Source: Octopus sinensis
Taxonomy: Eukaryota
Assembly (NCBI RefSeq): GCF_006345805.1
Contig: NC_043019.1
Coordinates: 10,415,360-10,479,359 of the forward strand
DNA length: 64,000 bases
Reading direction: 5' to 3'
Part shown: positions 1 to 64,000 of the stretch, in pieces
How positions within the stretch are numbered: position 1 is the first letter of the stretch
Layout of the letters: each line of letters begins with the position of its first letter
The notes under the pieces: model-generated
The model's database searches: none
Told to the model about the DNA's origin: nothing
What the model saw: the letters and a program-made list of their open reading frames with translations, nothing else
Translations under genes and position numbers: made by a program

Positions 1-364
1 CTACATGCTACGTGTGTCCAACATGGTATTTGCTCCATTTATTTAAAGCCATTAAGAGTATCGATTTTCTTTTCTTGAAAAGAAAAGTCTATATGGCTGC
101 TATTTTTAGCAAAGTCGAACGGCCACGTAAGAGGCTCGAAAGTTACACGTGATGTGGCTGCGTTGAAAGCTTGTGACACGCGCACGCGCACACAACAGGA
201 GACTTTTTATTTGTTGACCGAATTTTCTCTGTTAAAAAGGGATTTTTTTTAAATATTTGTATTTGCTCTCAGCATTTTTAGAAAAATGGTTTTAAATTTA
301 CTATTTTTTTTTTTTTTACTTGTGTGTTGATGTGACAGCTATCAATCTGTCAAGATGAAGCAAT

Positions 365-425
<61 letters not shown>

Positions 426-521
426 CAATTTTACTGAACCTTCAGTTTTTTTATATGCTACACCACTGGTGTGAAATCGATTTTAATTAAATTAATATCT
501 AATTTCTCACCCTCATTTTAA

Positions 522-567
<46 letters not shown>

Positions 568-2100
568 AAACTTCTCCACCCATTTCTACAATTGGACAAG
601 TAAATTAAGAAAATTGATGGATTTTAATTTATTAAAGCTAGTTATATGCATTTTATTATATACACACACATGATATGGCGGTGCTCCAGTATGGCCGCAG
701 CCATTATTTTGGAATGCCTGAAAGAAATTATGTGTAGCGGATGCCTTTTATTATCATTGATAAGGTTCTTGCATGTGCAGGATATTCTTGTAATTAATCC
801 GCTGCTTAATGTTATCAGCTGGCTCATTATCCGAACTGCTTCGTCATACGCACTAAGCTGTGTATTATTAGCAGCATTCGTCTGCCGCCGACATTGTTTG
901 CAAACGAAAAGATAGTTATTATCCCGTAACTTTAATGGCTCAATAAATATCGATTGATTAAAAAGGAAGTAAAAGTAGCAGATTGGAATCGATATAATCG
1001 ATTAAAAAGCCCTTTGAAGCCGCTGCTCCAACATGGCCGTATTCCATTGTGATCGCCCCAAAAAAGCTTGCTTATAATAGTTTAGTGTATCATTTTACAT
1101 ACACACACACACATACACACTTGAGATGTGTATCTTCTCAGTAATTAAGCATTAGTTCATCCGAACTGTTTCCCGTTCATTAAAACTGCCTTCTTCCAAT
1201 TTTAGCTTTCTGTATTTTGTAATTAGGAACAGAAAACAACCGCGTAATTAGACCCAAGTTATTGAAAGATAAACTAACGCTTAATGTCTAATCATCTTCT
1301 GCGTATATGATCTTAGATTATATATATTTATATATATATATATATATAAATAAATAAATATAATAGTAATTATGTAAGTGATAATTTAGTTCGGAATGGG
1401 CGCTGACTGCGTACATATATAATGAATAAAATGGCCGCTTTCATGGTTTCCAGTTGTTAAGACAGAAATAAACGCTGATTAAAGGCAGTGACTATGAAAA
1501 CAAAATATTTATAAGCGATTTCAGGATCTCTCGTGTCGGCGGGTGATGGGATTAAAAAAGGGGGCGGACAATTTAGCGTGTTTTAATAGAAATTTCTGTT
1601 TTAACTTTCGAAACTTGTAAAATAGCATGGCGGAGTAGGCATTAAATTGATGCATGCTAGTTTTTTTTGTTTGTTTGTTTTTGTTCGTTAGTTGGGGTTT
1701 TTCTTTTTTCTTTTTTACCCCCTTCATTAATAGGGGGCGGGGGCGAAAATGTATTATTTGCTGCGGTGCTGGTATTTGTCATCTCAATACCCCCCTGACA
1801 TTATTTTCTGGCAGAACAAAACAAGGGAGATAATCATTGAAGCGTTCAATGTTCCCCAGCCGTGGTTAGAACTCTGCTGTTGTTGCTTCTGGTGCCAAAA
1901 GGCGTCAGGAAATACCATTTTATGGGCAAACATCGATTCCAATTATTCTACACGTCATTGTTTACAGCTTTATCTATTTCGAGTTCCACTGATGCAAATT
2001 ATAAAGTTGTTTTGTTCATAGTTCGCTTACATTAATCCTCTTAATGTTATCAGCTGATAATCTGAAATGCTTCGTCACATATTGTCACTTAACGTCCACT
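1..2100 (+). promoter_or_regulatory. CpG-retaining, promoter-proximal-like region (probable antizyme 5' end / start of intron 1)
   Basis: Elevated CpG, several ATGGC(C/G) YY1-like motifs (93, 654, 671, 1033, 1431), GC boxes GGGGCGG (~1561, ~1733-1744) and E-box CACGTG (~146). Confidence 0.4.
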
Positions 2101-4257
2101 TTTCCATGCTTGCATGGGTCAGATGGAATTTTGTTTATGGATATTAGCACAAACTTTTGAACTCGGTCAGATGCTGCACTGGGCAAATATTTTCGAAGGG
2201 CATATTTTAGTGATCCACCAGCCGACCCCATTCCTCTCCCAACCAAGGTCTATCTAGGACTATCTTGTTATAGTGTTTTTCTTTTTCCAAAACTGCATAG
2301 TTGGTGTAATTTGAGCGCTGGTTTAGCTTCTCTTTTTAGCAGATCGGACGACCACATGAATGTTTCCTTGTTAGATTCCATACCAGAACAATGGCGCTAT
2401 TTTTCTACATTTCATTTTTCTTCGTTTGCAGTATCATTCCCTTTCCTGCAAATCATTTTATGCAGAATTTTAGTGTATTTGAAAAATAAACACTCGAAGT
2501 CTGTAGTGGGTTCATTGATATTAGGTGTAATTACATAATTCTCTTCTATATCCAGGTTTAAAGTTTTTTTTGCCTTTCTTAAAATGTTAAAAATCCTTAT
2601 CAAGGTTATTTTCTTTGTAAACGCTTTTATCGATTTTGTTCTAATAAAAAAAAATTGTAATTAGTAAAAAGTTTGGGCGTTTTCAGTTTTGATACTCCAT
2701 TAGCTTGGTCGCCATATTTGTGACTGGAAATGAGGGATAAAATATGTAAAGAAACGTTGTTATGAACGTTGGTGTTATATTTAATTCTTAGATTTATGTA
2801 TTTATGTGTGTCCAATGTTTTCTATACAAATATTATGTTTGTTTTCAAACAAAAGCGATAGAAAAGTGCACATTTCCCCCATTATTGCAGTCTGTTGCAG
2901 TTACATCCCTTGCTCACCACATTCACCTCCAAATGGCGTCTCTTTCTCTCTCACTCTGTCCTCCATACTTAGTTTAAAATACTTTTTCTCTGCTGCTGCT
3001 TTTCAACTTGTACTGTGTTTTTGCTCTTAAATATTATTTCTCTCCCTCTTCCTCCCTTCAATGCTACAATTGTTAAAAGGCCTCGTCTTGTCATTTAACC
3101 CAATTAGTGTAGCTGAATTTTTAGCTAATAGTTTTGGGGTAGGATGTAGAATAGACAGGGAATCTAATTTAGCCATTTTATTCTGGAGACGATTCACTTC
3201 CAAATATATATGTATGCTGTTCTTGTTTATAGATACATCTATCAATGTGATGATTAAATCGTACATAGGGCATTCTTTCGCCTTTAGCAGCTAAGAAAAT
3301 ATATCGTTTAGCTTACATTCGGTTTATGATCACAAATTGAAAATGTTGGCATTATTCAGCAATGTCAAAGAGGAACACGCCTCTTGCGATTTGGCATCAC
3401 ACAAATATACAGGACTTTCAATTCTTAATGTCTTGATTTTCTTAATTACGGAGATTACAATTTTGAAAAAGAAAAAAAATGCCGATTGTTTAGGATAATT
3501 TTCCACTTTCATTTTAGACTATTGGCATCTCTCATAAAATCGTAAGAAAACCTATCTTTGGTTTATAATCATGTCGAACCTAATTAGGATCTGTATGAAC
3601 CCTTGGGAGTCTCTTTTACATGTTTTAGTCATTTGTCTGCGGCCATGCTGGAGCACCGCCTTTAGTCGAAGAAATCGACCACAGTCGAGTCTGAGATTTT
3701 GTCAAAATTTGGGGTTTACGTTTTGAATCAAAAATCCATTTGTGGTTGGTCGACCGACAATGCCCTCTTCCTTCTCTCCTTTTTTTATTCTTCGGGTGTC
3801 ATAAAATAGTGAACGAGAATAGTCATGATAGTCAAAAAAAGTCACGTTTTTAAATTTAAATGAAAACGAATAAATGCAGTAAAAGCACCAAATTTATATA
3901 ATACTATTACACTTTGCGGGGGCGGTGATTGCATTCTTATCTTTAATACTGCTAAGAAGATTGACAAAATCGCTTCTGGAGTTTTTCAAGTGAATATTTC
4001 GTCCGACTTGTCTCCCCGTGACTTTTACACGTGACCCCCCCCCCCAGTATCCCCTTTTTCCGCAATTTTCTTCCTCTGCCTCTACAAGACCTGAATTTTT
4101 GTCCCTCCCCTCTTTCTACTTTAGATAAAAATTAATACCCTTAAGCAAGTCCGAACGAAACTTCTTAGGGTTCTCTACAAACGCATCCACATTTTCAAAA
4201 CCCGTTACAGATAGATATGGGATGGTCAGTAGTTGGAACGCTACAGAGGCTTTGATC

Positions 4258-4478
4258 TGAGGCTTGACCCTTTGGCATCCAGATTATTTTGTCAAATGTA
4301 ATGGTCATTTATTCACCCCGTTTTGAATTAATCCTGCATTTTCTCATAGCTTTGAGATTCGATGGTGTAATTACTTTTAGAATGATAGGGTAGGTGTGAG
4401 AGACCAGTTCTGGCCACTCAACATAAAATGGGTAGAATATTTGGACCAGGCATGGCCAGTTTAAATGCTAAAGGGTTT
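4258..4478. mobile_element. Abundant TTAACCC-terminated MITE-like family; further copies at ~5290-5480, 8860-8960, 9705-9835, 10780-10985, 11530-11680, 13340-13465, 15230-15350, 15990-16110, 47030-47420, 47500-47880
   Basis: Shared core TTTTGAATTAATC.TGCATTA…AGCTTTGAGATTTC.ATGATGTGATTG…GTAGGTGTGAGAGGCC.GATCTGG…TTTAAATGCTAAAGGG. Confidence 0.7.
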
Positions 4479-4690
4479 GGCCAGTTCTCTGTCGGTCAAT
4501 ATGGCCCTTGGAGGTTCATATAAGATTTTAAGACTTCTGCACATCTACAATGCACAATGTATTTTTTAAATACAAGCCCTAATATTTAATTAGAAAAATT
4601 CAGTTTTTTTTAAAACATCAAATGACTCAGAGGGCTCATTTGAGTAAAACAGTTACCGAAGGGTCCATAGGTTTAAAAAAAAAAACGATC

Positions 4691-5030
4691 CAGTGGCTGT
4701 GTGATAAGTAGCTTGCTTACCAACCACATGGTGCCAGGTTCAGTCCCACTGCGTGGTACCTTGGGCAAGTATCTTCTACTATAGCCTTGGGCCGACCAAA
4801 GCCTTGTGAGTGGATTTGGTAGACAGAAACTAAAAGAAGCCCATTGTATATATATATATATATATATGTATGTTAGGGTGTTTACGTCCCCGTAACTTGG
4901 CAGTTCGGCAAAAAAGATTGATAGAATAAGTACTAGGCTTACAAAGAATAAGTCCTGGTGTCGATTTCTTTGACTAAAAAGCAGTGCTCCAGCATGGCCG
5001 CAGTAAAATGACTGAAACAAATAAAAGAAT
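4691..5030 (+). mobile_element. tRNA-derived SINE family A; other copies at ~17555-17845+, 26890-27100+, 35470-35665+, 36056-36445+, 53335-53760-, 54150-54450-, 55110-55280+, 58235-58650-, 62240-62470-
   Basis: Head GTGGCTGTGTG.TAAGTAGCTTGCTTACCAACCACATGG…GGTTCAGTCCC (A/B-box-like), body GCCTTGTGAGTGGATTTGGTAGAC.GAAACTG, internal microsatellite, tail GCATGGCCGCAGT.AAATGACTGAAAC. Confidence 0.85.
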
Positions 5031-5506
5031 ATAGAGACTATAGAAAAAAAAAAATTGGTTCAAACACTGGACACTGGAGACCAGTCTTAAATGCCAGAGA
5101 GGCTGATAGCAGCTGTTTCTCTTGCTGCTGTATCTGTTATTGATATGATTGAAACTAGAACAGCTGCTTCTACTACTTGCTGATAGTCACTTTATAAGAT
5201 TCCTTATTTTCAAAATTGCAAAAAAAAAAAGTGACTATCATTAAGATGGAAAAATATTTAACATGACTGATTTGAATTTAGATTTGAATTTCCCTTTGAC
5301 CTTTCAGCATTTGAACCAGCCAGATTAGGCCTTTTTACACCTACCTTACAATGTCCTAAAAATAGCCACATTATTGAAATCTCCAATAATGCATTATTAA
5401 TTCACAGCAATGTGAATAAATGTTCCATTTTGACAGATTAATCTAAATGCTAATTGGCAAAAACATTTTTTTTTTTTTATATAATCAGGAAAGGCATTTA
5501 GATATT

Positions 5507-5665
5507 AACCCATTAATTCCTACTGTCCTATAAATAGGACACTAAATGAGAACATTAGATAAGCTATATCACATTGTTTCAGTGTCCTATTTATAGGACA
5601 CCGAGTATTTCCATTTCTATTTGAAGTAAAGGAGTATTAATAATTATTTTTTTCATTTTAACCTA
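5507..5665. mobile_element. piggyBac-like MITE remnant
   Basis: TTAACCC terminus with internal inverted palindromic repeats TGTCCTATAAATAGGACA / TGTCCTATTTATAGGACA. Confidence 0.4.
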
Positions 5666-5857
5666 TTTTCAATCATCTGTAAACATTTTAAAGTAATATT
5701 CAGAAATGTAAGTCCTCTGGGTTAAGTTATTCTTGAGCATCCTGGTGGTGGAGTGCAGAATTGTTTTTTAGAAGCTATTTCTTGTCCTTTGTGTGTGGAT
5801 TTTCTTCCATATGGTGAAGAGCTATGACCTAAACATCAGTTTCACCATGCATTAGAC

Positions 5858-6004
5858 CAGTGGTTCCCAACCTGGGGTTCATAAAGGTAGTGCTGGGGTG
5901 GGTCCGTGAAATAAATTCAAATTTTCCTGTGTATACATAAGGATAAGCATGTTAAAAGGGGTTCCTTGGGAAAACTCATTTAATTAAAGGGCTGAGAACC
6001 ACTA
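5858..6004. mobile_element. hAT (Charlie-like) MITE
   Basis: TIRs CAGTGGTTCCCAACC … GGCTGAGAACCACTA. Confidence 0.6.
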
Positions 6005-6276
6005 CAGTTGACATTTTTTTGTTGTTGAATTTTTTTTTTTCCCTCTCTAGTTTCAGCTCAGAGCTGCGGCCATGCTGATGCACCGCCATTCATCATTCAT
6101 TTATATGTAATATCCTGTCCTTTAATGTCCAGAAAATGGACTTTAAATGATAATCTGAAGAATGAGGGTGAAATCAGATTCTAGGATCTTGTCTTTTATC
6201 TCCTGTGCTTGATGTTATCTTCCTTTTTTTTTTTTCTTACCCTTGGAAAATATAATTAGGTACCCAATGCAAAGAC

Positions 6277-6318
<42 letters not shown>

Positions 6319-6355
6319 TATATTCTAATGTTTTCTTTTTTTGATCTCTTTCCAG

Positions 6356-6665
6356 GTGGGAGACGGAGAGATATTGTATATCTCTCGGTACTGGGCCTCG
6401 GTGGTGTTCCTGACGCCCCCCACGCCGAGATGTCTGAACTGACAGAGGGCAGCGGTGTGGGGATCAGGAAAGAGCCCCCTGTCAATGCCAAAAGCCCATA
6501 TTTTGGGCATTTAGGGGCTTTGGCACAGGCACAGGTTGCCTCGAACTTGTGCTTTAAAGTTGAAGTTGCCGAAGGGATGCAGGTTACCTGGGAAACTATG
6601 CTCGTTGATGGCAAGTTGTTTGTGGAGATACCCACCGGTATATTACCAGAAGGTTCTAAAGAAGG
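6356..6665 (+). CDS. OAZ: Ornithine decarboxylase antizyme, frameshift exon: end of ORF1 (…WETERYCISLGTGPRWCS*, TGA 6411-6413) and start of ORF2 in the +1 frame (DAPHAEMSEL…KLFVEIPTGILPEGSKEG)
   Basis: Long pyrimidine tract + CCAG acceptor (6355), GG|GTAAGT donor (6665/6666). GGG CCT CGG TGG TGT TCC TGA C matches the metazoan antizyme shift site (GPRWCS*D). LFVEIPTGILPEGSKE is the antizyme core motif. Confidence 0.97.
6408..6484 (+). promoter_or_regulatory. Programmed +1 frameshift site (UCC UGA C) and 3' stimulatory RNA pseudoknot
   Basis: Stem 1: CCCCACGCCG (6418-6427) pairs with CGGTGTGGGG (6453-6462), 10 bp with one G:U. Stem 2: TGACAGAGGGC (6440-6450) pairs with GCCCCCTGTCA (6474-6484), 11 positions with one A.C mismatch. 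The stems are interleaved (H-type). Confidence 0.92.
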
Positions 6666-7039
6666 GTAAGTCTTAATGTTTCTTTTTCTGTTCCTTAAAC
6701 TAGCTGCAGGTGTGTTTAGTGTGGTTTAAGAGGTTCTCTTTACAACCCTTGTGGTTTTGAGTTCAATCTCCCTTTTCTGGCCCCTTGGGCAAGGGCAAGC
6801 ATTTTTTACTATTGTATAGGGCCTGCCCTATCCCTTGCAAGTTAAAATTGTTACTGGAAACTGTGCTGAAGTTCATTGGGCCTATATGCACTTATGTGTA
6901 AGAATGTTTCTTTGTTCTTATCTCTCAACTCTTGACAACAGGGGTCCCACATGACTTGGTATTTATTTTGTCAAGCCTTGTGTTGATCGCATTGACGAAC
7001 CACTCAGGTCAATTAGATGAACTAAACTTCTCAAGGTCG

Positions 7040-7292
7040 TGTATGGAAGCTGCGGGCGCGAGCCCATGTGAAGCTGGCCGCGGGTGCAGATCTCAGTAGT
7101 AGTAGTAGCAAATATTTGAACAAGACCTTTGAAGTGGAAAAGAGTTCCATGCCAATGGCAGTCGAGCATGGGTCAGTCGGTCCTAAGAAGCGGGCGAAAG
7201 CTTCCACGAAAGGCGCTGGATCCATCGTTGTTGTTGTTGTAGCGGCCTCGCATCGAAAGGGAATTGGGTTAATATTCCCAAACCCGAACCAA
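7040..7292 (+). pseudogene. 28S rRNA-derived fragment in antizyme intron
   Basis: GGTGCAGATCT…GTAGTAGCAAATATT…GAAGTGGA…GTTCCATG…CATGGGTCAGTCGGTCCTAAG…ATCGAAAGGGAAT.GGGTT resembles a conserved LSU rRNA segment, with substitutions and deletions. No flanking rDNA. Confidence 0.85.
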
Positions 7293-7704
7293 TGACTTGG
7301 ACAAGTAAAATAGTTAATCTTGGAATAGTCAAGTTTCTGCTGTTCTTTTATACCAGTCTCCTCCACCGAATGATATCTCTGGCTTATTTCACCCTGGCCA
7401 TCTCCCTCTAACCCCAACCACCACTACCTTATGAAACCCTATATATTAACTGGCTCATATCAAGTCTTGCTCTAATTAAGATATTAAGATGCTAATTCAA
7501 TGGCCTTTAATTCTCTCTGCTGCATTTAATAAATTCAATGTCCTTATCAGTTGATTCCAATACAAGTGAGAGAATTCTTCACCATTTTTATTACCAAATT
7601 TCTAGAATGCATTGTCTTTGTTTCGGTTAAGTTTGAAAATGAAGACTTTAGCAAAATAACTGTCGTTATTCATTTGATGTTTGGAACATAAAGTTAATAC
7701 AATG

Positions 7705-7850
7705 TGGTTGGCATTAGGAAGGGCATCCAGTTGTAGAAACTCTGCCAGATCAAGATTGGAGCCTGGTGCAGCCATCTGGTTCACCAGCCCTCAAGTCAAA
7801 ATCGTCCAACCCATGCTAGCATGGAAAGCGGACGTTAAACGATGATGATT
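7705..7850 (+). mobile_element. RTE-tail repeat family C; other copies at ~8385-8525+, 18800-19315- (two), 19803-20015-, 47590-47770-, 48330-48475+, 49100-49250-, 53520-53680-, 60690-60930+, 61050-61320-
   Basis: TGGCATTAGGAAGGGCATCCAG.TGTAGAAAC…CCAACCCATGCTAGCATGGAAAGCGGACGTTAAACGATGATG. The same sequence ends the RTE fragment at ~60930. Confidence 0.8.
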
Positions 7851-9877
7851 TTTTGATGGAAGCTTTGAATTTAGATAACTTTCAAAAGAAGCAGTATCTT
7901 GGAACCAAAGGTGGTCTCAGAAGTGTTAAAGCTCAGCCATTTAAATGCTGTTGAAGATGTTATTTCAACCTGTTTGTACTGGCATCAATTTTACCAATGA
8001 GGCACATACAGGTACACCACCAGTTTTCCAGCAACTTATAGTCTGGCACCCCCTTTTAACCTGGATCAAATTACACAGAGTGGGATGGAGTTGACTTGAA
8101 ATTCCTGTGGCCTCCAGTTCTAGTTCACTGCAGCCACAGGTGGCAATGTGTGCATCGTGTTTTATGTGCATGATATATGCTGCACTTGTTAGCAGGGATA
8201 TCCTGATTTAACCCTTTCAATATCAACCTGGCTGAAACCGCCTCTGGCTCTCTAGTAAAAATGTCTTGTTTTCAAAAGTTCTGAATTAAAACCTTCCACC
8301 AAACTTTAGTTGTTATGTTCCTAACACTAGCTATATCTTGCGGGGAAGATGGCCAGGTCAGAGGGTCTTGCGAGTGACATTAAAAAGCATTCACCACTCT
8401 CTGTAAAGTGGTTGGTATGTTAGGAAGGGCATCCAGCCATAGATACTATACCAAAACAGACAATTCGAGTCAGCTCTTGTCAAACTGTCCATCCTCTGCC
8501 AGAATGGAAAATGGATGTCAAATGATAATGATGATTATTATCAAAAGGATGAATAGTACCAGCCTTACTGTGAATTCCGACTGGTTAGGATTGGTTGTGC
8601 AATTATGTTGAAGGATGATGAAATAATTGCTTCCTTTTCGATATCCACCCACCCGTGACCATCCCTGGCTCTATGATTCACACTTCCTGCCTAATGTGAT
8701 CTAAATCAAAGCCTTCCATCAGAAGTCCACCAGTTCAATATAAGTGAGTGATTTCATGGAATTCTTCATTGTTATTTCCAAAACTGATTGAAACAAACAT
8801 ATTCTGAACCGAAGCATGAACTTGTTAGCTTTCTGTCAAGTTTATCACTTATTCCCATTATGTTGTGGCTTTGAGGTTTCGATGATGTGATTGTTTATTT
8901 TTACAATGACATTGTAGGATAGGTGTGATAAGACAGATCTGGTTGGTTGAACATAAAACAAGTAAAATACATTACAACAGGAATACGGTAAGAATACAAT
9001 GAAGAGGTCAGTAAACTGGCAAAATTAAATGTTGAAGAAAATTCCTGTCTGTATTTAGTTCCAGCTCTTTACCATGAGGTCAACTTTAGCTTTTTAACAT
9101 AATCAACCGTTGCCTTCTCACTTAATTTCTTATATTCGCACTTTTGGAAGTAATTCAGGGGAGTGGACTGAAAGAATTGTTTGAGTATTGGGCGGGGCGG
9201 GGTGAGGTGGGGGAGAATACCTTGTGGTATTTATTGCTTAACGCTTTGTTCTGAGTTCAAATCCTGCCAAGGTCGATACAATAAACTGAGAGACAAGTGG
9301 TGACATTGATATAATAATAATCAACCGTTCCTTCTTCCCCCCTCCTCTGCTCCCCCTTGTGCCTATCTTTGCAACAATGATTATTCATGTCAGTGGAGGG
9401 TTGTTGTGGAATCAATGACTCATTGAACGAACAACCTTGACGTATTTTCATTTATCTTTTAATGTTTTGTGCTAAAAATTCCTCAGTTGTAGACTTTGAT
9501 TCCTTTTCTGTAAAGTTTATTTTTCTTATCAGTCAATAAAATAAGTATTTAGGTTGGGTTAATCAGTTGACCCGCTGCCCTACAATTCTCTATCTCATGT
9601 AGACCTCAATGTTCAGAAGATAAGCTCAGCCCAGTTTCCATCTCATTTAATCAATTGATTAAACTTTCAAATTACTGCCAAACGTAAATGCTTATTAACA
9701 ACTTACATTGTTTTGAATTAATCCTGCATTATTTCATAGCTTTGAGATTTCAATGATGTGATTAAGAATAACATTGTAGTGTAGGTGTGATAGGTCAGAT
9801 CTGGTCAGCTGAATATAAAACTAAAAGGGTTTAGTTGATCACAACACTCCCCCACTGCATTAATACTCGCAACAGGA

Positions 9878-9927
9878 TGCTGGTCAGTTGCTGGTCAGTT
9901 GCTGGTCAGTTGCTGGTCAGTTGCTGG
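9878..9927. repeat. 11-bp tandem repeat (TGCTGGTCAGT)x4+
   Basis: Directly visible. Confidence 0.9.
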
Positions 9928-10093
9928 CTCAATTCCCCTGTGAAGGTGCATCACCTACTGGTTATGTTTTTGCACCCCTAATCATAAGATAATGGTTTCA
10001 ATTCCTGAATTGGCTGGTATGATGTGTTCTTGGACACACTTAATTTCATGTTGCTTCACCAAACTCGATTGAAAATAAAATGTAGATCTAGAC

Positions 10094-10691
10094 CAGGGCT
10101 GGGCAACTGGAGTCCCTCGGCCTGCTCGATACTTTCTTGAAATGGGTGACCGCTTTATTGGGTTCAATTTCAAAATATAATTGTATGTACAGTTCTGTAT
10201 TTAAGAGATGAGGAATTATGTACATTATTTACATTTGGCAGCTATTTGTCATCTTGTTTGTTGTTAACACATAGCCTACTATAGCCTCAGGCTGACCAAA
10301 GCCTTGTGAGTGGATTTGGTAGACGGAAACTGAAAGAAACCCATCATATGTATTATGTATGTTTGTGTGTGTCCTCCCGCCATTGCTTGACAACCGATAG
10401 TAGTGTGTTTACATCTCCGTAACTTAGCAGTTCGGCAAGAGACTGATAAAATAAGTACTAGGCTTACAAAGCGTAAGTCCTGGGGTTGATTTGCTCGATT
10501 AAAGGTAGTGTTCCAGCATGGCCACAGTCAAATGACTGAAACAAGTAAAAGAATAAACGGAAAGTATTAAAAAAATTCTTGATTCTGTAATTTGATTCTT
10601 TGACTATTTGTACATAAAGTATATGAGCAGCCCTGAAAAAACTTTTGTGATTGAAGTGGGCCCGCAGTGTAATTTGAGTTGTCCAGGTCTG
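10094..10691. mobile_element. hAT (Charlie-like) non-autonomous element with nested SINE (~10270-10560)
   Basis: TIRs CAGGGCTGGGCAACT / AGTTGTCCAGGTCTG and a perfect 8-bp TSD ATCTAGAC (10086-10093 and 10692-10699). Confidence 0.8.
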
Positions 10692-11332
10692 ATCTAGACA
10701 TAATGTGTTGTAGCATTTTGAGTAGAGAGCTTCTATTCACATGCTAGAAACAGCAGCCAAATCTTTCTTTAAACAATTAGCATTCAGATTACTCGGTCAT
10801 ATTTAATACTTATTAATTTACAAAAAAATTTTAACTAATCGTGTATAACTTCATAGCTTTGGGATTTTCATTGATGGAATGACATTGTCGGGTAAATGTG
10901 AGAAGCCAGATGTGGTCAATTCGAACATAGAACCAGTGGAATATTTGGGCCTGGTGTGGCTGGTTTAAATGCAAAAGGGTTAAATCTCATTTTCATATTT
11001 AATATGGAAAGGACAGATTGAAGAAACTGGTTCAAGAAATCATGTTTTAAAAATGGGGGGATGGTCACAGCTGGAACGACTTTGATCATAGGTCTTCTCA
11101 GTCAGGTTTGACCAGGAGTTCAACCACTTCATTGTGCTGTTGTTTATCCCTTGATTAGTCTAGACTGATTCTTGCTAAGACCACAAGTAATCTCTCGTGT
11201 CCATTCCATACATTTTCTATGACTCTGCTAATCCAGCACTTTAATGAGCTGGCTAATACCAAGTTATTAATCCTTAAGTGTTAGGATTATTCCATCAGAC
11301 ATGGTTTCTGGATTAATGATGGGTGTTATCTC

Positions 11333-11530
11333 GGTGAGCTGGCACAATCATTATCACGCTGGGTGAAATGCTTAGCGGCATTTTGTCTGCCGCTACATTC
11401 TGGGTTCAAATTCTGCCGAGGTCGATTTTTGCCTTTCTTCCTTTCGGGGTTCATAAATTAAGTACCAGTTGCATAGTGGAGCCGAGCTAATTGACTGGCC
11501 CCCTCCCCCAAAATTTCAGGCCTTATGCCT
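11333..11530 (+). mobile_element. tRNA-derived SINE family B; other copies at ~17140-17520- (tandem), 20490-20695+, 25403-25615+, 33420-33835- (tandem), 50460-50680-, 57100-57315-, 59729-60300+ (trimer)
   Basis: Head GGCGGCGAGCTGGCAGA…GAGTTCAAATTCCGCC, body GAGGTCGACTTTGCCTTTCATCCTTTCGGGGTCGATAAATTAAGTACCAG. Confidence 0.85.
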
Positions 11531-13493
11531 ATAACAAGGTTATCTTGTATCTGTGAGATTTCGATGATGTGATTGTTTAATGTAGAATATCATTGTAAGG
11601 TAGGCGTGAGAACATGGACCTCGTCTGTTTGATCATAAAATGGGATATTTTGACTGGATACGACCGGTTTAAAATGTGAAGGCGTTCAAAGGCAATAGTC
11701 ATGGAAGAAAGGAAACCTTTTGTCTTATTTCCGGCAAACTTAATCTGTCCTGTGAAAAGTCAACAGAAACTGTTTACAAATGCTGTGTAAAATGCCATTT
11801 AAGCTTTTTAAAATTCTTCTATCAATCACTCTTAACATTCTTAGTGGTGGTCTTGGGCTGACTGTCGGGTGGTAGGATGGAGAGAGGATATGGTTAAGAT
11901 AGGATTAGCTTTAAGATTATAATCCTGTTGCTTGAGGTTTGACCAACAGCTTTCATCTGGCTGTGTGGCTAAGAAACTTGCTTTGTAACCGCATGGTTCC
12001 AGGTTCAATCCTACTGCATGGCACCTTGAGCAAGTGTCTTCTATTATAGCCCTGGGTCAGCCAATACTTAATGACTAAATTTTGTAGATGGAAACTGGAA
12101 GCTATACAATAATCCCTCTTTTTTACAATAGGACAAAATTTATATTATTTGCTCTCAACCGAAGCAAGGCTCTAACCTCACTACCTCCTCCTTGTCCCCC
12201 AATAAAAAAGTGTGGAGGGGGTCTCTAATAAACCAGCCTCTCAGTCCAAAAAAAAAAAACCCTGCGATAGGTGAAAATCCACAAAGCAGAAACAGTACTG
12301 TATATATTTTATTATAAATGCAAAACAACGCTACAGAGGAATCCGTGTAAGCTTAGATAACAAACTGCAATATGGCGAGGGATTATTGTATATGTTTAGA
12401 GATATATATATATAGCTATATATGTATAGATATATATTTGGCTATATATGTATATCTGCATGTATGTTTATCTCCTTGTGGACTTAGAGGTTCAGCAAAA
12501 GTTTGCAAGAATAAGTACCTGACTTGGAAATAATTACTGGGTTTGATTTGCTCAACTCACACCCTTCCAGCTGGTTTCTCTTCTGGTATGTTCTGAGGTG
12601 ACTGGTGCGTTCACTGTGAAAAAATTAGTGCTCAGAGTGAGCCCTGCCAGCTTGCATACGTAAAGCATAGAATGATGTAAAATAACCTACATTAAAGAGA
12701 AATGGTTAGAGCAGGGAATTGATAAAATACTGGGTGACTTTTACTTGCGGTTTGTTAGTCATTTTAATTCTTAATTCTTGCCAAACGCTTGTTATAAAAG
12801 AAAAAATGAAAGTTTAGTCTTGGTGTCAAGATGTAACCCTTTTGATATCAACCTGCTTCAAACTACCCCTTAGTTTTAATCGGGGCTGGCTGGAGTCGGA
12901 AACAAGGGGTGGCTGGAGTCAGTAAAGCTATAGTGACTCCAACTCCCAGTGTCTTTATTCTTTAATATAAACCAGTTTTAACAAATAGGCCTACTCAGTA
13001 CAAGTGTATGCTTTATGAGATATGTAGACCAGAATCACTTAATTACATAAAGAGGAATTTGTATTGGGTTAGGGTTATTGTTCTGCCGTGTTGCCGTAAT
13101 ATTTTGATCGGTCTGTCAAAATATCTAATTCATCCAAAGATATTTCATTGTTTTTTTTTTTTTCTATGTTTTGTGTCTTCATATAAATCCTTCTCAAGTT
13201 GGAATTGCTCTGAAGCCATATCAGTTCTTACTCACCCCACCAAAAAACAGAAACAAATCCTTTCTTTATTTCAAACTGTACTGAAAATTTCCCAGCCTTT
13301 ACAATAATATTTAGAAGGAAACGGCTTTCTTTTGAAGCTACGAGATCTGTGATGATTTATTTTTAGAACGATATTGCAAGGTAGGTGTGAGAGGTTGGAT
13401 TTGACTAATTTGAACATAGAAACGCATAGAATATATGTGCCAGAAATGATTGGATTAAATACTTAAAGGATTGTTTCTTCTTTTTCCTTTTAG

Positions 13494-13579
13494 CTTGGTT
13501 ACTTTGCTGGAATTTGCCGAAGAGAGACTCCACTGCAAGAATGTCATAATCTACTTCAAAAGGGATCGCAACAACAGAA
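13494..13579 (+). CDS. OAZ: Antizyme coding exon ((G)LVTLLEFAEERLHCKNVIIYFKRDRNNR)
   Basis: TTTTAG acceptor and A|GTAAGT donor. Phases join the previous exon (GG+C) and the next exon (A+GT). LLEFAEE is the antizyme signature. Confidence 0.96.
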
Positions 13580-14869
13580 GTAAGTCAAAACCACTTTCGG
13601 TTTTTTTGGGTTTTTTTCTCTTTCTTGTGGTAGCTGAAGTTTCCCTCTTTTCTTATCCTTGCTTAGAATATAAAAGAAACACTTCAATTCCATACTCCCT
13701 AATATTTTAGAATCTGAAGGGGTCGTTGGGGTAATAACAATTCTTTCCAGTTTATTAAAACTGCGTTATCTAAAGTCTTCATCCTTTCTCTGCATACACA
13801 AGCATTTTTCTCCCTAAAGAGTATAGGCCATCAACAGCCCCAGCTTTTCTCCTCTGTTCGTGACTCTGGGCCCTCTTTTCTGTTTCTATCCAGCTGGATC
13901 CCTACTTAAGCTTTCCTTGTTTCTCCAAAGGATGTCCCTCTCTCAAATCTTGTTGCTTTTGACTCCTCATCGATGCTTCTGTAAACTTTGCCTTTTTTCT
14001 TTCTTAAACCTTGGTGGGGATGTTGGCTTTATGCAAACCCATTTTTTTACCTTCTGGAAAGAGCTGGTCGATATTGCTCAGGCCTCTGTCTTTTGACTTG
14101 TCCAGCCTGGGAAGCCCTAGTCGGATCTTGTGCTGGCATAGCTCTCTGGGTCATTGAGGCATGCAAGCCATCACGCCACAAGGACTGGGTCCTGTGGTAG
14201 TCAATCCATTCCTTGTATATTTCTGATGTCCCTGTATTAAAAATTTATTTTTTAACTCTTAATCATTCAGACTTCTCATAGATTCACATGTGGTTACATG
14301 TGTGTGTGTTTACCATGTGAACTATGGTGAAAAAAATGAAAGTTATGGTATATAATCTTTGTGCAGAGGTTCCTTGAGATATGTAATTTATTTTAAGGCT
14401 TACGCAAGGGTAAAAATGTTAACACTTCTGTAGACTTAGCTTATCTCGCACCAGCTTTCCGGCGAGATTATCTCCCCTTATCGTAGGGAGACGGCCTTCA
14501 ATGCCATTTGGTAATCATGACACATCCTCTCCAGGAGGAGATAATTTTTATAAATGAAGAATTTACACTCTGTGGTATTTTATGTAACTATAATTTCCGT
14601 TTATATACATGCTGCTGGTCACTCTGAGTTATTTAGATTAGCTTTTGTATATATGTAATCTTTTTAGTCACTGCCATGAGTTGAGTAATTTTGCTATTAT
14701 TTCTAGCGGGTTTAATGATCACATAGAGGGTTCTTCATTACTCTAGAAAAGAAGGAAGGAAAAAAGAAACCCCTGTAATATCCTAGGTTTGGTTCTTAGC
14801 TGATGGATCAACTCGTTAGCTTTCAGATTTCTTTGTCAAATGCAGTGCTTGTTTTCTCATATGGGAGAC

Positions 14870-15210
14870 CCCCCCCCCCCTTCGGTCACGAATGACCATG
14901 GAATTGCACCTTCAAAGATACCCTCTGAGGCACAAGTCTTGGCAAGGTTGTTTATGGAAGACCAGCAGTTGCCCATGTATACCAGCCTCCCATCTCTCCA
15001 TGCTACCAATGTTATCCAAGGGAAAGGCAAAGGGGCCGATACATCTTGGCACCAGTGATGTCGCAGCTCATTTCTACAGCTGTGTGAACTGGAGCAACGT
15101 GAAATAAAGTGTCTTGTTCAAGAACACCACATGCTGCCCGGTCCGGGATTTGAACTCACAACCTCACGGTCCTAAGTTCAGCACTCTAACCACTGAGCCA
15201 TGGGCCTTCA
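14870..15210 (-). mobile_element. tRNA-headed SINE with LINE-like tail (related heads at ~46510-46635-)
   Basis: Reverse strand reads GTGAAGGCCCATGGCTCAGTGGTTAGAGTGCTG…GAGTTCAAATCCCGGACC, followed by a body and a TCATTCGTGACCGAA tail. Confidence 0.7.
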
Positions 15211-17716
15211 CATATAGTTTTGAAGTAATCATGTATTGTCTCATAGCTTCAAACTTTCAATGTTTATTTTTAGGATGATACAGGGTAGTGTGTGAGGTCA
15301 GAGCTGGCTGTCTTTGAACATAAAAGCAGGAAGAGTATTTGGTCCTAGATATGTCTGTAACAAGTAAAATACAAAACCCCCAAAATACAATGATAGAAGC
15401 TGGAACTGTCTGTGCAAGGTCCTAAAAGACTAACTTCAAAGTATTCTACTCTTGCTGGTTTGAAAGAAACGAAGCAAGCTTGCCTCACTGGATGTTTAAT
15501 AGATTATGATTTGGATTCTAATTAAATTATGAACTACATGACCAGGATAATGGGTGATAGAATTAGTCAGGCATCACACAAAGTAATTTCTGGAATTGAG
15601 CTATTGCATCCTGTTGTATTTGAGTGTAAATCCTGTTCAGCTGTATCCTGTTCCGTTTTCGGTTTAAATCCGGTTGTGGTTGGTTTTTGCCTTTTTTTTT
15701 TTTATCCTTCCTGGTTTTGGTTAAATAAATTGCCAATGGAGTAAGAGGGTGGAGGTGGATCTAATAATACTTCCTCACCGCCAAAAATCTTTTGTGGCTC
15801 TCAACTTTCAGATAACAACATCAAAAGACCAGTTTCCAAGCAACTGTCAATTGGATTTATTTGTGGAGTGCAAGTGGTGTGTTTGAGTTATTGGGTGGGT
15901 GGGTGTGGGAAGGTTGCATTCACTCATTTTTTTTTTTAACCACTGGTCAAGGTGCTTGACCCTTTAGTATTCATATTACTTGAAGTTAATGTGCATTTAT
16001 TCACATTTGATTATTTTTAGAGTGGCATTGTATGGTAGGTGTGAGAGGTCCGATCTGGTCAGTTTGACCATAGAGCAGGTAGACTATTTGGGCCAGATAT
16101 GGTCAGTGTAAATCAAGGGTCTCCAAAGTGGTCGATAAATGCACATCTGAATTTTTATTTTCTTGTACGTAGCTGGGGGTTGACTCCATGAAGGAGTCGA
16201 TGGTCTTAAAAATTTTGGGTCCCATGATCTAAATGCAAATGGTTCAAACACTGGACACTGGAGAGGGGCTAAATGCCAGAGAGGCTGACCAGCTGTTTCT
16301 GTAGCTGCTGTATCTGTTATTGATACAATTGAAACTAGAACAGCTGCTGCTACTACTACTACTGCTGCCATTCCATTATGGAGTCAAATGAAGTCTTTGC
16401 CTGGTTTCTTGGCTTGCTAGAAATAGCAGCCAAATGACAGTGTTTGAAAAATAAGTGATGTACACATTGGCTAAATGTGGTTTTAGATGCTTTTAAACAA
16501 ATGGGGCTGGAGCACTTTTGGCCATGGGAATGTTTTAACACTTGATTAGTCTACATTACTTTGTGAGATATGTAGATCACAATCACTTGATTACATAAAG
16601 AGAAGTTGGAGTTTTTTGTTTTGATTCCACAGCCCTGGTGGACCCTGGTTGAATACTACTGCATAAGCTTTTAAACCCATTTCTGGCCCCAATTTTTTTT
16701 TGTTCTTTGGTTCTTGAGTGGACAACGGGTGTTTGTTTAAATGGTAGCAGTTGTTTATAGTTTGTTGGCTGATGACAGCTAGAACCATTGTCCTATTTAG
16801 TGTAGCAGCTGTCACAGGAAGAAGAGTGGAGGGGGGGTAACAGTTGTTTATTGGAAGATACAAGGAATTGGGTTTTAAGAGGATTTAAAAGGAAACATTT
16901 TTTGTTGTGAGATTTTGCTAGTTTTTTTATTTTTATTTGTTAGGCAAAACTTTAAGGTACATCCGTAAGACAAGTTCAGGTCTCAATATAAATATAATGG
17001 TTTACCCCAGTGCATGACTGGTACTTGTTTTATTGGCCTTGGCAGAACTTGATCTCAGAACATAAAAGTGGATGAAATATTTCTAATCCATTTGTCGGTG
17101 TGCTAAGTTCCATCAGCTTACCACCTTCAAAAGATTTATATTATTTATTGCCCACAGAACGTGCTAAACATAGAGGGGACAAACAAAGACAAAGGGATTT
17201 AGTCACATCAACCCAGTGCATAACTGGTACTTAATTTATCGACCCCCCAAAAGGATGAAAGGCAAAGCCGACATCTGTGGAATTTGAACTCAGAATGTAA
17301 AGAAACGAAATACCTATTTCTCTACTACCCACAAGGAGCTAAACACAGAGCGGACAGACAAATGGATTGTCGATTACATCGACCCCAATGCGTAACTGGT
17401 ACTTATTTAATCAACCCCGAAAGGCAAAGTTGACCTCGGCGGAATTTGAACCCAGAACGTAACGGCAGACGAAATATGGCTACGCATTTCGCCCGGCATG
17501 CTAACGTTTCTGCCAGCTCACCACGCACGCACGCGCGCGCGGGCGGGCGACACAAGCATGGTTGTGGTAAGAAGTTGATTTCCCAACCACATGGTTCAAG
17601 GTTCAGTCCCATTGTGTGGCACTTTGTGCATTGTCATCTCGGGCCGACAAAACACTTGTGAGTGGATTTAACGGACAGAAACTAAAAGAGGCTTCTCTGT
17701 GTGTGCGCGCGCACGC

Positions 17717-17788
<72 letters not shown>

Positions 17789-17983
17789 TATCTCACCACC
17801 ACCACTGTTTAACTGGTGTTGGTGTGTTTACATCCCCGTAGTAAAGTGAAAGTAAAAACTGGTTTTAAATATTAAATTTTCTGACACATTTTCCCCTTTT
17901 TTTCTTACGTGTATGTTTACATAATGAATTTTTTTTTATGTTTGTTTATATATGAAATTTTTTTTTCTTTTTTTTTTCTTCAG

Positions 17984-18111
17984 GTTCCCTCATCAAGACT
18001 TTTATGTTTCTTGGTTTCGAAGTGGTTCCACCCGGCAATCCTCTAGTCCCGAACATTGGCGACTTAATCTTCATGGCATATACCATCCTAAGCGACGATC
18101 TCTCAGACTGA
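17984..18111 (+). CDS. OAZ: Antizyme last coding exon (SSLIKTFMFLGFEVVPPGNPLVPNIGDLIFMAYTILSDDLSD*)
   Basis: Poly-T + CAG acceptor at 17983. TF.FLGFE.V.PG.PLVP…FMAY is the antizyme C-terminal motif. ORF2 totals 254+86+128 = 468 nt, in frame to TGA 18109-18111. Confidence 0.96.
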
Positions 18112-18760
18112 TCTGCTTACCTCTATTAAGATTCTTTGACACTCAGGTTGCAATATCGTTCTTCTTTTTAATCGAAAAAAAAAAACAATTTTAAAAAAGA
18201 CCATTTTGCATCAGGGATACAGTTACCATTATTCTTAAGTGTGAATCTAAAAATAAAATCTATGGATTTTTTTCCCCCCTTATTTCCTTTTTATTAAAAA
18301 TTAGTTTTGTAGAAATTTATTTGAATTTTTTTTCTTTTTTTCTTGTGTCTAGATAAGATGTGATTGCACAAAAAACTCAAAAATTCAAAAAAATAAATAG
18401 CCCGAAAAATACACATATATATATATAATATAAATATATATGTATATATTATATGTATATATATATATATATAATATATATACATGTCTTTATTTTTTTA
18501 ACATTACCATTTAAACAATGGAGATGTCCTTGCAACCTTTCTTTCCAAGAATCTTACCCTCTGTCAAAGAAAAAAAAAAACATTGTATCCATGAGTTATA
18601 AAAAAATTTAAAAAATCACCCCCCAAAAAAAAAGAATATATACAGAAAAATTACAAAAAAAAAATAAAAAAACTAACTTAAACCATTGTACATTTGTCTT
18701 AATCTTTTGTGTTATGTTTCTTAATATCCTGTTTTTGATGTTATTTGTTGCTTGGGATCT
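18112..18760 (+). terminator. Antizyme 3' UTR with candidate polyadenylation signals
   Basis: AATAAA at 18252-18257 and 18663-18668, ATTAAA near 18293, and GT/T-rich sequence after ~18690. Confidence 0.5.
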
Positions 18761-19346
18761 TTTCCATTTGGCCGCCAAGGTTTAAAAAATTAAAACATCA
18801 TCGTTTAACGTCCGCTTTCCATGCTAGCATGGGTTGGACGATTTGACTGAGGGCTAGTGAACCAGATGGCTGCACCAGGCTCCAATCTTGATCTGGCAGT
18901 TTCTACAGCTGGGTGCTTTTTACGTGCCACCAGCACGGGAGCCAGTCAGGCGGTACTGGCAACGACCTTGCTCGAATCTTTTTACACATGCCACCGGCAA
19001 AGGTGCCAGTAAGGCGATGCTGGTAACGATCACACTCGAATGGTGCCTTTTATGTCCCACTGGCACGGAAGCAGGTTAGCTGCTCTGTCAACGATCACAC
19101 TCGTATGGTGCTTTTTGCACCCTGCTAGCATGGATACCAGTCATTGAATTTGATTTGATCATCATCATCGTTTAACGTCCGTTTTCTGCGCTAGCACGGG
19201 TTGGACGGTTCAACCGGGGTCTGGGAAGCCGGGGGCTACACCAGGCTCCAGTCTGATCTGGCAGTTTTTACAGCTGGATGCCCTTCCTAATGCCAACCAC
19301 TCCGCGAGTGTAGTATTATCGAAAATTTTTTAATGTGGTACATTAA

Positions 19347-19561
19347 CCCTTTCGTTACTATATTTTGAGATCCTTTGTTTTCTCTCAATTATTTTAAATA
19401 TAACAAAGAATTAAGCAAATAACTTAGTTATCGTTAAGCCAGTGTTAGGAACATTAATTGTGACCAAGTGTTCGTGAAAGATTTTAATTCAAACCTTATG
19501 AAAAACAAACATTTGTACTACAGAGCCAGAGGCGGTTTCAGCCAGGTTGGTAACGAAAGGG
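19347..19561. mobile_element. piggyBac-like MITE (~215 bp); partial copies at ~8207-8335 and ~12835-12870, tandem copies at 56324-57025
   Basis: TTAA|CCCTTTCGTTAC … GTAACGAAAGGG|TTAA (TIRs plus TTAA TSD). Confidence 0.8.
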
Positions 19562-21499
19562 TTAATGTAGCTTTTCCAAACTGAATTGCTGGAGTTATTT
19601 CACTTTTTCCAGAAAATTTAAAGAAAAGAACAGTTAGTTTTAAAGTTTGATCATTTCCACTTGGTCAGGAGAAAAGATTTGGAAGCTGTCATTTTGTGTG
19701 TGACAAACACATTTTGTCAACATCCTGGAAATAGCATGAGTTGTCAGTATTTGTATTCTATACGTGGAAGATGAGTAAACTATGCATCTTATTACAAATT
19801 AATCATCATTGTTTAACGTCCGCTTTCCATGCTGGCATGGGTTGGACGATTTGACTGAGGGCTGGCGAACCAGATGGCTGCACCAGGCTCCAATCTTGAT
19901 CTGGCAGTTTCTACAACTGGATGCCCTTCCTAACGCCAACCACTCCGCGAGTGTAGTGGGTGCTTTTACGTGCCACCGGCACTAGGGCCAGTCGGGCGGT
20001 ACTGGCAACGGCCACAAAAATTTTTATTTAAAAAAAAAACAAGCCACCATTAATCATTCGATATATTTGTCAACACCTGCTTTCTTGCAGGCAAGAGTTA
20101 CCAGATTTGGCTTGTTACTATGCATAAAACGGGCCTGATTGTGTCTGGCTTACGGTTGGCTAAAAGTACACACACGCACACACACACAGTTAACATTTAT
20201 ACACGACAGGTTCCCATACAAATTCCGTCTATGAATTCCTCACTCATTGCATTCTGGATTGCATCCAAAACAATCTAGTTTTTAGGTGAACTGTGAACAT
20301 ATAACAGCACCTGATGTACACAGCTTAGCGGCAGATTGCTACTTTTCTGCCAATCTGTTTTAAAACGATTTCAATATGCGCACATCATTATCAGCATCGT
20401 TTTTACGTTTGTTTTCACATGGTGGCATGGGTTGGACTGAGTAGTACTTACTGACACTAATCGTTTTATTTGCTTCTTACAGTACAGTGATAAGAAACGT
20501 TAGCATGCCAGACGAAATGCGTAGCCGTATTTCGTCTGCCGTTACGTTCTGAGTCGAAATTCCATCGAGGTCGACTTTGCCTTTCATCCTTTCGGGGTCA
20601 ATAAATTAAGTACCAGTTGCATACTGGGGTCGATCTAATCGACTGCCCCCCGCCTATTCAAGAATTTCGGGCCTTGTTCCTAGAATAAAAAAGGATATGG
20701 CGTATTCTAGAAATCTGGGTTGTACATGGTATAATATAACTTTTAAGAAAATGAAATCTGTTGAATGTGCTTTGAAATTAGTGTCTATTGAAAACAGGTG
20801 GTTTACGTAGTTGCTTTACTTGACCAGCTAACAACAGTTGCCAAATTTGTAATCTGGATAAAACATAATACAAATCGGGTGATATACGCAAAATCTATTC
20901 CTGTGAGGTAACTTTTACCCTTTACATAAACATGACCTGCCTATGGATGAAAGTAAATGAACGTGATATGATGTAGCCTTTGTAGATGGTGGTATTGATG
21001 TCTGAGTGTTGTGGGTGGATGTTTGGATACGTTATGAACCGGATTTGTTTTAATGGCTTCATTCTTTACGTTTGTGTAACAGTGGAACCGGAGGCTTCTT
21101 AACCGGATCCATAACTTCTTTTCCGTTTAAACAGTAAAATGTGCTAAATACAATCAAAGGCGTTTATGTTCCTCCCACGCTTCACATCTAAGTGGTTTCT
21201 AGGAAGTTCCATTTGCACAGACTCTTTGGCCAGTTTTATTCTATAACTGCCAATCGTCCAATGCCTTATGAGTCAATTTTGTTGACGGACACTGTGCGGA
21301 ACCCTTTCCATACATTACATATTGTCTGTGTTTGTTTCCCGTCACTTGGAAATGGGTGTTAGTTTATCTTCGTCCTCGTAACTTAGTAACTTGTCAAATT
21401 AAAACCGATAGAATAAATACTGGAGGTCTAATCGACTAAATGCATCGAAGTGTGGCCGCAGTCCAATGATCTAAAACTGCTAAGTTAAGTTTGCGAGAA

Positions 21500-21900
21500 G
21501 GGGCATGACCTTAGCAGGCTTTCCAAGACCAGTGAGTTCGATACTGTTGGACGTCGTTTAAACTTATCCGTCAACACCTGCAGGTAAGACATAAGGAGGG
21601 GGGAAGATTCCAAAGGGTTGATATTGTGTGTAGAAACGGTAACATAACGGTGTGTACAGGGCTGGGGGTGGTTGAACGCACCAGGAGGAAAGAAATGATG
21701 GAAAAATGCATGTTGCGGGGCGTGCGAGACCGGTCAGTTGCGAGATACGGTGACCATTACACTAAAGAGAATTCTGCACGCCTGTGGGCCAGGGACTGGA
21801 GCCTGTCCGTAAGTGTTTGAATACCAATCAAGCGAGAGGTCCCCGAAATGCGACCCAGGATATCTGTTGTGTGCGTTGAAGTGACAAAATGTTATGGCTG
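21500..21900 (-). mobile_element. Decayed LINE 3' end (CR1/Jockey-like)
   Basis: Minus strand FLHTISTLWNLPPPYVLP resembles the C-terminal SF…LWN.LP motif of LINE ORF2. Stops are present. Confidence 0.5.
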
Positions 21901-23789
21901 AAACGCTTTTGTCTTCGTCTGTTCGCTTATTAATGACTTTGGTTTAAACGATTATGTGTTTCATTTCCATCGATAATCCTAATCCAATCCATAACGACAG
22001 AATCCACGATCCAGCACCCAAAAGCGGAAATAGAAATGACATCGAGTTACATAAGCAATACACAAGAGCAGTAAAGAAGTTATTCAAGGGAGGCTACTCT
22101 ATACTACTAAATACATAATGGTATGCATGTTGTAATTGGTTGTCTCCCTTTATTGAAGCCTGCTACACTTTTATGCAGATCTAACGTTCTGCACACAGTC
22201 GTACCGTTTATCGTCCTTGGGTCGAACTAATACGGGAGTTTCTGCGTCGAGGATTGAGCTGCGAGAAATAGCAACCAAATCTCTCCTAAACCTCATCGTA
22301 CCATCTTCAAAACGTGAGATGCGTTGTGCAAACCAATTCCGGAACTCCTATGTCTGGAAATAAGATATGATGGTCATGCCTGGACTATGTTTTAACGTAG
22401 GATTGTCTTCGGCTAAACGACAACAACAGTTTTTCCTACACAAGAATCACCTTTAGAAAGATGAAAAATAGAACTCGACGAAGCAGCAAAGCAGTCATTT
22501 CCCATCCTCCTAGAAATAGCAGCTAAATATCCATCGTAACATACACTGTTGCTTTAAACAGATATAAATACATTAGATAATATTTAAAAGAGACGAAATA
22601 GTCACGGTAGGAATGTCTTTCAGCATAGGTGTTTAAAATAGTGGTTCTCAACCGGGATCCACATTTTAAATACAATTCCTAATAGAAATAGAATAGGATT
22701 TTCGAAAAATTCTTTGAATGAAATAAGGAAAATTGGCCCAAAATGGTTAGGAAACACTGGTCTAATCATTCCGATCAGAGCAGAATAATACAACAACAAA
22801 AACATTGAATCTCTGTGGACAAGTGGTAAACTGTTCAATAGATCATCGCTTGTGTCTGTTTCGATTCTCTGCGCTTTAAGTTCGAATCCCGCTGACGCTA
22901 GTTTGCCTTTCATCGCCTCTTCTTCTTGGAGAGAGAGAGAGAGAGTTAGTAAACTGCTGCGATGCTAAAAAGCGAAATGTTCAGGCGTCTTTTCTTTCTG
23001 TGAGGAATGGGCAGAAATGGATTGCCGTACATTACACAGAATCTGATATGTTTTGAATATGCGATCCTAAACCGACTAAAAAGGACAACAAGTGTTCAGC
23101 AAGTGAAAGAAGGCTTGTTTTATGCATATAGACATAATTTACTGCTCCATTAATAGAAAAAAGTGTTTACGCCATAAAAGAAAAGAATGTTCAGATGAAA
23201 CGACATATATGACAAGTGGAGAAAATTTTCGTCACGAATTCAGCATTCAGGCTAAATTTTACACATTAATTACGTATTCTTGTTGCTGCTGAGTGTTTTT
23301 CTCTTGTATCGTACAAGGTTGAATATGTAGCTGTGACAACAGCTATGAGTAAAAAGTAAAAGCCATCAAGCACTGAACAAGTCTGAAGTTTTCACGTTCA
23401 AATAAACCGTATGTGTAGACTGTATTCACAGAAGGTTTTACTCATGCCATCAAAAACTATCATCACATGAACAACAGCTGTGGATTGGACCCATTTGGGG
23501 TTTGCGCACGTGATCGGCTTGTAGTCCCTATGAGGCAAAACGTAGAGTGGAAACCAACTGTTACAGGTGTATCGTTAGCCTGATACATAAAAGATGAAGA
23601 TTCTTAACGCTTTGGTTTGCGATTGATTTCCTGAATCTTCGACCAGGCAAATAATTCCTTCTTTGTCTTTTATTCCTTGACCAATAAATGCCCAGAATAT
23701 TAAATATTTCTGAACCTTTTCATTTAAACCTGGATTTTAGAACTCCATACTAAGTTTTTTATTATGAGTTTAAAAAATCGATTTTTTTA

Positions 23790-24380
23790 ATGCTTCGAGG
23801 ATCAGCACCGACAAGTCGGTAGGTTTGCGACTGGGTCCATGGAGATGGAAGTCCATACCATCGGACAGTGTTGTTGGCAGCTGGACTGACGGACCAGTCA
23901 AACTGATGGGAGTCTAGTTCGACTCCAACCTCCAAGTGGATAAGAATTGGGACGAAATCACGCACAGGGTAGATAACCTGAAACGGTAATGGGCAGGAAT
24001 GAAGCTATCTTCTGACAGAATGGCAAGAAGTGACGAATGCTTACATCACCTCCATTTTTATTTAGTGCCTTGCTCCAAATACCACCCGATCAGGCTGCAG
24101 CATCTGCTATTTATTTTCTTGCCGAAGGAGCATGCTCGAATGGTTAGCGGATCAGTCTACTGTCACGACCCTCTGCGTGGATGCTTAGGCTTGTCTGAGA
24201 TGCGCGCAGAGCGAAGAATCCGTTTTGCAAGCATCCGCTCAGTGCACGGACATTGCCGATCTGTGGGGTTGTGCCAAACAGCTGCTGTCACGTGGGGGGG
24301 GGGTGATCTGTCTATCGGCCGAGTTCATTGTAATGATTGCACCACCACCGTCCCCTTGACGGGAAGGTAAGTCAGCCTTC
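23790..24380 (+). mobile_element. Tx1/L1-like LINE ORF2 fragment, degenerate
   Basis: DGPVKLMGV*FDSNLQVDKNWDEITHRVDNLKR*WAGMKLS…; post-RT region of L1/Tx1 ORF2 with stops and frameshifts. Confidence 0.65.
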
Positions 24381-25638
24381 CCTTTCTAGTGGCTTTGGAA
24401 AAAGAGGTTGTCTGGGGGTCGAAGTTGAAAGACATGAGGTCAAAGACATTCCTCTTTGAAGAATTCTTCTCCCCCTCTCTCTCTTTCCCACACTTTCTCT
24501 GTTTCTCTCTCTTTCTCACTCTCTCTCTCTGTCTCGCTCTTCCTCACTCTCTCTTTCTCACACTCTCTCTCGCTGATTCTCTCTTTCTCACTCTCACTCT
24601 ACCTCTCTCTCTTTCTCACTCTTTCTCTGTCTCTCTCCCTTTCTCTGTCTCTCTCCCGCTCCCGCCCCCTGTCTCTCTCTTTCTCACTCTCTCTCTGTAT
24701 ATCTCTCCCTCTCTGCCTCTTTCGTTCTTTGCATAAGCTATAAGAGTTATGTCCCTGCAACAAGTACAGGAGTTGTTTCCCCTGAATTCCTAATAACGAA
24801 ATGATTTTGTCTTTTAAAAAATTTATTTACGCTGAAATTAAGGTGGCGAAGCGATTGAATTGTTAGCGCGTCGGACAAATTACTTTGCAGCATTCCTTGT
24901 TTACTGGGGTTTCAGTGTAATCAACTAAACCGTCCCTCTTAACCCATTGTCTGCCATGAGCCCTATTTGGCGATCTGCTAAAACCAGTCTCGTTGTATTT
25001 AAACCGAATTGCTTATGTACATTGCATTTGCAGAATTGTGTTTAACAATAATTAGTAATTAAAGTTTGTATTTGTTTTAATTGTTTCAACAATTAGACAG
25101 CGACCATACAGGGGCAGTGCCTTGAAGGAACTGACGTTGTAGGAGATGGCATTTGCCCAAGGTGCCCTGCAGTAGAACTGAACCCGGAACCATGTGGCTG
25201 GGAAACAAATTCCTTACCATACAGCCACGCCTAGGAGAAATAGAAAGTAAAAAACCCAGAAAAATGTTTTAGAAAAAAACCGTTCCACATCCGATCAAAG
25301 GGGATCATTGAGTTCCAGGTGGAAGAACTTCACGTTGATATTGCGCATCACGTCCACGATGGAAACTGTCAAAGATCTTTTATTATTATGCAGTCGTTAA
25401 AGGCGGCGAGCTGGCAGACTCCTTGGCACGCCGGGAAAAATGATGAGCGACATTTCGTTCGGCTATTTATGTTCTTCTGAGTTCAACTTCCGCCGAGGTC
25501 GACTTTGCCTTTCATCCTTTCGGGGTCGATGAAAATAAGTACCAGTGAAAGACTGGGGTCGATCTAATCGACTAGTCCCACTCCTTCGAAATTTCTGGCC
25601 TTGTTCTAAAATGTGAAACCATTATACGGCCATTGGTT

Positions 25639-25681
<43 letters not shown>

Positions 25682-25689
25682 GATTTTCC

Positions 25690-26290
25690 ATCGCAGAGGT
25701 CCAGCCCGTTAAATCAAAAGGGAGCTGGGAAGCCATATGCTGGAGGTCATGTGATCGTGATTTTCTGAGTGGAAAAGGCCACGTGATTGGTTACATAGTC
25801 CTGTAAAATTACACCCACCCTCTGTGAGCCAAACCACTCGATGCAGGAGTTATCTACTGTGCCCAAAGCCTTGATGTAGGTACAGGAATTGACCCTGAAG
25901 CCCTGCATGAAGAAGTGAAGTGGCATGTCCGGACTCTCGTTGCCTGCTACACCCAGGGACATCAGATACAACTGGAAGCTGGTGCACATCGCTTTGGGTA
26001 TCATCGTGGGCTCCACGCATCGTCATCTATTACTCCTTCTGCTCAGACTAAGACCCTTGTTAAAGTTCTTTACAAAGGGAAATTATCAGAATCTGAAGAG
26101 CTTCTCAAGTATTTGAGCTTATTAAGTATGCTCTATGAATGGACCTCTCGGTTCTTCTGGGTCATCTCGGACTGCCCTCTTCTAATCACAATTTTTTTTA
26201 TTAATGTCCCCCGATCACACACTCCTTAGCTACACACAAAATAAAAAATGCTAGGAAGGCAGGTTGGTTACTCTCAAATTCTTTGTAAAC
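25690..26290 (-). mobile_element. Tc1/mariner superfamily (maT/DD37D-like) transposase fossil
   Basis: Minus strand LLNKLK…SDSDNF…, LMSLGVAGNESPDMPLHFFMQGFRVNSCTYIKALGTV…QD…H…, then HDHMTSSIWLPSS…DL, resembling the WPP.SPDLNPLD motif. Frameshifted. Confidence 0.7.
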
Positions 26291-26625
26291 TCTTAAATAT
26301 ATCTCCATCTGTGAATATACATACTATCAAACAAACATGATTTTTATTGAAGTCCTAATATTTTTTGTTGAATATTTTCTTAAATACTTTCTTGTAAACC
26401 GTTTTTAAGATTTTCTTATTATTATCATAGAATATATATATATATTTTAATACTTTTGTGAGAACCAGTACTTAACACAACAAAGCTTATACAAAGGTTT
26501 TACATTTTACAATCTTTTTCTAAAAAAGTGAAACCGGTCAAGTGAATAAACATCTTTAAAATTGCATCTTCAAATCTTCTTTCATATATATTTCCACTCG
26601 TGCGGCACCTTACAACTTCATTTGT

Positions 26626-26659
<34 letters not shown>

Positions 26660-27581
26660 TATGTTAAATAAAATAAGATAACAAGGCTAAGGCAGTGTAA
26701 TATTTCTAAGACATTTAAAAAGAGAAAGGTGATCTTACGGCTGTTTCAGGGAAATAAATAATAAATCATCATCAAAGACGAGGATTGCAATAGAAGAAAT
26801 TAGTAAAGTTCATTTGTGTGTGTATGTATGTGTTTGTGTATGTGTATGTGTGTGTGTGTGATTGTGTGCGTGTGTGTGTATGTGGGTATGTGTGTTTGCG
26901 TTTATTCCCTACCACCGCTTGACAACCGGTGTTGGTGTGTTTACGTCCCCGTAACGTAGCAGTTCGCTCATATAAACGACAAAAGTCCGAGGTTTAAAAA
27001 GAAACAAAAATGTACTGGGGACGGTTGATTAGGCAAAACATTCCCCGAGGTGTTGTCCCAGCATGGCCGCACTTTAATGACTGAAGCAAGTAAAATAATA
27101 AAAAAATGAAAGGATTTTGTTCGCCGCGCTAAAGATTGAGACCAAGGATATAGAAAGTAAGAATAATAACTGAGAATAAAGAATGAGAATAAAGACAGAG
27201 AATGAGGGGCGAGAATAATGATCGGGGAGAAAGAGAGTGAGATTAACGAATGAAAGTAAAGAATGAGAATAAAGAGAAAAGTGATTAAAGATTGGTGTAA
27301 AGGCCAAGTGTAAAGACAGGAATTAAAGCTTAAAGAGAATGAATAAATAAAATGCAGACAAAGAATAAAGCTTGATAAAAATGAGAGAGAATAAATACTG
27401 GAATAAAGAATAAAGGCAGAGAATAAAGAATAATGGTGTGAATAAATACGGTGAATAAAGAGCAAGATTAGTGTAAAGGCTGAGGAAAAAATTGAGAATA
27501 AAGTAAGATGAAGACAGGAAATAAGGAGAGGATTAAAGATTTAGAATAAAGACTGAGAATACGACTTTTATTAAAACAAGA

Positions 27582-28995
<1,414 letters not shown>

Positions 28996-29316
28996 ATGAT
29001 GATGATGAAATGAGAAAAGAAAACCCGCTTCAGGTGGTTTTTGAAGTATTTTTGGTACCTGGAGGAAAAGGTGTGTCTTTTGTTCTGTTTACGTGGAGCA
29101 TTCCAATTTCTTTATTGGTTTGTGTTGGTATTGAAGTGTACTATGTGTGTATGTGTGAGGTGTGTGTGTGAGCGTGTGAGTCTGTGTGTGTGTGTGAGTG
29201 CGTTTGTGTATGTATGTATGCATTTGTTTCTTCCAGGTGTCGCTAGGTGATAATGTTGTTTTTGGTTTTTTAAATTTTGTTACCGATTTTGTTATTCTTG
29301 ACGTTTATAACGTTGC

Positions 29317-29347
<31 letters not shown>

Positions 29348-29664
29348 GGTAGTGGCGATGGTCGTGGTGGGAGTGGCTCAGCTGTTGTTCCTATAAGCAA
29401 ACATTTCGAGAATTAGTCGTGATGGCAGTTGTGCTCATCGTTAATGCAATTAGTGTGTTTATGTCTGTCTGTCTGTCTCTGTCTATACCGGAGTAAGCAC
29501 ATAAATGTGAAACAAGGTGGAAAAAAGAGTACTCAAATACCAGAGGTAGAGTAATATGCTTTATTTAAAAACAGCAGAAATATAACAAAAGCTGTTACTC
29601 AGAGTTTCACGTTCCCGTTCGTCGGACAGTTTTGTTAAAAAACAAGTATATGTAGGTTTATGCA

Positions 29665-29711
<47 letters not shown>

Positions 29712-29767
29712 ATATATAACATACATAGACATATACGTACATACACGTATATATATAGATCTATATA

Positions 29768-29809
<42 letters not shown>

Positions 29810-29839
29810 TATATATATATAAATATATAGACATATACG

Positions 29840-29896
<57 letters not shown>

Positions 29897-30059
29897 CATA
29901 TACGTACATACGTAAATATATATTATAGACATATACGTACATACGTATATATATATATACATACATATGCATATACACAAACATTTATGTATGTATATAT
30001 TTATAGTTTCCATTATTTTGTCCAACCGCTGTATGTATGTGTGCATGTATATGTTACCA

Positions 30060-30745
30060 GTTGCAATAACATGCGACCTGTCTATCTCATGTCGTTTGTG
30101 AGCGCTAGCAGTACCATGCAGTCCAGTGGAACCTGCTGCATGGTCGGGTTGTCGACGCTAAATTGGTAACCCCACTGAGATTGCTCTGTGAGGACGGTGA
30201 CTTGACTGAAAAACGACGTCTGTGAAATGGTGGATGAAATCAGGAAAGCCAACGGCCATCCAACAGAGGATTAATCCTGCTATGTCTCATGAACATCTTT
30301 AGTTCCTGCGGCAATCATCGACAAATTGGTGACTTTGGCACAGAAAACACAGTGGCTGCGCAGAATATTGTCGGGTTTTTGAGCAATGAGCAGGCAGAAC
30401 AGGTTCAGTCAGCGGAGAACTACGTGGATGAGAATGTAGGCACGGTGTACCACACTAACTAGGAGAGACCCCTAGTCCTTTTTAGGACACCGCTCTCGGG
30501 GAATGAGGAGTCAGATGTTAAACCTACGACTTGATGGTAACCAATGATGTTGGTCAGGTGTTCTTTATGAGGTTTCTGTCATCGTGGTTCCTAGAGTGGG
30601 ACTTGCTGCGTGCAAGACCTCTCCTCTGTTTGAAAAGCATCATGCACAGACATCATTTGGCATGCAAGTATCGTAATCAACATTCATCCATGTGACCGAT
30701 TCCGAAATGCATCAGACGGTGACCATTACCGAGAAGGAGGAAGCG
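30060..30745 (-). mobile_element. Decayed L2/Crack-like LINE fragment
   Basis: Minus strand HWLPSSRRFNI resembles LHWLP…R..FK of L2/Crack ORF2. Heavily mutated. Confidence 0.45.
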
Positions 30746-30769
30746 GCCATTGTGTATGCTTGCATGCTT

Positions 30770-31140
30770 GCAAGTATGTACGTGTGTATGTATGCATGTA
30801 TGTATGTGTGTATGATGTATGTATGTGTGTATGTATGTATGTATGTGTATGTATGTATGTATGTATGTTGTATGTATGTATGTGTGTATGTATGTATGTA
30901 CTGTATGTAGGAGTATGTGTTGTATGTATGTGTGTGTATGTAGCATGTATGCATGTATGTGTGTATGATTTATGGTGTGTTATGTATATATGAATGTAGG
31001 GTATGTTTATGTATGTATGTATGTGGTATGTGTGTATGTATGTATGCTGTATGTATATGTATGGGTGTATATATGTATGTATGTATATGTATGTATGTAT
31101 GTGTGCATGTATGTATGTATGTGTGATTATGTATGTATGG

Positions 31141-31171
<31 letters not shown>

Positions 31172-31320
31172 TGTATGTGTGTATGTATGTATGTATGTGT
31201 GTATGTGTGTANNNNNNNNNNNNNNNNNNNNNNNNNNNNNNNNNNNNNNNNNNNNNNNNNNNNNNNNNNNNNNNNNNNNNNNNNNNNNNNNNNNNNNNNN
31301 NNNNNNNNNNNTTAATAAAT
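30770..31320. repeat. (TATG)n array containing a 100-N assembly gap (31212-31311)
   Basis: Directly visible. Confidence 0.95.
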
Positions 31321-31846
31321 AAACATAGCATATATACATACGTATATGTACGTACCTACATCTACATGTATATATACACGCATATATGGGCACAGGGACA
31401 CCAAAAAAAACGTTGACAACAATGAGAAACGAAAACATAAACACAAAACCAAGGAACTGGACATTTTTCTAAACAACAAAAAATAGAGTACAGGACAAAT
31501 AACACAAGGAAACTTCCCTTCTTCAGTCACCATGGTTTCATCTACTCTGCGTTTCGAAGGTGAAGGCGTTACGCATCTTCGATAGAACTTTCCTTCCCGC
31601 GAAAAGCAATTAAATAAAATTTGAGATCTTTTTGCGGAGGGGTAAAAATGGTAACAAAAACAGGACAGTAACGACAGTACAAAATATAAGCAGTAAAAGA
31701 CAGGACAAGGAGAATAACAAGACAAGAAGGGCTGTTAAGCCGAACGAGAAAATGTATTACGAACGCTAATATATATATTAAATGATTTTGGGGTATGTGC
31801 TCATACTTATATAGGTATATGTGTAACTTGTTTTATAGATTTGAAT

Positions 31847-31957
31847 CTCTGAAGAGGCCGTGAAATATTTTTGTTAATGTCTCATTTATACCTGCAATAT
31901 ATAGTTAATATAAGTTAAATGGGACATGCTTATGTGCATGGCCGAAACAGCTGTCAG
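31847..31957 (+). ncRNA. Minimal type-I hammerhead ribozyme motif (Penelope-like)
   Basis: CT-CTGAAGA-GGCCGTG…CATGGCC-GAA-ACAGCTGT-C-AG: intact core, 7-bp stem II, palindromic stem III, GUC cleavage triplet, only 2-bp stem I. Confidence 0.7.
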
Positions 31958-32150
31958 TTATAATGTATATGTATTTTTATATCTTATTATATTTATTTAG
32001 TTATACCTCATTATATTGATTGTAATTATTGTACTGTATTAATGTCTAATCTTAATGCTCTTTTGTAGTGTTTTAATAAAGTATATGATTCGGTATTATC
32101 TGATAGTTGATGAATGATTTAGATAATATTTCTCATTTTCTTATTTTGTG

Positions 32151-32200
<50 letters not shown>

Positions 32201-32565
32201 TTATATATATATATATATATCATTCTAAAAACGTGTAGTAAATAAACAAACGAACGTATACTAGATACACGAGCGAACAGAGAACACGGAATGTCACCAC
32301 AACTTCTCATATGAACAGTATATGTTGGTTTCTCTATTTACTACGCTTTATTTTTAATTATATATATACTTAGGTATGTCAAATTTTTCGTTTGTTGTCC
32401 TCTTTTTATTTAATCCTGAATTCGTGTGTGTGTGTAGGCATGGTGATACAAACAGAAAAATACAGAACTCAAAATACGAGTGTATGTATATTTCTTCTAT
32501 TCATATTTAAGCAGAAGCAACAGACTGACTGGAGGCCAGAGGTTTCGTGCGTTCGCACTTATCGA

Positions 32566-32627
<62 letters not shown>

Positions 32628-32868
32628 AAATACTAAACTCGAAAAGGAAAAAATACATAACATCTTAATTACAAACCAAAATATCAACGAAAAATCTTTG
32701 AACGTATGTGTGTGTGTGTGAGAGAGAGATAAAGTGGAATTCAAAGCGATAGATATTAATCTGCGTCGGCAATGAGACTTCTATTATTAGAAAAAGTAAA
32801 CGAAAGAGTAATATATATATATATATATTATATATATATATATTAATATATATATATATATTATATAT

Positions 32869-32925
<57 letters not shown>

Positions 32926-33112
32926 ATATAGTTCAGCAAAATTCAGATTCAAATCATGTACGCACATGGTTATATACACGCGCATATACCCACTCAGTTA
33001 TGCACACACACACACGCACGCGCGCGCCACCACACATATACACACTCATGCACACATGCTTTCACACACACACACACCAACACACACACACACACACACA
33101 CACCACACACAC

Positions 33113-33163
<51 letters not shown>

Positions 33164-33259
33164 CCAAACATGAAAACACAAAGAGAAAACACAACAACGC
33201 GAGGACGTGGAACAAGTATAGTGTTATTGGACGCTTAGGAAAGGAAAGAAAGAAGGAGG

Positions 33260-33294
33260 ATTTAACGTTTCGAGCGGAGCTCTTCGTCAGAAAC
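33260..33294 (-). ncRNA. Minimal hammerhead-like motif in a (TA)n-anchored element (~33160-33410)
   Basis: Minus strand GTTT-CTGACGA-A-GAGC-TCC-GCTC-GAA-ACGT-T-AAAT. Confidence 0.6.
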
Positions 33295-34099
33295 ATAGAA
33301 AAAGGAAAGATCCAAGGAAGGAAAGACGGAGGAAAAAAATCGCCAACGATACACACGCGATCACGCGATAATAATTCTGTCAGGTCGCCGTCTTTCGTCC
33401 CACAAATATAGTTCTTTCTTCTATCGGCATAGGCCTGGAATTTGTCCGAGGGGGGTGGAGCTAGTCGGTTATATCGACTCCAGTGCTAATTTTCTCGACC
33501 CCCAAAAAAGATGAAAGGCAAAGTCAACCTCGGCGGCATTTGAACTCAGAACGTAAAAGTCCGGAAGAAATGCAACTAAGCATTTTGTCCGACACGCTAA
33601 CGATTCTTATTTCTTTATTGCCCACATGGGGCTAAACATAGAGGGGACAAACAAGGACAGACAAAGGGATTAAGTCGATTACATCGACCCCAGCGCATAA
33701 CTGGTACTTAATTTATCGACCCCGAAAGGATGAAAGGCAAAGTCAACCTCGGCGGCATTTGAACTCAGAACGTAAAAGTCCGGAAGAAATGCAACTAAGC
33801 ATTTTGTCCGACACGCTAACGATTTCTGTCAGCTCAGCACCTTCCGTCCCGAAATCGATCGAGTGCCGGAAGCAGTAATTACAAATGATGAACGAGTAAG
33901 ATAGCCAAGGGGCCGACGACGTTCCCCTAATTTTCAGTGCAAGGGTGAAGGGTTTATAGATGTAACCCACCACCCCACTCCTTCCTAACCTCAAACCTCA
34001 CAGATTTTAGTTTAACCCTGAGTTCCTTGAAAATCGTTTCTGTCACTAAACGTGGGGGGAGAACCAAGAGAGAAACCAAAAATAACCAGTATGTTTGAC

Positions 34100-34900
34100 A
34101 ACTGTGACACACAGACACACACACACACACACACACAAACAGCTTTACATGCGCATACACTCGCTCACAACTATGCACACACATACACACACAAACAAAT
34201 ATACATACACACTCACACAAAGCTATGCACACACACACACACATGCATACACACACACACACACAGAGCTTTACATACACATACACTCACTCAGAACTAT
34301 GCACACGCACACACATACACAAACAATATATATACATATACACTACACAACAGCTATGCACACACACCGACACACATACACACACATATACTACACTCAC
34401 ACAATACACATACACATCACACACACGTACACACAATATGCGCATGGTTTATATCACGCAGACACACAGCATACACATACACACGACACACACACATTAT
34501 ACACATGGTATACTACATCGCAATACACACGCTATATACACATACACACACTCAAACATATACACATACACACACTCACACACACGTACAACATTATGTA
34601 CTCACATATATACCGCGCATATACACAACAGCTATATACACATACCCACCTCACACACAATTATGTACGCACATGGTTATATACACGCGCATATACACAC
34701 AGCTATATACACATACACACACTCACACATATACACATACACACACTCACACACACGTACACACAATTATGTACGCACATGGTTATATACACGCGCATAT
34801 ACACACAGCTATATACACATACACACACTCACACATATACATATACACACACTCACACACACACATATACACACTCATGCTTTCACACATACACAGATAT
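34100..34900. repeat. (CA)-rich compound minisatellite (TATGTACGCACATGGTTATATACACGCGCATATAC unit, also at ~32957)
   Basis: Unit recurs at ~32957, 34662 and 34768. Confidence 0.85.
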
Positions 34901-35112
34901 ATAACTTGATATACATACACACATATACACATACGAGCACACATTCCCGCATACAGCTAAAAGTATATATGTATGTATATATATATATACACTCACACAC
35001 AAACCTTACAACATATAGAATTATATTTTCTATTCAGCAATTTCCAGCAGCAAAACCCCACCCGTCATTACCACCCCCTGTGGCTGACATCCTCTGTGAT
35101 TGGCGCCAGACA

Positions 35113-35149
<37 letters not shown>

Positions 35150-35936
35150 ACACACACCACACAAGCACAATATTGGAGGCACTCGAAGATGGTCATTGCA
35201 GATGTTTGCCGTTCTTCCGTCGGACGAAGTTAATTTTTATTTATATCCAAGCATACTTCGATTTACGTGGTTTCGAGTTACGTCTTTTTCAACTTTACGT
35301 CGTTTCTAGTTACCTCTTTTTTTATTTGACCTCGTTTCAGGTCAATTGACGTAGTTTCGAGTTACGTCTTTTTCAACTTAACGTCGTTTCTAGTTACCTC
35401 TTTTCTTTTTCTTTTTTTTTTATTTTGCCTCGTTTCGGGTACGTCTTTTTCAACTTTACATCGTTTCCGTATTTGTCCCCCACAACCGCTTGACAACCGG
35501 TGTTGGTGTGTTTACCTCCTCGTAACTTTATAGTTCGGCAAAAGACACCGATAGAATAATTACCAGGCTTAGAAAAAAATTTAGTACTGGTGTCGATTCA
35601 TTCTTCAAGGCGGTGCTGCAGCATGGCTGCAGTCAAATGGCTGAAACAACTAAACGATAAAAGATTACCTCTTTTTCGACTTTGCGTCGTTTCGGGTTAC
35701 GTATTTCTTTTCGACTTCACGACGTTATTTTATCTGTTAAGATAGTAATGGAAAGAAATACACCTCAACTTCCGTCGATTTACCCCACTTTGCGTCGGTC
35801 CCAGCATAACAAAATTCTATCGGTCTCTTTTGCTGAACCGCCAACGACGTAAACACCAACATCGGTTGCCAAGCGACGGTAGGGGTACAAACACACACAA
35901 ACAAACATAAATATATATATTGGCTAATCTGACAAA

Positions 35937-36026
<90 letters not shown>

Positions 36027-36184
36027 ATATATATTATATATATATATATATATATAGGCGCAGGAGTGGCTGTGTGGTAAGTAGCTTGTTACCAACCACA
36101 TGGTTCTGGGTTCACCCACTGCGTAGCACCTTGGGCAAGTGTCTTCTACTATAGCCTCGAGTCGATCAATGCCCGTTGATATAT

Positions 36185-36215
<31 letters not shown>

Positions 36216-36230
36216 TATGTATATGATATA

Positions 36231-36268
<38 letters not shown>

Positions 36269-36622
36269 GTATAATATATGGTACAACCGATGCTGGTGTG
36301 TGTTTATGTCCCCGTTACTTAGCGGGGGATAGAATAAGTACTGGGCTTACAAAAGATGAAGTCCCGGGGTCGAGTTGCTCGACTAAAGGCGGTGCTCCAG
36401 CATGGCCGCAGTCAAATGACTGAAACAAGTAAAAGAGTAAAGAGTATATATATATATATATATATATATTATACATACATGTATTTATGACGGGCAAAAA
36501 TGTAGTTTTCATGTTACATCCCATGTCTTGGCACAATTACGGACAGAAGTTCGTTTTTTTTTTCTTTAATTGGCAAAATTTGTCTCGATCTGTGATTATG
36601 CTGATAGAGAGAGAGAGAGACA

Positions 36623-36684
<62 letters not shown>

Positions 36685-36904
36685 CTATACGCGTGTGGCC
36701 GTTCCGCTATTCGATGTATTAAGATACTAATTTTACGGGTGTATGTGTGTGTTTGGGGCGGTGAATGAATATGTATGTGTCAGTGTGAGTACTTGTGTGT
36801 GTGTGTGTGTGTGTGCATGCTTGCGTTTACATGTGTGTGAAAGTGTGAGTTTGCGCGTGTGTATGCAAAAATAGGTGGGAGTTCATGTATATGTTGTTAC
36901 TTCT

Positions 36905-37150
36905 GCTAACTGTACAGTGTCTGTGCTTGTATGCGTGCGTGTACGAGTGTGTGTGTGTGGTGTCTGCTTGTGTATGTGTGTGTCTGTGCTTGTATGCGTG
37001 CGTGTACGAGTGTGTGTGTGTGTGTGTCTGCTTGTGTATGTGTGTGTCTGTGCTTGTATGCGTGCGTGTACGAGTGTGTATGTGTGTGTCTGCTTGTGTA
37101 TGTGTGTGTCTGTGCTTGTATGCGTGCGTGTACGAGTGTGTGTGTGTGGT
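36905..37150. repeat. ~45-50-bp GT-rich minisatellite (GTGTCTGTGCTTGTATGCGTGCGTGTACGAGTG… x~5)
   Basis: Directly visible tandem units. Confidence 0.9.
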
Positions 37151-37554
37151 TCGGTGTCACGCTCAGTAACCGGCTGTGGGATGTAGTTGAATGAGTGTGG
37201 ATACACATATAAATATAGAAACGCCGAAAGAAAAACTGGGAAGACAGAATGGAGTAGAATGAGAGCGAATATACAACATGGAAAGAGAATTATATCGGTA
37301 GATGTAGTGTGTAATGCACACACATGTATGTATGTATGTATGTATGCATGTATATATATACATACATATATTATATATATATATATAATCATACATACAT
37401 ACATACATATATATATATACATACATACACATATATATTTATATATATGTATGTATCTATGTATGTATGTATGTATGTATATATGTGTGTATTATATATA
37501 TATGTATTATATACACTCGCATATATATCTTATATGTATTCATAAATAAATATT

Positions 37555-37624
<70 letters not shown>

Positions 37625-37899
37625 GCATACATATACGTAAACCATATATATGTATTTATGTTAGTGTCTACATTTTGGTATATGATTGTGTGTGTGTGTG
37701 TACACATACACTCACACACTCGTACACACGGGTGGTGAAGTAGGATGAGGTGGGGGGAAAAGGTGAATTGTGCAGGGTGGAAAAAACAGAAATAAGGACT
37801 TTTCGTTTCCGCGTCGTATAGAAAGAAAAAAGGAAAAAAAAAAAAAGGAAGAGAGAGAGAGAAAGAAAGAGAGAAGAGAGAGGACAGAGGAGGGGGAGG

Positions 37900-38387
37900 A
37901 GAGAGGAGGGTAAAACGAAACCGGACCGGAAGTGACGTCAAATCGTGTCTCTCCAAGTTTAAAGAAAGAAAAGTACGGAGGTGGGGGGGAAGACGACAAA
38001 AAAAAAAACATGAATTGCTACGGCAGAGACCATTATAGGAAATATATAATCACATTAGCAGAAGGAGATGATAGCCAGACGTTGTAGGAGATAATAACAA
38101 TAACAATAACAGCAAATATAATAAAATTTCACGAGAAAGAGAGAGAGAGAAAAAAAGGAAATGGTTGACAACTGGAAAGTATGTGATGGCGTCAGTTCCG
38201 CTCTCGTGTGAAAGAAGACACCAAAGTTGACGACTTCCGTTGTACGTTATTGTGTACGTCGAGAGCTGCCGTAACGCATTTAGGCCAAGACCAGGTTTTT
38301 ACGTGGGCCACGGTTGGCGGCCCACCTTTACTGCCTTGCCTGCTGCTCGTAGATTTTTTTATGTATAAACAGAAATAAGTGTGTAGA

Positions 38388-38421
<34 letters not shown>

Positions 38422-38430
38422 CGGCAGGTT
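37900..38430 (+). promoter_or_regulatory. CpG-rich promoter and probable non-coding first exon of RBM25
   Basis: CCGGAAGTGACGTCA (ETS + CRE) at ~37927-37941, TTCCG/ACTTCCG ETS-like motifs at ~38196 and ~38234, and dense CpG. Candidate donor CAG|GTTTAT at 38427/38428 and candidate acceptor CCCTAACAG at 40101, 13 nt before the ATG. Confidence 0.55.
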
Positions 38431-38596
38431 TATTTTTTTTTTTGTAAAACTACGGATACGGATTTCATTGTTGGAGCAGGAAATAACGGATTTTAAACAA
38501 CAACGCTATATATACACACACACACACACATTATACATATATATACGTACACATATACATACATATATATATATATATACATACACATATATATAT

Positions 38597-38630
<34 letters not shown>

Positions 38631-38968
38631 GAATATACATATTTGGATTTTTTTTTTTTAAAAGCAAAGAGGGGGAAAGTAAAAAAAAAACATACACCCC
38701 CGCGGGGGGATTTCCGATAAATTGATGGATAACACGTAGCAACGAAAGGAATCGTTTTGTTTTGAACTGATTACCTGATATACGTATAAATATTGGAAAA
38801 ACAGAATCTCGAAACACATAAAGCTATAAATAATAACCATGTAAATATTGTTGTTTTTTTTAAAAAAATAAAAAAAAAGAGGAAAACAGTTTAAAAAAAG
38901 AAGAAAAAAATAACAACAATAAGGAGAACAAGATACGTTAACAAGGAATTATCCGAACAGTGCGTGTG

Positions 38969-38999
<31 letters not shown>

Positions 39000-39429
39000 G
39001 TATATGTATATCAAGCAAGGTTTGTAACGGACCACATTGGATTTACATTGTGAAACGGAGCACATTGGATGTTTGTACAAGGAAACAACAACACATAGGA
39101 TTACGATTGCTATATATACATACGTTTACATACATAGAGAAGCAAAATATAACACCACACCGTACCACATGACTATCTACCGTCTTTCTGGGGGATTTTA
39201 CGTAATAAACTGAATTACATGTATATATATTGTCTATATATATATATATACATGCATATAAAAACAAGTGGAGTGTTTATTTATAAAATAACCGGACCGT
39301 AATAATTTAAAGATGCGGTAAACATTTGCTTCCACAGGTGAAAAGAAACATAAAAAGGAAATTTAAAAAAGAAACAGCAGGGATTATATATACAAATATA
39401 AAACCAAGCTCCCGCAAATATATATATAC

Positions 39430-39460
<31 letters not shown>

Positions 39461-39892
39461 TGAACATGGTTTTGAACAAGAATTATTTGCGGGAAAGGTG
39501 AGGTATCGATATGATGCTGACGACAAGACTTATGTTTGCTTTTTCTCCTCCTCTTTTTTCTTGTTGTTGTTCTTGTTATTGAAGATGATGATGATGATGA
39601 CGATGATAGATACAAAAATAGAAACTAAAAGAAAAAGATGCAGAAGCGAAGAGAAAATCTGATCTGCTTTCAAAATAGATGAACGTCTGGGGGGGTTGGA
39701 GGCAAAAAAAAATTTTTTTTTAAAGAGTGTGGTTGGTGTTAACGATGTTGAAGGTGTTGGTGGTGGTGATGATAGTAGAAAGACTTGCTTAACAAAAAAA
39801 AAAAAGTGTTGAAGCTGTGAAAAATTGCTGTCGGTGAGTAGAAGGAAAGAGGGGAGGGGAAAAGCGGTAACGCTTCGCAGTGGTGGCCTCGT

Positions 39893-39926
<34 letters not shown>

Positions 39927-40114
39927 CTCTGTCTCTCTCTCTTCTGGATTGATTTTCGCTGCCCTCACTTCCTTGTATGGTGTCCTTAAAGAGACGTTGT
40001 TTTGTTGGAACATAGTTGGGGCACGACCGTTCTCCCTAGTACCTCTCTCTCCTCACATTCCTTCGATCTCTTTCCTCGATTGTTTACGATCTCCCTAACA
40101 GACACATAACTACC

Positions 40115-42901
40115 ATGTCGTTTCCGCCTGGTCCTCCTATAGGCTTGCCTCACATGGCGCCAGGCATGATGACACAGAGTTACACTTTCACACCCATGGG
40201 GATGGTTCCAATGGGTGTCAGTATGATCCCGCCAGCCTCCGTCATGAGGCCCATCATAACGTCCACTACAACAGCTGTTGCGGCCCTGGCCGCCGCTGTT
40301 CCCTCAGTGTCGTCTTCGTCCACCCATCATCTTTCCATCACCTCTGCCACAACCCCCATGTTCAATTCCGGCCAAAAACATCTTCAACAGAATCACAAGA
40401 AGCTGATCCCTCAGGAGATTCCAAAGACAGAATTATTTACGAAAGAAGAGAAGCCGCCCGTGACCACGGTGTTTGTGGGCAACATAAGCGAGCGGTCGCC
40501 TGATACAATGATCAGGGAAATGTTACAACGATGCGGGAACATTCTTAGCTGGAAAAGAGTCCAGGGTGCTTCGGGGAAGTTACAGGGTTTCGGATTCTGT
40601 GAGTACGAGGAGCCTGAGTCTACATTAAGGTGTATTCGTCTTTTAAACGAATGGCAGATTAATGACAAGAAACTTGTCGTCAAAGTCGATGCCAAAACCA
40701 AAGCGCTGCTGGATGAATACAAAGCTAAGAAGAAAGTTGAGCTTAATAAATGGTTAGAGCAGAACCAGAGCCAGAAGAAATCATCTTCAAAAGAGACAGC
40801 TCCAAAAGTGACCACTTCAAAAGATGAGACAGAAACCAAAGAGAAAAGTGATGGGGAGAAGAGCAAGGAGTCTGCGAGTGGTTCTGGGGATGTGAGTAAT
40901 AAAACTGAGAAATCTCCATCATCAACAACTGAGAAATCTCTAACAGAATCGGAGAAACCGTCGACAGAATCGGAAAAACTTCCAGCCGAAGAAACTGAAG
41001 AACAATATCAGGAACAAGTTAGCAAGGAAACTAGGGTCAATGATTTGGATCAGATAACCATGAGAGAAGACTGTGTGACGAGAGCCGGCTTGGAAGCAAT
41101 CATGCGAGACTATGCTGAGGAACTTGCAAAAGAGCCACCTGTTGATCAAGAGAAGGAGGCCAAACAAGCTCAGAAGAAGAGTAAAGAAGAAAAGGTGCAG
41201 GCTGATAAAGGTTTGGACGATATGGAGCTGGAAGAAGAGAAGAAGGAAATAATTAACCGTGAGATAAAGAGTTTCCGAGATTTGCACAAGGAAGATGAAA
41301 GCAGTGAGAAGTCGAGGCATCGGGAGCGAGACAGACGTGCGCACGATGAACGCGTGCGAAGGGAGAAGATGCGCAAGGGGAAAGTTTACGAACGAGAACA
41401 CAGGGAACGCAGCTGGTCGAGGAGTATGTCGCGATCTTGCTCCCGGTCAAGGTCACGCTCGAGATCGCGCAGGGACCGGTCTAGAGACAGCTCTCGCGAA
41501 AGGTCGTGTGACAGATCGCGCGAAAGATCGAAAGACGGGGACAAACGAGGAAGAGACTGGGACCTTGAGGACGAAGAGGAGGCTTACGAGAGGAGGAAAC
41601 TAGAGAAGAAATTGCGTGAGAAAGAGGCGGCGTACCAGGAGAGATTACGGAACTGGGAAGCCCGGGAACGGAAGAAGAGTAAGGAATATGAGAAAGAGAA
41701 AGATCGAGAAGAGGCTCGGAAGTGTGAGGAAAGTAAAGAGGCACGAAGGCTGAAAGAGTTTTTGGAAGATTATGATGACCTAAGGGACGACCCTAAGTTT
41801 TACCGAGGCAGCGCATTGTCCAGACGGCTGAAAGAACGAGAAAAAGAGAAGGAAAACGACGCAAGGGACCGACAACGAGAAAAGGAAGAGCTGGAAGAAA
41901 TTAGGCGAAGATTAATGGAAGAAGGTCATGCTGACCCCGACGGTGAAATTGCTAAAATGGAACGAGAGAGAGATGAGCATTTGAAACCTCGACTGCACTT
42001 ACTTCCCCCCTTACCAGAACCCAAACTGCGTCACAACTCCCCAACCACTTCGCATAAGCGGGAACAGAAATCTGAAGACTCGAAATCAACCCTGCCCCGC
42101 ATGCAGGCCACTTTGAAACTTGTCACCTCAAAAGTAAATAATTCCCATTCGAACAGTATATCGCAGACTGAAAGAAAGGGAAAGATCTCAAAAACTGGTG
42201 CCGATGGAAAGTGTGATGGTCGAGAGAGTGGGAGCGAAGGAGAAGATGCGGAAATTGATGCTGGTAACAGCTACAACAAAAACAATAACAGTAATGCGGG
42301 TCCTGCCAGAATCATGAACACCCAACCAGTTTTCAGTCCGGCTGTGAAAGAAGAGGTTACCACGAAGATTGGGTTCAACGCCATGAAGCTACGCACCTCT
42401 GACAGTCCCAACGATTTGTCTAATACAAAGCGGAAAAAAATCACTATCGGAGATGTGTTTGGCCAAGACGACTATTGCTCGGAGGCCTCGCAGCGTAAAC
42501 GCAAGCTCGTGCCGCTGGACTACGAGGAAGAAAAATCCGAGAAAAAGGCGGCCACCTCCATAGAAGAGAAACGACAACAGATCAAACAACTCATCGAACA
42601 GATTCCGACCGGCAAGGAGGAACTATTTGCCTACTCCCTCGACTGGAGCATCGTCGACCAGGTCCTCATGGATAAACGCATCAAACCCTGGGTTAATAAA
42701 AAGATTGTCGAATACATCGGAGAAGAAGAAGCAACCCTCACGGAATTCATCTGCCAGAAAGTGGTGGGCCGTAGCACCCCTGCCAACATTCTCAACGATG
42801 TAGCAATGGTACTGGACGAGGAAGCAGAGGTGTTTGTGGTCAAGATGTGGAGACTGTTGATATACGAGACAGAGGCCAAAAAAGCTGGACTGGTCAAATG
42901 A
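40115..42901 (+). CDS. RBM25: RNA-binding protein 25 (RED120), 928 aa, single coding exon: Pro/Met-rich N-terminus, RRM, RE/RS-rich region, C-terminal PWI domain
   Basis: MSFPP start. TTVFVGNISE…LSWKRVQGASGKLQGFGFCEYEEPESTLR…KKLVVKVDAKTK (RRM), KEFLEDYDD.RDDPK.YRG, and RIKPWVNKKIVEYIGEEEATLTEFICQKV…VLDEEAEVFVVKMWRLLIYETEAKKAGLVK (PWI) all match RBM25. Confidence 0.96.
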   Translation: MSFPPGPPIGLPHMAPGMMTQSYTFTPMGMVPMGVSMIPPASVMRPIITSTTTAVAALAAAVPSVSSSSTHHLSITSATTPMFNSGQKHLQQNHKKLIPQEIPKTELFTKEEKPPVTTVFVGNISERSPDTMIREMLQRCGNILSWKRVQGASGKLQGFGFCEYEEPESTLRCIRLLNEWQINDKKLVVKVDAKTKALLDEYKAKKKVELNKWLEQNQSQKKSSSKETAPKVTTSKDETETKEKSDGEKSKESASGSGDVSNKTEKSPSSTTEKSLTESEKPSTESEKLPAEETEEQYQEQVSKETRVNDLDQITMREDCVTRAGLEAIMRDYAEELAKEPPVDQEKEAKQAQKKSKEEKVQADKGLDDMELEEEKKEIINREIKSFRDLHKEDESSEKSRHRERDRRAHDERVRREKMRKGKVYEREHRERSWSRSMSRSCSRSRSRSRSRRDRSRDSSRERSCDRSRERSKDGDKRGRDWDLEDEEEAYERRKLEKKLREKEAAYQERLRNWEARERKKSKEYEKEKDREEARKCEESKEARRLKEFLEDYDDLRDDPKFYRGSALSRRLKEREKEKENDARDRQREKEELEEIRRRLMEEGHADPDGEIAKMERERDEHLKPRLHLLPPLPEPKLRHNSPTTSHKREQKSEDSKSTLPRMQATLKLVTSKVNNSHSNSISQTERKGKISKTGADGKCDGRESGSEGEDAEIDAGNSYNKNNNSNAGPARIMNTQPVFSPAVKEEVTTKIGFNAMKLRTSDSPNDLSNTKRKKITIGDVFGQDDYCSEASQRKRKLVPLDYEEEKSEKKAATSIEEKRQQIKQLIEQIPTGKEELFAYSLDWSIVDQVLMDKRIKPWVNKKIVEYIGEEEATLTEFICQKVVGRSTPANILNDVAMVLDEEAEVFVVKMWRLLIYETEAKKAGLVK

Positions 42902-44067
42902 AAGTGACCAGCAGGGGGGGAGGATCTTTACTGTTTTTGACATCTCATAATCATATACATTCATCGACTCATTCCTCATACACATGCATATATACAGCCA
43001 CATATACACACATGCACACATACATGTATACATATCTGTATATACATAACTTTACACATATACCTCAACATATACGCAACAATGTGTGTGTAAATTCTTT
43101 TAAAAATATATACACATATATATATATAAAAGACTGATACATATATTTATGTATAACTATATATATATATATATGTATGTAGGTATATATATATATATAT
43201 GTGTGTATATATATATATATGTAAATGTTGCAGACAGAGACACATTATATACGCACACACATAATATATAAACGCACATATATATGCATACATTTATATG
43301 CATGTGTATAAAATATTATTTTCATAGGTATGAATGTATGGATGTATATATATATATATTTATACATATATATGTATGTATGTATATATATATACACACA
43401 ACACAAATTACATGGAAAAAAGACTGCTACAATTGTGAGGTTACATATCTACAACTCTATATGCATGTAAGTGCATGTGTATGTATGTATGTATATACAC
43501 AACGCATTTTCACCTACACATCTAAATGAACTGATGTGATATTTAAAGGTGGGGGGGAGGGGTTTAAAAGAAGAATATTTTAAAGGGAGGCTTGGAGGGC
43601 AAGCAGGGGCAGAGAGGCTGAGGAACAACATTATTGAACTGTAAAACTATGAGAGAAAAAAGGGGCTGGGGGCAGAAAAAAAAAATGGAGAATGAAACCC
43701 AAAACTGTACAAACAAAATTGTTGACTTTGGTGGTGGTCAGGATTTTTTTTTTTTTTTTTTTGCTTTTTTTTCCTGACCCCCCCCCCCCTAAACTGTTCC
43801 CTACACAAAGGATTTGTTGTCATGACTACATGTAAACAACAACGAAACAGTGAGTGGAATATTTATCTGAGCAGAAAAAAAAATGTTGACAAGTTTTAAT
43901 CTTTCCCTTTTTCCTGTGTAACAATGTTCTGGCATACACTTAACATACACACTGGTTAATATATATATACATATATATACACTGGTTAATATATATACAT
44001 ATATATATATATACACATACATGCATACATATATACACATACATGCATACATATATATACATACATG

Positions 44068-44111
<44 letters not shown>

Positions 44112-44155
44112 CATGCATACAGTTATATATATATGTATATACACATATACATACA

Positions 44156-44363
44156 CACGAGGGGGTGTTGAAAAGTTCCTGGCTTTGGGTAAAAGAAAAT
44201 ACAGGGGGATCGATTAATTATGATTTTATCCAACATATTCCCCTCTCAGATTCACACACTTATTGCAGTGGTCCTTCAGTTTTCCCAAGCCCCATAAAAG
44301 AACTCAGAAGGTTGGCCTTCCAACCAACCCTTAAAGCCAGGAAGTTTTTAGTACCCACTCCTA
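44156..44363. mobile_element. Tc1/mariner-type MITE (second copy at ~52962-53180)
   Basis: TIRs GAGGGGGTGTTGAAAAGTTCCTGGCTTT / AAAGCCAGGAAGTTTTTAGTACCCACTCC; the internal sequence is shared with the 52962 copy. Confidence 0.75.
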
Positions 44364-44440
<77 letters not shown>

Positions 44441-44618
44441 ATACATATACACATTTGCATTTCTGTGTTCATCTTGTGGATACATATATATATATATACA
44501 CGCATACACATTTATGCAAACTTATGCACTCACTCACATTAATATACATTTGCATCTACATGTTATATGCATAGATGCATTCATACATAGATATACAAAT
44601 TTACATATTTCTGTGTGC

Positions 44619-44661
<43 letters not shown>

Positions 44662-45209
44662 GCAATCAATTTCTAAGAGTCATATCAAAAGATAGCCTAT
44701 ATATGTTATATACATATTATGTATGTTTGTGTCTGTGTGTATATGTATGTATGTATATATATATATATAAATATATATGCGTGTGTGTATATATATATAT
44801 TGTATACATGCACTAACACTCATTTCTGTATGAGATGTGTAAGTGTAGGTATAGCATGTGTGTGTATATATATATACATATTAGAAGGAAACCACTATGT
44901 GGACAACCTTATGCTAGAAATAGATCCGCTATTGTCTTACCACTAAGAAATGTTCTCAAGAAATCGATGTTAATTAAATTAATATCTAATTTCTCACCCT
45001 CATTTTAAATATATATATATATATCTGTATGTATATGCATGTATTCTCTAAGTTAAAGAAACATTGCATTCTTGAAAGTCTCAGTGTGACGTGGAATATC
45101 GTCCTGTGGAATCAATTTCCCATTAAACTCCTGTGGTACACGGACGTTTAATGGGGAATTGGTTTTATATTACAACAAGCTTTTCAGGAACCAAAACAAA
45201 GTGGATGCT

Positions 45210-45242
<33 letters not shown>

Positions 45243-45357
45243 AGACAAAAGGTAATTGTATATCATTTGTGCATGCATGCATTTAACAGGGTGAAGAAAA
45301 GCTATATGTATTATTTAGTGTTTGTGTGTGTATATACATATATAATTATATATATAT

Positions 45358-45408
<51 letters not shown>

Positions 45409-45982
45409 CACATGTATATAATTATATATATATGTATATACATATATATAATTATATATACACACACATATATATATGTACATGTATATATATACATATA
45501 TGATTTTATATACACACACACACATATATATATATGTACATGTATGTATATATATATATATGTGTGTGTGTGTATATATATATATATTGTATACATGCAC
45601 CAACACACATTTCTGTATGAGATGTGTAAGTGTAGGTATAGTGTGTGTACATATATATATATATACATATTAGAGGGAAACCACTATGTGGACACCCTTA
45701 TGCGGTGCCCCAGCATGGCCACAGCTCGTGAGCTGAAACTAGAATCAATCATATATATATATAAGCAGCTGCCAACAAACTATGTATGATATCTGGTCTG
45801 GCACACATGTATTTGCATATATCCCCAGAGTGTACCTGTATGATCTACATTTGTGTGTGTCTGTGCACATGTGAGTGAGTGTGTGGTGTGGTGTGATTGG
45901 GGGGGGGCTACTATTTGAACATCTTGTCCTATTTCTGTGTGTGTGTGTCGACATATGGGCAGCAAGGTGCGTGTATGTTAGC

Positions 45983-46014
<32 letters not shown>

Positions 46015-46323
46015 CACACACCAAAAGGTACACTTTTATGTCAATGTGTGATTGCATATATATTATTTATAAGTTGAAAAACATGTACATAGCACATACA
46101 CACAGACACATATAAGTATATATAATATCCATATATACTCACCTATATAAATATATACACACTCCAGATTACCATGTTATAAAAAAAATTACCAAATTCA
46201 GTATTAATTTTTCATCAGAGCTTTCATAGACATTTACATATACACACTCAAACAATTATACATACCTAAGTACATTTATTTATATATATATACATCCTTT
46301 ATTGTTTACTGATCTCAGGCACC

Positions 46324-46374
<51 letters not shown>

Positions 46375-48569
46375 TATATATCACATGACAGACCGGGCTA
46401 TCAGATGTTGTTACACATCACTGGTCACAATGCACTTTTTGCATTGTTTGAGTCTTCAAATGACACCAGCCCGCTGGCTAACATTGCCCCCTAATAAAAA
46501 AAAAGGTGGGGGGACTGGAGCAACGTGAAATGAAGTGTTTTGCTCAAGAAGACAATACGCTGCCAAGTCATGGAATCGAACCCAAGATCTGTCAATCATG
46601 AGTGCAACAGCCTAACCACTAGGCCACGCACCTTCACACACACACATACACATACATATATATTTATATACATACATATACATTATACATTGATATTTTG
46701 GAACTGGTGTCCTTATTTTAGTTGAAATAGTCAGTCTTGCCTCTGTTGCACCTTCTGACCTTTTTCAGGTTCCTTTTGTATTCAGATATGTTCTTGGAAT
46801 TTCCAACGAAACCCTTTATTGAATCCTTAGGAGGTTAATCTGATCTCATTCCATTGTCCACAGTTCTGGGAATGTTCTCTTTATTATTCTACAACTTGTG
46901 ATGCTTTGGGGGATTGAACCTGCATCCTCTGTGGTTACCTGTAGTAGTTTAGCTAAACTACTCCACTTAACCAATGCTGGAGTTTACCGTCTTATTTGTC
47001 CCCTACAACAATTAAGTAGTGCAAATAAGGTATTTTAACCCATCAGCATAAACCGAAATAATATTCCTGTTTTATGTTCAAAATGATCAGTTCTGGCCTC
47101 TCACACCTACCCGATAATGTCACCCTAAAAATAAACAATCACATCATAAAAATCTTGAAGCTACAAGATTAATTCAAGACAGTGTGATTAACCCTCGAGA
47201 TTTCAGATTATATTCTGTCAAATTTAATATTTATTTGTTCACATTGCTTTGAATTAATCATGCATTATCTTCTTAGCTTCCAGATTTCAATGATGTGACT
47301 GTTTGGTTTTAGAAGGATATTTTAGGTCAGGTGTTAGAGGCCAGATCTGGACGATTTGAATATTATACAGGTAAAATATTTAGTCTGGATTATGGCTTGT
47401 TTAAAAGCTAAGGGGTTGAATAAGCTTTACACTTGACAGAGTAATCTAAGTGCTAAAGGATCAAACCTAACTTCTTTTATTGTTATGTTTGTATGTTTAA
47501 CCCTTTGCATTCAAATGCCTTTTTATTCACACTGTTTTGAATTAATCCTGTGTAATCTCTTATGCTTGTGATTTTGGTGATGTCGTCGTTGTCATTTAAC
47601 GTTCGCTTTCCATGCTAGCATGGGTTGGACGGTTTGACTGAGGGCTGGCGAACCAGATGGCTGCACCAAGCTCCAGTCTTGATCTGGCAATGTTTCTACG
47701 GCTGGATGCCCTTCCTAACGCCAACCACTCTGAGAGTGTAGTGGGTGCTTTTATGTGCCACCGGCCATGAAATGACATTATATGGTAGGTTTAAGAGGCT
47801 GGATCTTGACAGTTTGAACATAAAATATAGGTAGAATACTTGGGCCCAATATGGCTGGTTTAAATGCTAAAGCGCTAATGTTCTACCTTGGTTAACTCTT
47901 AGCTTATTGTAACACACAGTAACACATTGAAGCTGCATCAGTGAGCCAAGCCTGAAATTCATATCTCAAGAACCAAACTTACCTTCATTTTGAAGGAAGT
48001 GAGGGAATATCTAACATCAAGGAGAAAATTCTAAGCCCTTCTTTTAACATTCATTTTTCTTATGTAGCAGAATCATTACAGGACTGGGGTTTTGATTTAG
48101 AAAATTTTCAACACGATGTTAATTAAAGACTTTTAAGGTGTTCCTCTCAATGCTGGGCCAACTGAGGAGGTTATCAAAGCACAGCATAAAATAAAAGGTT
48201 TGGCTCCAAATTTCTATTCCCTGATGGTCCTACAAGCTCAAAAGAAACTGGCTTTTGTTAGAGGCCTGTGAAGCTTTAAGTTGCATGAAACCAAATCAAA
48301 TTCTTTTAAATAACATATATATATATATAGGTTGGCATTAGGAAGGTCATCCAGCCAGAGAAATCATGCCAAAGCAGATATTGGAGCTTGATGTAGCCCT
48401 CTGACTTGCCAGCTCTGGTTCACTTTTTCAACCTATGCCAGCAGGAGGACAGGTGTTGTTGATGATGATGATGATGTTTTCTCTGCTTGAAGTGTAACAA
48501 AATAGTGACATCCCAGGCAGTAGAATAATGAATAAGGTGAATATTATGTGTATGTATTTATATATATAT

Positions 48570-48870
48570 CACCGTGACCGAAAAGGCTATCAGATGTTGC
48601 TACACATCGCTGGTCACAATGTGCTTTGCATTGTTTCAGCCCTCAAGTGACGCCACCCCGCTGGCTAAGCGAGCGGGCCAACAGAAGAAAGAGTGAGAGA
48701 AAGTTGTGGCGAAAGAGTACAGCAGGGATCGCCACCACCCCCTGCCAGAGCCTCATGGAGCTTTAGGTGTTTTCGCTCAATAAACACTCACAACGCCCGG
48801 TCTGTGAATCGAAACTGCGATCCTACAACCGCGAGTCCGCTGCCCTAACCACTGGGCCATTGCGCCTCCA
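48570..48870 (-). mobile_element. tRNA-derived SINE (partial copy at ~46385-46485)
   Basis: Reverse strand TGGAGGCGCAATGGCCCAGTGGTTAGGGCAGCGGACTCGCGG…GTTTCGATTC head. Confidence 0.7.
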
Positions 48871-48939
48871 TATATATGTATATATATATATAATAAAAGA
48901 GATAATAAAGGAATAAACGATTATCTTATCAACTTCATT

Positions 48940-49020
48940 GGCTTACAGCTGTTTCTGCTATAAGATGCAGTGGATTTGTAGTTGAGTGCCTAAGCAACAC
49001 CTTACAATTTCATCAGAACC
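48940..49020 (-). ncRNA. Hammerhead-like motif, family with copies at 54016-54096(-) and 54512-54589(-, degenerate)
   Basis: Minus strand GGTT-CTGATGA-AATTGTAAG…CTTATAGCA-GAA-ACAGCTGT-A-AGCC. The 54016 copy has stem II GCTATAAG/CTCATAGC. Confidence 0.55.
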
Positions 49021-49426
49021 TCAAACATGAAGTACAATTTATTTGAGAAAACAAATACATTTAAGCATATACAGATATATATATACCATCATTATCATCA
49101 TCATTTAACATCCATGCTGGCATGGATTGGACTGCTTGACATAAAACTGGTCAGGGCCAGGATCCACAAAAGGTTCTATAGTCTGGATTCTGTGGCTGGA
49201 TGCCCTTCTTAATGCCAACCACTCCAGAGAGTGTACTGGGTGCTTTTTGTGTGGCACCTTGGTTTTAGGATCTCAATTCTAGTGTGATGGGCAGGTTTTC
49301 TCCAGTACAGCAATGTGCCACATGTCTCAGTCCTCTGTCTTCTCTTTCGTAAGGTTAAGCATTTTGAGTGTATATATCTATATACACACACCAAAATATA
49401 TTTGTGTTTGGATATCTAGATGTATT

Positions 49427-49464
<38 letters not shown>

Positions 49465-49701
49465 AGTCACACGTGTGTGAGAGAGAGAGAGAATGATCTA
49501 ACAACTCCCACCCCCGTAGGTTTAATAAAGGAGTTGATTTGAGATTCCAAGAGCATTACCATATATGGTAGGCACCTATGAAAAAGAAAGCCAGAGGGCT
49601 CAACTACTAAGATGTCGTGACTATAACAACCAAAACAGAGGCCAACTGGTCTGAATATATCAGTGTATTCCTCACCTCTGAAACCAAGGCAATATGAAGT
49701 G

Positions 49702-49740
<39 letters not shown>

Positions 49741-49752
<12 letters not shown>

Positions 49753-49982
49753 ACAAAATTTAGAGGACTGACCACTAAAAATGGACAGCCTGTATGCTAG
49801 ATATAGACATCAAAATCACCATTTTCCACAAAGAACGTCTATATCTAGCATACAGGCTGTCCATTTTTAGTGGTCAGTCCTCTAAATTTTGTGTTTATAT
49901 ATATATATTATATATATATACACACATACAAAATTTAGAGGACTGACTATTTTTTAGTGGTCAGTCCTCTAAATTTTGTATG
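49741..49982. repeat. Two adjacent perfect inverted repeats of the same sequence, embedded in (TA)n
   Basis: An arm of ≥62 bp ending at 49808 pairs with 49837 onward (28-nt loop). A second hairpin has 23-bp arms (49925-49947 / 49960-49982). Confidence 0.9.
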
Positions 49983-50116
49983 TAAAAAAAATTTTTAATC
50001 TTCAGATTTTTTTTTTTTTTAATATGCTAGGCCACTGGTTTTAATTGATTAATATCAATTTCTACCCTTATTTAATATTATATATAAATATATATATATT
50101 TACAGACACACACATA

Positions 50117-51588
50117 CCAGGTTTAGTCAAAAATTTTTTCATATCTTAAGCTTTATTTCAAACAAATTACATACGTGAAGCATTTATTCATCGAAATATA
50201 TCCCATCATATTCTATTGTCTGTTGTTGCCATTGTTGTACCAGAAGCTCAATTCCATGCTTATACCATTTGGCTGGTTTAGAGGCAAAGAATCTCCCTGC
50301 ACCCGTTTTCAACCTCATCTACATTGCTGAACCTCCGTCCGTGCAGGATATGAGCCATGGTTCAGAAAAGATGTGGTGCCCCAGCATGGCCGCGCCCTTT
50401 GGGCTAAAACATTTTTAAGGATTTATGGTGGACTGTAGGCAGAGTGAGGCAGCACTTCCAGCCCATTGAGTTTCTTATTTCTTTATTACCCACAAGGGGA
50501 CAAACAAAGGGATTAAGTTGATTATATGGACCCCAGTGTGTAACTGGTACTTAATTTATCGACCCCGAAAGGATGAAAGGCAAAGTTGACCTCGGCGGAA
50601 TTTGAACTCAGAATGTAATGGCAGACAAAATACTACAAGGCATTTCGCCCGGCGTGCTAACATTTCTGCCAGCTCACCCCCTTCTTAAGTCCATCGAGTT
50701 TCTATCTGGTTACATTGGCAGTATAAGCTGGGGTGTTATCATGCTTTAGGGGTGCACATCTTTGATTGACCAATGCTTGATAGTGGGCTTTCAAAGCATT
50801 ATATACTCACTGAGGTTATTGAACCTAAAAGTTAGCATTTACAGCATGACCATGTGGGGCAACCTCAGAGTGTAACGCCCCCTCAAAATTCCACCAAAAA
50901 CACACATCATGACCGTCTGTTTAAACAGCTCTTGTTTGTCAACAGGTTCTGAAGCCTGGCTGGAACAAAGCCACTGATTTCTCTTATTAGGATTACAAAA
51001 ATAGATACATTTTTCATTCCCACTTACAGTTCAATGCCAAAAATAGGCATTTTGAGGACTTGCCAGCAGTTGTTTGCAAATGTCCACACATCATTGAGCC
51101 TGGTCGTGAGGAGCTTCTGAACAGTGTCTATTCACGAGGCCAAACTTAGGGAGGTGTTGATTAATAGTGCTTTGTGGAGGACCAAGTTCTGCTGATGATG
51201 TACAAGTGCTTTTGCTTGCTTGTTGTTCAACCCTTCAAGCAAGGCCTCATCTTCCACAACTGAAGGTCTCCCTAACCTTGGTCACCCTAACCTTTGTGTC
51301 ACCTCCCTTAAAATGTCTGATCCAGTTTTGTGCCTCGTGTGTTCGTTAGCAGTTCCTGGGCCTTCCACATCGTTAATTTCTTTTACTGCTGCCCTTGCCC
51401 TCAGTCCTTTGGCCCCCAATTGTAGTTTTTTCATCATTCATTATCAAAGCTGTAAAATAAAGAATAAAAACTTAATGTTTATATCCAACAATTGGACAAC
51501 AAATTGTATCAAATTAATGATATAACATGGAGATACAAGTAACCCAAAATCATCTGTGAAAATCTGAAAAACTTTTGACTCAATCTGG
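50117..51588 (-). mobile_element. Near full-length mariner transposon fossil interrupted by SINEs (~50365-50680)
   Basis: TA|CCAGGTTTAGTCAAAAATTTTT … AAAAACTTTTGACTCAATCTGG|TA TIRs. Decayed transposase: AAVKEINDVEGPGTANE…RPSVVEDEALL, VSGNEKCIYFCNP…QWL, TVMMCV.WWNFEG, HDNTPAYTA, KWYKHGIELLVQQWQQ…YDGIYFDE*. Confidence 0.88.
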
Positions 51589-51699
51589 TACACATATACA
51601 TTTTTAAAGCATTCTTTTTGAAACTGAAATAGAGAAAAAAAAATTTTTTTTTAAATTAAAAACCAAATTCCACCCCACATCATTCACACGCACCTCAAC

Positions 51700-52045
51700 C
51701 CAACACCTCCTCAGTTCGCAAAGAAATACATGACCAAAGAGATTTTTCTCTTATTCCAGAGCCTAATCGCTCCTCTCTCGCAAACCAAGCATCAATTCCA
51801 CACACAGTTTCTTCAAGATATGTCTCACAGACGCTCTGTGATGTTTTGGGTCTTTCGACATCAGACCCCACCACCTTGCCCAGTTGACCCAGCAATAGTT
51901 TGGTCAAGCCCTAGCTACGGATCCCAATTGCAGCAAATCCACTGGCCCACTGGCCCTCTTTATCTAAAGCCACCTTGTGGCTTCCTCTGCAGCATCATTG
52001 ATGACCCTTTTCTGTGCTGCATCAGTAACTCCAAGCCCAAGTTAT
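51700..52045 (-). mobile_element. 3' end of a restriction-like-endonuclease non-LTR element (HERO/NeSL-like)
   Basis: Minus strand LGVTDAAQKRVINDAAEEATRWL*IKR followed by GTCTGATGTCGAAAGACCCAAAACATC, recalled as resembling a HERO-type C-terminus and 3' UTR. Confidence 0.55.
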
Positions 52046-52586
52046 AACAACAACAATAATAATAATAATAATAATAATAAACATACACACCACATGGGAA
52101 AAAAATAAATGACACCCTTCTCTCCACTTCCTCTCATCTCCATGCCATAGTTTATTATGGACCTTTTCTCTGAGCAGCTCCGTCTGACTGACCACCACCA
52201 ATCAACCGACCACCCACCAGCACCACCACCACCACAACATAGGACATTGACCGGTGGGGAGTGAGATTGTGTAGGAGATGATCGTTGATGTGTGGTCAGT
52301 TCAGAAGCAGGGCAGGGCTTGCATGAGAGACAAACAGACAAATTGTAATTGGTTTGTTTCCCATGCTGGTTGTTGGGTGGATGGGTCAGTCATGTCCAAT
52401 GTCCAGGTTTCCTATACCCTCTTGTCTTACACTGGCTCTGGCTCTCCACTGCTGCCCACCACTACTGGACACACAGTCAAACATACTGGACTCTTGAGCA
52501 ATGGATTCCATTATCTCTAAAATAAATATGGTCACCTCAAGTGATATAACTGCTGTTGTATTTATTATTTATTTATTGTTCTCATT

Positions 52587-52895
52587 GACGTTCCAGTTGT
52601 GACCCTCCTGTCTTTCTGATTATCATTTTTCTTTTCAGACATAAACAAGACTATTTTATCTTCATTCAATATATCCTTCCATACTTTTTTTTTAATGCAG
52701 CAGTTTTGAGGGAGATTAGCTGCTGTTTCTTGTATGATCAGAGACGTTCCAGTTGTGACCCTCCTGTTTTTCTGATTATCATTTTTCTTTTCAGACATAA
52801 AGTAAACAAGACTATATCATCTTCATTCAATATCTCCTTCCATACTTTTTTTTTAATGCAGCAGTTTTGAGGGAGATTAGCTGCTGTTTCTTGTA
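52587..52895. repeat. Direct tandem duplication, period ~156 bp
   Basis: GACGTTCCAGTTGTGACCCTCCTG…CTGCTGTTTCTTGTA at 52587-52734 and 52743-52895. Confidence 0.9.
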
Positions 52896-54799
52896 GATTC
52901 AATGACTACATACAAGCTCCCTCACTTCTTGAAGAGTAGAGTTAGTATGTGTGGTTAACTGTACAAGGGGCTACTGAAAAGTTCTGGATTTGGGTAAAAG
53001 AAAATACAAGAGGATCAGTTTATGAATATATTCAACATATTCCCCTCTCAGATTCAGACACTTATCGCAGCGGTCCTTCAGATTTTCTAAGCCCTGTGAA
53101 AAGAACTCGGAAGATTGGGCCTCCAACCAGGCCTTTCACAATACCCTTAAAACCAGGAACATTTCAGCACCCCTTTGCACATAAATTTAATGATATATAC
53201 ATGTGTATGGTTTACATATGTATAACAAAACCAGAAATTTGTTGGTATTATTTACTTTCCATTACACATGTTTCATTTGCTAATAGGAATTACAAAGTTA
53301 TACATGTTAGCTAGACAACCATGGAAAATTATTCTTTTATTTGTTTCAGTCATTTGTCTGGAGCACTGCCTTTATTCAAGCAAATCAACCCCAGGACTTT
53401 TTCTTTGCAAGCCTAATACTTATTTTATCAGTCTCTGTTGCTGAACTGCTATGTTACAGGGACATAAACACCCCAGCATCGGTTGTCAAGCGATGTTGGG
53501 GAGACAAACACGAACATATATCATCATCATCATTTAACATCCGTTTTCCATGCTGGCATGGGTTGGACAGTTTGACTGAGGTTTGGAGAGCCAGCAGCTG
53601 TACCAGGACCCAATCTGATCTGGCAATGTTTCTACAGCTGGATGCCCTTCCTAATGCCAACCTCTCTGAGAATGTAGTGGGTGCTGACAGGCTTCTTTCA
53701 GTTTCCATCTACCAAATCCACTCACAAGGCTTTGGTCGGCCCCAGGCTATAGTAGAAGACACTCGCCCAAAGTGCCATGCAGTGGGACTGAACCTGGAAC
53801 CATTATCATCGTCATCGTTTAACATCCGCTTTCCATGCTGGCATGGGTTGGACGATTTGGTGGTTGGTAACCAAGCTACTTACCACACAGCCATAATACT
53901 ATTGCTATTTAATTTCTCTGTCTGAAGAAGTTCTAATAGAAAATTCCTTGCATGGACAAATTAAATAATGCTATCATTAATAAGACAAAATGAGATGACA
54001 AAGAAATAAACAATTAGCTTACATCTGTTTCTGCTATGAGATACAGTGCACTCATAGTTGAGTGCCTGAGTAACACCTTATAGCTTCATCAGAGCCTCAA
54101 ATATGAAGTACTATTTATTTGGGTATACAAATACATTTAAGCATATATACACTCTTTACTCTCTTTTACTTGTTTCAGTCATTTGACTGCAGCCATGCTG
54201 GAGCACCACCTTTAGTCGAGCAAATCAACCCTGGGACTTATTCTTTGTAAGCCCAGTACTTATTCTATCGGTCTTTTTTGCCGAACCGCTAAGTGACGGG
54301 GACGTAAACACACCAGCATCGGTTGTCAAGCAATGCTAGGAGGACAAACACACACACACACATATATATATACGACAGGTTTCTTTCAGTTTCCGTCTAC
54401 CAAATCCACTCACAAGGCATTGGTCAGCCCGGGGCTATAGCAGAAGACATATAATATATATATATTAAATAAATGGCAAGCGAACAAGAAGTTATGTAAT
54501 GAACTTCATTATCTTGCAGTTGTTTCTGCTATGAGATGCTGTGCCATCAGCTGAGAGCTTGTGTATCACCTTATCACTTCGTCAGAGCTACACTCGACTA
54601 TGAGTGCTTTGCATCTTATAGCAGAAACAACTGTGAGCTAATGAAGTTCATTTCATAATTTCTTGTTTCCTTGTCATTTATCTAACTTCTTATTACACTC
54701 TGTATTTGACTAATGCTTTGCATATATATATGTGTGTGTGTGTGTGTATAAAGAGAGAGAGAGAAATGCATATAGATATGCACATGTATATTATCTATA

Positions 54800-55110
54800 T
54801 ACCGGAGTAAACACATAAATGTGAAACAAGGTGGAAAAAAGAGTACTCAAATACCAGGGGTAGAGTAATATGCTTTATTTCAAAGCAGCAGAAAATTCAA
54901 TTCAACAAAACCTGTTACTCTGAGTTTCACGTTCCCATTCGTTGGACAGTTTTTATTAGCAAAAACTGTCCGACGAACGGGAACGTGAAACTCAGAGTAA
55001 CAGGTTTTGTTGAATTTTCTGCTGCTTTGAAATAAAGCATATTACTCTACCCCTGGTATTTGAGTACTCTTTTTTCCACCTTGTTTCACATTTATGTGCT
55101 TACTCCAGTA
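54800..55110. repeat. ~310-bp fold-back (palindromic) element with a variant hammerhead core in each arm; half copies at ~29485-29635 and ~58672-58825
   Basis: Arms 54800-54954 and 54961-55110 are near-perfect reverse complements around a 6-nt loop. The + arm reads CTGT-CCGACGA-ACG GGAA CGT-GAA-ACTCAGAGT-A-ACAG (54966-55003). Confidence 0.85.
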
Positions 55111-55904
55111 TGTATATATATATATATGATGGCTGTGTGTTAAGTAGCTTGCTTACGAATCACATGGTTCCAGGTTCAGTCCCACTGTGTGGCACCTTGG
55201 GCAAGTGTCTTCTACTATAGTCTCGGGCCGACCAAAGCCTTGTGAGTGGATTTGGTAGACAGAAACTGAAAGAAGCCTGTCATATATGTGTATATATATA
55301 TATGTGTGTGTGTGTTAAAGTATTATCTATATATACATTTGCTATAAACAGATTAAAAGGATATATATATACAGATAGATAGTTATGTATCTATGTATGT
55401 GTATATATGTATAGAGACAAACAGACAGACAGAGATACACATGAAGCTACCTGGCTATTTGTTGTGTATATTGATTACCTTCTTGTTTCTCTGGGATTGG
55501 TCAATTGATGGAGATACCTGATGAAAACCCAATAAGTTTCGGAAATCAATTAAGTCTGTTCGTCGTTTTTCTTATAGATTTATTATGTTTGTATGTCGAC
55601 TGAGTAAGTTTCAATATACACATAAATATTTATTTTTTATGTCGAGTTATATAAGATGTGTTTATTAAACCGAAAGTTTGCTCAATACTTTTTCTAGAGG
55701 ATATGTTCATAAAGGTTTATCCAGACAAATGTTGACAGTGAATACTATAGCAAGATTCAGCTAGCTTGCCTTCGTCAGACTATCGGACAAAGGCAAGCAA
55801 GACACAAGTTTGAAGTCTAGTCCCAGGCTAACTACTGCCTTTTGCTTGAATTTAGTAGATGGAAACTGTGCGGAATCCTGCTGCGTACATGTTTGTGTGT
55901 GTAT

Positions 55905-55963
<59 letters not shown>

Positions 55964-56323
55964 TATATATATATATATAAATAAATAAAAAATTTCTTTA
56001 AAATTGTTATATGAAAAAATAATTTGGGAAGCTGAAGACTGTGCAAGTGCTTACAGAAAATGTTTCCATTAGGCCTATGTTAACCTGCTTTTGTTTAAAT
56101 TTTCTTTTTTTATTTAAGAACTAATTTTGCAAATATTGTGATTATACTCTTTACTCTTACTTGTTTCAGTCATTTGACTGTGGTCATGCTGGAGCACTGC
56201 CTTTAATATTGGTTTCAAATTTTGGTACAGCAATTTCAGGAGAGGGGATAAGTCAATTACATTGGCCCCAGCACTGTATACAATAATTTCATTATTATGA
56301 TTATTATTATTATTATTATTATT

Positions 56324-57025
56324 ATTAACCTGTCTGAAACTGCCTCTGGCTCTGTAGTACAAATGTCTTCTTTTCAAAAGTTCTGAATTAAAATCTTCTA
56401 CCAAACCTTAGTCACAGTTGATGTTCCAAACACTAGCTTAATGATAACTGAGTTATTTTACTAAATTCTTTGTTATATTTAAAATTAATTGAAAGAAACA
56501 CGGAGCATCTCAATAGAAATAAGTTAACAAAAGGGTTAAAGTCACCATGATATTTTTAACCCTTTTGATACCAACCCGGCTGAAACCGGCTCTGGCTCTG
56601 AGTACAAATGTCTTGTTTTCATAAGTTTTAAATTAAAATCTTCCACCAAACCTTAGTCACAATTTATGTTCTTCACACTAGCTTAATGATAACTAAGTTA
56701 TTTTACTAAATTCTTTGTTATATTTAAAATTAATTGAAAGAAACACAGAGCATCTCAACAGAAATAAGGTAACAAAAGGGTTAAAGTCACCATGATATTT
56801 TTAACCCTTTTGATACCAACCCGGCTGAAACCGGCTCTGGCTCTGAGTACAAATGTCTTGTTTTCATAAGTTTTAAATTAAAATCTTCCACCAAACCTTA
56901 GTCACAATTTATGTTCTTCACACTAGCTTAATGATAACTAAGTTATTTTACTAAATTCTTTGTTATATTTAAAATTAATTGAAAGAAACACAGAGCATCT
57001 CAACAGAAATATGGTTACGAAAGGG
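56324..57025. mobile_element. Three tandem copies of the same piggyBac-like MITE separated by an identical spacer
   Basis: Copies at ~56324-56539, 56556-56784 and 56801-57025. Spacer AGTCACCATGATATTT occurs twice, period 245 bp. Confidence 0.85.
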
Positions 57026-59010
57026 TGAAGAAGAAGAAGAAGAAGAAGGAGGGGGAGGCAGGGGACAAGGAGAAGAAAGGAAGAAGAAGACTGGGTCCAA
57101 ATTTTGGCACAGGGCCAGCAGTATTTTGAAAGAGAGAGAGATGTTGATTACATCGACCCAAGTCCTTGACTGGTACTTATTTCAAGGACCCCCAAAACGA
57201 TGAATGGCAATGTTAACCCACCTCAGCAGAATATGAACTCGGAATGCAAAGCCAGAAAAAAAAAATGCAAATAAGCATTTCCTCCAATCTGCTAACAATT
57301 GTGCCAGCTCACCACCTTCAACAACAACTACAACAATAATAATAATAACAATGACAACAACAACAGCAACAATGATAATAATCGCTGTAGATATACAAAT
57401 TTTATCACATTTTTCATCTTGCTTGGTACGTTGGACCAAATTCAGCTATGTATGGGTGTTGCTTCTACTACTTCCACAAACACTTTAACTAGAAAGTGTG
57501 CATATATATATCCACCCATTTGTGTGTATACATGTATGTACACATACACACGTATACATGCATATATATATGTATACATATATTTAATAATATAGATGAA
57601 AAAGATTAGAAAAATGATGAATATGACATAAGAGCATATATATATATACATATATATATAAACATTTTTGTATAGAACATACACACCCACATGTATATAC
57701 ATATGAATATACTGGCATACAAATGTATCCATAAATATATATTATATATATAAAATGAGATAGGGGTTGTAAATTCAACCCTCCATGGGATAACATATAT
57801 CCAATATACTGCTTTTGTATTTTCTCATTTTGTATATATATATATATATATATGTAAGTATGTATATATATGTAAGAATGTATATATATATATATGTATG
57901 TATGTATAACATGAAGGAATAGGGGTTTGGAATCTGGCCAGGTACCTTATTAGCACTCTGATATAATCCAGATCTGGCTAACCACATCGAATGTCAGGGA
58001 GCATAAGATAAACAATTAAATGGTACTTAATTTCGGCAGGTAAACCCTGAGTTCATTTCACTGGATTTCACATAGCAAACAGAGTATATAATCAAGACAT
58101 GATAGGGGAGAATGGTGAATTATACATCTTCAAAATTTATTTAATAAAGTATTATTCTCATCAAATTCCAATCCAACATGTGTTTCTGCAGGATAAGTGT
58201 CCTGCTGTCCTTTGATATAACAGGTACACTCTTTTTTGCTCTTTTACTCTTTTACTTGTTTCAGTCATTTGACTGCGGCCATGCTGGAGCACCGCCTTTA
58301 GTCAAACAAATCGACCCCAGGACTTATTCTTTGTAAGCCTAGTACTTATTCTATCGGTCTCTTTTGCTGAACCACTAAGTTATGGGGACGTAAACACACC
58401 AGCATCGGTTGTCAAGCGATGTTGGGGGAACAAACACCGACACAGACATATACACACACACACACACACACTCACACACACACACACACATATATATGAC
58501 GGGCTTCTTTCAGTTTCTGTCTACCAAATCCACTCACAAGGCTTTGGTCGGCCCGAGGCTATAGTAGAAGACACTTACCCAAGGTGCCACGCAGTGGGAC
58601 TGAACCTGGAACCATGTGATTCATAAGCAAGCTACTTACCACACAGCCATCATATATATATATGTATATATATACCTGAGTAAGCACATAAATGTGAAAC
58701 AAGGTGGAAAAAAGAGTACTCAAATACCAGGGGTAGAGTAATATGCTTTATTTAAAAGCAGCAGAAATATAACAAAAGCTGTTACTCAGAGTTTCACGTT
58801 CCCATTCGTTGGACAGTTTTGCTGCTTTTAAATAAAGTATATATATATATATACATATATATTTAGCATGTAATGTACCAGTTGTGAGAACCTGTGAAAC
58901 ATTGACACTAACACACCTCAACCACCTCATAGCAATTTTAAACCCACCAAAGCTAAAAGAATGAGATGGTTGTGGTGGGGGAGTGTTTACAAATAACAGA
59001 CTGACTTATG

Positions 59011-59099
<89 letters not shown>

Positions 59100-59469
59100 T
59101 TCTGTTTCAGTTTCATCACCACACCCTACTAGTAATTCTGCTTGGCACCAACAATAACAGTTGGCAGCCTCAAGAGGCAGGAGTAAGAATGATACCAGAA
59201 ATTACTTAGAGAGAGAGAGAGAGAGAGAGAGTGTGTGTGTGAGTGTGTGTGTGTGAGAGTGTATGTGTGTGTGTGTGGTGATAACTGCTGCAAATGTATG
59301 CAGCTTCATATTGTACTTTGCAGCAATTTACATGTTACACCCCTATATGCAGACAACTTGCTATTCTTGACAATACAAGGTGTATATTTGTATACACACA
59401 CACACACAAACAAGACCTATATATATATATATATATATATACATATGCACACGTACACACATAAATGCC

Positions 59470-60930
59470 TGTATACGCTTACAACCTGCCAGTGATACTT
59501 AGAAATAGTAGAAAGTTTCTGTTACCTTGGTGACCAAGTCAGCAGTGGAGGTGGATGCGCTGAAAGTGTAGTTCAGAGAACTTCTACCTTTGATGGTAAC
59601 AAAGGGTTTCTCCCACAAAATGAAAAGCAGATTGTATGATGCCTGTGTGTGAACAGCCACGTTGCATGGCAGTGAAACATGGGCTGTGACTGCAGAGGAC
59701 ATGCAAAGACTTGAAAGAAATAAAGCCAAGGCGGCGAGCTGGCAGAAACATTAACACGCAGGGCAAAATGCTTAGCGGTATTTTGTCTGCCGCTATGTTC
59801 TGAGTTCAAATACCGCCAAGGTCGACTTTGCCTTTCATCCTTTCGGGGTCGATAAATTAAGTACCAGTTACGCACAGGGGTCAATATAATCAACTTAATC
59901 CGTTTGTCTGTCCTTGTTTGTCCTCTCTGTGTTTAGCCCCTTGTGGGAGGTAAAGAAATAGGTATCTCATCTGCCGCTATGTTCTGAGGTCAACTTTGCC
60001 TTTCATCCTTTCGGGGTCGATAAATTACGTACCAGTTACGCACAGGGGTCGATATAATCGACTTAATCCGTTTGTCCTCTCTGTGTTTAAGCCCCTTGTG
60101 GGTAGTAAAGAAATAGGTATTTTGTCTGCCACTACATTCTGAGTTCAAATTCCGCCGAGGTCGACTTTGCCTTTCGTCCTTTTGGGGTCAATAAATTAAG
60201 TACCAGTTATGCACTGGGGTCGATATAATCGACTTAATCCATTTGTCCGTCCTTGTTTGTCCCTTCTATGTTTAACCCCTTGCGGGCAGTAAAGAAATAA
60301 GATATTAAGCCAGCATGCTCTACCGGGTGTGCAATGTCAGTGATATTTTAAGATATTTTAAGACAAAAATTGGGTGTAAGAGGCATCAGATGTAGTGTGC
60401 GGGAGAGAAGACTGTGCTCTTATGGTCATGCGATGCATATGGATGAAGACAGCTGTATAAAGAAGTGCCGGTCTCTAATTGTGGAAGACGTAGAATCAAA
60501 TAGCCATGGGATAAGATGATGAAAGGTGATCTTCAGTTTCTGAGCTTCATGGAAGCAATGACAAGAGACTGAGACTTGAGGTACATTTCTTTGCTTCAGA
60601 AGACATATCAAGCTAAGTGAGATCATGGTTGGGGCCTAGTACCAGTGACATGTGAAGGGCACCCATGTGGGAGACAAGTAAAAGGCCCCTGTGCTAGTCA
60701 CACATAAAAGGCAACTGTACCAGTGACATGTAAAAGGCATCAATGCTAGTGAAACATAAAAGGTACCAAGTACACTCTGTGGAGTGGTTGGGGGTTAGGA
60801 AAGGCATCCAGCTATAGAAACTAAGCCAAAACAAAGTGGATTCTGGGGCAGCTCTCTGGCTTACCATCTCCAGTTGAACCGTCTAACCCATGCCAGCATG
60901 GAAAATGGATGTTAAATGATGATGATGATG
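59470..60930 (+). mobile_element. RTE LINE 3' fragment split by a SINE-B trimer (59729-60300)
   Basis: LEIVESFCYLGDQVSSGGGC…RLYDACV*TATLHGSETWAVTAEDMQRLERN, then resuming SML…KLGVRGIRCSVRERRL..YGHAMHMDEDSCIKKC, followed by a 3' UTR ending in (GAT)n. AAGCCA flanks the insertion on both sides. Confidence 0.85.
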
Positions 60931-62546
60931 ACATACATAAATGCACATGCACACTTATACAAACATATATATAAATATATATACACACACACGTATGTTT
61001 GCATATATCTACACATACACACATACATATCTAAACATATATAAATATATATCATCATCATTTAACGTCCGCTTTCCATGCTAGCATGGGTTGGATGATT
61101 TGACTGAGGTCTGGCGAACCAAACTCCAATCTGATCTTGCAAAATTTCTACAGCTGGATACCCTTCCTAATGCCAACCACTCCGTGAGTGTAGTGGGTGC
61201 TTTTACGTGCCACCAGCATGAGGGCCAGTTTGGTGGTACTGGCAACGGCCACGCTCAAATGGTGCTTGTTATGTGCCACCTGCACAGGAGCCAGTCCAAC
61301 GGCACTGGCAACAAGCTCGCTCGAATATATATATATACATATATGCACACACACACACACACACGTATGTTTGCACATATTTACACATACACACAGACAT
61401 GGACAGCTGTGCATATGCATGCATACATGCAGAAATGGAGATGCACATTCACAAATAGATGTGGACATATACACACACAACCACAGAGTGGGGTGCTCAT
61501 ACACAGATGATTGTACACACAAACGCACACACACACACACACACATTCACAGATAGACGTAGACACACAAACACAATCACAGATTGATGTATACATATAT
61601 ATACGCAGTTTGATACACACAGTACAGAGAGAGAGAGACGCACACATACATCTTACACACACACACACACACACACATACATACACACATACACAAACAT
61701 ACTCTCACCCACCCACGCATCACACATACATGTATCAAATGTCTGCCAATGAGAAACTGGTTGTATAACCACTTTTTTTTTGCTAGAAATAGCAACCAAA
61801 TCTTCATATTACAGCCCTCTGTCTTTCAAAATAAAAATAAGGTCACATTAGTACAAGGTACATTTATGGTAGGAAGAACAAAAGAGAAATGAGATAGGAT
61901 GGCCACAGCTGGAATGTCTAAAGGAATAGGTCTGTTTATTTACCACTGGCCTGAAACTACACGAGATGATGGTAACAGCTGACACTCATACATATATACA
62001 TACACATATACACATGCACATACACACAATTATGTACATATTTGTACTTATGTACACAAGGTATATTCACACCCACACCCACACCCACACACACACACGC
62101 ACACACATCATACACACACACACACACACGTGTCTTTTATGATATTTTTCATGTCTCCTTTATATTACTCCACATGTGTCTGTCTGTTATCCCATGGCTT
62201 TTTTTTTGTTGTTGTATATGTATTATTATTAATTTTTTGTTGTATACTCTTTACTCTTTTACTCTTTTACTTGTTTCAGTCGTTTGACTGCGGTCATGCT
62301 GGAGCACCGCCTTTAGTCAAGCAAATCGACTCCAGGACTTTTTCTTTGTAAGCCTACTTATTCTATCGGTCTCTTTTGCCGAACTGCTAAGTTACAGGGA
62401 TGTAAACACACCAGCATCGGTTGTCAAGCAATGTTGGGGGGGACAAACACAAACACACACACATATATATTATATATATATATACATATATACGTTCAAA
62501 TTATACGTTCATATTCGTTCAATTTTTTTTTTTTTTTTTTTTTTTT

Positions 62547-64000
62547 GGTAATTCCTTGTGCCGATTTGAACGAATCACAAGAAGAAGTTTTTTTCTGTGA
62601 CGTGCGTATGACCATGTCAACACTCCTGCTTGGCGTTGTTTATCGTCCCCCAAGTTACCATCGGGACACAAGCTTTGCAATGTCCTCCGAGCTGCTGCCA
62701 GGAAAACAGCCACTTATGTGTTTATTGCAGGCGATTTCAATCATCCTGAGATCGATTGGGAGACCTTCCATTGGCCACAGAGTGCAAACGATTTTGTTGA
62801 GCTTGTGCTGGACTCAAACTGGTCACAAGTAGTCACCTCTCCAACAAGAGGCGACAACACTTGGACCTGCTCTTCACCACAACTCCTGAAGCGGTTATCA
62901 ATTGCACTACGGAGGAACCTCTAGGTGACTCTGATCATGCTATGATCATCGCCAATCTGGCTCTTGCGGGCAACAAAAACCTGAACCATCTCCAATCTGC
63001 TTCCTTCGATTGGAAGAGAGCAGATTGGAACCTGTACCACACTGAACTACAGCACAAACTGGCGTGAATTCTACAACTCTGGAGATGTGAATACTATACT
63101 CCAGAGTATCCTGGACTCAATATGGGCAGCATGTGCAGCATCAGTGCCACGTAAACAAAAAAAGAAGAACCGCCCCAAAAGGGCAATTTGGGAAACTTCA
63201 GCGGTCCGACTTGCCAGGAGGGAACGTCGGACTGCTGAACGGGAATACAGGTTGCATAAATCAGACACCAACAGGAAGAAGCGGAATAAATCCTCCAACC
63301 ATCTCAAGCAAGTGACAAAAAAAGCAGTGCTTGAATTTGAACAGTGCATAGCAGCCAATCCTGACAGCAAGGTTTTCTGGAAATATGTGCACTCAAAGCA
63401 GAGACCTCACTCTCCAGTGGGCCCTCTTCGCAACCCTCACACAAACCAGATCACTGACGACCCCAAGGAATGCGCAGAACTCATTGCCGAGTGCTATGCA
63501 AACATATTCACTGTTGAAAGTCAAAATGTACCATCTTCACCATCACTAACAGCAAACTCCATAACAACTATGGAATTACACCTGCAATGCTGCGACGTCA
63601 CCTTCAAAATAAGCGCAACTATGCCTCCCCTGGTCTCGATGGAGTTACATACCTGCTTCTCAAACGTGGCAGGCACTTCCTTTTACACCAGCTTTCTATT
63701 TTCTTCCAGTACTGTCTCAACAATGGTGCTACTCCGGAGCAGTGGAAAACTGCCAGTGTCATTCCTCTGTTCAAAAAGGGCGACCGCACATCACCTGTCA
63801 ACTATCGCCCAGTCAGTCTCACTAGCTGTATTGCAAAACTGATGGAATCGTGTGTCAGAGAAACACTCTGGAACTTCTGGAGCTCTCACAGTCTCATCCG
63901 ACCCTCACAATATGGATTTGTCCCTAACTCCAGCTGCAGTGACCAGCTTGTCGAGTTCCTTGAGGACATTACTCAGATTACTGACAGTGGCTCATGGGTG
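62547..64000 (+). mobile_element. CR1-clade LINE ORF2 (APE endonuclease + start of RT), 5'-truncated and frameshifted, runs off the window end
   Basis: VVYRPPS, IAGDFNHPEIDW, PTRGDNTLDLLFT, PLGDSDHAMI, KFWKY-like SKVFWKYV, PLFKKGDRTSPVNYRPVSLTSCIAKLMES, QYGF. A stop at 63065-63067 and several frameshifts. Confidence 0.92.

What the first reader, a model, noticed from the sequence alone, without database searches (positions are those of the whole stretch)
6356..6484. Antizyme +1 ribosomal frameshift cassette with a fully readable pseudoknot
Seen: ORF1 ends W-C-S-stop (TGG TGT TCC TGA) and the antizyme protein continues only in the +1 frame from GAC GCC CCC CAC. Starting 4 nt after the stop is an H-type pseudoknot (S1 6418-6427/6453-6462, S2 6440-6450/6474-6484). 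Established: metazoan antizymes are made by polyamine-induced +1 frameshifting at UCC-UGA, stimulated by a 3' pseudoknot, and target ornithine decarboxylase for ubiquitin-independent degradation. Inference: this is the polyamine sensor of this animal. Automatic ORF callers misannotate it (track ORF 6316-6669 starts in the intron).
Basis: partly seen in the sequence, partly recalled or inferred. Interest (0 to 1): 0.75.

Follow-up and report, generated by a model that had tools for sequence, protein, structure and literature searches.

The report
Octopus antizyme frameshift site and pseudoknot
This is the ornithine decarboxylase antizyme gene of Octopus sinensis, with the textbook +1 ribosomal frameshift site (UCC-UGA) and the invertebrate "class IIa" RNA pseudoknot; it is a real feature, but it is already described for molluscs and already present in RefSeq.

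Summary
ORF1 ends TGG TGT TCC TGA (6402-6413). The +1 frame from GAC (6412), spliced through exons 13494-13579 and 17984-18113, gives a 155-aa product that matches Pfam ODC_AZ (E 7.6e-21) and solved human antizyme 1 (E 1e-29).

- Stem 1 is 6418-6427/6453-6462, 10 bp.
- Stem 2 is 6440-6450/6474-6484, 10 of 11 pairs with an A·C mismatch.
- Only 1 of 5000 dinucleotide shuffles gives a comparable pseudoknot.

Across 72 distinct homologous mRNAs stem 1 is 99.7% paired, with compensatory double changes in both stems. The sequence is almost identical to the oyster class IIa pseudoknot of Ivanov and Atkins. A covariance model built only from non-cephalopod members hits 6396-6485 at 85.6 bits.

Transcript contigs from related octopods keep the in-frame TGA and confirm the splice junctions. 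The window is 100% identical to Octopus sinensis CM016881.1. RefSeq already carries the fused 204-aa product, XP_029649766.1, flagged "LOW QUALITY PROTEIN".

Octopod peculiarities are minor: UGA-C context, a 12-nt loop 1, a 2-nt hinge, and a loop-3 complement of the shift site.

The parts
6354..6355 (+). AG acceptor of intron 1. Exon 1, with the ORF1 AUG, lies 3,879 nt upstream of window position 1, outside the window.
   Evidence: The cDNA L001 junction maps to 6356. Exon 1 was found in the O. sinensis locus L088 at 10001-10092, where L088 13880 corresponds to window position 1. No exon 1 was found in the window.
6356..6665 (+). Antizyme exon 2. It carries the last 18 codons of ORF1, the frameshift cassette and the first 84 2/3 codons of ORF2. 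The donor GTAAGT is at 6666.
6375..6407 (+). Conserved 5' element upstream of the shift site (..TATA...CTCGG..C.GGGCCTCGGTGGTGT). It also encodes the G-T-G-P motif at codons -7 to -4.
   Evidence: Gapless consensus of 70 distinct homologues anchored at the shift site. Modules A/B/D are described in PMC1874602.
6408..6413 (+). Shift site UCC-UGA. UCC (Ser) sits in the P site, and UGA is the ORF1 stop; its U (6411) is skipped.
   Evidence: Conserved in the alignment.
6414..6417 (+). 4-nt spacer CGCC. C6414 gives the weak termination context UGA-C; 73 of 78 homologues have UGA-U.
   Evidence: Termination context is discussed in PMC1874602.
6418..6427 (+). Pseudoknot stem 1, 5' arm, CCCCACGCCG.
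6428..6439 (+). Loop 1, 12 nt. The family range is 11-34 nt, median 19.
6440..6450 (+). Stem 2, 5' arm, TGACAGAGGGC. The conserved core is 6441-6450, and A6446 sits in a conserved A·C mismatch.
6451..6452 (+). Hinge AG, 2 nt. The 11th stem-1 pair that leaves a 1-nt hinge in 49 of 72 homologues is A·G here.
6453..6462 (+). Stem 1, 3' arm, CGGTGTGGGG.
6463..6473 (+). Loop 3, 11 nt. It contains UCAGGAA (6464-6470), a perfect complement of the shift-site heptamer 6407-6413. This complement is seen only in Octopus and Argonauta.
6474..6484 (+). Stem 2, 3' arm, GCCCCCTGTCA. The conserved core is 6474-6483.
13494..13579 (+). Antizyme exon 3, part of ORF2.
   Evidence: 100% identical to cDNA L001.
17984..18113 (+). 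Coding part of antizyme exon 4, with stop TGA at 18111-18113. The 3' UTR continues to about 18636.

Best explanation
This is the frameshift exon of the single-copy-looking ornithine decarboxylase antizyme gene of Octopus sinensis.

Ribosomes start at an AUG in exon 1, 3.9 kb upstream of the window, and translate a 49-codon ORF1. They arrive with UCC (Ser) in the P site and UGA in the A site. Three features then favour a shift:
- termination is slow, because UGA-C is a poor context;
- a conserved 5' element lies in and behind the ribosome;
- a class IIa H-type pseudoknot starts 4 nt after the stop and sits at the mRNA entry channel.

A fraction of ribosomes, increasing with polyamine concentration, skip U6411 and continue at GAC in the +1 frame. 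The result is a 204-aa antizyme whose C-terminal ODC_AZ domain binds ornithine decarboxylase monomers and shuts down polyamine synthesis.

Shown here: the two-ORF architecture, the family membership of ORF2, retention of the stop in mRNAs, the conservation and covariation of the pseudoknot, and its identity with the oyster class IIa element.

Inferred from homologues: that the shift is +1 rather than -2, polyamine dependence, stimulation by the pseudoknot, and ODC degradation.
For: ORF anatomy.

Family membership of ORF2: Pfam ODC_AZ at 74.6 bits against a cut-off of 24.2. Human OAZ1 structures 4zgz, 5bwa and 4zgy match at E about 1e-29 over the ODC-binding domain.

Transcripts: the polyadenylated cDNA contig L001 (O. 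bimaculoides type, 98% identical) shows the exon junctions 6665|13494 and 13579|17984 and keeps the TGA. The same holds for L002, L003, L085 and L087, and for genomic Argonauta.

Covariation over 72 distinct cassettes:
- 91% of cells are paired, against 38-53% when the partners are slid.
- 9 pairs carry double-sided changes.
- 0 of 500 shuffles reach the observed covariation score.
- The result is the same without cephalopods.
- Compensatory changes alter amino acids on both arms. For example, CACGTCG/CGACGTG in L045 changes Ala to Val together with Gly to Asp.

Identity with the known family: the Crassostrea virginica cassette is nearly identical. Covariance model R1, built from 60 non-cephalopod sequences, hits 6396-6485 at 85.6 bits, E 3e-19, and gives no comparable hit elsewhere in the 64 kb.

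Literature: the class II pseudoknot was described and mutationally tested in oyster, where disrupting stem 2 equals deleting the pseudoknot (PMC1874602). Abalone ORF2 protein acts on ODC (PMC4551804).

Existing annotation: the RefSeq model XP_029649766.1 equals the predicted fusion.
Against: No experiment or ribosome profiling exists for octopus. No same-species transcript contig was available, so the cDNA evidence comes from sister species.

The stems lie in coding sequence, so part of the conservation could reflect protein constraint.

Nested-only folding prefers an extended hairpin (stem 1 plus 6407-6413/6464-6470, -34.2 kcal/mol) over anything containing stem 2. That program cannot model pseudoknots, however.

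The hinge is 2 nt, not the single nucleotide quoted for class IIa.
Confidence: 0.93

Rival explanations
1. The frame break is an assembly error or a pseudogene lesion, and the real mRNA has one continuous ORF. This is what the RefSeq 'LOW QUALITY PROTEIN' label implies.
For: RefSeq flags the O. sinensis and O. bimaculoides models as low quality. Only one genome assembly was examined for this species.
Against: The same TCC-TGA with the same frame offset occurs in independent transcript assemblies from several cephalopods, in the Argonauta and oyster genomes, and in about 70 other metatranscriptome contigs. The arrangement is the defining feature of the family (PMC1874602).
Confidence: 0.01
2. 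Only stem 1, a simple hairpin, stimulates the shift. Stem 2 is an apparent pairing produced by conserved protein sequence (EG.GVG / EPPV), as in Priapulus and Rhodnius, where stem 2 is absent.
For: Stem 1 is far better conserved (99.7% paired). Stem 2 carries a conserved mismatch and its outer pair is often unpaired. The encoded residues G13, G15, V16, G17, P22 and V24 are invariant in the protein alignment. PMC1874602 reports lineages that have stem 1 only.
Against: Stem 2 shows double-sided compensatory changes at 4 to 5 pairs, for example GGAGAGC/GCUCUCU in L068, L080 and L081. This region lies N-terminal to the ODC-binding domain (Pfam match starts at ORF2 residue 67), while the loops between the arms vary freely in sequence and length. 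In oyster, disrupting stem 2 equals deleting the pseudoknot (PMC1874602).
Confidence: 0.05
3. In octopods the cassette toggles between the pseudoknot and an extended hairpin. In the hairpin, loop 3 (UCAGGAA, 6464-6470) pairs with the shift site (UUCCUGA, 6407-6413), which hides the site and excludes stem 2.
For: The seven Watson-Crick pairs are part of the minimum-free-energy fold (-34.2 kcal/mol, z = -2.45). The complement is present in O. sinensis, the O. bimaculoides-type cDNA and Argonauta hians.
Against: It is absent from the other cephalopod-type transcripts: L087 has one central mismatch, and L002, L003 and L085 have two. It is also absent from all 69 non-cephalopod rows. The three species that share it are about 95% identical across the whole region, so shared ancestry is enough to explain it. 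A ribosome sitting on the shift site has in any case unwound this helix.
Confidence: 0.04

Closest known systems
Class IIa antizyme frameshift pseudoknot of invertebrates (type example Crassostrea gigas; Ivanov et al. 2004; Ivanov and Atkins 2007, PMC1874602)
   Same: UCC-UGA shift site, 4-nt spacer, stem 1 CCCCACGCCG/CGGYGUGGGG, stem 2 GACAGAGGGC/GCCCCCUGUC with the same A·C mismatch, 11-nt loop 3, and the same 5' conserved block. Even the intron position 52 nt upstream of the shift site matches C. virginica.
   Different: UGA-C instead of UGA-U. Loop 1 is 12 nt against 15 nt in C. virginica and a family median of 19. The hinge is 2 nt because the optional 11th stem-1 pair is A·G. The outermost stem-2 U-A pair is also present in C. 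virginica.
Class I pseudoknot of vertebrate antizyme 1 and 2 (the Rfam antizyme frameshift element, as I recall it)
   Same: Same shift site, same role and position (3-5 nt after the stop), H-type topology, stems of about 10 bp.
   Different: Unrelated sequence and a more compact structure (about 60 nt). No Rfam family matched 6200-6800 even at E up to 10. PMC1874602 reports that stem-1 sequence identity matters in class II but not in class I.
Class IIb pseudoknot (aphids, fleas, psyllids) and the stem-1-only derivatives (Priapulus, Rhodnius)
   Same: Homologous stem 1.
   Different: Class IIb has a 4-14-nt hinge and a different stem 2. The stem-loop forms lack stem 2 altogether. The octopus element has a 2-nt hinge and a canonical stem 2.
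RefSeq XP_029649766.1 / XP_014777834.1 'LOW QUALITY PROTEIN: ornithine decarboxylase antizyme 2-like' (O. sinensis / O. bimaculoides)
   Same: XP_029649766.1 is residue for residue the ORF1+ORF2 fusion predicted here, 204 aa.
   Different: It is annotated as a corrected low-quality model, not as programmed ribosomal slippage. The '2-like' and '1-like' names borrow vertebrate paralogue labels.

Membership tests
Ornithine decarboxylase antizyme (Pfam PF02100 ODC_AZ) | ORF2 product matches the ODC_AZ domain above the curated threshold | tested here: met
   74.6 bits against a cut-off of 24.2, E 7.6e-21, profile positions 27-113 of 114. Human OAZ1 chains match at E about 1e-29.
Ornithine decarboxylase antizyme (Pfam PF02100 ODC_AZ) | Binds ODC monomers and promotes their ubiquitin-independent degradation | not testable with these tools
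   Inferred from homology only. The nearest functional data are from abalone (PMC4551804).
Antizyme +1 programmed frameshift site | Short ORF1 ending in a shift-prone codon plus UGA, with ORF2 in the +1 frame | tested here: met
   UCC-UGA at 6408-6413. ORF1 has 49 codons, with exon 1 read from L088. ORF2 continues from GAC at 6412.
Antizyme +1 programmed frameshift site | The in-frame stop is present in the mature mRNA (no editing or splicing fix) | tested here: met
   Transcript contigs L001, L002, L003, L085 and L087 all carry TCCTGA. These are sister species, not O. sinensis itself.
Antizyme +1 programmed frameshift site | Weak termination context 3' of the stop (C or U) | tested here: met
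   C at 6414. PMC1874602 states that C is the least efficient context after UGA.
Antizyme +1 programmed frameshift site | Conserved 5' stimulatory sequence adjacent to the shift site | tested here: met
   GGGCCTC.G..GTG.TCCTGA and upstream blocks are at least 90% conserved in 70 distinct homologues, and all are present in the window.
Antizyme +1 programmed frameshift site | Frameshift efficiency rises with polyamine concentration | not testable with these tools
   Needs a reporter assay or ribosome profiling.
Class IIa invertebrate antizyme pseudoknot | Stem 1 of about 10 bp with the family's conserved sequence, starting a few nt after the stop | tested here: met
   CCCCACGCCG/CGGTGTGGGG starts 4 nt after UGA. 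The arms are the same 10-mers as in most homologues and are homologous to oyster's, which differs at one 3'-arm base, CGGCGTGGGG.
Class IIa invertebrate antizyme pseudoknot | Stem 2 pairs the stem-1 loop with downstream sequence, supported by covariation | tested here: met
   10 of 11 pairs in the window. The family shows double-sided changes in both stems, and 0 of 500 shuffles reach the covariation score.
Class IIa invertebrate antizyme pseudoknot | Very short hinge between the stems (1 nt, against 4-14 nt in class IIb) | tested here: met
   2 unpaired nt (AG, 6451-6452). 23 of 72 family members likewise lack the 11th pair that reduces the hinge to 1 nt. This is well below the class IIb range.
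Class IIa invertebrate antizyme pseudoknot | Recognised by a model built from other members | tested here: met
   R1, built from 60 non-cephalopod sequences including C. virginica, gives 85.6 bits, E 3.3e-19, full length at 6396-6485. The next hits have E of at least 0.24.
Class I vertebrate antizyme pseudoknot (Rfam) | Match to the curated covariance model | tested here: not met
   No Rfam family matches 6200-6800 at E up to 10.

The most novel reading that the evidence does not exclude
Octopods may have retuned the ancient class IIa cassette. The candidate changes are UGA-C, a near-minimal loop 1, a 2-nt hinge, and a loop-3 heptamer that can sequester the shift site. Separately, the conserved A·C mismatch in stem 2 (A6446) lies inside a quasi-continuous coaxial helix of about 21 bp. 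That could make it a target for the extensive coleoid A-to-I editing. Editing there would turn the mismatch into an I·C pair (Glu to Gly) and modulate frameshift efficiency, so that RNA editing would regulate polyamine homeostasis.
Probability: 0.04. Interest if true: 0.5.

Novelty: already known. Interest (0 to 1): 0.15.

Why it matters
The finding adds no new biology. It is a correct recognition of a classic recoding signal in a cephalopod genome.

Its practical value is for annotation:
- The O. sinensis and O. bimaculoides RefSeq entries treat a programmed frameshift as a sequence defect.
- The O. vulgaris and UniProt entries lack ORF1 and the first six ORF2 residues.

It also documents that the class IIa pseudoknot, with its conserved A·C mismatch and its intron position, is conserved from bivalves to octopods. 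The 72-sequence alignment and the covariance model could seed an Rfam family for class II, which Rfam appears to lack.

Tried and rejected
1. Rfam scan of 6200-6800 at E up to 10 found nothing. I read this as Rfam covering only the vertebrate class, not as absence of structure.

2. I looked for exon 1 in the window with a DNA pattern allowing 3 mismatches, blastn, and tblastn of the ORF1 peptide. It is absent. It was later located 3.9 kb upstream in L088.

3. I provisionally concluded, where no cephalopod name appeared, that cephalopod antizyme was unannotated. One search showed this was wrong: the named Octopus and Argonauta entries sit inside the cluster represented by an unnamed Logan contig.

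4. I looked for signs of A-to-I editing in the genome-versus-cDNA mismatches. The seven differences are G>A, T>C, C>T, C>T, A>C, A>T and A>C, so none is A>G. L001 is also from another species, so this comparison is uninformative.

5. I tested whether the extended hairpin that pairs the shift site with loop 3 is conserved. It occurs only in Octopus and Argonauta.

6. Nested-only minimum-free-energy folding cannot represent the pseudoknot, so it was used only for stem 1 and the alternative helix.

7. Supplementary alignments of PMC1874602 are not held, so I took the oyster sequence from the C. virginica genome instead.

Full report
**1. Observation**

- After the acceptor AG at 6354-6355, the exon opens at 6356.
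- Frame 0 from 6357 reads WETERYCISLGTGPRWCS and stops at TGA 6411-6413.
- The +1 frame from GAC 6412 reads DAPHAEMSELTEGSGVGIRKEPPVNAK... to the GTAAGT donor at 6666.
- The mechanical ORF 6316-6669 in the ORF list starts at a TTG inside the intron.

Stem 1, CCCCACGCCG 6418-6427 with CGGTGTGGGG 6453-6462, is 10 of 10 pairs with one G·U. Stem 2, TGACAGAGGGC 6440-6450 with GCCCCCTGTCA 6474-6484, is 10 of 11 pairs with an A·C mismatch at 6446/6478. The spacer after the stop is 4 nt.

In 5000 dinucleotide-preserving shuffles of 6414-6500, only one produced two crossing helices of at least 10 pairs each. The stems evaluated alone are worth -19.1 and -15.2 kcal/mol.

**2. The gene**

A probe alignment located two further exons. 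Reading their borders and splicing them gives exon 3 at 13494-13579 and exon 4 at 17984-18113. The result is a 155-residue ORF2.
- ORF2 matches Pfam ODC_AZ at 74.6 bits, against a cut-off of 24.2.
- It matches the solved human antizyme-1 chains that are complexed with ODC or antizyme inhibitor, at E about 1e-29.

The polyadenylated transcript contig L001 is 98% identical in exon 2. It joins the exons exactly at the predicted junctions and keeps the in-frame TGA. It also supplies ORF1: MLCASKAIVIDENFGPQVKEEAMPSLQRSDT|WETERYCISLGTGPRWCS, 49 codons with a second in-frame AUG. The NCBI mollusc models have the same architecture.

Exon 1 is not in the window.

**3. The organism and existing annotation**

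An intronless 928-codon ORF at 40115-42901 is 96% identical to an Octopus bimaculoides RBM25 protein. The protein cluster containing the antizyme hit holds named members from O. sinensis, O. bimaculoides, O. vulgaris and Argonauta hians.

The O. sinensis RefSeq model XP_029649766.1 (204 aa, 'LOW QUALITY PROTEIN') is residue for residue ORF1 plus ORF2 as predicted here. The O. vulgaris and UniProt entries are 149-aa ORF2 fragments that start at an internal Met.

The genomic locus of that model, L088 (GCA_006345805.1, CM016881.1, near 10.4 Mb), is 100% identical to window 1-28111. It places the ORF1 AUG 3,879 nt upstream of window position 1, with exon 1 ending ...GATAC|GTAGGT.

The gene is therefore already in public databases. 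It is annotated as a corrected error rather than as programmed slippage.

**4. The pseudoknot in its family**

A scan of metatranscriptome contigs with an ORF2 alignment returned 80 antizyme mRNAs. Their cassettes align almost without ambiguity.

On 72 distinct sequences:
- Stem 1 is paired in 99.7% of cells, with double-sided changes at four positions: C-G to U-A at three of them, and G-C to A-U.
- The stem-2 core is 78-98% paired, with double-sided changes at five positions.
- The whole structure is 91% paired, against 38-53% when the 3' partners are slid by 1-3 columns.
- None of 500 column shuffles reaches the observed covariation score.

The result is unchanged when cephalopods are left out.

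Some compensations change the encoded amino acids on both arms (for example L045). The loops vary freely in length: loop 1 is 11-34 nt. The region lies N-terminal to the ODC-binding domain. Taken together, this argues for a constraint at the RNA level.

The A·C mismatch is conserved (unpaired in 59 of 72). The outermost U-A pair of stem 2 is lineage-specific (paired in 25 of 72).

**5. Comparison with what is known**

Ivanov and Atkins (PMC1874602) describe a class II pseudoknot that is distinct from the vertebrate class I. [quoted passage not shown] In oyster, stem disruptions reduce frameshifting, and loss of stem 2 equals deletion of the whole structure.

The Crassostrea virginica genomic cassette reads TCCTGATGCTCCCCACGCCG...GACAGAGGGCAGCGGCGTGGGG...GAGCCCCCTGTC. 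This is the same element, and the intron acceptor sits at the same distance (52 nt) upstream of the shift site.

A covariance model built from 60 non-cephalopod cassettes finds 6396-6485 at 85.6 bits, E 3e-19, full length, and nothing comparable elsewhere in the 64 kb.

Rfam has no match. This is consistent with Rfam's antizyme element covering the vertebrate class only; that last point is from memory.

The 5' conserved block is also present, as is the Gly/Pro-rich nascent-peptide motif, here G-T-G-P at codons -7 to -4 (compare PMC5009743).

**6. Octopod peculiarities**

- All five cephalopod-type sequences have UGA-C, where 73 of 78 sequences overall have UGA-U. According to PMC1874602, C is the least efficient termination context after UGA.
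- Loop 1 is 12 nt, near the family minimum.
- The 11th stem-1 pair present in 49 of 72 sequences is A·G here, which leaves a 2-nt hinge.
- Loop 3 contains UCAGGAA, a perfect complement of the shift-site heptamer. This gives the extended hairpin that nested folding prefers (-34.2 kcal/mol). It is shared only with the O. bimaculoides-type cDNA and Argonauta. It would be unwound by a ribosome at the site, so I regard it as probably fortuitous.

**7. Mechanism**

The most likely mechanism is the canonical one. Slow termination at UCC-UGA-C, the pseudoknot at the mRNA entry channel and the 5' element raise the chance that the ribosome skips U6411 and reads GAC. Polyamines enhance this. The full-length antizyme then inhibits and destabilises ODC, which closes the feedback loop.

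The architecture, conservation and family membership are shown here. Polyamine dependence, the +1 rather than -2 nature of the shift, and ODC targeting are inferred from homologues.

**8. Verdict**

The element is a canonical member of an already described class, in a gene that RefSeq already models. Interest is low. The value lies in annotation, and in a ready-made alignment and model for class II, which Rfam appears to lack.

Noticed in passing
window 7102-7326 (+), inside antizyme intron 2: A 225-nt fragment matches eukaryotic LSU rRNA (Rfam RF02543, 91.8 bits, E 2.4e-20, model positions 1457-1888). It is an rRNA-derived insert or repeat sitting in the intron.
   Followed up: no
window 40115-42901 (+): A single uninterrupted 928-codon ORF encodes an RBM25-like protein with RRM and PWI domains. 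It is 96% identical to a 925-aa O. bimaculoides protein but only 60% identical to that species' second, 795-aa RBM25. Local GC is 0.48 against about 0.37 for the surroundings. It looks like an old, conserved, intronless (retrogene-like) paralogue.
   Followed up: partly
window 6464-6470 versus 6407-6413: Loop 3 of the pseudoknot carries UCAGGAA, a perfect Watson-Crick complement of the shift-site heptamer UUCCUGA. It is shared only with the O. bimaculoides-type cDNA and Argonauta hians, and is absent from other cephalopod-type and all non-cephalopod cassettes.
   Followed up: yes
window 10356-10557, 48680-48870, 54161-54362, 58240-58649, 62252-62463: At least five copies (88-92% identical) of an interspersed repeat of about 200-400 bp, which also lies upstream of antizyme exon 1 (L088 5197-5604). 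One copy sits in antizyme intron 2.
   Followed up: no
window about 26000-38000 and 43000-46000; N run near 30800-31100: Dense (TA)n, (CA)n and (TATG)n-type microsatellite tracts produce long spurious ORFs, with strong GC and AT skews. There is also an assembly gap of N bases.
   Followed up: no
L084 4140-4160 versus window 6342-6356: The intron that precedes the frameshift exon is at the identical position in oyster and octopus, 52 nt upstream of UCC and in the same phase.
   Followed up: partly
loci L016, L021, L062, L065, L073, L075: Some marine metatranscriptome antizymes with a class IIa pseudoknot use UUU-UGA (L021) or GUU-UGA (GGGTTTGA) instead of UCC-UGA. This shows shift-codon turnover on an unchanged pseudoknot.
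   Followed up: no
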